A stretch of DNA of 64,000 nt from Octopus vulgaris. Taxonomy: Eukaryota. The notes below the pieces were generated by a model. The model did no database searches. It was not told the origin of the DNA and saw only the letters and a program-made list of their open reading frames with translations. Below, piece after piece: positions 1 to 64,000 of this stretch. The number at the start of each line of letters is the position of its first letter. The stretch's first letter is position 1. The translations under genes were made by a program, and so were the position numbers. The stretch covers positions 86,118,001 to 86,182,000 of the forward strand of contig OX597824.1 in the NCBI GenBank assembly GCA_951406725.2. Direction: 5' to 3'.

Positions 1-307
1 GTGTTACCCCACCCTCCACATTCACCAGATATTGCTCCTTCGGATTTCCACTTATTCAGGTCTCTGCAGAATAGTCTTAATGGTAAAAATTTCAATTCCT
101 TGGATGACGTAAAATGATACGTTGATGAATTCTTTGCCACAAAACCACCTCAATTCTGGGAAAAGGGTATTTTCAAGTTAAAGGAAAGATGGAAACGCAT
201 TGTGCAACAAAATGGTTCATATTTGGTTAATAAAAAATGTAATGGCAAGTATTTATTGACCTTTTGCTTTCCTTTAAAAATTGGCACCAACTTTACGGAC
301 AACCCAA
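1..307 (+). mobile_element. mariner relic, 3' end (same family as 19130-19696)
   Basis: Reads VLPHPP(H)SPDIAPSDFHLFRSLQNSL with later stops; ends in TIR ...ggacaacccaa followed by TA. Confidence 0.9.
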
Positions 308-727
308 TATATTGTTGTTGTTGCATGAGTAAGGTGCTAAAATCAGGGTCATTTTTTATTTAACTCCATTCAACTACATAACATCAATGGTAAGCTACTC
401 CTTTTTTTCTTGATTTGGGAGCTTTTGAATTCTGTGCTTTTGAAGGCAGTTCTCAGTCTCCTTGCTATCTGCGTACGACAGTGAACTCTGATGCAACCAC
501 ATCATAGTGCTTATCTTGCTTGCATGAAAATGAGACAAGAGAATTGGTATTGCAAATATCTAGTCCTATAGGTGCAAGCATGGTTGTGTGGTTTGGAAGT
601 TTGCTTTCCAACCACGTGGTCTTGAGTTCAGTCTTGCTGCACAGCACCTAAGGCAAGTGTATTCTTCTAATAGCTTCAGACTGACCAAAGCTTTGTGAGT
701 GGATTTGCTAGATGGATACTAGCAAAA

Positions 728-959
728 GGCGGCGAGCTGGCAGAAATGTTAGCACGCTGGGCAAAGTGCTTAGCGGTATTTCATCTGCCACTACGTTCTG
801 AGTTCAAATTCCGCTGAGGTCAACTTTGCCTTTCATCCTCTCAGGGTCGATAAATTAAGTACCAGTTACGCACTGGGGTCGATGTAATCGACTTAATCCG
901 TTTGTCTGTCCTTGTTTGTTCCCTCTATGTTTAGCCCCTTGTGGGCAATAAAGAAATAG
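728..959 (+). mobile_element. tRNA-derived SINE family A, full monomer (representative)
   Basis: A-box tggcagaa and B-box gagttcaaattc, central gcctttcatcc...gataaattaagtacc, tail aaagaaatag; nested in a family-B SINE. Other monomers or partials at about 14451-14600, 22192-22422, 26335-26560, 28742-28913, 33827-34054, 58472-58673 and 59242-59470, several with clear TSDs (e.g. gtatagtatggaatg, tcattgccagtac). Confidence 0.88.
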
Positions 960-1360
960 GAAACTAGCAAATGTGCATGCATATTTGTATGTTTGTGTAC
1001 ACATACCCTTCTCTTGACATCACATGATGGTTGTAAACAAGCTTTACCATCATAAAAAGCAATGTTGTTTATTTCCACTCATCCATGTGAAAACATGTCT
1101 GGCCATGGAGAAAGTTACCTTGCCCAGAAAGGGGTGAAAGTGACAGTTGTAGAAAATTTGCCTCAACAAATCCCATCTGACCCACACAAGCATGGAAAAG
1201 TGAATGTAAAATGGTGTGGAAGAAATGATATAACTAACTTTGATCCTTATCTAATCCCTTGATTTCTCATCTTCTCTGGATTTATTTCTTCATTCCATCT
1301 ACCCATCATCCTTTTCATCTTTAAAGTTTCAATCAGTTTCCTCTCTTTCTTTCTTTACAG

Positions 1361-1429
1361 CCAAAATGTGAGCGATATTGGCCTAAAGACAGTGAAGGCA
1401 AGTTATTTGGCAACATTGAAGTTAAATTG
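1361..1429 (+). CDS. PEST-family protein tyrosine phosphatase (PTPN12/18/22-like), first exon visible in the window (upstream exons lie outside)
   Basis: Acceptor ctctctttctttctttacag|, donor |gtaagt; 69 nt reading PKCERYWPKDSEGKLFGNIEVKL, containing the classical PTP KCxxYWP motif. Confidence 0.92.
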
Positions 1430-2657
1430 GTAAGTACTGTCTCCTCTATCTTGATTAAGGGAAATGGATTTATAATGGGAGGCAAGGTTCAAGATATCGG
1501 ATGAATATCGCCTTCTCCCATTAAAATTGTTCTTTGTGTTGTTTCAGGCTCCAGCAGGCGAGGAAAGAAGTCTTAAGTAAAAATGCAATTCACAACCAGT
1601 TTATTTACAAGTTACACAGAATAGATGAAGAGTGTTGCCCTCAGTATACCATCTCAAGCTGTGTGCGTCTCGTTGTATCTCAGTTAACGCGGGCCCATTG
1701 CCTCTGGAGATATGACATGTAGACAGGACTACCCTGGAGACCCAGCCAGCGAAGTGTGTCCAGCAAACGCTTGCAGTGAAGAAGAGATAGAATCTGTTTT
1801 GTTGGGCCCTTATATCCAGTTTGCAATCGCGAGCCTCGTTGTGATCTCGCACATGGCAAACGGATGCAGGTGAGGTCTCGCTCCTATCTCAGAGATGGCA
1901 ATGGTGGCTGCAAGATCTCATCCAATATGGCGCTGACTGCTTGTGCCGCTACAAGGGCTCCCCTCTGAGTACATCATCATCATCATCGTTCGCTTTCCTT
2001 GCTAGCATGGGTTGGACGATTTTGACCAAGGGCTGGCGAACCAGATGGCCGCACCAGGCTCCAATCTTGATTTGGCAGAGTTTCTACAGCTGGATGCCCT
2101 TCCTAACGCCAACCACTCCAAGAGTGTAGTAGGTGCTTTTTATGTGTCACCGGCACAGGGGCCAGTCAGGCGATACTGGCAATGACCTCGCTCAAATCTT
2201 TTTACACATGCCACCAGCACAGGTAGTGCGAAAACAGAATAATTGGAGCAGGCACAAGGAAGAGCAAAGATGGTGACTGATCGCAACCAACAAGATATGG
2301 TACCAAAATGTGACAAGTCAAATAGAAAAATAAGTGTAAAGATCTAAGCTCATTGACTCTTAACTATATGTTATCAGTAACATCACAACATTCATGTCAC
2401 TCTGTTGATGATATTGTCATTCTGATGATGATGATGATGATGATGATGATGCAGGTGTTGGTGATTTTCTTTTTTTTTTTTCCCCTTTAACATTGTCACA
2501 GAGCTACAGATTTGGCAGGAAAGTTTTAGTTAAAACATAGTAAAATGAAATCACACTCAGAATACATGTTTGTGTATGTATGTGTGTCTCTGTATGCACA
2601 TATGCACAGCGCTATGCGTGTGGCAAGCTTTCTACGGCCATATGTATATACATATAT

Positions 2658-2950
2658 GGAGGCGCAATGGCCCAGTGGTTAGGGCAGCGGACTCGCGGTT
2701 GGAAGATTGCTGTTTCAATTCCCAGACCAGGCGTTGTGTGTGTTTATTGAGCGGAAACACCTAAAAGCTCCACGAGGCTCCGGCAGGGGGTGGTGGCGAC
2801 CCCTGTTGTACTCTTTCGCCCTAAGTTTCTCTTACTCTCTCTTACTGTTTCTTGAGTAATGCTGCGATGGAGTGGCATCCCATCCACCTGGGGGGAACAC
2901 ATACGCCACAGAAACCAGGCCCATGAGCCTGGCTAGGCTTGAAAAGGGCG
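2658..2950 (+). mobile_element. tRNA-derived SINE family C (representative)
   Basis: ggaggcgcaatggcccagtggttagggcagcggactcgcgg...gtttcaattcccag (A and B boxes). Related copies at about 7960-8226(-), 11425-11772, 21349-21550, 23570-23730 and 30557-30912; more diverged at 3585-3890, 6235-6595(-) and 12403-12700. Confidence 0.82.
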
Positions 2951-3217
2951 ACGTTTATATACATATATATATATGTATGTATATATGTAGTGGTGTATGT
3001 GTATGTATATATGTATGTGTGCGTTTGTCTCTGCCTGATCTTTTCTCTCACTGAATGTGTAACTCTGTGTCTTTCTATGTTTATGGTGTACATCAGGTAA
3101 GTACACACCTGTATGAATTCTACAACTGTTACAGGTGCAGCCAAGCAAATTTCTACATGTAGACATTCACCAAAGGCTCACAGCCCCTTCATCTTGTTGT
3201 TGTTTGTTAATCCTCAG

Positions 3218-3426
3218 ATCAATGAAATCAAGCACTCATCCGACTTCATTGTGCGCCAGATGACCGCTACCCAAGGGGACACTGTACAACATATCACCCA
3301 ACTTCATCTCGCTGAATGGCCTGACCATGGTGTGCCAGATGTCGAGGACCAAACTTCTATCTTGCAGACCATCCAGATGTTAGGAGAACGAGTGAGGCCA
3401 CATGTTCCAGTGGTTGTCCATTGCAG
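3218..3426 (+). CDS. PTP exon: WPD loop and start of catalytic signature
   Basis: tcctcag|atc ... tgcag|gtaa; encodes INEIKHSSDFIVRQ...EWPDHGVP...PVVVHC(S); ends in phase 2. Confidence 0.95.
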
Positions 3427-4285
3427 GTAACTGATATTTATTCAACTTCCATGTGCCAGTGATCAAAACACACAGGTATTTTGGCTTGAAAAGTAACCCC
3501 TTTTACTGAGGTTTAAAACGCAACACCTGTTGACAAATCCTTGAATGAAACCACAGTTGGTGGGGCCCTAAACTGTAACCATGGGGGCACATGGTTTAGT
3601 GGTTAGGGTGTTGGGCTCATGATTGTAAGATTGTGGTTTCAATTCCTGGATGGACTGGGGCAATGAATTGTGTTCTTGAGCAAAACACTTTATTTCACGT
3701 TGTTCCAGTCCACTCAGCTGTAGAAATGAGTACCACTAGTGGAGGCGTGTCACTTAGTGGTCAGGGTGTAGGACTCATGATTGTAAGATTCTGGTTTTGA
3801 TCCCTGGACCGGGCAATCCATTGTGTTCTTGAGCAAAACACTTCATTTCACGTTGCTCCAGTCCACTCAGCTGCAGAAATGGAGAAATTTAGCCTGGAGA
3901 GGGATGGGCACCGTCAGGCTTTCTCACTCTAAATACGTTGCATGGCTGAAGCCCCACAAAGACCTCTAAGGGATTTAGGGACTTACCAATTGCAAAATTG
4001 CAACCCCTGTTGTTAATACTTCTTTGAGAGACATTCCTGAAATCCAAAACTTCTAAGGTGAACTCTGAAATTTACCTTTTCGGTGGAGCTTGTAAAATTA
4101 AGCTCTGTTTGTGGAGGATATAAAGTTAACCCAGTTAATGAGGGAATGAAAAGGCCACCTTGAAGTTGGGGTTCTCAGATTACTTGCTCTTTGTTTTTTT
4201 GTATTTTTCTTTTAACTAGGAAATAATTTAAAGGGGTTAATGATAGTAATATTAACTTGACATGTGAATGACTGAAAGAGATTAA

Positions 4286-4505
4286 CCCTTTCGTTACTGA
4301 CCCGGCTGAAACTGCCTCTGGCTCTGAGTACAAATGTCTTGTTTTCATAAGTTTTGAATAAAAATCTTCCACCAAACCTTAGTCACAATGTACGTTCCTA
4401 ACACTAGCTTAATGGTAACTAAGTTATTTTGCTAAATATTTTGTTATATTTAAAGTAATTGAAAGAAGCACAGAGAATCTTAAAACAAATACAGTAATGA
4501 AAGGG
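4286..4505. mobile_element. piggyBac-type MITE
   Basis: TTAA on both sides; 14-bp TIR ccctttc(g/a)ttactg. Confidence 0.85.
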
Positions 4506-4653
4506 TTAAAAGACATGATGATGTATGAAGTATATCTATCTTTCTGTTCTTTGACACTTTCTTCTTCCTCCTTTTCTTCACTTAAAATGCTGTTCCTATG
4601 ATATGTAGTCTACAGTGACTTTGATCCGTGCTTTCTCTCTTTCTTGCCTTTAG

Positions 4654-4720
4654 TGCTGGCTGTGGACGAACTGGAACTATTTGTGCCATAGATTTTGCTC
4701 AGAATCTGCTGAAATCAAAT
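4654..4720 (+). CDS. PTP exon: P-loop
   Basis: ttgcctttag|t gct ggc ... aat|gtgagt; completes HCSAGCGRTGTICAIDF, the PEST-subfamily form of the signature; phase 2 matches the previous exon. Confidence 0.95.
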
Positions 4721-5528
4721 GTGAGTATTAAAAATTTTGATATCTTTGGTACACTCTTTTTATTTACTCTTAGAAAATTTTGTTCAGCTGACACAGGAAT
4801 CGTAAATAACTCAGTAGGAGAGGCTGCATCATCATCATCATCGTTACGTTCTGAGTTCAAATTCCGCCGAGGTCGACTTTGCCTTTCATCCTTTCGTGGT
4901 CGATTAAATAAGTACCAGTTATGCACTGGGGTTGATGTAATCGACTTAATCCGTTTGTCTGTCCTTGATTGTCCTCTCTGTGTAGCCCCTTGTGGGTAGT
5001 AAAGAAATAGGTATTTAGTCTGCCGTTACGTTCTGAGTTCAAATTCCGATCAAATAAGTACCAGTTACGCACTGGGGTCGATATAATCGACTTAATCCCT
5101 GCCTGTCCTTGTTTGTCTCCTCTATGTTTAGCCCCCCTGTGGGCAACAAAGAAATAAATAGTTAACCATGAAGAGCAGAGGTCATTATAGCAATGACTGT
5201 AGAAAAAGCAGTGAGAAAATAGCACACTTATTGCAGACCAGAAATTGAAGTATGTTGGACTGCAAATTTATACAAGTAGGTCAATTGACTTTTTAAAACT
5301 GGATTTTATCCATAAAATCTATGACTCTTGTTAATAATAATAATAATGTGTCTTCTCAAATTCACAGCTAGTTATATAGTGCCCTATTAAATTAGTCATC
5401 CGTGTTCTTTCTATTAGTATTGCTACTATCAAAGTCAACAATCTTGCAGAATTGTTGCCATGCTGGACTAAATGCATAGCAACATTTCTTGTGGCTTTGT
5501 TTGAGGTTAACTTTGATAAAATGAGTAC

Positions 5529-5941
5529 CTATTTCTTTACTACCCACAAGGGGCTAAACACAGAGGGGACAAACAAGGACAGACAAATGGATTAAGTCAA
5601 TTACATCGACCCCCAGTGTGTAACTGGTACTTAATTTATCGACCCCGAAAGGATGAAAGGCAAAGTCGACCTCGGAAGAATTTGAACTCAGAACATAATG
5701 GCAGACGAAATACCTATTTCTTTACTACCCACAAGGGGCTAAACACAGAGAGGACAAACGAGGTCAAACGGATTAAGTTGATTATATCGACCCCAGTGCA
5801 TAACTGGTACTTAATTTATCAACCCCGTAAGGATGAAAGGCAAAGCCGACCTCAGCGGAATTTGAACTCAGAACGTAACAGCAGACGAAATACGGCTACG
5901 TATTTCGCCCGGCATGCTAACGTTTCTGCCAGCTCGCCGCC
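5529..5941 (-). mobile_element. SINE family A partial dimer (representative)
   Basis: Head-body-tail-body-tail, flanked by TSD tgataaaat(g/a)agtac. Similar dimers at about 4842-5160, 20490-20897, 22903-23296, 34549-34964, 47638-48030 and 52315-52720. Confidence 0.88.
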
Positions 5942-6116
5942 TTATGATAAAATAAGTACCATTGGAGTCCATGTAATTGATTTTCCCCCGCCTCCCAACA
6001 GGCTTCATGCCTATAGAAGAAAGAAAAAAGATATTACTTTTATTTCAGTGTCGTAAAGTGGAACTATTTTGTCTGAAATTCTCCATCAGTTTTACATTTT
6101 TATTGTGTCTTTGCAG

Positions 6117-6194
6117 AAAATCACTCCAGACTTTAGCCTTTGTGAAATTATTAAATTTATGAGAACCCAGCGACAGTCAATGGTTCAAACTCCT
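6117..6194 (+). CDS. PTP exon: Q-loop
   Basis: tctttgcag|aaa ... cct|gtaagt; KITPDFSLCEIIKFMRTQRQSMVQTP. Confidence 0.93.
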
Positions 6195-7309
6195 GTAAGT
6201 ATCTTTCTGATATTAATGTTACTGCATCGAGCATCATTGCTCTGTCTGAGGCAGTCTACCGCCTCACTCTGGCACTTCATTGGTTGTGACAATGATGAGC
6301 GTTCCAGTTGATCCAATCAACAGAATAGCCAGCTTGTGAAATTAACATGCAAGTGGCTGAGTATTCCACAGACGTGCATACCCTTAACATATATCTCAGG
6401 GAGATTCAGTGTGACACAGAATGTGACAAGGCTGGCCCTTTGAGTTACCGGTACAGTTCCTTTTTGCCAGCTGAGTGAACTGGAGCAACAAGAAATAAAG
6501 TGTCTTGCTCAAGGGCACAGCATACCACCAGGAATTGAACTCATGATCATTATGATCGTGAGCCAAATACCCTAACCATTAGCCACATATCTTCACTGAC
6601 TGACATCATATTATATGAGATAATCTTCTGCATTTAACATCATTATCATCATCATTTAACACCTGCTTTCCATGCTAGTACGGGTTGTACGATTTGACTG
6701 AGGACTGGCAAACCAGATGGCTGCACCAGGCTCCAATCTGATCTGGCAGAATTTCTACACCTGGATGCTCTTCCTAACGCCAACCACTCCAAGAGGGCCA
6801 GTCAGTACTGGTAACAGCCACGCTCAAATGGTGTTTTTTACGTGCCAGCTACACAGGAGCCAGTCCACCAGCACTGGCAACAACCTCGCTCAAATGTTTT
6901 TTCACATGCCAGTAAGGCGACGCTGGTAACGATCACGCTCGAATGGTGCTTTTTACGTGCCACCGGCTTGGAAGCCAGTTAGCCACTCTGGCAATGATCA
7001 CGCTCGGATGGTGCTCTTAGCACTCCATTAGCACAGATGCCAGTCATCGAATTTGATTTTGATTTCAACTTCACTTGCCTCAACAGGTCTTCACAAGCAG
7101 AGTTTAGTGTCCAATGAAGGAAAGGTACACATATGTGGGCTGGTTACACCCATGGCGTAGGCCACGAGGTTATGGTCTCATTTGGCTTCTCCTGCATTTA
7201 ACACCATATACCTGTGATAATCTCCTGCATTTAACATCATGTATCTGTGATAATCTCTTGCATTTACCAGAGGTGTTCTTACCTGTGCATTTTGCTCTTC
7301 TCTTCACAG

Positions 7310-7447
7310 GATCAATACCAACTCGCACATTATGTGGTGCGGCAAATTTTCAAGAACCATTTGAAAGGGATGGGAATCAGTCACTACGAAAATATAAATG
7401 TCTACGAGACCATCAGCATGTCCAAGTCCAGTGATCTTGATGACCCT
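7310..7447 (+). CDS. PTP exon: end of catalytic domain and start of tail
   Basis: tcttcacag|gat ... cct|gtaagt; DQYQLAHYVVRQIFKNHLKGMGISHYENINVYETISMSKSSDLDDP. Confidence 0.92.
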
Positions 7448-8428
7448 GTAAGTTGTTTAATGGATTTTGTTGTTGTTTTTCTTGATATTAAGGTTTTATG
7501 TTATAGATCAGTGGTTCTTAACCATTCTTTGTGTCTGGATATTTTTGACTCCTATTTTATTCCACTGGACCCCCATGTTAGAACAAAAAATTATCATAGG
7601 TGCAGGAGTGGCACCACATGTTTCTGGGTTCAGTTCCACTGCGTGGCACCTTGGGCAAGTGTCTTCTACTATAGCCTCAGGCCAACCAAAGCCTTATGAG
7701 TGAATTTGGTAGATGGAAACTGAAAGAAGCCCATCTACCATATATATATATGTATGTGTGTGTGTATATGTTTGTGTATCAGTGTTTATCCCCCCAACAT
7801 CACTTGACAGCCGATGCTGGTGCGTTTACATCCCCGTAACTTAGCAGTTCAGCAAAAGGGACCGATAGAAAACGTACTAGGCTTACAAAGAATAAGTCCT
7901 GAGGTCGATTTGCTCAACTAAAGGCAGTGCTCTAGTATGGCCACAGTCAAATGACTGAAACGGTTTCTGTGGCGTATGTGTTCCCTCCCCTCCACCAGCT
8001 GGACGGGACGCCAGTCCATCGCAGCATTACTCAAGAAACAGAAAGAAAGAGAGAGAGAAAGTTGGGGCGAAAGAGTACATCAGGGGTCACTACCACCCCC
8101 TGCCAGAGCCTCGTGAAGCTTTAGGTGTTTTCACTCAATAAACACACACAACGCCCGGTCTGGGAATCGAAACCGTGATCCTCCGACCGCGAGTCCGCTG
8201 CCCTAACCACTGGGCCATTGCACCTCCCATTTCCATGTATACTATACATATATATATAATTTCTGCATGCATTATATATCATTTCTGTGCATTATATATA
8301 TATATATATATACACATATATATATATATATCCTCTCTTTCATACTCTACCCTATATCTTGACTACATTAATGACAATTATTGTAAATGAAGGTTCTCTT
8401 CTAATTATGATTTTTCTTCTTTTTTCAG

Positions 8429-8450
8429 GGATATGAAAACATCTCAGTTG
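8429..8450 (+). CDS. PTP 22-nt microexon (GYENISV)
   Basis: tttttcttcttttttcag|gga...gttg|gtaaat; supplies the phase 0-to-1 change needed to join 7447 to 9911. Confidence 0.78.
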
Positions 8451-8472
8451 GTAAATGTTTAACCTATTTAAT

Positions 8473-8529
<57 letters not shown>

Positions 8530-8830
8530 CAGTTGTTTCACTTATCTCTGTTTCTGACAACACCCTGTTCATATTTCAATGTTCAGCATACATTCAGAGG
8601 GAAACTGGCTTCAGCCAAAGATCGTGACCATCACACAAGCTTAGATAACCAAGAAGTTCAGCTTCTACTCTTCAATGCTCACTACATTGATAATTAATTA
8701 AATCCTGCTACTAAAACCTGCTATTTCATAACAATGATGGTCTCTCAGTTACAACTGTTGTTGATTTATATTAAAAAAGACCTCAGTCACAGGCAACATT
8801 ACAGAAGTTCTTTCTATTAACCCTTAACAT

Positions 8831-9655
8831 TATCATCATCATCATCCTCGTTTAACGTCCACTTTCCATGCTAGCATGGGTTGGACGATTTGACTGAGGT
8901 CTGGCGAACCAGATGGCTGCACCAGGCTCCAATCTGATCTGGCAGGGTTTCTACAGCTGGATGCCCTTCCTAACGCCAACCACTCTGAGAGTGTAGTGGG
9001 TGCTTTTACATGCCACCGGCACGAGGGCCTGTCAGGCAGTACTGGCAACGGCCACGAAAAAGTCGTGTTTTTTTACATGTCACCTGCACATCGGCACAAG
9101 TGCCAGTAAGGCGACACTGGTCATGATCACGCTCGAATCATGCTTTTTATGTGCCACCTGCACAGGAGCCAGTCTAGCGGCACTGGCAACAACCTCGCCC
9201 GAATGTTTTTTCACATGTCACCAGCACAAGTGCCAGTAAGGCGACGTGGGTAACAATCATGCTTGAATGGTGTTTTTACGTACCATTGGCACAGAGGCCA
9301 GCTTGTTGCTCTGGCAACGATCACACGCATATGGTACCCTTAGCGCTCCACTAGCATGGATGCCAGTCATCGAATTTGATTTCGATCTCACTTGCCTCAA
9401 CAGGTCTTCGCAAGCAGAGTTTAGTGTCCAATGAAGGAAAGGTACGCATAAGTGGGCTGGTTACACCCCTGGCATAGGCCACAAGGTTATGGTCTCACTT
9501 GCGCTTGCCGAGTCTTCTCAAGCACAGCATATTTCCAATGTTCGAAGGTCATGCTTCACCACCTCATCCCAGATCTTCCTGGGTCTACCTCTTCCACAGG
9601 TTCCCTCAACCGCTAGGGTGTGGCACTTTTTCACACAGCTATCCACATTCACATC
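8831..9655 (-). mobile_element. RTE-clade LINE 3' end with internally repetitive 3'UTR and (TGA)n tail
   Basis: Minus strand near 9640-9540 reads CVKKCHTLAVEGTCGRGRPRKIWDEVVKHDL (RTE C-terminal GRPxxxW). Shorter copies of the same end lie at about 1972-2223, 6640-7187, 15300-15515, 18885-19106, 26170-26778, 31700-32010, 48917-49100, 49371-49770, 50255-50420, 51770-52155, 52835-52985, 53575-54000 and 62500-62657. Confidence 0.82.
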
Positions 9656-9910
9656 CACATCCATTAGAATATGTCCACATCCATATCTTAGAATATAATA
9701 TATACTGTATTTTTTTACATAGAACTCAACATAGTATATAACAAATGTTTGGACCTTTAGAATTGTTTGGGTATATAAGTTGACTGATCCTTTTTGGCTG
9801 TAAGTTTTGGTCTGAAAAGTTTGACTTGTTCACAGGGAAATATAATAGTATATAATTGTCATGAATCTTCCATTGTTTTCACTCATGCAGTTTATTTTCT
9901 TTGTATTTAG

Positions 9911-10594
9911 AAAATTCCATTTCGACATTTCCTGTTTATGAAAGCAAACCCCGCCAAGAAACACCCCTGCCACCTGAGAGGAAAAAGAAGCCAGAAACCC
10001 TAACTGTAACCCCTGAACAATGTACCTCGAATAGTTTATCACCTGTTGAAATGTCCCCACAAAATCTCTCACCAACCCAAAGAACTCCCAGCCCTGCACT
10101 TTATTCAAATTCCCTGACTTGCAGACCAGTCACTCCAATTGAGCAAGAATGGAAGGTCACTTCAAGCGGGATATATTCTAATGTAAATAATACTTCCGAA
10201 GATACCAAGAAATTTGTGACATGCATATCAGCTGGCAATCAAGAAGAGGATGAAAACTTATCTTCACAAGACACAATTTCCAACCTTGACAGACATGTGA
10301 TCCCAACTAAAGCACCACCAGTTTCACCTAGATATGACCACCTTCAGTTTAACGGCAATAATTCTCGGTCACCCTACCAAGAATTAACACCATGTCCAAA
10401 AGGAGCAGCTGCCCTGATGAATTCTGAAATGCCATCCTCCAAGGCAAAGTCTTTGACGATGTCTGGTCATGGTAAGGCAGATAATACTAAAAACAACGAT
10501 GATCATGTTTATTCTGTTGTGAGCAAATCTCACATGAGAAGTCTTTCTGAATCCGATAAAACTTACTGTGAAATCTCTGCCATGAAAAGCCCAG
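9911..10594 (+). CDS. PTP large PEST/Pro/Tyr-rich tail exon
   Basis: ttgtatttag|aa ... ccag|gtaagt; 684 nt open, inside ORF 9901-10791; contains TPLPPERK, PPVSPR and several Tyr motifs. Confidence 0.88.
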
Positions 10595-10857
10595 GTAAGT
10601 TAATGATGACATTTTCAAACATTTTTTTTTTGGCTCATTTTCTTAAATATTTTGCCATTTTAATATTTAAACAAAAAGTACCATATGATTTACTACAGGT
10701 GCAAGCGTGGATGTGTGCCAAGTATTCTTGCAGACAACATGGTTCCAGGTTCAGTGCATGGCACACCTTGGGCAGGTGTCTGCTACTATAGCTTTGGGCT
10801 AACAAAAGCCTTGTGAATAGATTCCACAGACAAAAACTGAAAAAAGCCCATTGTATA

Positions 10858-10890
<33 letters not shown>

Positions 10891-12872
10891 CTTTGGGTAT
10901 GTGTTTGTCCCCTATAACCGCTTGACAACTTGTGTTGGTGTGTTTGCATCACCATAACTTAGCAGTTAGGCAAAAGAGACTGATAGAATAAGAACCAGGC
11001 TTTACAAAATAAAAACAAGTATTGGGGGTCAATTTGTTCAACTAAGATTCTTCAAGGTGTGCCCCAGCATGACCACAGTCTAATAACTAAAACAAAAGAT
11101 AAAAGATAAGTACCGATTTACAATAGACAATATCTCTTACCTGTATGAATATCATGGACACTGTATTAGTGTCCATAAATGATTAATTAATAGAGCAAGT
11201 ATTACCTGATTTAAGCTTGAATTGATAGCTTGGGTTTTAAAATCAAATGTTATACTTACCGTGCTATATTGATTGCTTTTCTTAATTATTTATTAGTTTA
11301 TTGAAAACTTCAGAGATCAGGTGGAAATGAGTTGGGTAGAATTGAATTTGCCTCACTGTCAAGATAATATGCAATCAAATCATAACAGAAATGGTGTATT
11401 AAAAACCTGTCTTATCTTCTCTAAGTGATTGCGGTTTCGATTCCCAGACCGGGCGTTGTGAGTGTTTATTGAGCGAAAACACCTAAAAAGCTCCACGAGG
11501 ATCCGGCAGGGGGTGGTGGCGATCCCTGCTGTACTCTCTCACCACAACTTTCTCTCACTCTTACTTCCTGTTTCTGTTGTACCTGTATTTCAAGGGGCCG
11601 GCCTTGTCACTCTCTGTGTCACGCTGAATATCCCCGAGAACTACGTTAAGGGTGCACGTGTCTGTGGAGTGCTCAGCCACTTACACGTTAATTTCATGAG
11701 CAGGCTGTTCCGTTGATTCAGATCAACCAGAACCCTCATCGTCGTAACCGTCGTAACCGACGGAGTGCTTCCCTAACCTTCTCTGACATGAGAGGGAGCT
11801 GCCAACTACTATGACCGATCGACTGACCGACTGATTACTTGCTACTATAGCACCTTAGAGAGAGTCAGAGTTACTCCCGCCGTTTGCCCGCGCTTACCGG
11901 GCAAACGGTTTGTGCACCGACTGACCGGCCGCACTTATGCCCTATACCGCTGCTGATGACTGAGAATTCATGTCAGCCATCAACCGCCTGGCTTAGAAAT
12001 TAACCCATCTACAGGTGATGTCAGCTAACAAATGTTTCCCCTAGATTTGGTTATCGATCACCACTGTGGTTATCCCAAGTGTTGGATGAATATCTTGTCA
12101 CTGAGACATTGAGGAAACCTCGTATTTGTTTAAAAGACAACTGCTTGAGACTCGAGATTTTTTGACTAACACCAGTATAATAGTATAATACAGAATGCTG
12201 TGTGTGACTTTTACCTGAGAATGTACCCTAAGAATGTAAAAATTCAAAACAAAGCTATGTAGGCCTATAGACTGACTTACGACCAGTCAGTTGGAACCAA
12301 TTGTGATCGTAAGTTGATAACGAGCTGTAGTCATAATTAATAATTGTATAAAATTATTACATCAGTTTTATGACTATCTTTTGTACCTGGTGTAAACCCA
12401 AGGTGCATGGCTCAGTGATTAGAGCATTAGGCTCACAATCATGAGGTAGTGAGTTCAATCCTCGGGCCGGCTGTGTGCACATTACTCCAGTTCACTCAGG
12501 TGTAGAAATGAGTTGCGAAATCACTGGTGCCAAGCTGTATCAGCCCCTTTGCCTTTCCCTTGGGTAACATCAGTGGTGTGAAGAGGGAACTGCATGGGTG
12601 ACTGCAAGCTTTCCAGAAACGACCTTGCCTGGACTTGTGCCTCAGAGGGGAACTTTCAAGGTGCAATTCCATGGTCATTCATGACCAAAGGGGGGGGCTT
12701 TACCCTCCACTCTCATATACCTAGCACAGGGCTATAAAGAACAGAGATGTTGATCAAGAAATATTTTAAAATTGCCTACCTGTAACAATAATAGCTTTTT
12801 CCTTTTCCTTTAAAGTCTGATTAAATGATTTAATATTAAATTTATCAATTTTTTTTCTCATTTGTTCTTCAG

Positions 12873-12895
12873 CTTCTGTTGACTTTGGAGAAACG
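12873..12895 (+). CDS. PTP 23-nt microexon (ASVDFGET)
   Basis: Long pyrimidine tract ...tttgttcttcag|ct ... acg|gtaaga; phase 1 to 0 fits both neighbours. Confidence 0.7.
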
Positions 12896-13732
12896 GTAAG
12901 AAGACATTTTTTTCTATCAGATAATGCAGAAATGCTCAATTTTTAAGATAATAGTTCTTTTGTTGTTTTTTTTAAATTGTTAAGCCCATTTTCAGAGAAA
13001 ATTATTTGCCTGCGTGGCACCTTGGGCAAGTGTCTTCTACTATAGCCTCGGGCCGACTAAAGCCTTGTGAGTGGATTTGGTAGACAGAAACTGAAAGAAG
13101 CCTGTCGTATATATTTATACATATATATATATATATGTTTGTGTGTCTGTGTTTGTCTCCCCAACATCACTTGACAACTGATGCTGGTTGTGTTACGTCC
13201 CCGTAACTTAGCGGTTCGGCAAAAGAGACCGATAGAATAAGTACTAGGCTTACAAAGAATAAGTCCTGGGGTCGATTTGCTTGACTAAAGGCGGTGCTCC
13301 AGCATGGCCACAGTCAAATGACTGGAACAAGTAAAAGGGTAGTATTTCCATTACACTATATTCAATCAATTGGATCCCTGATTGTAAACCAGATCCCTTA
13401 TTCCTTCAAATGTACAAAGAAGGACCTTTTTATTTCCAAAATAATGGCTCTTATATTAGTAATTACCATATTTGGTGGCATAAAAGGCACTCAGGCATGT
13501 TAGATGCACTCCAATTTCAGCAGTGCATTTTCAGGAGGGGTAAAAAAAAATGCTTTTGCGTTATTAAAGGAAAATTAACTTAACGAAGGCCCAACTTGCA
13601 CACATAGGACCTGAGGTGAGTTTGTGCGAAATGTTTTTGGAGAGAAAACTGCAATTTATATACCATCAAATGCAGCATATAACTCTTGGTCCAGCATTTC
13701 CTTTTGTTCATTTCTGCCATTTCCTTTCCTTT

Positions 13733-13870
<138 letters not shown>

Positions 13871-14816
13871 GTGTGTATGTATTTTTTCTTTTTATTTTGA
13901 CTCTTCACATTTCTCTTATAAATAAAATGTCAGCCTCTTTCTTTTTAGCAAAATGTCATTACTGAAATTTAAGCTTTTGTGTTGAGTCACAGGTTAAACT
14001 TCTCGAAAAGTACTTTCAATATTTTGCATACATTGCTTGTAGTAATGTAACTCAAGTGTATCAATACATGTATATAGACATGTGAGAGAGAGAGGGTGTG
14101 ACTAATTTTGATTATGCTCTACTAAAATCAGTACAAACTGAATAACTTACAAATATTTACTCATATTTAATAGTACAGTTTCAGTAGGTACCAGTTGCTT
14201 GACAGCTTGATAAACCAAAATTCAGTTAAAGCTTTATAGCAGAAATACTTCAGCTATTGTCCTGATCCAGGTATTTTAGCACTTTGCTTAAAACCTCACT
14301 TGCCTTTTCTTAGTCTCCCCCTATTATTTTCACTGATCCATGGAATTAGACAAACCAGGTTACATCTCACCCACAGCATTTCCTAAATGTTTGTGTAACC
14401 CTCACTTCTCCGAGGACTGCCAATTTTACTTTGCCATATTACTTTAAAAGGCGGCGAGCTGGCAGAATCGTTAGCACACCGGGCAAAATGCTTAGCAGTA
14501 TTTCGTCTGCCGTTACATTCTGAGTTCAAATTCTGCCGAGGTTGACTTTGCCTTTCGTCCTTTCGGGTTTGATTAAATAAGTACCAGTTACACACAGACA
14601 GACAGACGGATAAATAGATAGAAAGAAAGATAGACAGATACATTCCTGTAAGGTACACACGAGTAAAGAACAAATTGGTGTATTCAAGTAAAAATACTTT
14701 GTTCCGCCCAAGTTGTCATTCTGATCATTAAATGATGCACTGAGCTGTTGATTAGCCATTGGAAACATATAACCAATGACACTGTTCTTTACAAAATGTG
14801 TATTATTAAAACTAAA

Positions 14817-15210
14817 GGCGCAGGAGTGGCTGTGTGCTAAGTAGTTCTCTTACCAACTACATGGTTCCGGGTTCAGTCCCACTGTGTGGCACCTCGGCCA
14901 AGCGTCTTCTACTATAGCCTCAGGCCGACCAAAGCCTTGTGAGTGGATTTGGTAGACAGAAACTGAAAGAAGCCCGTCATATGTATATGTATGTGTATAT
15001 GTTTGTGTGTCTGTGTTTATTCCCCCAACATCGCTTGACAACCGATACTGGTGTGTTTACGTCCCTGTAACTTAGTGGTTCGGCAAAAGAGACCGATAAA
15101 ATAAGTACTAGGCTTACAAAGAATAAGTCCTGGGGTCGATGTGCTTGACTAAAAGGCAGTGCTCCAGCATGGCCACAGTCAAATGACTGAAACAAGTAAA
15201 AGAGTAAAAG
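14817..15210 (+). mobile_element. tRNA-derived SINE family B, CORE-like (representative)
   Basis: Head ggcgcaggagtggctgtg...gggttcagtccc, CORE-like cct(t/c)gg(g/c)caag, internal (TA/TG)n. Copies at about 570, 7599, 10697, 13008, 17935, 19853, 21750, 24540, 24915(-), 29905, 31495(-), 34325, 35115 and 62105(-). Confidence 0.85.
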
Positions 15211-16059
15211 AGAGTATTCATTAGCTTTTAAAAGTGGTTGTTTGAGCGACTATGTTGGCGAAAAGGTTAAGCAAGTAAATCAACTGCAGAACACAGATAT
15301 CATCATCATCATCATCATCATAGTTGAACATCTGTTTTTTTTTTGTTTTTTTTTTTATTCTGGTATGGGTTGGCCAGTTTGGCAGGAGCTGGCAAGCCAA
15401 AGGACTGCATCAAACTCCGGTGCCTGCTTTGGTATGGTTTCTATGGTTCGATGCCCTTCCAAATGCCAACCACTTCAGAGAGCTACTGAATGCTTTTTAC
15501 ATGGTAGCAGCACTACTCTCAATAACCAGTATAAATAGTTTTTAAATCCATTCACTTGTTATCAAAAAGGTTTCAAACTTGTAAATTGGATAAATTTGAT
15601 AAGGGTGGGCTCTTAAAACACACATATTGCTCACTTTAGTGTCTCGGATCACCCTCAACAGGATACTGTACTCTTCGGATCATATGCTAGGATCTTAGGT
15701 TCCTTGAATTGCCGCAACAACATTTACAAGTATTGACATGTTCTCTCAAGGTTCTGGGCCCCTCAACCTGCACTCAGAGAAGATTGTTTTATTTAGGAAA
15801 CCCAACCCCCCGAAAAACAATGTCACTTTCAGGTCATACCCACACAGGATGCCAGAGATACACTTTAAGCATAATAATCCCACCCAGTAGACACAGTGTC
15901 CCCTAAGGTGCTTACCCGATTGACCCCAATGTTCACTTTGAAATAGAATTTCGTTTTAGTTCGTTTTTATTGTAAAGACAGATTTTTAGTGACCTTGCAA
16001 TCACCATCGGTCTCATTATCGTCAGTGTTTGTGTCTTCGTTATCATTGTTGGCGTTTGT

Positions 16060-16640
16060 TGTCATCATGGGTGTTGTCATTGTCTTTGGCATCATTGGTG
16101 GCGGTGATGGCATCATTGGTGGCGGTGATGGCAACATCATCGACAGCAGCATCATCATTATCAGCATCATAATCGTCATCATCATCATCATAATCATTAT
16201 TACCATCATCATCAGCCTCATCGTCATCACCATCATCAGCATCATAATCATTATCATCACCATCATCAGCCTCATCATCATCATCACCATCATCAGCCTC
16301 ATAATCGTAATCACCATCATCAGCATCATAATCACCATCATAATCATCATTACCATAATCGTCATTACCATCATCGTCATTACCATCATCATCACCATCA
16401 TCAGCATCATAATCGTCATCATCATCATCAGCATCATAATTGTCATTGCTATCAGCATCGGAATCACCATTGCCATCAGTGTCCTAATCCTCCCTGTCGT
16501 TATCATCTTCATCCTCATCAGTCTCACCCACCATTGCCAATCTTACTATCAATGTCATCAACACCATCACTATTTGCATTTAAAAAAAAAATCTCTACAA
16601 CTACCATTACCAAAGCCACAACCATCATCATCATCATCAA
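16060..16640. repeat. Degenerate (ATC)n tract with recurring sub-unit atcaccatcatcagc(a/c)tcat
   Basis: Read directly; source of the poly-Ile and poly-Met ORFs. Confidence 0.95.
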
Positions 16641-16694
16641 TGCACTTATTGTAATTATCACTCAAAAACTTTGTTTTTTTCTTTTTCCTCCCAG

Positions 16695-16743
16695 GAAACT
16701 GGTTTCACACCAAACCTCCCACCACGGAAATACAAAAGTGATA
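16695..16743 (+). CDS. PTP 49-nt exon (ETGFTPNLPPRKYKSD)
   Basis: ctttttcctcccag|gaa ... gata|gtaagt; contains a PxxPxR motif; phase 0 to 1. Confidence 0.78.
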
Positions 16744-17066
16744 GTAAGTTCTTCGAGTTTCTTCCATTGTTCTTTCTCTCTTCTTGTGACATCATCTCAA
16801 ATAGATACCTGGATACCTCTTTGTATAGAGAAGGTCCAGGATGGAGACACTGAGGTATATCTATCTGATATAATTTAAGTTTCTTTTAATTCACCACTGT
16901 TAATTCACTTCTGTAATCTTTCAACATTCAGAAATTGACTGGACTGCTTAACTTGTTGTTTAGCCCCAAGATGACCCCCAAAGCAGTCCTTTAACTCTTT
17001 GGCACTCACAGTGTCAGCTCATGTATAGGCACTGCTGAACTGCAGCATCCCCTATTTCCACTCTAT

Positions 17067-17409
17067 ACACCCGTGGACATGTTTACAAAGTCAGAAAACA
17101 GCACAGCTCCCATGACTTTAGCAAATATTTTTTCACGCTTAGAGTTGCTGAAGTATGGAACAAACTGTCGGCATCAGTTGTTAGTTGTTGGAGCACTGCA
17201 TCCTTCAAAACTTCCATGCTTCCTGAGATTCGCCAACACTACACCTGACTTTCTCCCCTCCATACACACGCAAGCATGTATCTGACTCATACACTGTTCA
17301 CTTTCCAGACATTTGTACACTACTGCATATGCTTTATATGCACCTTTGACAAGTTGTGGTGCACCTGAGCACTGTATACAGTAATTTCATTATCATTATT
17401 ATATATTAT
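17067..17409 (+). mobile_element. CR1-clade LINE 3' end, shortest copy
   Basis: Shares acacccgtggacatgtttacaaagtcag...gcacctgagcactgtatac with the other two copies. Confidence 0.88.
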
Positions 17410-18566
17410 CGATAACATTAAATATAATGAGTCCTTTTTTTCTTTAATTCTTTCTTTATACTTGTACATTATATAATCCTTAATTTTAATGTTAGTAACC
17501 ATCCCCTAATTTATGAAAAAAATACAAAAATCCTTGTGTAGAACTGTGCGCTTCACAGTACCAGCAATGTGGTATTTGGCTTTTCATCCGTTTCGGGTTG
17601 AAAAATAAGTACCAGTTGAGCACTTGGGTTGAAGTCATTGACAAACACCCTCTCCCTAAAATTGCTGGCATTGTGCCAAAATTTGAAACCACATTACATT
17701 ACAGAATGCTGGGAAAATTCCTTTACATTACACTACAAAGAATGCTCCTTTGTGTTTTGCTGAAGTGAAGGAACGGTTCCTTGTATTTAAACTGCAGGGT
17801 AAGAAACTCCCTTTCATTAGGAAGTTACCCTGCAGAGAGGGGAAGCGTGCTCTTTTACATTACACTGCAAGAAGGGAAAGTATGTTGTTTCATGTTACTA
17901 TCCCTCTTCCTACTCTGTAGAAAAAATTATCTAGGCCTAGGAGTGGCTGTGTGGTAAGTAGCTTACTTACCAACCACATGGTTCCGGGTTCAGTCCCACT
18001 GCGTGGAACCTTGGGCAAGTGTCTTCTGCTATAGCCTCAGGCCGACCAAAGCCTTGTGAGTGGATTTGGTAGATGGAAACTGAAAGAAGCCCATCGTATA
18101 TATGTATATATATATATATATATATACTGTTTAATAGAATAAGTACTAGGCTTACAAAGAATAAGTTCCGAGTTGATTTGTTCGACTAAAGGCGGTGCTC
18201 CAGTATGGCCGCAGTCAAATGTCTGAAACAAGTAAAAGAGAAGAGAGAGTGTGTGTGTGTGTGTGTTTGTGTTTGTCATCCCAATATCACTTGACAACCG
18301 ATGCTGGTGTGTTTACGTTGCTGTGACGTAGCGGTTCGGCAAAAGAGACCGATAGAATAAGTACTGGGCTTACAAAGAATAAGTCCTGGGGTCGATTTGC
18401 TCGACCAAAGGTGGTGCTCCAGTATGGCCACAGTCAAAATGACTGAAACAAGTAAAAGAGTAAAGAGTAAAAGAGTAGAGTTACCAACAAAATAACTAAA
18501 TAAATGAATAAATAAATAAAAATAATAAAAATATAAATAAATTTGGTTTTTTTTTTGTCTTTTCAG

Positions 18567-18631
18567 TGGAACCGTTTGAGAAAACAAAGGAAGAAAAACA
18601 TACGGGAAAATTAGGAAAGATGTTGGAAATG
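18567..18631 (+). CDS. PTP 65-nt exon (MEPFEKTKEEKHTGKLGKMLEM)
   Basis: ttttttgtcttttcag|tg ... atg|gtaaga; phase 1 to 0. Confidence 0.75.
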
Positions 18632-19129
18632 GTAAGAGAACCATTTAAGAACATTTTACACACGGTCATGCGTACACACGCATACACACACACACACACT
18701 CTGTCTGTCTCTCTCTCTCTCTCTCTACTGCTCACACACTCAACAGACCAAAGAAGCCCCTGCAGCTTTTGTCAAAAGCATGCATACATGTGCCTATGCA
18801 TTCACTTGCATGTGGGCTCATGCACGCACAATCAACAGGCCAGGAAATACCCAGTAGCTTTTTTTTTTTTCAAACACCAATCCGACCGTGGCCGTTGCCA
18901 GCCTCGCCTGGCTCCTGTGCAGGTGGCACGTAAAAAGCACCCACTACACTCACGGAGTGGTTGGCGTTAGGAAGGGCATCCAGCTGTAGAAACACTGCCA
19001 GATAAGACTGGAGCCTGGTGCAGCCTTCTGGCTTCCCAGATCCCCGGTCGAACCGTCCAACCCATGCCAGCATGGAGAACGGACGTTAAACGATGATGAT
19101 GATGATGCATGCGTGCACAAACAGATATA

Positions 19130-19696
19130 TTGGGTTGTCCGGAAAGTTCATGCCGATTTATAGTAGCTTACCTTTCGACTTATTTTAGAACATGGTTGAC
19201 TCCATAAAATAGGATTTTACTACACCTCCATTTAGAGCACAGTTTAAGCTATCTCTTCGTGGAAGAAGGTTTATGTTCCTATAACCTGTGTTAATTCTGT
19301 AACCCTTTTAAAATTGAAGATAAGAAAGTTCATTTTCGGCACTTGATGCTTTGGGAACCAGACAAAAATTGCTGCAGCTCGGCTGGAATGTGTTACCCCA
19401 CCCTCCATATTCACCAGATATTGCTCCTTCGGATTTCCACTTATTCAGGTCTCTGCAGAATAGTCTTAATGGTAAAAATTTCAATTCCTTGGATGATGTA
19501 AAAAGATACCTTGATGAATTCTTTGCCATGAAACCACCTCAATTCTGGGAAAAGGGTATTTTCAAGTCAAAGGAAAGATGGAGACGCATTGTGCAACAAA
19601 ATGGTTCATATTTGGTTGATTAAAAATGTAATAGCAAGGATTTATTGACCTTTTTCTTTCCTTTAAAAATCGGCAAGAACTTTCCAGACAACCCAA
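19130..19696 (+). mobile_element. Internally deleted non-autonomous mariner
   Basis: 30-bp TIRs (ttgggttgtccggaaagttcatgccgattt, 2 mismatches), TA on both sides; N-terminal EDKKVHFRHLMLW abuts C-terminal GWNVLPHPPYSPDIAPSDFHLF...NGSYLVD*. Confidence 0.93.
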
Positions 19697-20409
19697 TACA
19701 TGCACACTCATCAACACACACAGATCAAGCTGTTACTTGCTTTTTACAAACACTGTATAGACAACAATCCATGCAAACATATAAATGTTACACACCCTAC
19801 ACATTTGTGCTTACATCTGCACAGTTCCCTCTTGCACACATACATGCACATAGGCGCAGGAATGACTGTGTGGTAAGTAGCTTGCTTACCAACCACATGG
19901 TTCCGGGTTCAGTCCCACTGCATGGCACCTTGGGCAAGTGTCTTCTACTATAGCCTCGGGTCGGCCAAAGCCTTGTGAGTGGATTTTGTAGACGGAAACT
20001 GAAAGAAGCCCATCGTATATATGTATATATATATGTGTGTGTATATGTTTGTGTGTCTGTGTTTGTCCCCCCAACATCACTTGACAACCAATACTGGTGT
20101 GTTTACATCCCCATAACTTAGCGGTTCGGCAAAAGAGACTGATAGAATAAGTACTAGGCTTACAAAGAATAAGTCCCGGGGTCGATTTGTTTGACTAAAG
20201 GCGGTGCTCCAGCATGGCTGCAGTCAAATGACTGAAACTAGTAAAAGAGAATACACACATTACCGCACGTAATCACACACACACACACTTCTCTATATAA
20301 CAGCACAAAAATCTACAAATTTTATAGCATTTTGTGTGGAACTGAAAACTACACTAAAACTAAATCTAGAAACGTTTTTCCTCACTCTTTCTTTTTCTCT
20401 TTCTTTCAG

Positions 20410-20437
20410 TTACATATAAAGAACAGCTCGAATTCTG
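20410..20437 (+). CDS. PTP 28-nt microexon (LHIKNSSNS)
   Basis: ctttttctctttctttcag|tta ... tctg|gtaagc; phase 0 to 1. Confidence 0.72.
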
Positions 20438-23400
20438 GTAAGCATCTTGTGACAGTTTACATTGTGGCATTAAATAATTTTTTTTTTTTTTTTACTACCC
20501 ACAAGGGGCTAAACACAGAGGGGACAAACAAGGTCAGACAAACGGATTAAGTCGATTATGTCAACCCCAGTGCGTAACATGTACTTATTTAATCGACCCC
20601 GAAAGGATGAAAGGCAAAGTTGACCTCGGCAGAATTTGAACTCAGAACGTAATGGCAGACGAAATACCTATTTCATTACTACCCACAAGGGGTTAAACAC
20701 AGAGGGCAAACAAGGACAGACAAATGGATTAAGTCGATTATATCTACCCCAGTGCGTAACTGGTACATATTTAACCGACCCCGAAAGAATGAAAGGCAAA
20801 GTCAACCTCGGCAGAATTTGAACTCAGAACGTAACATCAGATGAAATACCGCTAAGCATTTCATCCGGCGTGCAAACGTTTCTGCCAGCTCGCCGCCTTT
20901 GTGGCATTGAATAATATAAGCTCTGAATATCTGACTAAATAGTCTTAAGTTCAAGTGTGACAACTGTATTGTATGGTCAATGTACATTATTCTACTTGCC
21001 TCAGTCCCTCTGACTGACAAACAGGCTTCACTCTCCACATTTGAATGTTTTTTTTCCTTATATTTCATATGCTGAGTCTAGAGGAAGGTACAGAGCCCAG
21101 GTCCCTTGTAAGCCCTCCAAGATCAATGATATAGATGTCTTGACTGTTCTTTAACATTTGCAAGAGAGAAATGAGCAAGGGTGGGATACAACAGAACTTA
21201 CGTCTTGAAATAGAACTACAAACCAATAAACGGATCATAAGGTCCAGTACTTGTTTCAATCTCTGGTTATTATTACCAAATTAGAAACAATGTACAACTC
21301 TTTACTTCTGAAATGGGAAATTTATATTGTGTATACTGTTTATATAGTGGAGGCGAAATCGCCCAGTGGTTAGGGCAGCGGACTCGCGGTCGAAGGATCA
21401 CGATTTCGATTCCCAGACTGGGTGTTGTGTATGTTTATTGAGCGAAAACACCTAAAACTCCACGAGGCTCCAGCAATGGCAACCCCTGTTGTGCTCTTTC
21501 GCCCCAACTTTCTCTCACTCTTTCTTCTTGTTTCTTGAGTAACGCTGTGATATGGTATTGAATCAACATCTAGAGTCTGACTCCATACTCTACTGTGGTT
21601 TTGTTGTATCTGGAGAGAGTCCTTTTCTCATAGAGTTAGGCAGTAGACTTAATTCTTAGTGCACCAAGCCAACAGAAATAGGTGCGAGATTCTCTGGGGT
21701 GTGTTACCAAAATAGACTTCTATTTTATCCATTTAAAACTATAAAGAATAGGTGCAGGTATGGTTTTTGTAGTTTAGAAGCTTGCTTTCCCAACCATGTG
21801 GTCTTGGGTTCAACCCCAGTGTGTGACACCTTGGGCAAGTGTCTTCTATTATAGCCTCTGACAAACGAAAGCCTTGTCATTGGATTTGGTTCAGGGAAAC
21901 TGAAAGAAGCCAGTTAAATGTATGTGCATATACACCCTTGACTAAACATCACGATGGCTATAAATAAGCATCGCTAATAATACAAGCGATGCTGTTTATT
22001 TCCAGTCTTCCATGGAAACACATCTAACTTTTGGAAATAAGGGTTGGCGACAGAAAGAGCATCCAGCCATAGGAAATCTGATTCTGATTCATGTAAGCGT
22101 AGAAAAGTGGTCGTGAAATGTTGATGTGGACAAAAACGGGGTCTAAACACCAGCACTTAAAAAAACACGAATCGGTGGTATAGTATGGAATGCGGCGAGC
22201 TGGCAGAAACGTTAGCACTCCGGGCGAAATGCTTAGCGGTATTTCATCTGCCGTTACGTTGTGAGTTCAAATTCCGCCGAGGTCAATTTTGCCTTTCATC
22301 CTTTCGGGGTCGATAAATTAAGTACCAGTTACGCACTGGGGTCGATGTAATCGACTTTAAACCTATGTCTGTCCTTGTTTGTCCCCTCTGTGTTTAGCCC
22401 CTTGTTGGTAATAAAGAAATAAGTATAGTATGGAATGTGCCTAGCCCCACCCTTAAAATAACATAACTTGACTACAGCAAACTCGCGCATAAACTGGTCC
22501 CTTTCTTCGGTGTACATGTTCAATGCTACACAATTGTTAGATTTTATAAATATTTAGTTTTTACTTTGCCCTAATATACGTAAATGATAAAAGCAGTTGT
22601 TATATAATCTAAAAACAATTTCAGTTTCACATTTATGGCTGTTCAGTAGGTTTTAACTTTTGCCTACTGTTGATATCTGTTAAATGATAACCTACAATAC
22701 TTTCAGATAAACAAAGAAAAATCTTTTATGCTGTCAGTAAAGGCAATTAAAACATCTGCCTACGTTTCCCACTCCCTCTTCCCTTCGCTTCACGTCCTAC
22801 TCTGTAGTTAATTAGGGATGGATTGTTTCCCTTCTATAATGGAATTGTCTCCCTTCAATTATTATCAGTTTGTGTGTGTAAAGATTGCTTTTGTTTAAAT
22901 ATCTATTTCTTTATTGCCCACAAGGGGCTAAACATAGAGGGGACAAACAAGGACACACAAACGGATTAAGTCGATGAGTACTTTATTTATCGACCCCGAG
23001 AGGATGAAAGGCAGAGTCGACCTCGGCGGAATTTGAACTCAGAACATAAAGACAGACGAAATACTTATTTCTTTATTACTCACAAGGGTCTAAGCATAGA
23101 GGGGACAAACAAGGACAGACATAGGTATTAAGTCGATTACATCGACCCCAGTGCGTAACTGGTACTTAATTTATCGACCTCGAAAGGATGAAAGGCAAAG
23201 TCGACCTTGGTGGAATTCGAACTCAGAACGTAAAGACAGACGAAATACTGCTAAGCATTTCGTCCGGCGTGCTAACGATTCTGCCAGCTCGCCGCCTTTA
23301 ATGTTTAAATATCTTTTGTTTAGATATCATCTACTTTAAAGCAACTGTCAAACAGTCATGTTCTCAGCATGGAAAATGAAATAAATGTTTCCTGCCTTAC

Positions 23401-23502
23401 CAAATCCTTGAATAAGAGTTTAGGGGGGAACCGGTGTAGCAAGATCCTGTGTCACAGTTTCTTTAGTTATGAAGTCCTAATTCATTTTCCTTCTTTTTAC
23501 AG

Positions 23503-23535
23503 AGAAACACAAACATCAGAAAATTTCTATCATTG
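23503..23535 (+). CDS. PTP 33-nt symmetric microexon (EKHKHQKISII)
   Basis: ttccttctttttacag|ag ... attg|gtaagt; phase 1 to 1; puts I-I directly before the GFG of the last exon, resembling the IGFG of vertebrate PTP-PEST. Confidence 0.72.
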
Positions 23536-23979
23536 GTAAGTAAATATTGTATTTTATATTGTTTTGGGTGGAGTTGCAATGGCCAAGTGGTTAGGGCAAA
23601 GGACTCACGGTCGTAGGATCGCGGTTTCTGGCATTGTGAGTGTTTATTGAGTGAAAACACCTGAAGCTCCACATACGTCACAGAAACCAGGAAACCGGGC
23701 CCATGAGCCTGGCTAGGCTTGAAAAGGGCACATAAATAAATAAATATATAAAATATTTGACAGACGAATTTGAATGCTAAAAGAGTAAGATCACAGCCTT
23801 GGACAAAGTTTAGCATATCTTCAAATTCAACCCAAGCTGTATGAGTAAAATCAGGTTGACAGAAACTGTATGGAAGCCCATCAGATGGACTCTACCTGTA
23901 ATACTGGGGGCAAGCCATGCCATATACTGTCATGCTGGTTCTCCCTGAGAATTACACAAAAGGATACATGTGTGAGGAA

Positions 23980-24425
23980 TACATTGACACTCCGACGTCT
24001 GGCAGCTGACTTGGCAGACACTCATAAAATTATTAACCATCTTACCAACAATAACTCTGAGCACCTTTTCAAACTCCACCTGTCTAACACCCGTGGACAT
24101 GTTTACAAAGTCAGAAAACAGCACAGCTCCCATCACTTTCGGAAACATCTTTTCACGCTAAGAGTTGCTGAAGCATGGAACAAACTGCCGACATCAGTTG
24201 TTAGTTGTCGGAGCACTGCATCCTTCAAAACTTCCGTGCTTCCTGAGATTTGCCAACACTACACCTGATTTTCTCCCCTCCATACACATGCAATCATGTA
24301 TCTGACTCATACGCTGTTCACTTTCCAGACATTTGTACATTACTGCATATCCTTTATACGCACTTTTGATAAGTTGTGGTGCACCTGAGCACTGTATACA
24401 ATAATTTCATTTATTATTATTATAA
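23980..24425 (+). mobile_element. CR1-clade LINE 3' end, same family
   Basis: LRRLAADL...TRGHVYK...FTLRVAEAWNKLP; near-identical to the reverse complement of about 27844-28290; (ATT)n tail. Confidence 0.9.
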
Positions 24426-25319
24426 TACTTAACCACTTGTTGATAGAGTGAAGAGATGGTTCATTTGAGTGAAGCAGTGAAATACCCACCACTGAAACTG
24501 AAAGAAATTTCTCAATAATTTTTTAAAATAATGTGTGGCCATGCATGGCTGTGTTTTAAGAAGCTTGCTTCTCAACCACATAGTTCCAGGTTCAGTCCCT
24601 CTGTGTGATATTTTGGACAGGTGTCCACTACTATAGCCTTGGGAGGGAATTTGGTAGATGGAAGCTGAAAGAAGCCCATCATATGTGTATGTGTGTCTTT
24701 GTGGCTGTGTTTGTCCTTTACCACTCCTTGACTACTGGTGTTGGTGTGTTTACGTCCTTATAACTTAGTGGTTTGGCAAATGAGACTGATAGAAAAAGTG
24801 CCAGATTTAAGAAATAATTACAGGAGTCAATTCATTCAATTAAAATACTTGAAGGTGATGCCCCAGCATGGCCGCACTCTAATGATTGAAACAAATAAAA
24901 GAATAATGAATGTTCTTCAGTCATTGGATTGTGGCCATGCTGGGGCACTGCTCTGACAGGTTTAGTTGAATAAATCCACCCCAATATTCATTTTTAAGCC
25001 TGGCACTTATTTTGTCATTCAATTTTGCCAAACCACTAAGTTACAGGGGTGTAAATCAAACCAATGTTGATTATCAAGTGATGGTGGGATTAACACACGC
25101 ATATATAACAGGTACATACAAACATGCATGCACACACATACATATGATGGGCTTCCATACAGTTTCCCCTCTTCCAAATTCACTCATAAAGGCATTGGTC
25201 TGCCTGGAACTATAGTAAAAAAACACCCAAGGTGCAGTGCAGTGGGACTGAACCTGAAACCACACAGCCATGTTTATTGTAATTTTTAAAATTAAAATTT
25301 CTTTTTATATATTTTTCAG

Positions 25320-25384
25320 GTTTCGGCCATCGAGTCGGTCACCCAAAAGGACCCAGGGATCTTCCACATACATTCAAGAAATAG
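25320..25384 (+). CDS. PTP last coding exon: C-terminal homology (CTH) motif of PEST-family PTPs
   Basis: atttttcag|gt; GFGHRVGHPKGPRDLPHTFKK*, matching the GFxxRxxxPKGPR(D/N) end of PTPN12/18/22; stop tag at 25382-25384. Confidence 0.9.
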
Positions 25385-25744
25385 CATCTAAGATTAAATT
25401 AGGAACTTAATTAAACTGCATGCTGAAGAAAAAAACAAAAAAAAGTTCTGTGAAAACTCATAATCTGTTGGGAAAAAAAAAGCAAAAACAATTATAAATA
25501 TTTGGGGGAAGTAAAAAGAAAAAAAACAAATAGAAAAAAGACAAAGAAAAACAAAAGTAACTTAACAAAAAAAAGGAGGTGAGAGACTTCAGACTGTGTC
25601 TGATGTTAATTGACAAAGGGCCCTGACCTGGAAATTCTGTGTCATTTGAAAATTTCTTATTGACCCCCCCCACCCCCACCTTGACCTGTCCAAATCTTTT
25701 CTTGCTCCACCCACTCCACCCCCACTTCGCTCCTACCACTGACA

Positions 25745-25780
<36 letters not shown>

Positions 25781-26150
25781 TAAATTGTTCCACCTTCTCA
25801 TTCTTCTCCTCTTACCGCTGCCGTCGCCACCACCACCACCACCAACACCACCAACACCACCACAACCAGCCAACTTCAACTTTAAACTTGAAATATTGCT
25901 TCATTTTATTCTCCTGTCTTTTTAATTTATTCTAATAAACGAAATAACAAGAACAAAAACAACAACAACAACAACATTTTTACTTCTTCTCTTCCTCCTC
26001 CTCCTCCTTCTCTTTCTCTACTTCTTTCATTCATCCTTTTGAAAATCGTTTGTAATTTAGCTAACAATCCATTCATAAACTGTTGCTGAATTGGATTTTT
26101 GTTTATACATTAATATATTTATTTTCTATCTGAATAAAACAAATTCAACA
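25385..26150 (+). terminator. PTP 3'UTR with candidate polyadenylation signals
   Basis: AATAAA at 25934-25939 and 26133-26138; TE sequence resumes at about 26170. Confidence 0.45.
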
Positions 26151-26842
26151 TGCACACTTGATTTATCTCTCATCGTTGCAATTCTTATTGATCGTTGCCA
26201 GAGCAGCCAACTGGCTTCTGTACCCGTGGCACGTAAAAGGGCACCATTCGAGCATGATTGTTACCAACGTCGCTTCACTGGCACCTGTGCTGCTGGCACA
26301 TGTAAAAAGATTCGAGCGAGGTCATTGCCAGTACCTATTTCTTTACTACTCACAAGGGGCTAAACACAGAGAGGACAAACAAGGACAGACAAATGGATTA
26401 AGTCGATTATATCGACTCCAGTGAGTAACTGGTACTTAATTTATCGACCCCGAAAGGATGAAAGGCAAAGTCGACCTCGGCGGAATTTGAACTCAGAGCG
26501 TAACGGCAGACGAAATACTGCTAAGCATTTCGACCAATGTGCTAACGTTTCTGCCAGCTCATTGCCAGTACCGCCTGACTGGCCCTCGTGCCGGTGGCAC
26601 GTAAAAAGCACCCACTACACTCTCGGAGTGGTTGGCGTTTGGAAGGGCATCCAGCTGTAGAAACTCTGCCAGATCAGATTGGAGCCTGGTGCAGCCATCT
26701 GGTTCGCCAGTCCTCAGACAAATCGTCCAACCCATGCTAGCATGGAAAGTGGACGTTAAACGATGATGATGATGATGACTGCTTTGGTTATCATTGCCAT
26801 CATAACTGTGGACTTCTTCTTCTTCTACAGTGTTCCATTATA

Positions 26843-27427
26843 CAGTGTTCCCTCGTTTATTGTGGTAGATTGGTTTCGAGACCGGCCGTGATAACTGAAT
26901 TTCCGTGAAGTAGGGACGCCATATTTACAGTATTTATTTAACGTGTATTTGGACTTTTAAAACCCTCCCTGTACTGTTAACAGCCCACCCATTACAGTAG
27001 ACTATTAATAACAAGGACAACTGTTAAGCAATAACACTTTAGATTTTAAAAAATAAAGGTTGTTACTGTACTCAACGCGAAAGAAGTTGAAGTAAAATTT
27101 GAATGATGATGGTGAGGAATTTGCTGTGCAATAGAAATGATGATGATGAAGCTGATGGTGGTGCCAATCACAGCCCATCTTAAGTTCAAATACCCCTGTA
27201 TATGCTTTTTTGCTATTTTACGCTTGTTTTGTTATTCCTAGACAAGGAAATAATATTCATTATTAATATTTTAATTGGATTTAATGAAAAATTTTAGGCG
27301 TTCATATATATCTATACCAGCGGTGGTGCCCCAGCATGGCCGCAGCCTTCGGGCTGCAACATTTTTAGGATTTAAGGATATTTTTAAAATCCGCGATAGT
27401 TGAACCGCGAAGTAATAGGGATCACTG
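26843..27427. mobile_element. Tc1/mariner (Tigger/pogo-like) non-autonomous element
   Basis: ta|cagtgttccct ... agggatcactg|ta; TA flanks and CAGTG termini. Confidence 0.72.
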
Positions 27428-27843
27428 TAAACCGAAATACAGCTGCTGATACTTTCCTTTAAGCCCTTTGCAGTTGTTCCCCTTGAGTGAGCTATACGTG
27501 CTGCTAATTCTAGCCAGTCCAGCGACCACGTAGAGGTTCTACGGCTTGCTTCATCTTGTGGAGACAGTTTTATAGCACAAGAAATGCAAGTATGGATGCC
27601 CTGCCTTTCATTTCGATGCTAGAAGTTATAAATGTTTGACCCTATATTAACCAAGAAGTTGTCAAGTAAACATTAACGGTTTGCAGTGCTCTAACAACCG
27701 CCTAGAACATGGTCAGTATTTGAATCTAGAACTGCTTTTATTAAACAAATATTTAAAAGGAATTTGTTTTCCCCTAATTGTTTACAGCTGGGCCCTAACG
27801 CATTTCCAGTGCATTTTGTGTTAGTGATTTCATTTTAAAAAAT

Positions 27844-28632
27844 TATAATAATAATGAAATTATTGTATACAGTGCTCAGGTGCGCCATAACTTGTCAAAA
27901 GTGCGTATAAAGCATATGCAGTAATGTACAAATGCCTGGAAAGCGAACAGTGTATGAGTCAGATACATGCTTGCGTGTGTATGGAGGGGAGAAAATCAGG
28001 TGTTGTGTTGGCAAATCTCAGGAAGCATGGAAGTTTTGAAGGATGCAGTGCTCCAACAACTAACAACTGATGTCGGCAGTTTGTTCCATGCTTCAGCAAC
28101 TCTAAGTGTAAAAAAATGTTTCCAAAAGTCATGGGAGCTGTGCTGTTTTCTGACTTTGTAAACATGTCCACGGGTGTATAGACAGGAGGAGTTTGTAAAC
28201 GTGCTCAGAGTTATTGTTTGTAAGATGGTTAATACTTTTATGGGTGTCTGCCAAATCAGCTGCCAGACGTCGGAGTTTCAATGTGTCCATGCCCAGGGAG
28301 GTAAGGCGTTCAGAATATGGCAAATGCCTGATGGAGGGTATTCTCTTGGTTGCACGTTGCTGAACGGTTTCCAGATGATTAATATCCTGAGCAAGATATG
28401 GGTTCCAGACCAGTGATGCAAAGTCTAGGTGAGGCCGAACCATAGCTATATAAAGCCTCAGATAGATAGCCGGAGAGCGGCTCACAAAGGACTTGGTAAG
28501 TGATACCAAGACACCCTCAGCCTTCTTGGCAATTTTAGCAATGTTTTTTGTCCAACGCAAATCGCTGTCGACAATAATGCCCAGGTCACGTTCACAAGAA
28601 GACTTCTTGAGATTAGTGTTGTGAAGGGAGTA
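27844..28632 (-). mobile_element. CR1-clade LINE 3' end, 5'-truncated
   Basis: ERDLGIIVDSDL...LYIAMVRPHLDFASLVWNPY...VQQRATK...YSERL is typical CR1-group ORF2 C-terminus; 3'UTR and (ATT)n tail present; frameshifted. Confidence 0.9.
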
Positions 28633-31600
28633 ACGGTATCTTTTGTAGCATATATCCAAATAACTTGCTTTAAAAAAAATTTTTATTCTGCTCAGTAAAC
28701 ATTATTGACTGTACACCATAGTACGAAATGGTTTGAAATATCTATTTCTTTACTACCCACAAGGGGCTAAATACAGAGGGGACAAACAAGGACAGACAAA
28801 CGGATTAAGTCGATTATATCGACCCCAGTGCGTAACTGGTACTTAATTTATCGACCCCGAAAGGATGAAAGGCAAAGTCGACCTCGGTGGAATTTGAACT
28901 CAGAACGTAACGGTAATGGTTTGAAATACCAGAGTTGAACATGCACGCCATCAACGAAGCAAGCAAACTATACAACATACACAACACAACATGATATGGT
29001 GTATAGGGAGGAAGGAGATAGCAGTTTATGTTTAATTATTTTTCATTTTTAGGGTGCTAGAATATAATCCGAGGGTAATTTTGCCAGTTTTTAACAGATC
29101 GGGTGACTACATGAAAATTATCTCAATGGAGAGATGTCACTATTAAAACAAAACTAAGGGGAGGTAATTCTTTTGATTTCTCAAAAAAAAAAAGCAATTT
29201 TTCATTTATATTTTCAAGCAGTTTTTCTACTTTTATATACATAATTTGTAATAGTAGTAGTAGTAGCAGTAGTAACAGCACTATTGCAAAGACGGTGACA
29301 AGCTGGCATATTCGATGGCAGGTTGGACAAAGGACTTAGTATTTCTTCTAGCTTTTTCTGAGTTCAAATTCTGCTGAGGTCGATTTTGCCTCTCACCCTT
29401 TCAGTATCAAAAAAAAAAAAAAGTTCCATTTGTGCACTGGGTTCGATGTAATTTACAAGCCCTCCCCACTCATCCCAACCCAGCTTAAAATTTCAGGTCT
29501 TGCACCTTGAATAGAAGGGGTTATTTCAGTGGGCAGGCTATCAGACAAATGCTCAGAGGCATTCCTTGTAGCTTTGTCCATTCTGAGTTCAAATTCCAAC
29601 AAGGTTGGCTTCGCCTTTCATCCTTTTGGGGGCTGGATAAGATAAGTGCCAGTTGAGCACTAGGGTTGATATACTCGAGTAAACCCCGTCCAAAGAAATT
29701 CAGGCCTTGTGCCTATAGTAAAAGGTGTGGTTGTGTGGTAAGAAGCTTGCTTCCCAATCAAATGGTCTGGGGTTCATTCTCACCTCAGGATATCTTGGGT
29801 AAGTGCTTTAAGGGCCCATACAAGATTTTGTTGTTAAAATTAGGTTCAATAAATTGGTTACACTTCAATAATATACATAAATATTTTAACAATTTTTCTA
29901 TACAGGTGCAGGAGTGGCTGTGTGGTAAGTAGCTTGCTTACCAACCATATCTGATTCAGGTCATTATGAATATATAGATGCCAGTTCAACCTCAGTGGGC
30001 GATTCTGAAGAATGCTTGCAAGTTGAATCAAGGCAGCCGTCAGGACTTAGCTTCGATGATGTTATTGTTTTATCAGAAGACCAATAAAATAAGTATTAGG
30101 CTTTCAAAGAATAAGTCCTGGGGTCGATTTGCTCGACTAAAGGCGGTGCTCCAGCATGGCCGCAGTAAAATGACTGAAACAAGTAAAAGAGTAATACATA
30201 GTTCTGGCTGTGCATCAAAATGGATTTGCAGAAACAGCATAACAGTGCCCCCTTCATATTCATGGCACCCATAAAAAATTTGAACCTAACTCAGCAAGCT
30301 AACAATGTTCCTTTCACCCATTTACCCCAGCAGACCGTTATCTTCCCATTGCACCTGTTTACATCAAGATACCTTGAACTATCGAAAGTTAAATATCTTT
30401 GTCTTAGATACAACTCAATATCTCCCATCAAGCTTTTATCCTTTAGACTGATAGCCTATCAACACAAGCAGTTTCATCTCTCAATTGGCCTAGTTGTAGA
30501 TGATAAAACTTTGTAAACTTCTCTGTACAAATGAGGTTACATACTTTCTAGACATCGAGGTGCAATGGCCCAGTGGTTAGGGCAGCAGACTCATGGTCGT
30601 AGGATCATCGTTTTGATTCCCAGACTGGGCGTTGTGAATGTTTATTGAGCGAAAACACATAGCTCCACGAGGCTCTGACAGGGGGTACCCTTTCACAACA
30701 TTTTCTCACTCTTTCTTCCTGTTTCTGTTGTACCTGTATTTCAAAGGCTCAGCCTTGTCACACTCTGTGTCACGCTGAATCTCCCTGAGAGCTACGTTAA
30801 GGGTATGTGTGTCTGTGGAATGCTCAGCCACTTTCATGTTAATTTTACGAGCAAGCTGTTTTGTTAATTGGATTAACTGGAATCCTTGTCGTCGTAACCG
30901 ACAGAGAGCCATGACTTTCTAGACACACAATGTCCACAAACCAGAAAAAGAAACCTCTTCACATCATTTGACATGCTAGATATAGCAGCCAAATCTCCAT
31001 TTGATCACACCACACCAGCTTATATCAACATATTACATGGGCAGTTGTTACAGAGTTAGATAGAATACTTCAGAGTATTTGTCTCGGTTCTCTGTACTGG
31101 TAACCACTGGTGAGGTTACCAAGTAACTTGTAAGACAGAAAAAGAGCAGGGAAAAAATGTGCAAAAGCTCCCATGGCTAGGTGAGTGGGGTGGGAGTATT
31201 TGGGAGGGGGTAGGGGATTTTTTATGCCAGGTGCTGTGAGGCTAAAGTATTATAACAGAAGGACAAGTGCAGGTGTCTCACTTTAGAAGAGGTATGTGGC
31301 TGGCTATGGCCACCCACATTTTATGAGTGGGTAGGAGTAGCTGAGAAGGTAATGAGGGTAGTGATGGGGTTACCAGAGCAAACTGAAGGTTTGAGAAGAG
31401 TGCGAGGGGTGGGGATTAAAAGATGTTAGATGTGGGGGGGGGGACAAATACTTAAAGACCACTTAATTATTAGATTGCTTTTGACAGGATTCTTTTACTT
31501 GTTTTAGTCATTTGACTGTGGCCATGCTGGAGCACCACTTGTAGTCAAACAAATCGGCTCCAAGACATTGTTTGTAAGCCTAGTGCTCATTCTATCAGTC

Positions 31601-32996
31601 TCTTTTGGCAAAGCGCTAGGTTACAGGGATGTAAACACACCAACAGTGGTTGTCAAGTGGTGGTGGAGACAAACACACAAATACAGAGGAGGTTGGCTAT
31701 GGCCACGATCAGTTGGTACTTTTTACATGCCACCAGCATGGAAGCATTGCCTGGCTTCCGTGCCGGTGGCACATAAAAAGCACCAACCGACTGTAACTGT
31801 TGGCAGCCACCTCTGGCTCCTGTGCCAATGGCACATAAAAAGCACCCAATACACTCACGGAGTGGTTAGCATTAGGAAGGGCATCCAGCTGTAAAAACAC
31901 TGCCAGATCAGACTGGAGCCTGGTGCAGCCTCCTGGCTTCCCAGACCCCAGTCGAACCGTCCAACCCATGCTAGCATGGAAAACGGATGTTAAACGATGA
32001 TGATGATGATATATGAAGGGGTTCTTTAAGTTTCCATCTACATAAAATCCACTCATAAAGCTTTGGTCGACCTGAGTCTATAGTAGAAGACACCTGTGGA
32101 TGGGAAGCAAACTTCTTACCACACAGCCACTCCAGTGCCTGATACTTTCTGATACTATTTTTATTGATCACAAAAGGATGAATGGCTATGTTGGCTTCTG
32201 CAGGATTAGAACTCCACCATGCCAGGATGGAAAATGGATGTTAAATGATGATGATAACTTCTCTGTAGATAAACAGTTATCCTTCGTAATGTTAGCTCGA
32301 AATACCACCCTAGTAAGTCATTAAATAAAAGCCAAACTAGTGAAGAAGCAGTTGTCTTTTTAATCCTACTAGAAATAGCAGACAAGTTCCCTCATATCAT
32401 TTCACCCCTATCATCTTAAACATCTAAAAGAACCATTAGATATAGTTTTAGATAGCTCTAAAAGGGTGGGATGGTCAAGACTAGAGTGTCTTTGATCATA
32501 GTGCTGTTCAATTAGGGCAGAAATGAGACTCAGCAACAATGATGATAACAATGGCATCAACAACATAATCATCATTTAATGTCCACGTTTCCATGCTTGC
32601 ATGAACTTGTTGGGGCCGATTTTCTATGGCTGGGTGCCTCTGCTTTCACCAACCCTCATCTGCTTCAAAGCAAGGAAATATTTTCCCACAGCCAGACACC
32701 TTTTTCCTGGAACATTGGAAACAACATCAACTTGTATGATGATGCTCGTTTACAACCACCAGGGTGACCAGACTGATCCCAGAACCATGTGGTTAAGGAG
32801 CAAACCCCTCGACTATACAGTGATCCCTGTGCCTCAACAACAACCAGTAAATAGAATAGTATGCTGTTTTACTAAACCCCTACAAATCAAAGAATGTACT
32901 GCTAAAAAGAGATAAGTAATTAAGACCTCAGGGTCATATGAGCTCAATCTGTGGTTGTCACACAAAGAAAAATCACCAACATACCATGCACACATA

Positions 32997-33490
32997 CCGT
33001 AAATCCCCGAGTATAGTCCGCCCTTGAGTATAATATGCAGGGGGTTTTAGGGGGCTGTAACTCTGAAAAACCTAAACCTTGTGTATAATACGCACCCCTT
33101 CGCTAACTTGAGTCAAGGAGGTCTATATAATGTCCTTGGTTTGTAAAAATGTATACAGTAACATCCTTTATAATTATTATTGTATATATAACATAATGCA
33201 AACGTGTAGCTTTTTTGTGCATTTTGTTTGCAGAAAATAAAGAAATAACAGTAATAACGTTTAATAAATGTTGCTTACTGCAAGTTATGGATGATTCTTT
33301 TATGACTTCATTGCTTTCAGGCTTAGCTTAAGGTATTTTCGCACCCGACATCACAAAATGGACAGCAAATAGAGACTCAGACATTGCTTAGAAAATAATT
33401 TTCATTTTTAACTTTGTATATAGTATGCACTAGGGATTTTGACCTTTAAATTTTGGGGGAAAAAGGCGGATTATACTTGAGGATTTACGG
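32997..33490. mobile_element. Tc2-like MITE
   Basis: ta|ccgtaaatccccgagtata ... tatacttgaggatttacgg|ta; 19-bp TIR with 2 mismatches. Confidence 0.85.
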
Positions 33491-35818
33491 TATGCTTTTT
33501 TACTAAACCCCTACAAATCGAAGAATGTACTGCTTAAAAGAGCTAAGTAATTAATGACCTCAGGGTAATAAGAACTCAATCTGTGATTGTCACACAAAGA
33601 AAAACCACCAACATACCATGCACACACACACACATACATGCATACACAAAAAAAATAAATTGTTTAAATTAAAAGTAATTTCTTTTGTCTCCAACCCATC
33701 CTGTTCTTTATTAATGGTTAGTCCACATTATTCCGTGAGGAGCATAGGGCCAGTTTCCTGGTTCATCTGGCATAGATATTCCTCCTGGGATGGGATGCCA
33801 GTCCATTGCAGGTTTACTCGTCTTTACCTATGTCTTTATTACCCACAAGGGGCTAAACACAGAGAGGACAAACAAGGACAGACAAACGGATTAAGTCAAT
33901 TATATCGACCCCAGTGCGTAACTGGTACTTTATTTATCGAAAGGATGAAAGGGCAAAGTCAACCTCGGCGGAATTTGAACTCAGAACATAACGGCAGACG
34001 AAATACGGCTACGCATTTCGCCTGGTGTGCTAACGTTTCTGCCAGCTCACCACCTCCTCGTTTTTACCATCCATGTGGACTGGAGCAATGTGAAATGAAG
34101 TGTTTTGCTCAAGAACACAACAAATCAACAAATCACCCAGTCCAGGAATTGAAACCACAATCCTAAAATCATCAGTCAAACACCGTAACCTCTCAGCAAT
34201 TCACCTCCATCCCTTTATTAAGGAAAAGATAAATTAGAGTTTGCATCTATAGAATTCTTTCTTTGCATTCATGTTGGATTCAATTTAAAAAGCTCAAAAA
34301 GCATTTTATGAAATGGGCATGGCACATGCATGGTTGGTTTCTTAAGAAGCTTGCTTCCTGACCACATGGTTTCAGGTTCAGTCCCACTTCATTGCAGCTT
34401 GGTGAAGTGTCTTTTACTACAGCCCGGTACCGACTAAATCCCTTGTGATTGGATTTGATAGGAAACTGAAAGAAGCCCTGTTGTATGTGTATGTACGTGT
34501 GTGCCCTTGTCAAGACATCGCATGATGGTTGTACATGATGATGATGATCTATTTCTTTACTACCCACAAGGGGCTAAACACAGAGGGGACAAACAAGGAC
34601 AGACAAACAGATTAAGTCGATCATATCGACCCCAGTGCGTAACTGGTACTTAATTTATCGACCCCGAAAGGATGAAAGGCAAAGTCGACCTCAGCGGAAT
34701 TTGAACTCAGAACGTAGCGGCAGACAAAATACCTATTTCTTTACTACCCACAAGGGGCTAAACACAGAGAGGACAAACAAAGACAGACAAGCGGATTAAG
34801 TCGATTATATCGACCCCAGTGCGTAACTGGTACTTAATTTATCGACCCCGAAAGGATGAAAGGCAAAGTCAATCTTAGCGGAATTTGAACTCAGAATGTA
34901 ACAACAGACGAAATACCGTTAAGCATTTTGCCTAGCGTGCTAATGGTTCTGCCATCTCGTCGCCTTAATGATGTGAGGTTATTTGTTTCCAGTGTTCTGT
35001 GAAAAACATTTCTAGCTTTGGAAAAAAACACTGCCTCACAGGATGTCCCAAAAATAATAAGCAACACCTTTGCTGTTGTTGTTGTTGTTGATCATCATCA
35101 TCATCATCCTCCTGAGTGGCTGTGTGTATGTTTGTGTGTCTGTGTTTGTCCCCCCAACATTGCTTGACAACCGATGCTGGCGTGTTTATGTCCCCGTAAC
35201 TTAGCAGTTCGGCAAAAGAGACCGAAAGAATAAGTACTAGGCTTACAAAGAATAAGTCCTGGGGTCGATTTGCTCGACTAAAGGCGGAGCTCCAGCATGG
35301 CCGCTGTCAAATGACAGAGTACAGAGGAATTCTCTGACAGACCAGTATCCCATCCCGGGAGGAATATATACTCCAGAGAAACCAGCCCTATGCTCCTTAT
35401 GGAGTCATGTGGACTAACCACATTGGTACAAAGCCACAAATTGTAGAGGTACATGACTATGGCTTATTTTGATACCTTCTTAGAGAGCATTGTCGGAATT
35501 CATTAATTCTTCATTTATTATTATAAAACACTGTACCCTTCACACTACAGTAAGTATAGAACATGCATTCACTGTCATCAAACCATCAATACTATACATT
35601 CATTGTTTACAAAATAAACAACTAAATCAATGTTAATCCGCCCTGCCAGGTGTGCATCAAACATGAAAAAATGGTTATGATCCACGTATTTTTAATACAA
35701 AATGAACGAAAATTGATGAAAAATAGACTAATTAGAAGACCCTTTGTAGAAATTGACCAATATTTTTAATTTGATTTTTAACTAATTGTCTTCCAATTGA
35801 AAATATATTGCTGACGTT

Positions 35819-38800
35819 TCATGCATTAATCAGAGAAATGTCTGAATGTTTTAAATGGTTTTTAACGTGTCGTGATCGTGTGCTTGCTTGCACAAAAGTT
35901 CTGCTACAAAATGGACACTCGAATGGTCTTTCTCCTGTATGAATTCGTCTGTGCTCTTTCAGATTTCCTGATGTAGTGAATGTTTTACAGCAGATATCAC
36001 ACTGAAATGGCTTGGTAAAACAGTCGGCTTTCGTCGAATTCTTGGTGGATGAATGTGTTGTTTGTTTGGTGGGACTGGGAGAATGTTTGTTGCGTGCAAA
36101 ATTAGAAGAGTTCGCTATTGTACTAGGTTGGTTCCCGCTGGTGATTACAGAAGCCACACCACCCTCAGTCACAGTTAGGTCATCATTGGACTGCAGACGA
36201 TCTACAGATTGTGATGCATTTTCTAAACCATGGGACTGCAACTGCCTAACAGTGTTACTATCTTTAATACTAGAGGTATCACTAATGTCTAAAGAAACTG
36301 TTCTGAAATATGGTGTTGTAAATAAACTAGAGGATAAATGCGACTTTGGAGATAATTCTTCATCATTAGATATATCTACACTGCCATCAACCTCATCGGA
36401 TGTAATGGTTTTCAGCGATTCCTTGTTCTGAGAACAACTGAAATCTAAATAGTCAGGGTTGTGTTGTAAAGCTGTGGAAAGAAAGCCCTTGTGAGTTTTC
36501 ATATGCTTTGACAAAGTGCTTTTCTGAGCAAATGTCTTAAGACAAATTTGGCAAGAAAAAGGTCTTTCCCCTGTATGAGTTCTCATATGTTCCTTCATGT
36601 TACTGGCACTTGAGTAAGACTTCTGACAGAAAGGGCAAATATGTTGTTTGGATTGCAGGGAAGAAGAAACTCTGAAAGATTCACAAGATGCCTGAATCTT
36701 GGTGGATTTTAAAGGTTTTCTATTCATTGCTTCATCAGATCGGTTCGAAGCAGGAAACCGTTTTCGAGACTTCAAACGTTTACTGAATAATTCCTTTGAA
36801 GGAATTATCCTTACCTCATCAGATCCGACTGATTCACTGTCCAGAGCATCTAATCCTAAGTTCAAACCATACTCATCACTTTCAGGCTTCATGAAATTTC
36901 TCTTTAGATGACCCTTAGACATTTTGACAACTTTACCAGCATTTTCGGAGTTCACCAGAACGTTATCAGTTGAAGACAGATCCTCCCTGTCATCATTTTT
37001 GTCAGAACTTTCATCTTCTGATAAAACAATAACATCATCAAAGCTAAGTCCTGACGGCTGCCTTGATTCAACTTGCAAGCATTCTTCAGAATCGCCCACT
37101 GAGGTTGAACTGGCATCTATATATTCATAATGGCCTGAATCTGATGCCTCCACTTTGGTTTTCACTTTGCAATCATCAGTGGTGCCAGCCTCCATAATGC
37201 TAAGTGTTTGTTGTTCAACTTTGTCTGGAGAGATCCTCTTCTTCAGATGACTTGCTTCAGAGAAAATGTCCTTTTTGACTCTCTCCGTATTCTTTATAAC
37301 TTCTGTAGAAGACGAATCCAGCTGACTTAGATCCCAGTCTTCTTCGGTCAACTGGAAACTGACCAATTCTTCGACGTATTCCTTTTTTATACACTCAGCT
37401 TCAAATTGCAGTGACTGTTTCTGAATTTCATCAGAGAAATCTTCTAAATGATCAAAGCGACCCCTTGGACTTGATGGGTCTCCTGCCCCTTCACTATCTT
37501 CAGGGTTTGCATTAAACGTAACCCCACACCTTCCATTAGATTTATTCGAGTCAGAAACAACACGACGACTTGAGTGATGGGCATTTCTGGAAGACTTTTC
37601 AGGCAAGCAACCAGGATTACGAGATGGATCCATGTCTAAGTATATTTGGTTGAGTGAATCAGTTAAGTTCTGGGAATAAGGTTTGGACAAGTTTGTTCCA
37701 CTGAAAGTAATATTGCACGACAATTTGTGTAAAGCAAACGAAGCTACATCGGAATAGACTCTGTTGCAATTAGGACAAACACAGTTTTCAGCGTCTCTCA
37801 TGTGATTTATGGATTTGGTTAAACCATGATGAGTTGGTCTTAGAATTTTGGTTCTGGGATTCATTTTGCTTCGTACGTAGTTATTGTTACGTATTGGAAC
37901 AGAAATTTCACTACTGGGTACTGAGCTCTCATATGCATTTTTTCGAAAATGCATTAGTTTCATGTGTCTCGAACACGTACTGGAATGGGTGAATACTTTG
38001 GCACAAAAATAACACTGAAAGGGCCGTTCCCCTGTATGAATTCGGTGATGCTCCTTTAAATTACTCACATTCTTGAAAATTTTATGACAATAACCACACT
38101 GCTTCGACCCCTTCAAATCTTGTCTACCAGTTACACTGGCGCAGTTACTACTTGTTGCATTCCTGCTAAAATTTTCCTCCTCTCTCTTACCATTTTTGTG
38201 TTGCCGACTTAACAGTAATTCTTCTGCCTCATCCAATTTCTCTTCAGACTTCAAGTTACTATCACAACAAATGCTATCACCGTCCCCTTCATCGTTATCG
38301 ATTTCCTGGTTTCTTACAGAATCCCTTTTAGAATAAATCTTCGGTAAAACTTTATCTTTCTTTTCTTTTAAGCGTGAATTTAGACCTTGTATTTTCTGTA
38401 AGTTCTCCTCACCAGAGTTATTCCTGCTGTTTTCAAATTGATTCTGATGAGAATCAATAATTAAATCTTTGGTTTGAGCTTGATTAAAATCTGATTCAGA
38501 GTTAGAAGACATATACCCTGATAATTCTGATGGATTATCAACTTTTTCATTTTGAATTATATCATATCCTTTTTGCAAACCGTAACTAAAGTGATTATTG
38601 TCAGGATATAAAGGATCCATACTACTAGACATTAATCCATCACCAACTATTTTGTCTGGGGGTTCTCCTCTATAATTTACATTGTGTTCTTCATAAAATT
38701 CATCAGATTTTTCAGATGATAAAACAATATTATCAAGTGGCATTTTTTGAAATATTTGTTTCTGGAATGGTTTCTTGGTGTGAGTCAGTCTATGAAGACA

Positions 38801-41800
38801 GAGAAATTGATAAGAAAAGAAATTTCTGGAACAATATTCACATTTGTAAAGGTTCTTCCTTGGCAGCGGCTTTGTATTATTATCGTTGGCAGTCATGGGG
38901 AGTTTTGCAGATTGGTTGGTAGCAGAGAAATCCGTGTGCGGTTCAAATAACCTGGTTTTATTGCACCGTTCGTAAGCAAGTTTGGAGTGAAATCGATGGG
39001 TGGTTTTCATGTGTTTGGAACAAGTACTGGACTGGGCAAACCTGCGATGGCAAATCAAACACTTAAAAGGCCTTTCACCTGTGTGCGTACGCACGTGCTC
39101 TTGCAGGTTGTTTCGAGTGCTAAACAGTTTGTTACAGTAGTTACACTTGTGAGTACGTGGATGCAGTCTTCGAGTTTTCAAATACAGATTCCTTTTAGAC
39201 TTTATATCAGATATTTTAAGGTTACTAACATCGTTATAGTTGTTTCCTGAAGAACTTTCTTTGGATTTCAGTAAATTAACAATTGAAGAGGGCAACCCTG
39301 TTTCTTGGTTTTCAGAAATTGTGTTTCCTGGTGAAAATAGCTTCTGGCTCTTATCACATATTTTATCTAAACACTCTTCTACTTGTGGAATTTCATTTGG
39401 TAATTTGGCACAGGAACGTTTCCTTTCAAGAATGTTTGGGTCATTTATCTTTGGCATTATGGGTTTCTGGTTCAAATCTGTATCAACAATGGCAGTCTTA
39501 AAAACATTTAATTTGTCTTTAAAATCCACAGTTGTTCGTCTCACTGCAAATTTCTTCACGTGAATTTGTTTGTGGAAACACAAAGACTTGTAAGATGAAA
39601 ATTCTTTGAAACAAAAGTCGCATTTGTGGCAATTTCGTCGCAGTCTCAGGCGATCATTAAGTTGCAAGCTTCTCGACAGGTGGGCTACAGAGTTACCTGA
39701 GTTGATTACAGACCTGTTTGGATGAAATTTCGACAATTTGGTTTCACGATGAGCACTTTTTTCATGCTTTGAACGTGTGCTGGACTGAGCAAACCTTTGA
39801 TGACAAATTCGACAACTGAACGGTCTCTCACCTGTGTGGGTTCGCACGTGTTCCCGAAGATTGTTTGCTGTGCTGAAGAGTTTGGCACAAAACTGACATT
39901 TATGGGTATATTTACTTCTGGGGGTCTTTAACCGATTTTTATCTGACAATCCAGTCCCTTTATTGAACATGTCATTTGACTGTACTGGCTGCTGATAAAG
40001 TTTCAGGTGATCAGGAATGGATGGTTTTTTCGGATACGCCATGTCAGTAGTTGATGATTCCAAATAAGAATTGTCTTTGGTGAATTTTAGCTTTTGTATA
40101 CTGAAACGTGAACTGGGGTTGGCTATTGATATGATTTCTACATCTTCCCTTGCCTTATTTGACTCAGCCTCTTTTAGTAATGAGAAAAATTCTGCTGAAT
40201 CATCAGTCTCAGGGTTTGTATTAACTGTTTTGTGTGACAACGCATAGTTCAGATATGTATTCAAAGAAGACCTTTCCTCAATTTGCTGATTAGAATATGG
40301 GCTGAAGGTGGGAGACTCATCCATCGAAGGATCTTCAGATTTCTGCGGACTAAACTGAAGCATTTTCAGAGTAGCAGACTGAGCCAAACAAAGAATTTTA
40401 TGCTGTTGAAATAGAAGAGAGTTTGGAAATTCCTGATTGCAAGAATTGCATATTAAAATGGATGAAGAAAAGGAAGTGTGCCGTTTAGAATGGTTTTCAA
40501 GTTCTTTGCTATTTTGGAAAGTTCTGTCACATTCTGAACATTGAAATATTTGTTGAGAATGCAAAGAGTCCTGAAAAGAAGCGTCGGTCGTATGTAGGTA
40601 TGTGTGCTCGTTAAAATCAACAGCATTTGAAAAAGTTTCATAACAGAAAGTACACTTAAATGGTTTAGTGGAGCCATTATGGGTTTCAATAGTAGTATTC
40701 AATACAACAGAGCCCTGTTCTGCCTGATGGTCGATGCTACTAAAGTCAGATGTCAAATCACAAGAAGGCAACAAAATTTCAGTGGTGACTTTCAGATCCT
40801 TGTCTGTTGAATTAAAACCATCCTGACACTGTATAGTCTTGTCTACTGTGTTGCTTACCAGTCTATTGGATAATATCGGAAGCATGGCATTAAAAGCTGT
40901 TGAACTCTTTTTATGGTGAACTTGAATGTGTTTTTTGAGGTTATGTAATTGTAGAAAATATTTTCCACACTCAGAGCATTGGTGTTTTTTCATATGAAGG
41001 TGGGTTCTTAAGTGTCTTGAGTGGGTGCTGGACTGTGCAAACCTGCGATGACAAAATTTACACTCAAATGGTTTCTCGCCTGTGTGAGTACGGACATGTT
41101 CCCTCATATTACTTGCCGATGAAAATGTCCGACTACAGAAGACACACCTAAAGCCCTCATAGCTGTTAACTTTTGGCAAATTTTCTACACTTTGGTTTAA
41201 TTTTGAACGAGACCCTGATTCTACATTGACTGGGAATTCAGATGATAGTCCTGACTTTTTAAAACGAGAAGAGTATCTTTTATCATTGCCACTTTTTGAA
41301 TTTCCAAAACTCTTCAGTGATTTGGCAGAAACTTTAAGCAAGTCCTTATTGGATTCAAAGGTCAAATTTACCTCAGAATCAATATCAACTGAGGCTTCCT
41401 CTTCTTGCATTTGGTCCTCAACAGGTTCATCTTCTCCAACATTTTCTAATTTGATTTTAGTGCAAAGTTCAATGGGAAAGCTATCCAAATTTTTCTTTGA
41501 CTGAAGTTTGCTCAAATCATCTAAATCTTTAATCTCCAGACTCTTACGGTACCAATCGACGCGACCAGGCTCTGTTTCAGTATCATCATCAACATCTGAG
41601 ATTTCAAGATCTTTATTATACTCTGCTTCTTTGTAACTATCATCATTCTGGATGTCCGTGTCTGATGTATCTTGTAATGAACGATCAGCCGAAAGACAAT
41701 CCGCCTCGTCCTTAGACATGCTGCTTGGAGTCTTGACCGAAAAATTGGTAGAGAGAAGTCCCGTAGAATCATCGACGTTGCTGTGAGTCATTACGTGAAC

Positions 41801-42299
41801 CTTTAGGTCAGCAGCATCAGAGAACGTTTTACAACAATAGGTGCAGACAAATTTCTGATCCCGGATGTGTGTATATAAGTGCTTCGCCCGTGTACTGGAC
41901 TGGGCAAAGGTACGATAACAATACTCGCACTTGAACGGCTTCTCACCTGTATGAATTCTGGTGTGTTCTTTCATGTTGCTGCTGGTGGAAAATGTGCGCG
42001 GGCAGTAGTCACACTTGAAAGGGTGGAAACTGCTTTTAAGACCCCGGACTTGTTTATCTATGTTAGGCAAGTTCTTCTTGGTTGTTTTCTTAGACGAGCA
42101 GCTAAAGGGAGCAGTCTTGTAACTAATCAATTGATTGTTTCTGTTAAGGGCCATTATGTCATCTACAGCTTCACAATTCTGGTCCCCGGCTGTCGAAAGG
42201 TTCTCAGAAGATGTCATGGACAGCTGGAAACTACTTGATTCGAAAGGAATTTCAACTTTCACTTGATACATATGCTTCATATTATCATCATCGTCATCG

Positions 42300-42331
<32 letters not shown>

Positions 42332-45300
42332 TTCATCATCCTCATACTGCACAATTGCCCTGTTTGCTCTTGTTGTTGTCGTGTGTGTTCTTTTATCATT
42401 ACACAATGCATCGACGCTATTATCGTCTTCGCAAATTTCTTTCTTTATATTCTCAATGCTGATTGGTAAATTTTCTTGAGAATTTAGATCCACAACAGAA
42501 ACCGGCTGCAAGCTTTTGCTTGAATCTACAACACTGTCAACTAATAAACCAGATTTGTTTAATTCTATTTGATTCTCTTTGGAAGAATTTAGATAATTTA
42601 ATTTTTCACTCATTCCAGAGAACGGACTGGCTTCATTTTCTGTCCATGATGTAAGGGATTCTTGACTGGTAAAAGTTATTTTGCTGTCAGCAGAACTCGT
42701 TGAATCCTGTTGTTTCACCGAAGAATCTTCTTTGTCAAGATCAGCATTCATAACTTTATCAAGCAAGTTGTTGTTCAAAATAGAAACCAATTCCGAAGAA
42801 TTGGACAACTCTTCTGCTTTATCTGAAGAGGTTTGAATTACAGATTTTACGTCTGAGATGCACAGGTCTTTCTTGGAATAATTCTCATCTTGATCAGCAA
42901 GAGAACTTCTTTCTGAACCACTCCAAAAATCATTGCATTGCTTAGTTAACAATCTAAATGTTTCTGGGAGTTTTTTAATAAGATCCTTTGAAACATTTGA
43001 TGTTTGTAAATCTATACTCTTAGATATTTTAGAAATATTTTCACTGTCCACAAAAGTTGCAGAGGGAGTGTCAGGATCCTTTTCGGCATTTCTTGGCAGT
43101 AATTGCTCAGTGCTGTTATCATCCGAAGAACTTGAATTTGATGCAACTACAGAGTTGGTTACCTTATCTGCTGACTGGTTCTTAGAAGATGATGATCTCC
43201 CTATTAACGAAGATATACGTTTGTTTTTCGTTTTCTTCATATAATTTATTTTGTAACATTGAAACATGTGGTATTTTAGAGGTCCAGGGTGGGTGAAAGA
43301 TTTTGAACAAAATGTACAGGTAAGCTGTTCTTTGTGAGAGTGAGTTAGGACATGTTTAGAATGAGTGCTTGACTGAGCAAATTTTCGGTGGCAGATTTCA
43401 CACTCGTAAGGTTTCTCGCCCGTATGCGTACGCATGTGCTCCTTCATGTTACCAGAAGTGGAGAATGTTCGAGGACAGTAGAGACAGCGATGGGGGCGGT
43501 AGTTCTTTAGTTTCTGAATGTATTTTGAAACTCTTTTACGTTGTGAATATCTTTTACTCGTGTTAGATGGCAACAGCACTTGAGTCTCTCTCGACCTATT
43601 ACGGTTGGTCTTCAGCAGTTCTTCAACTCTGCTTTTCATCGATGTCAACCTACTTTCATGAATGCTGGGATCAACAACATCAGTTAAGTTCTCCCCTACA
43701 ATCAGTTCCTGCTGCCGGTCCTGCACAGTTGCCGAATGATTGACCCCTGGTGATAGTTTACGCTTACAATATTTGTTAAAGATGGTTTTTCTCCCTCCTT
43801 TATTCGAGAAAGAGTAACTTTGGTACATTTGGTTTTCCCCTCCAGTTGAAAATCTCGGTCGCAAATCCTTCTTATTCAACCGAACTTTGGCTTCCTTCTC
43901 CAAACTGTTTGCTGCAATATGGGACAAGTCACTAGAATTAGACAAGGGCGAAGTGCTACTTTGATCAATTTCATTCTTTTTCTTTAGCAGATTTCTTAGA
44001 AACTCAGAGCAAATACCTATCCCTTTAGATGTTCCATCACTAGAGGAAACCACAGGGCTAGACTCTAGCTGTTCAGCAATCTCTTTGGCACTATGTTTCT
44101 GTAAATGCTTTTTATAGTTATTAGCTCTTGTGAATGTTTTATCACATAGATTACAGCTGAACATCTTACTCTTTGTATGAGTGAGAACGTGTTTAGAATG
44201 TGTGCTGGACTGAGCGAAACTTTTGTGGCAGATTTTACAGACAAACGGTCTTTCACCCGTATGTGTCCTCATATGTTCACGCATGTTACTAGCAGTCGAA
44301 AACCTCCGTGGACACAACATGCATGCAACTTTTAACGGGTTTCTCCTACTGGCAAACTGCTCCCTATGCTTCCGTTGACTTGTCACAATCCCTCCTCTTG
44401 AGCAACCACTATAATTCTTGATCAACTGGTCAGGAAACGGTGAATGCAAGTAATCGGTGCCACCACTTTCTTCCACTTTCAGGGATTTATTGCTGCTACC
44501 TCCCGGTTCTTGCAGTCCCATAGCAAAGTAACTATCAAAATAATTCAGTTTCTCAGAAGAACTGTCCGACGATTCGTCCTGCATCTTTGTCTCTTTCTTT
44601 GGAAAGTCAGGCTCTATCAGAATGACATCTTCATTAGTGTCATCGTTATCACTGTCGTAAGCGTCTTTCGACTGTCCAACAGGCTCATCGCTATTTTGAG
44701 TAAGATCAATATGCGAAGAATGCTCGGCGTCCCCAAATGTAAGGGCCACAAATGATGAACTGTTGGAATTGTCCAGACTGCTGCTGGAACCAGGATCATT
44801 TAAATTACTTTGCTGATTGTTTGACCTGTAGTCCCTTTCAAGGTACTGCATTCTGGCATTAAGAGACTTCACTGTCCTTTTTGCAGAGGCACCATACGGA
44901 CTATCTGATTCCAAAATCTTCTGACAGCTTCCCTCCTGAATGTCAATCACTTCGTATTGACCAGATGGACTTAACATCAATTTGCTTGGCCTCACAGAAC
45001 TTAGCTTTTCTTCTGTGTTATGGCTTTGTATGTGTTGTAAAAGTGAGAAAGACTTGTTGAATTCACGATGACAAATACGGCATTTAAACACTTTCTCTGT
45101 CAAGTGACACTGGATGTGTTCCTCCATTTCTTCAACAGAAACAAAATTTTCATTACAAAATGTACATTTGTAGGATTTTTCCAAAGAATAACCTGCGACT
45201 GAGCCGGTAGGGTTAGTCCAGACATCAAAAGATTTCGATGGTAAACTATCCTGGCTGTCATCTTCATCTTCATCCTGATCATCAATGTTGATAACCTCAT

Positions 45301-46141
45301 TGCTTCCGTTATGTGATATCGTTACAAAATCTCTTGATTGGGGCTCTTCAAATGTTCTAGAAGGTTCTAGATTTTGAGCTAAGTCATTTGGCAAGTTTCC
45401 CTCAGGAAATTTGTCAAATGACTTCAATTTGGTTTCCGAACCCTGTGGATATATACTCATGTCAGAATTGCTGTAGATTATGTCTCCGTTCCTAATCTGC
45501 TCATTTGCATTCCACATGTTGGATTCAATGAGAGGTGGAGTCTTAGGCATCACTTCACAAGCTAAATTTTTAAAAATTCCTGTAATAACTGGTTTTACAT
45601 AATCTTTATCCGATACCTCTGGTAATTGGGAATAGGACAGAAATGGTCTAATTTGGTCATTGTTAACAACATTAGGTACAATAGCAGCACTCTCAACACT
45701 ATCACAGACAGGATTCGCTCTATGGTCATGGATTACATCAACATCAGAATCTACATCCCCAATCACAGTTGCGTACTGGTCTGGAGAATTTTCATCAGCA
45801 GGTAAACGAGCCGCTGTGTCAAATGATGTGGAAGGAATTGAAATTCTACTCAGTTGCAACTCATCAGCCGATAGATCCGTGTCGAGCTGCGATGGACTCT
45901 TCGAGTTTTTCATTAATGCCTTTTTTCTGTGGATCTGGACATGTTTGGAGTGTGTGCTTGATTGTGCGAATGTTTTTCCACAAAACTCACATTTGTAAGG
46001 CCTTTCCCCCGTGTGAGTCCTCTGATGTTCACGCATGTTGCTAGCAGTCGAGAAAGCCTTGTCACAGAAATTGCACTTGAATCGTTTCACCTTCACCCTC
46101 AAAGAATTCTCTCTGCCCTTCTCCCTATTAACAGCTGACAT
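35819..46141 (-). CDS. Giant single-coding-exon C2H2 zinc-finger protein, 3440 aa, about 32 fingers (three C2HC) in dispersed clusters
   Basis: Uninterrupted 10,323-nt ORF; ten CxxC...H...HTGE(R/K)P(F/Y)xCxxC doublets plus about 12 other fingers, separated by Ser/Asp/Asn-rich linkers; ATG in caaaATG context just after a candidate acceptor (ttttttgacag|, 46154-46155). Confidence 0.95.
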
Positions 46142-46240
46142 TTTGAATTTGTCCTGTCAAAAAATGTCTAAATCATGTAGATATCTAGTTTCTGTATGTA
46201 CATGGCAAAAAAAAAAAGTATAAAAACTATAGGAATCTAC

Positions 46241-46509
46241 CTTATAAGGACATTGTGACAAATATCAAAACAAAATTCTATACACTGCAAAATGACTGCT
46301 AGATTACCAACAATGTAAGCTATAGGATTTTAAATGAAAAAGAAATGGTTAAATATTCCAGCAGACATTCAGAAGAATCTGTAAATACCACTGAATCCCT
46401 CATGTTCATGAGTTTTTTGCGGGGTTTTTTCCCCATACGGTCACTGATTATGAAGTTATCCTTTCCGGTCTGCTGACAAACAACTTTGTTTGTCACAACA
46501 GATGGGTTT
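46241..46509 (-). other. Candidate non-coding 5'UTR exon of the zinc-finger gene
   Basis: Minus-strand acceptor ttattttcttcttcttttcag| at 46510 and donor aag|gtagat at 46240; implies an 87-nt intron to the acceptor at 46154. Confidence 0.5.
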
Positions 46510-46830
46510 CTGAAAAGAAGAAGAAAATAATAGATTAGGATAAATAAAAAGAGGAAAACATCTGCTACACAAACACATAGCTTATCTAAATTGAAGACTG
46601 GTGGAATTGTAAGAAAATCAAAGAAAACGCCAAGTCGGATTTTGTTCTGTCTTGTAATATTTTGACTGAACCTGGAACCATGTGGTTTAGAAGCAAGCTG
46701 CTTACCACACTACCATACCTGTGCCTATGCATATCGTTGTTGTTATTATTAGTATTAGTATTATTATTATCATAATTATTATTAGTAGTAGTATTGTTAT
46801 TATTATCATAATTATTATTTTAATTTTTAA

Positions 46831-47230
46831 CCCTTTCGTTACTGTATTTCTGCTGAGATGCTCTGTGTTTCTTTCAATTACTTTAAATATAACAAAGAAT
46901 TTAGTAAAATAACTTAGTTATCATTCAGCTAGTGTTAGGAACATAAATTGTGACTAAGGTTTAGGTGGAAGTTTTTTTATTCAGAACTTATGAAAACAAA
47001 ACATTTGTACTACAAAGTAAGAGCCAGTTTCAGCCATTTGAGATGCTCTGTGTTTCTTTTAATTACTTTAAATATAACAAAGAATTTAGTAAAATAACTT
47101 AGTTATCATTCAGCTAGGAACATAAATTGTGACTAAGGTTTTGTGGAAGATTTTAACTCAGAACTTTTAAAAACAAGACATTTGTACTACAGAGCCAGAG
47201 CCATTTTCAGCTGGGTTGGTAATGGAAGGG
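46831..47230. mobile_element. piggyBac-type MITE, same family, opposite orientation, with internal tandem duplication
   Basis: ttaa|ccctttcgttac ... gtaatggaaggg|ttaa; the roughly 180-bp core tgagatgctctgtgtttc...tttcagc occurs twice. Confidence 0.85.
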
Positions 47231-48472
47231 TTAAGGTGGTGAGCTGGCAGAATTGTTACCTCACCAGACAACATGCTTAGCAGTATTTCATCCATCTTTA
47301 TGATCTGAGTTCAAATTCCGCCATGGTCAACTTTACCTTTCACCCTTTCGGGATTGATAAAATAAGGACCAGTTGAGGACCGGGGTCAATGTAAATGATT
47401 TGTCTCTTCTCCCAAAATTTCAGCCTTTGTACATAAAGCAGAAAGAACCATAAAAAGCATCCAGTGTACTCTGTAAAGTGGACGGTGTTAAGAAGGACAT
47501 ACAGTTGTGGAAACCAAGCCAAAACAGGCAATAGAGCCTGGTGTGGGCCCTGGCCTTGCTAGTTCCCATCAAACCTTCCAACCCATGATGATTATCATGG
47601 GTGCAGGTGTGGCTGTATGGCAAGAAGTTTCCATCAAGGCGGCAAGCTGGCAGAATCATTAGCACACCGTGCGAAATGCTTAGCGGTATATCGTCTGCCA
47701 CTACGTTCTGAGTTCAAATTCCACCGAGGTCGACTTTGTCTTTCATCCTTTTGGGGTCGATTAAATAAGTACCAGTTACACACTGGGGTCGATATAATTG
47801 ACTTAATCCATTTGTCTGTCCTTGTTTCTCCCCTCTGTGTTTAGCCCCTTGTGGATAGTAAAGAAATAGGTATTTCGCCTGTCTTTTTGTTCTGAGTTCA
47901 AATTCCGCCGAGGTCAACTTTGCCATTCATCCTTTCTGGGTCGATAAATTAAGTACCAGTTGCATACTGAGGTCGATCTAATTGACTATCACCCTCCCCC
48001 AAAATTTCAGGCCTTGTGCCTAGAGTAGAAAAAAAAAAAAGTTTCCATCATTACCAAATGGTTCCAGGTTCAGTCCCACTGTGTAATACCTTGAGCAAGT
48101 GTCTTTTACAATAGCCCCAGGCTGACCAAAGCTTTGAGTGGGTTTCTTTGATGGAAACTGAAAGAAGCCCATCATATATATCCTTGTCCCAGATCAACCA
48201 TAACTGAGGAGAACAATGATTGCACTATAAACTATTCCAGCCATGACCATTCCATCTGTTAATTTTTACCTTTTTTATGCATAGTGTATCTAGGATAACA
48301 TTATTCCAAGTACCCCTCATTGTTGTTGTTGTTGTTTTACCAAGGTCATCCCTGATTAAATCCCTGCAGTTTTGATCATCTTGTTCTAGTTTTCTTTATT
48401 TCGAGCATTGTGTATCTGGGATTACATTAAGCAATGTCTCCTATTAAGATGGTAATGTGGGATTATTATATG

Positions 48473-48837
48473 TTATTGCCTCCAACTTAGCGAAGTCAGA
48501 GGTATTGTTTTCAGTCACATTTGTTTGTATGTTTGTCTGTGAACAAGATATCTCAAGAACCGCTGGATAGATTCAGATGAAACTTTCAGGGATGTTTGAC
48601 CTTGTGACTGGCACAAACTGATTAGATTTTGGGATCAATCCAGTATCAGACGATTCTGAATTATTTTTCTTGTTTTTTTATTTAATTTTTGAGAGCAGTC
48701 GTGTTTGGTATTCTCGTTTGTGAGAGCAGTCGAGTTTATTTCAGATATTCTCATTTTAAAAATCATCTCTGGCTAATCGTTGAGAGGACGTTGATGTGGC
48801 CTTGGTGGAAGCTTGTGCCCTCTAAGAGCTCTTGTTT
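48473..48837 (+). mobile_element. Helentron/DINE-1-like non-autonomous element (HINE)
   Basis: Starts ttattgcctcc...gaggt, has a (gttt/gtct)n block, and ends with subterminal ccttggtggaag, a short hairpin-like segment and a T-run; architecture recognised by eye only. Confidence 0.5.
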
Positions 48838-50409
48838 TATATCATATTCTTTTTTAAATAATACTGTTGCCAGTTACATGTTTCCAGTGGCCCAGTCCCC
48901 CGGTTCACAAAACCCTCATCATCATCATTCAACATCCATGTCCCATGCTGACAGGACTGCATGGTTCAAGATCCACTGGGTCCAAGGACTGCATCATACT
49001 CCAATGTCTGCCTTGGCTTCATTACTATGGCTGGATACCATTCCTAATGCCAACCACTTTACAGTATGTCCTGACTGCTTTTTATGTACCACCAGCACTA
49101 GTGAGGATGCTGTACACCTTGCATGATTGTGAAGACAAAGGGTTTAGGTATAAGAAAAAGGGGCCAAAGTAGAACAGGCTTTTAGCTGTATAGAAGATAG
49201 AAGACTACTTACATTTTAGAAAAGAGAGTGAGGATGCAAGGTGAGTGAACAGTAAGGGAGGATGTGTGGGTGGATGCATGTATACAAAATCTCTTGGCTT
49301 CTACCTAATATTCTCAAACCACTTTTTCAAACCTTCTGGGTTTGAAATGGGTTGAGAGACCTCAACTCATCCATCATCATCATCGTCGTCATTTGATGTC
49401 CGTTTTCCATGCTGGCATGGGTTGGACAGTTTGACTGGGGACTGGCAAGACAGGAGGTCGCACCAAGCTCCAGTCTGATCTGACAAGGTTCCTACAGCTG
49501 GATGCCCTTCCTAACGCCACCCACTCCAAGAGTGTAGTGAGTGCTTTTTTATGTGTCACCGGCACAGGAGCCAGTCAGGTGGGCCTGGAATCAACCACAT
49601 TCGGATGGTGCTTTTTATGTGCCCCAGTACAGGAGCCAGTCAGGGGGCACTGGCCACAGCTATGATATTGGTTTTGCTTGACTCAACAGGTATTCTCAAG
49701 CATATCAGGGGTACTCTTAACTGGGCCTGACATGCATGGCTGCGATCTCACTTTAGTTGCCAGGTCTTCTGATTAAAACAATGCAAATCATTAACCCCAT
49801 GGGCCCTTCAGAAATTTGATAATTTCCCTATATTACATACTTGGTTACTTTTTAACATATATTAATGTATACATTCAATGGATATTATGACAATAAGTGG
49901 GTTACTGTAACACAAAACATACTGCAGTCCAAACCAATGAGGGACCCCCTACATGCTTGCTAAATCTGTAAGAAATAGCACCTAAATTTTCCTCCAAATC
50001 ACATTCAACTATCTTCAAAAAGGGAGCACACAGTGGACAATGTAGTCTTTTTTTCTTTTTACTTGTTTCAATCATTTGACTGTGGCCATGCTGGAGCACC
50101 GACAGTAGTCAAAGAAATCGACCATGGACTTATTCTTTGCAAGTCTATTACTGGGCAAATGTCTTCTACTATAGTCCTAATCCTATTAAACCCTTGTGAG
50201 TGCATTAAAATGAAGATGATGATGATGACAGTAACATCAAACAGGTTGCCTTACATCATCATCATCATAATCATCATTTAACATCTTTGTCCATGCTGGC
50301 ATGGGTTGGATGGTGTGACCAGAGCTGGCAAGTTTTGGGGGGGGCTGATTTGGCATGATTTCTACAGCTGGATGCCCTTCCTAACACCAACCACTTTACA
50401 GAGTGTGCT

Positions 50410-51058
50410 GGGTGCTTTTACGTGACACTACACAGGCACTTACATGTGACACTGCACGGGCACTTTTACAAGACACCACATGGGTACTTTTATGTGGCAC
50501 CACATGGGATTTTTAATGTGAAACCACATGGGTGCTTTTATGTGACACTGCATGGGTGCTTTTATGTAGTACCACATGGGTGCTTTTATGTGGCACCACA
50601 ATGTTGCTTTCATGTGGTACCACATGGGTGCTTTTATGTGGCACCACAATGTTGCTTTAATGTGGTACCACATGGGTGCTTTTATGTGGCACCACAATGT
50701 TGCTTTCATGTGGTACCACATGGGTGCTTTTATGTGGCACTACAATGGTGCTTTCATGTGGTACCACATGGGTGCTTTTATGTGGCACTACAATGGTGCT
50801 TTTATGTGGTACCACATGGTTGCTTTCATGTGGTACCACATGGGTGCTTTTATGTGGCACTACAATATTGCTTTCATGTAGTACCACATGGGTGCTTTTA
50901 TGTGGCACCACATGGGTGCTTTTATGTGGCACCACAATGTTGCTTTCATGTGGTACCACATGGGTGCTTTTATGTGGCACCACATGGGTGCTTTAATGTA
51001 ACACTGCATGGGCACTTTTACACGGCACCGCATGGGTACTTTTATGTGACAGCACTTT
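50410..51058. repeat. 24-bp minisatellite (about 27 units) with 48-bp higher-order alternation
   Basis: Units gtggtaccacatgggtgcttttat and gtggcaccacaatgttgctttcat alternate in the centre; units are more diverged at both edges. Confidence 0.95.
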
Positions 51059-51209
51059 ACACAACCCAAAGGATCAGTCTTAACACTTCTACTGTGGGTT
51101 ATGGGTCTTCTTGAAAATGGCCAGGTGCCATTTTTTTTTCTTTTGGCATTCTGACGGCAATGCTTGCAATGGACAGTGGAGCTAAACTATCAGCTTCAAC
51201 CCCTTAGTA

Positions 51210-51374
51210 CAGTAGTTCCCAACCTGTGGTCCATGCACTCTTGGTGTTCCGCAAACATAGTCCTAGGGGTCCATGAACATGTTAAACTGACAGACCCTTC
51301 AATATCCTGGGGTCCTTGGGAAAACTCATTTAAATAAATGGGGTCCTTGGTGGTGAAAAGGTTAGGAACCCCTG
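51210..51374. mobile_element. hAT (Charlie-like) MITE
   Basis: TIR cagtagttcccaacct / aggttaggaacccctg; 8-bp TSD ccttagta / ctttagta. Confidence 0.8.
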
Positions 51375-54300
51375 CTTTAGTATTTAAACTGACCATATCT
51401 GGCCCAAATATTCTGCCTGTTTTATGTCCAAATTGGCCAGATCCAGCCTCTCACACCAACCCTACAAAGTCATACTAAAAGTAAAGTCACAGCATTGAAA
51501 TCCCAAAGCTATGAGATAATCCCTGATTAATTCAAAACAACATGGATAGATAAACAATACATTTGACAGTAATTTAAACAGCAGAGGGATAAGGGAGCAG
51601 CCTTCCCTTCAGGTAACATCAGTAATCCAAAGAGGGAAGTCATGCATACAGGGGCAATTGTCAATCCTACACAAAAATCTTTGCCCAGCTTGCAAATACA
51701 GCTATAGACACATTACCAACTCTGATCCTAGGAGGTCATAGAATAGCAGAACTAAGCAGTTCATAAAATCATCATCATTATCATTGTTTAACGTCCATTT
51801 TCCATGCTAGCATGGGTTGGATGATTTGACTGAGGACTGGCGAACCTGATAGCTGCACCAGGCTCCGGTCTGATCTGGCAGAGTTTCTACTGCTGGATGC
51901 CCTTCCTAACATCAACCACTCTGAGAGTGTAGCGGGTGCTTTTTACATGCCACCGGCACAGGTGCCAGGGGAGGCTGGCAACGGCCATGATCGGTTGGTA
52001 CTTTTTACATGCCACCGGCATGGAAGCCAGTCAAGGTGGCACTGGTATCGACCACGTACGGATGGTGCTTTTTACATGCCACCGGCACAGAAGCCAGTCG
52101 AGGAGGTACTGGCATCGACCACGTACGGATGGTGCTTTTTACGTGCCACCAGCATACATTTTTCCATATTTTCCATGCATTTTATCTGCTCTGCATTACG
52201 TCTGAATTATGCAGACATTTTCAACGGATACAAATAAATGAAAACAAAAATAAGCATTAAAAAAAAAGTGAGAATATAGAGAGAACATAGGCATGTGGTG
52301 CTGTGTGGTAAGATGCTGGCAGAAACGTTAGCACACCGGGCGAAATGTGTAGCTGTATTTCGTCTGCCATTACGTTCTGAGTTCAAATTCCGCCGAGGTC
52401 GACTTTGCCTTTCATCCTTTCGGGGTCAATAAATTAAGTACCAGTTACGCACTGGGGTCGATGTAATCGAGTTAATCCCTTTGTCTGTCCTTGTTTGTCC
52501 CCTCTATGTTTAGCCCTTTGTGGGTAGTAAAGAAATAGGTATTTCGTTTGCCGTTACGTTCTGAGTTCAAATTCCGCTGAGGTCGACTTTGCCTTTCATC
52601 CTTTCGAGGTCAATAAATTAAGTACCAGTTCCACACTGGAGTCGATGTAATCGACTTAATCCGTTTGTCTGTCCTTGTTTGTCCCCTCTGTGTTTAGCTC
52701 CTTGTGGGCAATTAAGAAAAAGATGCTCGCTTCCCAATCACGTGTGTGTGTGCGTGTGTTTGTATTGTATGTGTGTTACTGTCTCTTTGGCTTGACTTCA
52801 CGTCATAGTTGTGTCACTGCCATGCAAGGTGTGTGGCGTTACGAAGGGCATCCAGCTGTAGAAACTCCGCCAGATCAAGATTGGAGCCTGGTGCAGCCAT
52901 CTGGTTCGCCAGCCCTCAGTCAAAATCGTCCAACCCATGCTAGTATGGAAAGCAGACGTTAAATGATGATGATGATGATGATGAATTCACCGATAGTTAT
53001 TTTATCAATCTCAAAAGGATGAAAAACAAACTCTACACTGGGCAGGATTTGAACCAAAACATAAATATATCCACCCTTACAAGTTACAACAAAGAAGCCT
53101 TTACATGGTTTCCTGATCTGCTAGAAACAGTAACTAAATCACCCTACCAGCTTGAAAAGTGAGAGACATTGAATAACATTGCAATTCCAGATATGCTTTT
53201 CTCAAGTAATGTCTGAAATGGTCACAGATGGAATGGTCATAGATGGAATGCCTTCTACCTTATGCTTGTCCAGTCAGGGCTGACCACAGGTTAAATGACA
53301 ATCCATCATAAATATGTGCATATTACAGTAGCCTATCAGTTGTAGCCAAGGAGAACATACATCTAACATGGATATGGAGGATGTCCCTGTTGAATTTAAT
53401 GTGGAATGAAATGTTAAACATCAGCCATGATCCACAGCTTATAATCAAAACCAGAAAACCTAGATCCAAGCCTTGTTGCAAGCCAGGACAAAATGATGAG
53501 AAACTCTAATCTGAAAATATGTCCAGGAGTGTTCCTAGCTTTTACCCAGAGTACAAGAGTGACATCTTCAGACCCACATCATCCTCATCATCGTTTAACA
53601 TCCGTTTCCCGTGCTAGCACAGGTTGGACAGTGCGACCAGGGTCTGGGAAGCAAGGAGGCTGCACCAGGCTCCAGTCTGATCTGGCAGTGTTTCTACAGC
53701 TGGATGCCCTTCCTAACACCAACCACTCCGTGAGTGTAGTGGGTGCTTTTTACGTGCCACCAGCACAGGTGTCAGGGGAGGCTGGCAGCATCCACGATCG
53801 GTTGGTGCTTTTTACGTGCCACCGGCACAGGTATCACAACTACAATTTCCATTTGATATTTATTTTGATATTGATGTACTTGACTCAATAGGTCTCCTCA
53901 AGCACAGCAGTTCACGTGCCACTGGCACAGAAGCCAGTCAAGGCGGCGCTGGCATCAGCCACGTTCAGATGGTGCTTCTTACGTACCACCAGCACAGGTA
54001 TGTCAATATAAATTCAACTATGCAAGCTAATGAAATAACATGTTAATGTTACAATGTTTCTACTGCTTAGAGGTACAGATTGTTTTTGCTTGTGGTACAT
54101 GTTTTTAGTTCAGTGGACTGAACCAGTCAAGATTTAAGCAACTTTATTACAGATTCAACAAAGCTTGTACAGAATATGGGCTTCCAACCTTTCAACTCAA
54201 TAGCCAGCATCCTAGCCAATAAGTTCTGCTCTCTCTCTTTCGCTCTACACCTATCTATCTATCTATCTATCTCTCTAATACTTTATGACTGAGATCCAAA

Positions 54301-56499
54301 TCAAGACACTGGTTAATGTACTGGGAGGCTGACAATTTATATTCCATACACTGTTCTATCTAGCCATGGTGCTTAACTTTCGACTGGTTCAGATCGCCTA
54401 AGCTAAGGACAGTATTTATGACCCCTTTCTGTGCATCTGAAGCTGGTTAAGAGAAGCCATCCTCATACCCGGGGACCTGGACCAAATGCTTGTAACAAAA
54501 CGGGACTTTGTTAAAGGACCCCAAGAGACATGTGATGTTAAACAGATGACAAATTAAATCTTTCACACAGGCTACATATATCAGAAACGCTGAAGAAGTC
54601 TCTGTGTAGTCGCTTTACTTGCTAGAAATAGCAGCCAAATTTCCTTCGCATCACGTCCTACCATCTTGAGTAAAAAGAGACGGACTGAATAACGTTGTCC
54701 AAGATACAGTATACTTGAAAACAAGACGAGATGGTCGTAGCTGGACTGTGTTCGATCATGCGTTTGCTCGATCAGGGCTGACCTAAACAACATCAGTTAT
54801 ATGTATTATGGTACATCGCAGCCAGAAGGAAAGATAATACTATCTGGTTTAAAGTAAGACACTTAATCTTTCTTCAATGGTAGTTCCATTCCCATCTAAC
54901 GATATTCGACTGCGAAAAGATGAGAGGCAAAATCCTTGGCGGGATTTGAACTAAGAATGTAAAGGGCCGGAAGTAAATACACAACAAACATTCTGTTCGA
55001 AACTGTAACGATTCTGCTCGTCCACGGCTTAGAATAACACGAAACAGACACAAACATGCAAGTGCTGTAACGCAATGTCCTGCACAGATGTCTACAAATA
55101 GATTCTCACACAGGTATTATTGATTTCATGCAATCACAAAACACCAGATTTACAAGACAATGAGATAAACTGGATGTTGTGAGGTTCCTGCCTCTGCAGA
55201 CAGTATTTTCTACATAGCGGCTACTGGCGCCTTTTCACCAGACACAATGTCCTATATTTTTATATGATAATTGAAATATACTGCGATGTTCGGTGTAAGG
55301 TTTATGGCCAAACTTTAAAAACTAAATCAACTATCTCGGAACACACGAGAAGGCAATACGTATGGCCCCTTTCTCCAAACAAAACCATACAAAAATAAAA
55401 TAAAATAAGTTATTGTTCTGCTCCGGTCAATCCTGATGGAGCAAGACTAACCAATGTTAATATGAATTTCAATTATAACCATACTCTTTTTTCTTTTTTA
55501 CACGCAGTGGGCAGACTTCTTCATACAACGTATTCTTCTTTCTTCCTCTCATTTTTTTTTTATTTCTTTTTAGACAGTAAGGTGAAATATGAGGGAGATT
55601 TGACAGCTATTTCTGAAAGGTCGCACAATCGCGTACACGTTTCTTAGTTCGTCATTTAAACAAGTGAAGTCACTTGGACAGGTAAGCTATTGGTCTGCGT
55701 CAGCAAGAATCAGTTTGGAAATATAAACTAAGAAAAAAAAAGTGTGTTATATTATGCAGTAAGATGAAATAAAGACTAACTAACGCTTTGAACAGCACCC
55801 TTCGTCGGAAGATCGGATGAGAAAATCCGACAATTTGCATTTGCCCTAAACGTTATTCCGTACTTTATCTGGAGGCACAACAATATACATGTGGAGCCAA
55901 TGGAACTTCTACACAGCCTCTGGACTTGCTAGATGTAGCAGCACACCTCCCTCAACAAAACCATATCGTCTAAGGACACATTAAGTAATGCAGTGTGAAA
56001 TACTCCGCAAAAAGATTGTCTGGTCCCGGTCGGAAAACGTTAAATCATAAGTCTGATCGATAAGAGTTGACTTGGGGCTAAAAAAAAAACAAAAAACATA
56101 CGGTTTTTATGTCCAACTAAGAAATATATATTGCAGTCCAAGAAATCCCTTCTAAACAAAGATGGGATGGTCACGGATGAAATACTTTTTGATCATAGGT
56201 CTACTCAATCAGGCTTGACCTGAAGCTAAATAACAACATATTTTTTTGTTTTAAACTGATTGCTGTTACCAAAAAACTTATTATTTTCTGCAGCGTTGAA
56301 CAAAACCGAAGAAAAAATAATGAAGAAATTAATTCGAATTCAACTTATTGTTTAAAATATATTTTACTTTTTTTTTTTTATTTTTTATTTGGACCAAAGC
56401 CAGGACGAATTACTACTAAACAATAACAAAAAAATAATAAAGGCTAGAAATGAACGAACTCGAATAAAACTCCAATGATGTAAATATTATAAATAAGAG

Positions 56500-57300
56500 A
56501 AAGAAAAATAGTGGGAACAACCTTCAGATGCCCAAAGATACTTTCAAAACTTTTCTGGGGAAGATCTATGGAGAAGCAAGCGAGATTTAACACAGGGGTT
56601 CTAAGCTTGTTTTTAATGCAAGGATTTAGGGGGCTCATGCGATTAATTGCTGGATTATTCGCTCGTTTTGACGGATTCTGGGGGGAATGATTAACAGATC
56701 TATGGATAAGCAAGCAAGAGTTAACGAAGAGGTTCTAAGGATTGTTTATGCTTTTTAATATGCAAGGACTTGGAGGGTTCATGCGATTAATTGTTGGGTT
56801 ATTCGCTGGTTTTGACGGATTCTGGGGTGAATGATTAACAGAAGAAAAGAGAGGGATAAAGAGGAAAATAGCGAGTTGGAGAGAGAGAGAGAGCAGAGGA
56901 GAGGAGAGTCGAGAAAAACAGTGATGAAGACGAATCGTGTCAAGAGAGAAGAAGCTGTCTACATATGTAGGTCTTGACACAAGATTGACAGAGGCTGGCA
57001 TAAACAATGCTCAGTCGACGGTTAATTACACGGGAGAAGCGAGAGGGGAGAACCATCTACTTGTACTGTTGCATTAACGGAATTTCGGGGTGAAATTACT
57101 TCCTTTAAACTTACCTTTAGTTTGACATTTTCCCTGAGAAATTAATTGTTTTTGTAAATAAAACACTGTTGCAGTCATTTGCCTCACGATGGCGCTAGCA
57201 TCTCTGCGGTGTAGCATCACTTGTGTCCTGTCATTAAACATTGCCAGTGTTTCTCGACGCACGCCACCAAGTTTACCGACCAATTTATCAACGGTATAAT
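56500..57300. promoter_or_regulatory. Probable promoter/first-exon region of the zinc-finger gene, possibly bidirectional
   Basis: TE-poor and visibly CpG-richer than the introns; perfect minus-strand donor AG|GTAAGT at 57114/57115, weaker AG|GTTGTT at 56521/56522; pyrimidine-rich minus-strand leader near 56840-56920; YY1-like GATGGCG at 57188-57194. Confidence 0.45.
56562..56841. repeat. Diverged tandem duplication, about 135-145 bp x 2
   Basis: agatctatgga...tcatgcgattaattg...gttttgacggattctgggg...gaatgattaacaga occurs twice. Confidence 0.88.
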
Positions 57301-59746
57301 CGAATTAACCATAAGATCTTTTTCTCACTGTAAAGCATATTGCTAGCAGAGAAATAATTTCACGTTGATCTCGAAGAATACTTCGGAAAAGAACTGAGAG
57401 AAATGAATCTGGTTCCTCTAATCACTACGCTTTTATGTCAAATTTAGTTACCTTTATCAAATTAAAATAACAAAAATTAATTTTGCTGTCAGTATTTCAT
57501 CAATTAATCATCTCATAATAATTTATATTCCAAACTCTATTTTTTTTTATTTAATGAACGGAGAACGCTTATATTGTAGTCTCGGAAGGTTTTCAATTAA
57601 ACGAAACATTCAGTGGGAACTTAAATCAGCTTTATTTACTGACCTGACTGATTATTAAATGTGTCAAGGTCAAGAGTTCATGAAACTACTGCGTGAGTGC
57701 GAGGGGAGATTAAATATTCGGTGCCCCACTTAAGCAAGTTTACATCTTGCAAATAAACTATTTCTCTTGGATGTAATTTTTATCCGCAGTATTTTGTTAT
57801 TTTCCATTTTATGGATTTTTTAGTCATTCTCCCGACTTTTATTTTCTTTATTCATAAAAGATGCTTAGGTACCAATTGAAAGCGTGCCTAAAAAGAAATT
57901 CTGTTTTATTCTTATACCATAGATAATCAAAAATATATCGTAGTGTTTACTCAGTTATCTTTTAAATTAAAAGATTATTTGAGTGTAGTTAATAAGCCGT
58001 GCAGGTACAGTGAGGTACTGATAAGCAGAGGCGACGTAACAGGTTCGATTCTAGGTTAATCCTTTTCGTTTCATTCCTCAATTCTATCACTCCAAGGACA
58101 AGACACTGCGAGACTGATTTTACGAAGACTTTATCTTCGAGTAAATAAACGATCCAACGAGGGTTAAATACCATGTTGCATAACTCTTAAGAGAATTAAG
58201 GTCGTTTATATTGTTTCTTGTATTTTATTTTATCGGTAAGAAAAACTTGGTCTACATTGTAGTCGGAGATGTGATAAAAATAGAAGCGAGGGGCAGTGGC
58301 CCTTTGGGATGAAGAAGTGCAAAATTTCCTCTTTTTTATCATGGCTATTTATTAAGGTGACGTTGCCTTAGTCTTTGCTCACGGGTGCTGTGAACCTTTG
58401 CTACGCAACTTGTAGTATTTACTGCCAAAGTTCTCTTCAAGAACCGTTAAAAGTTTATATTTACACACACAGGCCGGGCGAAATGCGTAGCCGTATTTCG
58501 TCTGTCGTTACGTTCTGAGTTCAAATTCCGCCGAGGTCGACTTTACCTTTCATCCTCTCGGGGTCGATAAATAAAGTACCAGTTTCGCACTGGATCGATG
58601 TAATCGACTTAATCCCTTTGTCTGTCCTTGTTTGTCCCCTCTATGTTTAGCCCCTTGTGGGCAATAAAGAAATATATAGACACACACACACACACGAAAC
58701 CTATTTTATTCTGTTTTTAGTCTAAGAAAAAGAAGTGCTCATATAACTTTCTTTAATTGCTACATAGAGACAATACCTCCGACCTTATTTTAAGAAGGTC
58801 CATTACTCAAGAAACCCGTTAGTTAGTTAGCAGGCCTACTAGTTGAGAGATCCAGTAGTCATAATGCATCAGGCTTATGTCATCGGATAATACTTTCGGG
58901 TGATAAAAATCTAGTAAATGTTTTTCTATGAATATATTTCGTATTTGTTTTCGGTTTGCAAAATTCTTGTCATGAACTCCTGTGTTGGAACATATTCTGA
59001 TACATCTCAAGACGATTTGTATGCCAATAGTAAACATGCGAAGCAGAGGGGGCATGTCCTTGACGAGGCTGTGAATGGCGACAAGTGGACCCAGACGAAC
59101 CTAGCTGATTGATGACTAACTGAACAGTTCATCAAATAATCAATTAGTTAATTGTTTTGACAAATAAAAATTATAAGTAAAAAAGAACCAGCGCGTGTGT
59201 TTATTAGCATAACGACCCTCCCAAGATACAAAAAAAAAAAACGGCAAGCTGGCAGAAACGTTAGCACGCCGGGCGAAATACTTAGCGGTATTTCGTCTGC
59301 CGTTACGTTCTGGGTTCAAATTCTGCCATGGTCGACTTTGCCTTTCATCCTTTCAGGGTCGATAAATTAAGTACCAGTTACGCACTGGGGTTGATCTAAT
59401 CGACTTAATCCCTTTGTCTGTCCTTGCTTGTCCCCTCTGTGTGTAGCCCCTTATGGGCAGTAAAGAAATAAGATACTACAGAATATAAATATATTGCTTT
59501 ATGTATATAAGATGCTTTCACTGGCATTTTCTTTTTTGGGGAAAATCTTTCTTCTTAAAGATTTTGTCCCTTTCCCTATGACATTTTCTGTGGAAAGGAA
59601 AGATAAACTCTCATAAAATAATTTACTTTGAAATACCTTTGTATGTGTGTGCTATAATAACTTTATTTCATGATAAGTACAGAAAAATATCTTGTCTTTG
59701 TAGGTTTAGACACCACAAGAACAAAGAGACGGCTAATGCTATAGAG

Positions 59747-59918
59747 CAGTGGTTTTCAACCAGGGTTCCGCCAGTACAGTCCAGGGGTCCGCAAGAAGTT
59801 ACAAAACTTCTGTGCAGATATGTGTGCATAAGACTATTAAATTATTGCACAGGGGTTCCTCGAGCCAGTGGAATGTTTCCTTGGGGTTCCGTTCCAGCAA
59901 AAATGTTGAAAAGCACTG
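59747..59918. mobile_element. hAT (Charlie-like) MITE
   Basis: 14-bp TIR cagtg(g/c)ttttcaac; perfect 8-bp TSD ctatagag at 59739-59746 and 59919-59926. Confidence 0.92.
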
Positions 59919-60256
59919 CTATAGAGTCTGATATTGTTGGCGGAAAGCATGCGGGACATGTATTAAATTAGATTGATGTCAATGGTAGAACCCTAGTCAG
60001 AAATGCCCTCTTCACAAACAAGAATGCTCAGAAAATCATGAAGGACAGGACAATCAACGCGAAAATTCAGCGGGACCAATTAAATGAGTATTTGATGTAA
60101 TAGCAGTGAGAGGGAAGCATCAGCAGGTAACAGCGTGAAACTTCCAGTCTCATACTGTTTGAACATTACTGCAAAGAGCCGGCAGTCCTCGGTCAACCAA
60201 TGCCTCAAGTATTAGTCAGTGTGAGAACCGAAGGAGAATGGGTCAATACATGGTCG

Positions 60257-60672
60257 GGATCTTTTCGGTTTGAATGGCAGTTTTTTCCTAGCGGTGTCAT
60301 ATGAAATTGTCACCCATAATTATGACCCTAGTATCAATCTATTGCATTTCAATCTGTTTTAGGGTTAAGGTTAGGGGTGGGTGAAGGGTAGCTTTTTTTC
60401 TTCAGAAATATAAATAAACCCAATCTGTTTCTTAAACGAGGGACATATTCATATGGCACAGAATGTTGTTTACCTCAATGGACGTCATTGATTGGTTGAA
60501 ATTGCAGAAATTGAAGAAAGAAACAACAAATATCTTACAAACTATAGAATTTTCTCAATAAAGCCAAGAGAAAAAGATGTTTTATAAACACATTCTACCA
60601 GTATACAAAGTTTAAAATTTTTTAGTTACCTAGAAATTATGTGAAAAACTGCCATTCAAACTGAAAAGATCC
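60257..60672. mobile_element. MITE with GGATC-terminal ~29-bp TIRs, copy 1
   Basis: TIR ggatcttttc(g/a)gtttgaatggcagttttt; flanks catggtcg / catggtca (8 bp with 1 mismatch, or a 6-bp atggtc TSD if the terminus is GGG). Confidence 0.88.
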
Positions 60673-61297
60673 CATGGTCATAAGAGAAGTTCCTGTTACC
60701 TTTGGACATGACTGGCATAGAGATGTATTTATCTTGGACAAAAATCAGCAGAGGTTTTGACACTGTCATGACATGTACACAAACCATACAGTCTAAACAT
60801 GCCCACACCAAAGAGAGATAGAAAGTGTTCCGTCAGCAAAATCAGGATGCTGCATGCGAACCGATAGGAGTCTGTCAACTCAAGAGATTAGAGCCGGATG
60901 GAGCTCGTAGGCGCGAAGTTCCGAGAAGAGATTTCGCATGCCAAACAATATTGTTTTCAGCAAATTTCTCTAAGACAACATCACCATGTCATTATAAAAC
61001 TATGATGCAATGTTTGAGAAGAGAAATACCCTCTGTGATCTATTGAAACTCTAGTGTTCCTGTGTTTTTTTTTTGGGGGGGGGGGGTTTCAACCTCAAAT
61101 TGCTTTTTCACATAACATTTAGTTTAATTTAACTATTGTGAAAGTTCCCATCCTCAAATAAACTTGTACTTATTCTTGGGAAGATGTGTGACTTGGTGGT
61201 TAGATTCGCTAGGTCGTGAGTTCAATTCTTAAACAGAGCAGTATGTTGTGTTTTTTGGGCAAGGCACTTCATTATTACGTTGAGCAAGACACTTCGT

Positions 61298-61707
61298 GGA
61301 TCTTTTCGGTTTGAACGGCAGTTTTTAACATAATTTCTAGGTAACTAAAAAATTTTAAACTTCGTATACTGGTAGAATGTGTTTATAAAACATCTTTTTC
61401 TCTTGGTTTTATTGAGAAAATTCTATAGTTTGTAAGATATTTGTTGTTGCTTTTCTTCAATTTCTGCAATTTCAACCAATCATTGACGTCCATTGAGGTA
61501 AAAAACATTCTGTGCCGTATGAATATGTCCCTCGTTTAAGAAACAGATTGGGTTTATTTACATTTGTGAAGAAAGAAAGATACCCTTCCCCCACCCCTAA
61601 CCCTAAAACAGATTGAAATGCAATAGATCGATTCTAGGGTCATAATTATGGGTGACAATTTCATATGACACCGCTAGAAAAAACTGCCGTTCAAACCGAA
61701 AAGATCC
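61298..61707. mobile_element. MITE with GGATC-terminal TIRs, copy 2 (inverted relative to copy 1)
   Basis: TIR ggatcttttcggtttgaacggcagttttt; the interior closely matches the reverse complement of 60257-60672; no clean TSD. Confidence 0.88.
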
Positions 61708-62349
61708 TATTTCGGTGTAATTTGAACTCAAATTATAAAGGAGGGACGAAATACCGCCTAGCATTTTGTCTGGTTTGCTAACGATGCTGCCAGTATGCAG
61801 CCCGAAATAGCGCATATATTATCTTATCAACAAATAAAAATAAAACACAAACGTAGTCTTTCTTAACTGAATTGTTTTACATTGGGGACGTGCACACTGA
61901 GAAGTTAACAAGGCTGGGGCGGTTACAGGTAAATCAGAAACATTTTGCAGGAGGTCACATATACACGTCTCAGCAGGTATAATTATCAGATTACCATAGC
62001 CTGAACTTTGGTACGGCAAGGTATCACCTTCACAATTTAGCACTTAACTTATCCAGAATATTTAGGAGTTAAGAGGGTGTATGAAATATCTTTCATTTTT
62101 TTTTTACTTGTTTCAGTCACTTAAGTGCGACCATGCTGGGGCACTGCTTTGAAAAGTTTAGTCAAACAAAGTCGACGGCTGTATATATATATAAAGAAAA
62201 AAAAAAGGCAGGTAATTATTCTAATAGGTCCGTTTTGCTAAACCACTGGCCTATGGAGACGTAAACAAACCAACACCGGTTGTCAAGAGGTGATGAGGAC
62301 AAGCATCGCATGTGCACACACATACATACACATTCACACGCGTGCATTT

Positions 62350-62376
62350 ATATATGTATATATATATGTATGTATG

Positions 62377-62446
<70 letters not shown>

Positions 62447-62810
62447 CATATTTATAGATACATATATATATATTATATATATGTATATATATATATATAT
62501 CATCATCATCATCATTTAACGTCCGCTTTCCATGCTAGCATGGGTTGGACGGTTCAACTGGGGTCTGGGGAGCCGGAAAGCTGCACCAGTCCAGTCAGAT
62601 CTGGCAGTGTTTCTACAGCTGGATGCCCTTCCTAACGCCAACCACTCCGAGAGTGTAGATATATATCATATATATATGTGTATATATGTATATATATATA
62701 TATATATGTATATACATGTATATATACATATACATATATATATACATATACATATATATATATATACATACATATATATATATATATGTATATACATATA
62801 TATGTATAAT
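62350..62810. repeat. Compound (TA)n/(TACA)n microsatellite interrupted by an RTE 3'-end fragment
   Basis: Read directly. Confidence 0.93.
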
Positions 62811-62812
62811 AT

Positions 62813-63528
62813 GAGTTTTTTCGGTGTCGGTGATGTAGAGTGGCTCCACTCCATTGACTGCCTCTTTGATTCCGGTTCATAATGATGAACCCATGTTTCA
62901 TCACCTGTTATGAACCTTCGAAAGAAGGTGTTGTCTCTTTGACTTTGTTCGAGAAGTTCAGTGCAGGCATTGACCCTGTCTGTCTTGCGTTCGGTAGTCA
63001 GCTCTCTCGGTACCCGACGGGGCACACACTTTTGAAAAGCCAAGTGATTCGACAATGATGTCAGCACTTCCATGGCCCACTTCAAGGTTTTCTGCCAACT
63101 CATCAAGAGTTATGCACCTGTCTTCTCTGATCAGGGCATCTGCTTTTGCTATATTAGCAGGATTCACAGAAGCGGCCGGCCGGCCAGAACGGGGTTTATC
63201 GGCTACATTCACAGTTCCCACCTTTTCATCTTACAGTTGACAGACCGACATTGCTGTAATCTAAAGTATTGTCCTCAAAGGTATTTTGTAATCGTCAGTG
63301 ATTGTTCACAGGGGTTTCCCCCCTCAGCAACAAGAAATTCAATCACTGCTCTTTGTTTTTGATGTAACTCTGAGGGGGAAGCCATTTTGAATTTTCCTTA
63401 CAAGTCTAAAAACCTGAAAAGTAAGAAACAAAATATTTCAGAACATAAATTATATAATCATTTCAGTTATTTTTATCAAAAACTTCACATCAAATAAAGA
63501 AAATGGCATTACTTTTAACTTACCCATG
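62813..63528 (-). mobile_element. Frameshifted mariner transposase, 5' half (a different, irritans-like family)
   Basis: ATG at 63385 (MASPSELHQKQRAVIEFL); [16 protein letters not shown] and [22 protein letters not shown] lie in different frames; TIR-like end plus TA at 63529; truncated by a (TA)n tract. Confidence 0.9.
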
Positions 63529-64000
63529 TACATGTATATACACACATATATATATATGTATATATTTATATATATATATATATATACCAGAGTAAACACA
63601 TAAATGTGAAACAAGGTGGAAAATAGAGTACTCAAATACCAGGGGTAGAGTAATATGCTTTATTTAAAAGCAGCAGAAATTCAACACGTTTTGTTGAATT
63701 TCTGTTGCTTTTAAATAAAGTATATATATATACACACACACACATACACATGCATATACACATGCTCTTAGCTTAGTTTTTTCTTGGGGCTGGCCAGATT
63801 GGAGCAATCTCGAGTATAACCAGCCGAAGTTGCAAAGAAAATCTCAAACTCGACTGAGGAAAGAAAACTCCGAATGACCCATCCCTGTTTTCTTTGTACC
63901 GGCTATCTGGATATTTTGTTGTTCCTTTTTTGTATCATCTGACTGTCTGGATGTTTTGTGTTCTTGTCCCATTTTGTATATATATATATATATATATATA

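Follow-up and report, generated by a model that had tools for sequence, protein, structure and literature searches.

Locus and architecture

The minus strand of the window, the 64-kb stretch of octopus DNA analysed here, carries an open reading frame (ORF; 46141-35819) with a stop-free translation of 3440 aa (Table 1). Pfam matches of the protein are to zinc-finger families only (PF00096, E 8e-78; PF13465, E 3e-78), and the Pfam search found no effector domain. A pattern scan for C2H2 and C2HC fingers called 32 fingers in 16 clusters, the largest of three fingers, and no long contiguous array. Twenty of the 32 fingers form ten doublets, here called heads, each joined by a canonical TGE(K/R)P linker (10/10). 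All 20 head fingers are C2H2, without atypical C2HC; by its 32 fingers and ten TGE(K/R)P links the protein is of the Kruppel C2H2 type. Translation and scan thus bear out an earlier note on this DNA, which had described a 3440-aa ORF with ten TGE(R/K)P doublets and not a continuous array. Coordinates agree within a few bases, and head-to-head spacings of 212-584 aa, first Cys to first Cys, fit its doublet gaps of 160-530 aa. The spacers contain 12 further fingers, and heads 2-5 are each followed immediately by one of these, joined through non-canonical links (TKSKM, SHKEQ, IRDQK and LHMKK).

Table 1 Features of the locus, in window positions
Feature	Position	Strand	Basis
Probable splice acceptor, AG at 46511-46510 with a pyrimidine tract	46510..46545	-	sequence; contig ends
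Leader, 5' part of the ORF exon, with a short upstream ATG-initiated frame	46142..46509	-	X1, X13 contigs; translation
Coding sequence, 3440 aa, 32 zinc fingers	35819..46141	-	translation, pattern scan, Pfam search
Head 1, TASNMRE / QSSTHSK	45929..46081	-	pattern scan
Linker motif KPVITGIFKNLAC, aa 183-195	45557..45595	-	masked blastp, alignment
Similar SIM-like words	44615-44626; 45284-45295	-	weak
Finger pair without head fingerprint, linker LTEKV	45020..45172	-	pattern scan
Head 2, TASNMRE / QSSTHSK; third finger RANNYKK at 44093-44161	44177..44329	-	pattern scan
Linker block conserved at aa 705-724, with an LxxLL-like word; modelled as helix at low confidence	43970..44029	-	alignment, model
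Head 3, TSGNMKE / QSSTHSK; third finger HPGPLKY at 43256-43324	43340..43492	-	pattern scan
SUMO-consensus site IKKE (aa 1232)	42437..42448	-	consensus kept in Argonauta
Trinucleotide repeat encoding a poly-Asp tract	42284..42345	-	sequence, translation
SUMO-consensus site VKVE	42251-42262	-	consensus kept in Argonauta
Head 4, TSSNMKE / QSSTRAK; third finger DAADLKV at 41783-41851	41867..42019	-	pattern scan
SUMO-consensus site IKLE	41444-41455	-	consensus kept in Argonauta
Head 5, SASNMRE / QSSTHSR; third finger QLHNLKK at 40916-40984	41000..41152	-	pattern scan
Three loosely linked fingers without head fingerprint	40388..40660	-	pattern scan
Head 6, TANNLRE / QSSTRSK; lone finger 42 aa behind, 39560-39628	39749..39904	-	pattern scan
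Head 7, TRNNLQE / QSSTCSK; lone finger 38780-38848	38996..39151	-	pattern scan
Head 8, most diverged, NVSNLKE / HSSTCSR; lone finger 37715-37789	37949..38104	-	pattern scan
SUMO-consensus site IKKE	37379-37390	-	consensus kept in Argonauta
VIVL, a SIM-like word (aa 3037) followed by an acidic run	37022..37033	-	weak
Head 9, SASNMKE / QKSTLSK	36491..36643	-	pattern scan
Head 10, TSGNLKE / QASTRSR	35855..36007	-	pattern scan

The coding sequence seems to occupy a single exon. Except at a masked ATC repeat, the ORF is spanned in long pieces by contigs of probable RNA runs. They list no intron splitting it and give no sign of the splicing into short products that the earlier note had named as refuting; the contigs of four runs have no frameshifting indel in the ORF. 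The X1 and X13 contigs extend from the ORF to 46511, where the match ends in contigs of three of the four runs (X1, X6 and X13) with 54-86 letters left over.

One fingerprint in ten heads

Positions -1, 2, 3 and 6 of the C2H2 finger helix set base specificity. At these positions of both fingers, hereafter the fingerprint, the ten heads have a mean pairwise identity of 0.78, compared with 0.17 at the ten variable hairpin positions and 0.13 (maximum 0.31) in 2000 draws of ten random adjacent finger pairs. Finger B is QSSTxx(K/R) in seven of ten heads, the others being the single-site variants HSST, QKST and QAST; finger A has nine distinct helices, TASNMRE occurring twice. All nine finger A helices had been quoted in the earlier note and were recovered, as was its finger B pattern with three single-site variants. 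The A-then-B fingerprint occurs in 0/6342 adjacent finger pairs from 325 other zinc-finger proteins fetched.

The searches gave just two orthologues: P0002 from Argonauta hians, with nine intact heads, and P0003, with six and apparent single-finger remnants of two more. Finger B of head 3 is degenerate in the Argonauta record, and no counterpart of head 4 was found in P0003; judged from these sequences, the number of heads is labile between lineages. The Argonauta protein is colinear with the octopus protein (100% of the query covered, 49% identity). The best octopus match is the same-place head for 10/10 P0002 heads and for the six P0003 heads in order (one tie), and the identity of head 10 to the final head is 98% in P0002 and 85% in P0003. 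Among the octopus heads, the tree places heads 6 and 7 together (95/95). Across the 26 heads of the three proteins, finger A has N at +3 in 26/26 and E at +6 in 25/26, and finger B has Q at -1 in 24/26, S at +2 in 25/26, T at +3 in 26/26 and K/R at +6 in 26/26. Hairpins, third fingers and linkers had been described as having diverged freely. This holds between copies; between octopus and Argonauta, however, identity is 88% for nine to ten heads, 80% for non-head fingers, 75% for head hairpins and 40% for linkers.

A head-profile search yielded no new head-bearing protein among the matches listed (best 120 of 7922), nor did a search for shorter relatives of P0003 (best 120 of 884); generic finger arrays dominate both, and neither search establishes the absence of further head-bearing proteins. 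A linker-profile search of 1.84 billion representatives returned P0003 as the sole match and missed the known orthologue P0002, and is therefore no proof of rarity. Searches of the PDB and the ESM Atlas gave generic C2H2 structures and generic C2H2 clusters, the latter of low recognition value. The literature yielded no described function for the named relatives; a described orthologue with a known single-site function had been another outcome named as refuting. Look-alike doublets on long linkers (Amphiura P0011 and P0050, Lytechinus P0028, octopod P0066/P0070 and ZNF407) were discounted; their fingerprint identity is 0.10-0.27.

Linkers, predicted motif and alternative readings

The linkers had been called long and acidic, a description we revise. 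They are only mildly acidic overall: the inter-cluster segments total 411 D/E vs 339 K/R, and 6 of 16 are net basic (one being the N-terminal 20 aa), so that uniformly acidic linkers are rejected. A basic patch precedes each head. The 20 aa before heads carry a net charge of +0.2 per residue, a total reached in 0/20000 random draws, and the charge behind heads is mixed. The linkers are probably flexible, judging from composition and from a single-sequence model of aa 561-980 that was too poor for use (mean pLDDT 40.8). Outside the fingers, KPVITGIFKNLAC alone matches P0003 with clear significance (masked blastp, E 7e-6). Sites matching the SUMO consensus form conserved islands in the linkers: 4/7 are kept in Argonauta, and their 10-aa windows are 67% identical vs a background of 38% (p 0.0005). 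SIM-like words gave p 0.02 against all linker windows and 0.14 against hydrophobic-matched windows, not significant against the matched controls; counts of SIM-like and SUMO-consensus words are borderline above shuffles (p 0.04-0.41). CtBP, HP1, NuRD and eh1 words are absent in a motif-word search.

By extrapolation from engineered three-finger modules, finger A would read CA(T/N) and finger B (G/T)(T/C)A, for a combined site close to 5'-(G/T)(T/C)ACAT-3'. Helix A of head 10 is one residue different from the engineered CAT module TSGNLTE (PMC7317221), which was too weak for activation of a yeast reporter (PMC3919609). Finger B shares Q-1, S2 and T3 with QNSTLTE, placed at CTA in a designed array by our reading of the finger order (PMC6146835). 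In the non-coding part of the 64-kb window the predicted motif is not enriched (GTACAT, 33 seen vs 34.7 expected; TTACAT, 62 vs 53.7).

We lean towards reading the protein as a single chain that binds a short motif, predicted near (G/T)(T/C)ACAT, in multivalent fashion, its weak heads gaining avidity together. On this reading a single head would bind its motif weakly, several heads would grip separate copies simultaneously thanks to the long and probably flexible linkers, and the basic patches may add backbone affinity. Occupancy would then climb steeply with local motif density, favouring clustered sites or gathering distant ones, while SUMO sites and short linker motifs might recruit partners instead of a folded effector domain. 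By analogy with the systems compared below, avidity of the heads is plausible.

The heads may not be fully equivalent, because both the copy-specific variants and the third fingers have been conserved from one species to another. In each of the three orthologues QKSTLSK and QASTRSR occupy the same heads, the third fingers next to heads 2-5 have four different helices, identity to Argonauta is 80% in non-head fingers, and A+2 varies (S, G or N). It is conceivable, if unlikely, that the heads share a core and are otherwise specialised, third fingers and helix variants giving each its own extended site or partner in a multi-input factor. However, the third fingers are joined by non-canonical links, and their base-contact positions are no better conserved than their hairpins (77% vs 74% between octopus and Argonauta, as against 96% vs 75% in head fingers); in addition, the finger B variants lie mostly at +1 and +4, and P0003 lacks four intact heads. 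Less probable again is a chain that serves as a scaffold, with ten docking sites for one protein or RNA ligand instead of DNA. Finger B is unusual in lacking Leu at +4 in 23/26 heads (Leu is present in 81% of 8638 background fingers), its +5 position, not a classic base contact, is S in 24/26, and helix positions other than the base contacts also match Argonauta at 96%. Cluster 2 of SALL4 is moreover reported to bind PLZF. Against such docking stand the ten canonical TGE(K/R)P linkers and the nature of the invariant residues N+3, E+6, Q-1 and K/R+6, which are classic base readers in the general recognition code; the solved DNA binder EGR1/Zif268 also has Arg at +4 in its last finger.

Slightly lower still do we rate a conventional transcription factor that uses one or two heads at once on the same motif, the extra copies serving search speed or redundancy, and neither bridging nor coating taking place. 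Lineages can lose heads, the predicted motif is neither clustered nor enriched in the window, and ZEB proteins employ two clusters at ordinary promoter half-sites; yet simple redundancy would not easily keep nine to ten octopus heads 88% identical to those of Argonauta when linker identity is down to 40%. We give very little credence to the head likeness reflecting recent internal duplication or gene conversion, or to the long ORF being an artefact of assembly or annotation, even though some amphibian proteins (P0133, P0134) contain tandem blocks of like helices and the exact window protein is absent from the protein collection searched. An artefact is opposed by the colinear Argonauta orthologue and the ORF free of frameshifting indels in contigs of four runs. 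Recent duplication or conversion was rejected on three grounds: synonymous sites between heads are saturated (four-fold codons identical in 88/285 head comparisons, 31%, vs an expectation of 29% from codon usage), heads match those at the same position in the other species, and the masked linkers have no self-similarity at E up to 1. This comparison shows the head duplications to be old. The saturated synonymous sites and the position-wise pairing therefore indicate that selection, not recent copying, holds the fingerprint, and the proposal that selection keeps one fingerprint in ten copies stands.

Related designs and meaning

Contrary to what the earlier note had implied, the design is not unique; ZEB1/2, SALL, ZNF512B and ZNF236 are smaller precedents. 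As in the octopus protein, the finger clusters of ZEB1/ZEB2 (deltaEF1/SIP1) lie far apart in one chain. Both clusters are needed, and they bind half-site-like elements whose spacing and orientation vary, a freedom attributed to the long linker (PMC8304685). ZEB has two clusters, the site CACCT(G), a homeodomain-like region and CtBP and NuRD motifs, whereas the octopus protein has ten heads among its 16 clusters, and Pfam and word searches found no homeodomain match or PxDLS-type word in it. SALL/Spalt proteins likewise have spaced clusters, and also a glutamine-rich tetramerisation region; the octopus linkers contain 4.4% Gln overall. A SALL4 preprint describes a weak two-finger cluster that needs multivalency to bind chromatin and satellite foci, valency arising by tetramerising and binding mainly through ZFC4 at an AT-rich motif (bioRxiv 10.1101/2025.10.27.684836). 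In contrast, the octopus copies sit in one chain with another fingerprint and without a NuRD motif; the SALL-type word R[RK]KQxxP was found neither there nor in P0002 or P0003.

In HIVEP/Schnurri (ZAS) both finger pairs bind the same kB-like site, and their fingerprint differs from that of the octopus heads. HIVEP is described as a very long protein with two widely spaced pairs (PMC10853822), compared with ten pairs, and mixed charge behind heads, in octopus; no HIVEP-named protein is among 77 hits of the protein search. ZNF236 shares spaced clusters, helices repeated in pairs (scallop and rodent records) and R or C at +4 in the last finger of several clusters. It differs in having clusters of four fingers, in three types that alternate and each occur about twice, with KPS/KSS-type first helices. 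It lacks the fingerprint, its best pair scores 68.6 bits with the head profile vs 78.8-95.9 for P0003 heads, and a distant common ancestry with the octopus protein may exist. Fingers of the ZNF512 type reportedly read like triplets at non-consecutive sites, as Ma et al. 2024 are said to have found. ZNF512B has four finger pairs and a disordered region, and chromatin aggregation scales with pair number (PMC11602157). Heterochromatin start at repeats is also reported for ZNF512/ZNF512B, which have atypical C2HC + C2H2 pairs and a NuRD motif and are described as vertebrate-specific, unlike the all-C2H2 octopus heads; no such protein is among our hits. KRAB/SCAN/ZAD/BTB tandem-array genes combine a long contiguous array with, usually, an N-terminal effector domain, and the pattern scan and Pfam search found neither in the octopus protein.

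The same kind of design recurs in a second, uncharacterised cephalopod family, LOC115208765, with seven heads of one fingerprint in 2400-2650 aa and named members in Octopus sinensis, O. bimaculoides, O. vulgaris and Argonauta. Its fingerprint identity is 0.73-0.80 vs 0.15-0.21 for hairpins, and it too has basic patches before heads and SIM-like and SUMO-consensus words. Its three- or four-finger heads have different helices (V/IxSNLIK, NPSNLTR, ASSNLKE) and thus another predicted site. With its other fingerprint this family, which no paper in our literature search names, suggests a repeated design.

Cephalopod C2H2 repertoires are very large, with 2785 genes in Doryteuthis (PMC9068888), and their binding targets have been called an open question (PMC12513265). 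That the fingerprint is kept while linkers are unalignable argues for a stable target, not a fast race with lineage-specific transposons. Tentatively, and with more doubt than conviction, we propose a cephalopod class of single-chain multivalent DNA readers with 7-10 like heads per gene and a motif for each family. Such a reader might be a SUMO-regulated density sensor or clamp that draws many copies of a simple sequence together in chromatin compartments, for example the microsatellites rich in TACA that octopus DNA commonly contains. If the class is real, it would answer repeat-rich genomes in another way than a long finger array with an effector domain. The octopus gene also offers a tractable entry, since a single head of 50 aa is open to assay and, should the reading be true, stands for ten; the natural series of ten, nine and six heads could reveal how valency in one chain, not oligomerising, sets chromatin occupancy.

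The ten-headed protein and its gene

The frame at 46141-35819 (-) translates into a 3440-aa zinc-finger protein (P0001) with no internal stop. Sixteen clusters hold its 32 fingers, 20 of which form ten TGE(K/R)P-linked doublets (heads, each a finger A followed by a finger B); a pattern scan recovered all ten where the earlier note had placed them, and the helices quoted there are correct. The heads start 212-584 aa apart, and Pfam finds no family in P0001 besides zinc-finger families. The description of the helices as nearly invariant is borne out: mean identity among the ten heads is 0.78 at base-contact positions -1, 2, 3 and 6 of both fingers (the fingerprint) and 0.17 at ten variable hairpin positions. 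For sets of ten adjacent finger pairs drawn at random from the remaining fetched proteins (2000 draws), the mean is 0.13 and the maximum 0.31, with 0.16 at the hairpin. The A-then-B fingerprint occurs in 0 of 6342 adjacent finger pairs in 325 other fetched proteins, a control set made up of matches to these queries, with many redundant members, and not a random sample. Position +4 of finger B is H, R or C in most heads, which is rare in background fingers; the last finger of EGR1 likewise has R at +4.

Of 24 listed sequencing runs, 19 (seven studies) contain half or more of the sampled words; no record carries an RNA label. Contigs of four runs were compared with the window, and in X1, X6 and X13 they span the ORF as long stretches with breaks at a masked ATC repeat. 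None of the joints listed (15 of 308) falls inside the ORF, and the indel table contains no frameshift within it; that the ORF or the similarity of its heads is an artefact is very improbable. Among the differences listed (40 of 127), 21 of 38 inside the ORF and both of those in heads are synonymous, which adds weak support. Each of the three runs has contigs whose match ends at 46511, leaving 54-86 letters over, exactly at a pyrimidine tract followed by AG. The pattern fits a spliced RNA that joins an upstream exon to a single coding exon of 10.7 kb, although contigs are no proof of a single transcript. An ATG frame at 46153-46436 (-), starting MGKKPRKKLMNMRDSV, lies upstream of the ORF; splicing between a GT near 46388 and an AG at 46154-46153 could join it to the ORF in frame, which would add a basic N-terminus. 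This joint is in no contig.

The other features of the window are collected below. Neither the 308-codon nor the 190-codon frame has a Pfam match; the latter resembles the terminal part of a reverse transcriptase from a CR1/L2-type LINE. The 180-184 bp unit has very high depth where contigs were compared and, given its four places, is an abundant dispersed repeat. Of all hexamers in the window, triplet words of the CAT/ATC type belong to the most over-represented.

Other features of the window
Feature	Position	Strand	Remarks
308-codon open frame	9865-10791	+	Exon-like, signalling-adaptor look; Pro/Ser-rich; Tyr words YDHL, YQEL, YSVV, YCEI
190-codon frame	28129-28701	-	
180-184 bp unit	5526-5893, 20492-20850, 34549-34917, 52355-52719		Head-to-tail pairs
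Minisatellite, 24-bp units	50415-51055		Leaves 251-codon open frame of HGCFYVAP-like repeats
Degenerate CAT/ATC microsatellite	16087-16479		Three overlapping low-complexity open frames

Selection on the heads and their relatives

When heads are compared pairwise, shared four-fold amino acids use the same codon in 88 of 285 cases (31%; codon usage predicts 29%), mean pS is 0.92 and mean pN 0.27. Compared with themselves, the masked linkers match nowhere with an E value of 1 or below. These observations largely rule out recent copying of heads and support the earlier proposal that selection holds the fingerprint.

Among 77 matches, heads are borne only by the orthologues P0002 of Argonauta hians (3300 aa, 49% identity, 100% cover) and P0003 (3113 aa). 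P0002, the best match, is named after an Octopus locus. Each P0002 head best matches the P0001 head at the same position, and the six P0003 heads pair with P0001 heads 1 (tied with 2), 2, 3, 5, 9 and 10. Wherever it is resolved, a tree of 25 heads, leaving out the degenerate P0002 head 3, groups them by position; only 5 of its 22 inner branches are well supported. Identity between P0001 and P0002 is 88% in heads, 80% in other fingers and 40% in linkers; the site-wise comparison suggested earlier gives, over nine heads, 96% at base-contact positions, 96% at other helix positions and 75% in hairpins. P0002 head 3 has lost the cysteines of finger B (real or a record error), its head 6 has R at A+6, and P0003 shows apparent single-finger remnants at the places of heads 6 or 7 and 8. 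The number of heads can thus vary, with the fingerprint hardly changing.

All 328 fetched proteins were scored for spaced clusters repeating a fingerprint. P0001 has ten, P0002 nine and P0003 six; 18 members of the cephalopod family of Octopus sinensis LOC115208765 have seven (one partial member six), and seven other proteins have five. The LOC115208765 family, with fingerprint identity of 0.73-0.80 and hairpin identity of 0.15-0.21, also has basic patches and SUMO/SIM-like words. Its seven spaced clusters (P0022, P0211-P0213, P0019, P0010, P0014) carry helices V/IxSNLIK, NPSNLTR and ASSNLKE, the third of which resembles finger A of P0001, so the two may have a common origin. Long-linker doublets are also present in ZNF407, in proteins of brittle star and sea urchin and in a further octopod protein, but they share no fingerprint (identity 0.10-0.27); spacing is therefore not rare, and the signal is the fixed fingerprint.

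Spaced clusters with repeated helices also occur in P0064/P0214 (O. sinensis LOC115225209), which has RSDNLxK/DSSNLTK three times, and in P0007, which has ISRNLxA/QKSALTV some five times. An octopod protein of ~2850-3340 aa (P0066, P0070, P0215-P0217) has ~15 non-canonical C2H2 + C2HC doublets on long linkers, with a recurring SxxW(V/I)(M/I)R helix; TGEKP links are missing, and the repeat may bind protein. The brittle star and sea urchin proteins P0011, P0050 and P0028 contain as many as 26 spaced doublets, most of them with a TGEKP-type link. Their helices vary between heads, which makes the design the opposite of that of P0001.

Predicted site and mode of action

Fingers A and B were read with the recognition code and published modules. 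Finger A (T/S-1, N3, E6) is similar to the engineered module TSGNLTE, which was used for CAT (PMC7317221) and in another context was too weak for activating a yeast reporter (PMC3919609). Finger B (Q-1, S2, T3, K/R6) is similar to QNSTLTE, placed at CTA (PMC6146835), and its K/R6 suggests G or T. Read antiparallel, a head is therefore predicted to prefer about (G/T)(T/C)ACAT. The predicted hexamers are not enriched in the non-coding window (observed/expected: GTACAT 33/34.7, TTACAT 62/53.7, GCACAT 24/38.4). ATACAT is in modest excess there (83 vs 58 expected), and the density of TACAT reaches 10-13 per 200 bp in TA-rich microsatellites near 62300-62900; provided that position 6 is tolerant, this is a lead.

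The linkers, rich in Ser, Asp, Glu, Lys and Asn, are long and net acidic as the earlier note had it, but the acidity is mild (411 D/E vs 339 K/R) and a basic patch precedes the heads. Over the 20 aa leading into a head the charge per residue is +0.2, and 40-160 aa upstream it is negative; the patch total is equalled in 0 of 20000 random draws, and the patch recurs in P0002 and P0003. Argonauta retains four of the seven SUMO-consensus sites, in windows conserved at 0.67 against a linker background of 0.38 (p 0.0005). It also retains five of the seven SIM-like words, and for two P0003 has counterparts at similar distances; the SIM-like words are not better conserved than hydrophobic-matched controls (p 0.14). 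CtBP, HP1 and NuRD words were not found; the linker motif KPVITGIFKNLAC is common to P0001, P0002 and P0003.

We lean slightly towards a mode of action in which each head would bind one short motif weakly and the chain would hold several sites at once, giving avidity, with the basic patches aiding binding and SUMO sites and short motifs providing regulation. Specialised heads, extended by the third fingers that directly follow heads 2-5, are considerably less probable. It is doubtful that P0001 is a protein or RNA scaffold, and marginally more so that it is a conventional factor with redundant heads.

The wider literature yielded as relevant precedents only ZEB1/2, SALL4, ZNF512B, ZNF236 and HIVEP. 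ZEB1/2 places two distant clusters on two like half-sites (PMC8304685), SALL4 requires the avidity of a tetramer (bioRxiv 10.1101/2025.10.27.684836), and ZNF512B, cited as initiating heterochromatin at repeats (PMC12920882, PMC13458389), aggregates chromatin in proportion to its number of finger pairs (PMC11602157). ZNF236 repeats cluster types in pairs; HIVEP has two finger pairs, whose common site is not confirmed in the accessible part of PMC1361774. Membership tests place P0001 in none of these families, and only by inference would it work like them. The terms linker, spaced, doublet and fingerprint are all absent from the accessible text of a cephalopod C2H2 survey (PMC12513265), and PMC9068888 deals with cephalopod C2H2 gene counts and clusters. 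A search on locus names and the repeated-head design, with subscription papers mostly outside it, found no paper, and supplements may list these loci. Judged from sequence, the architecture of P0001 is real and strongly selected; its apparently undescribed design takes a known principle to an extreme, and there are signs that it belongs to a small class.
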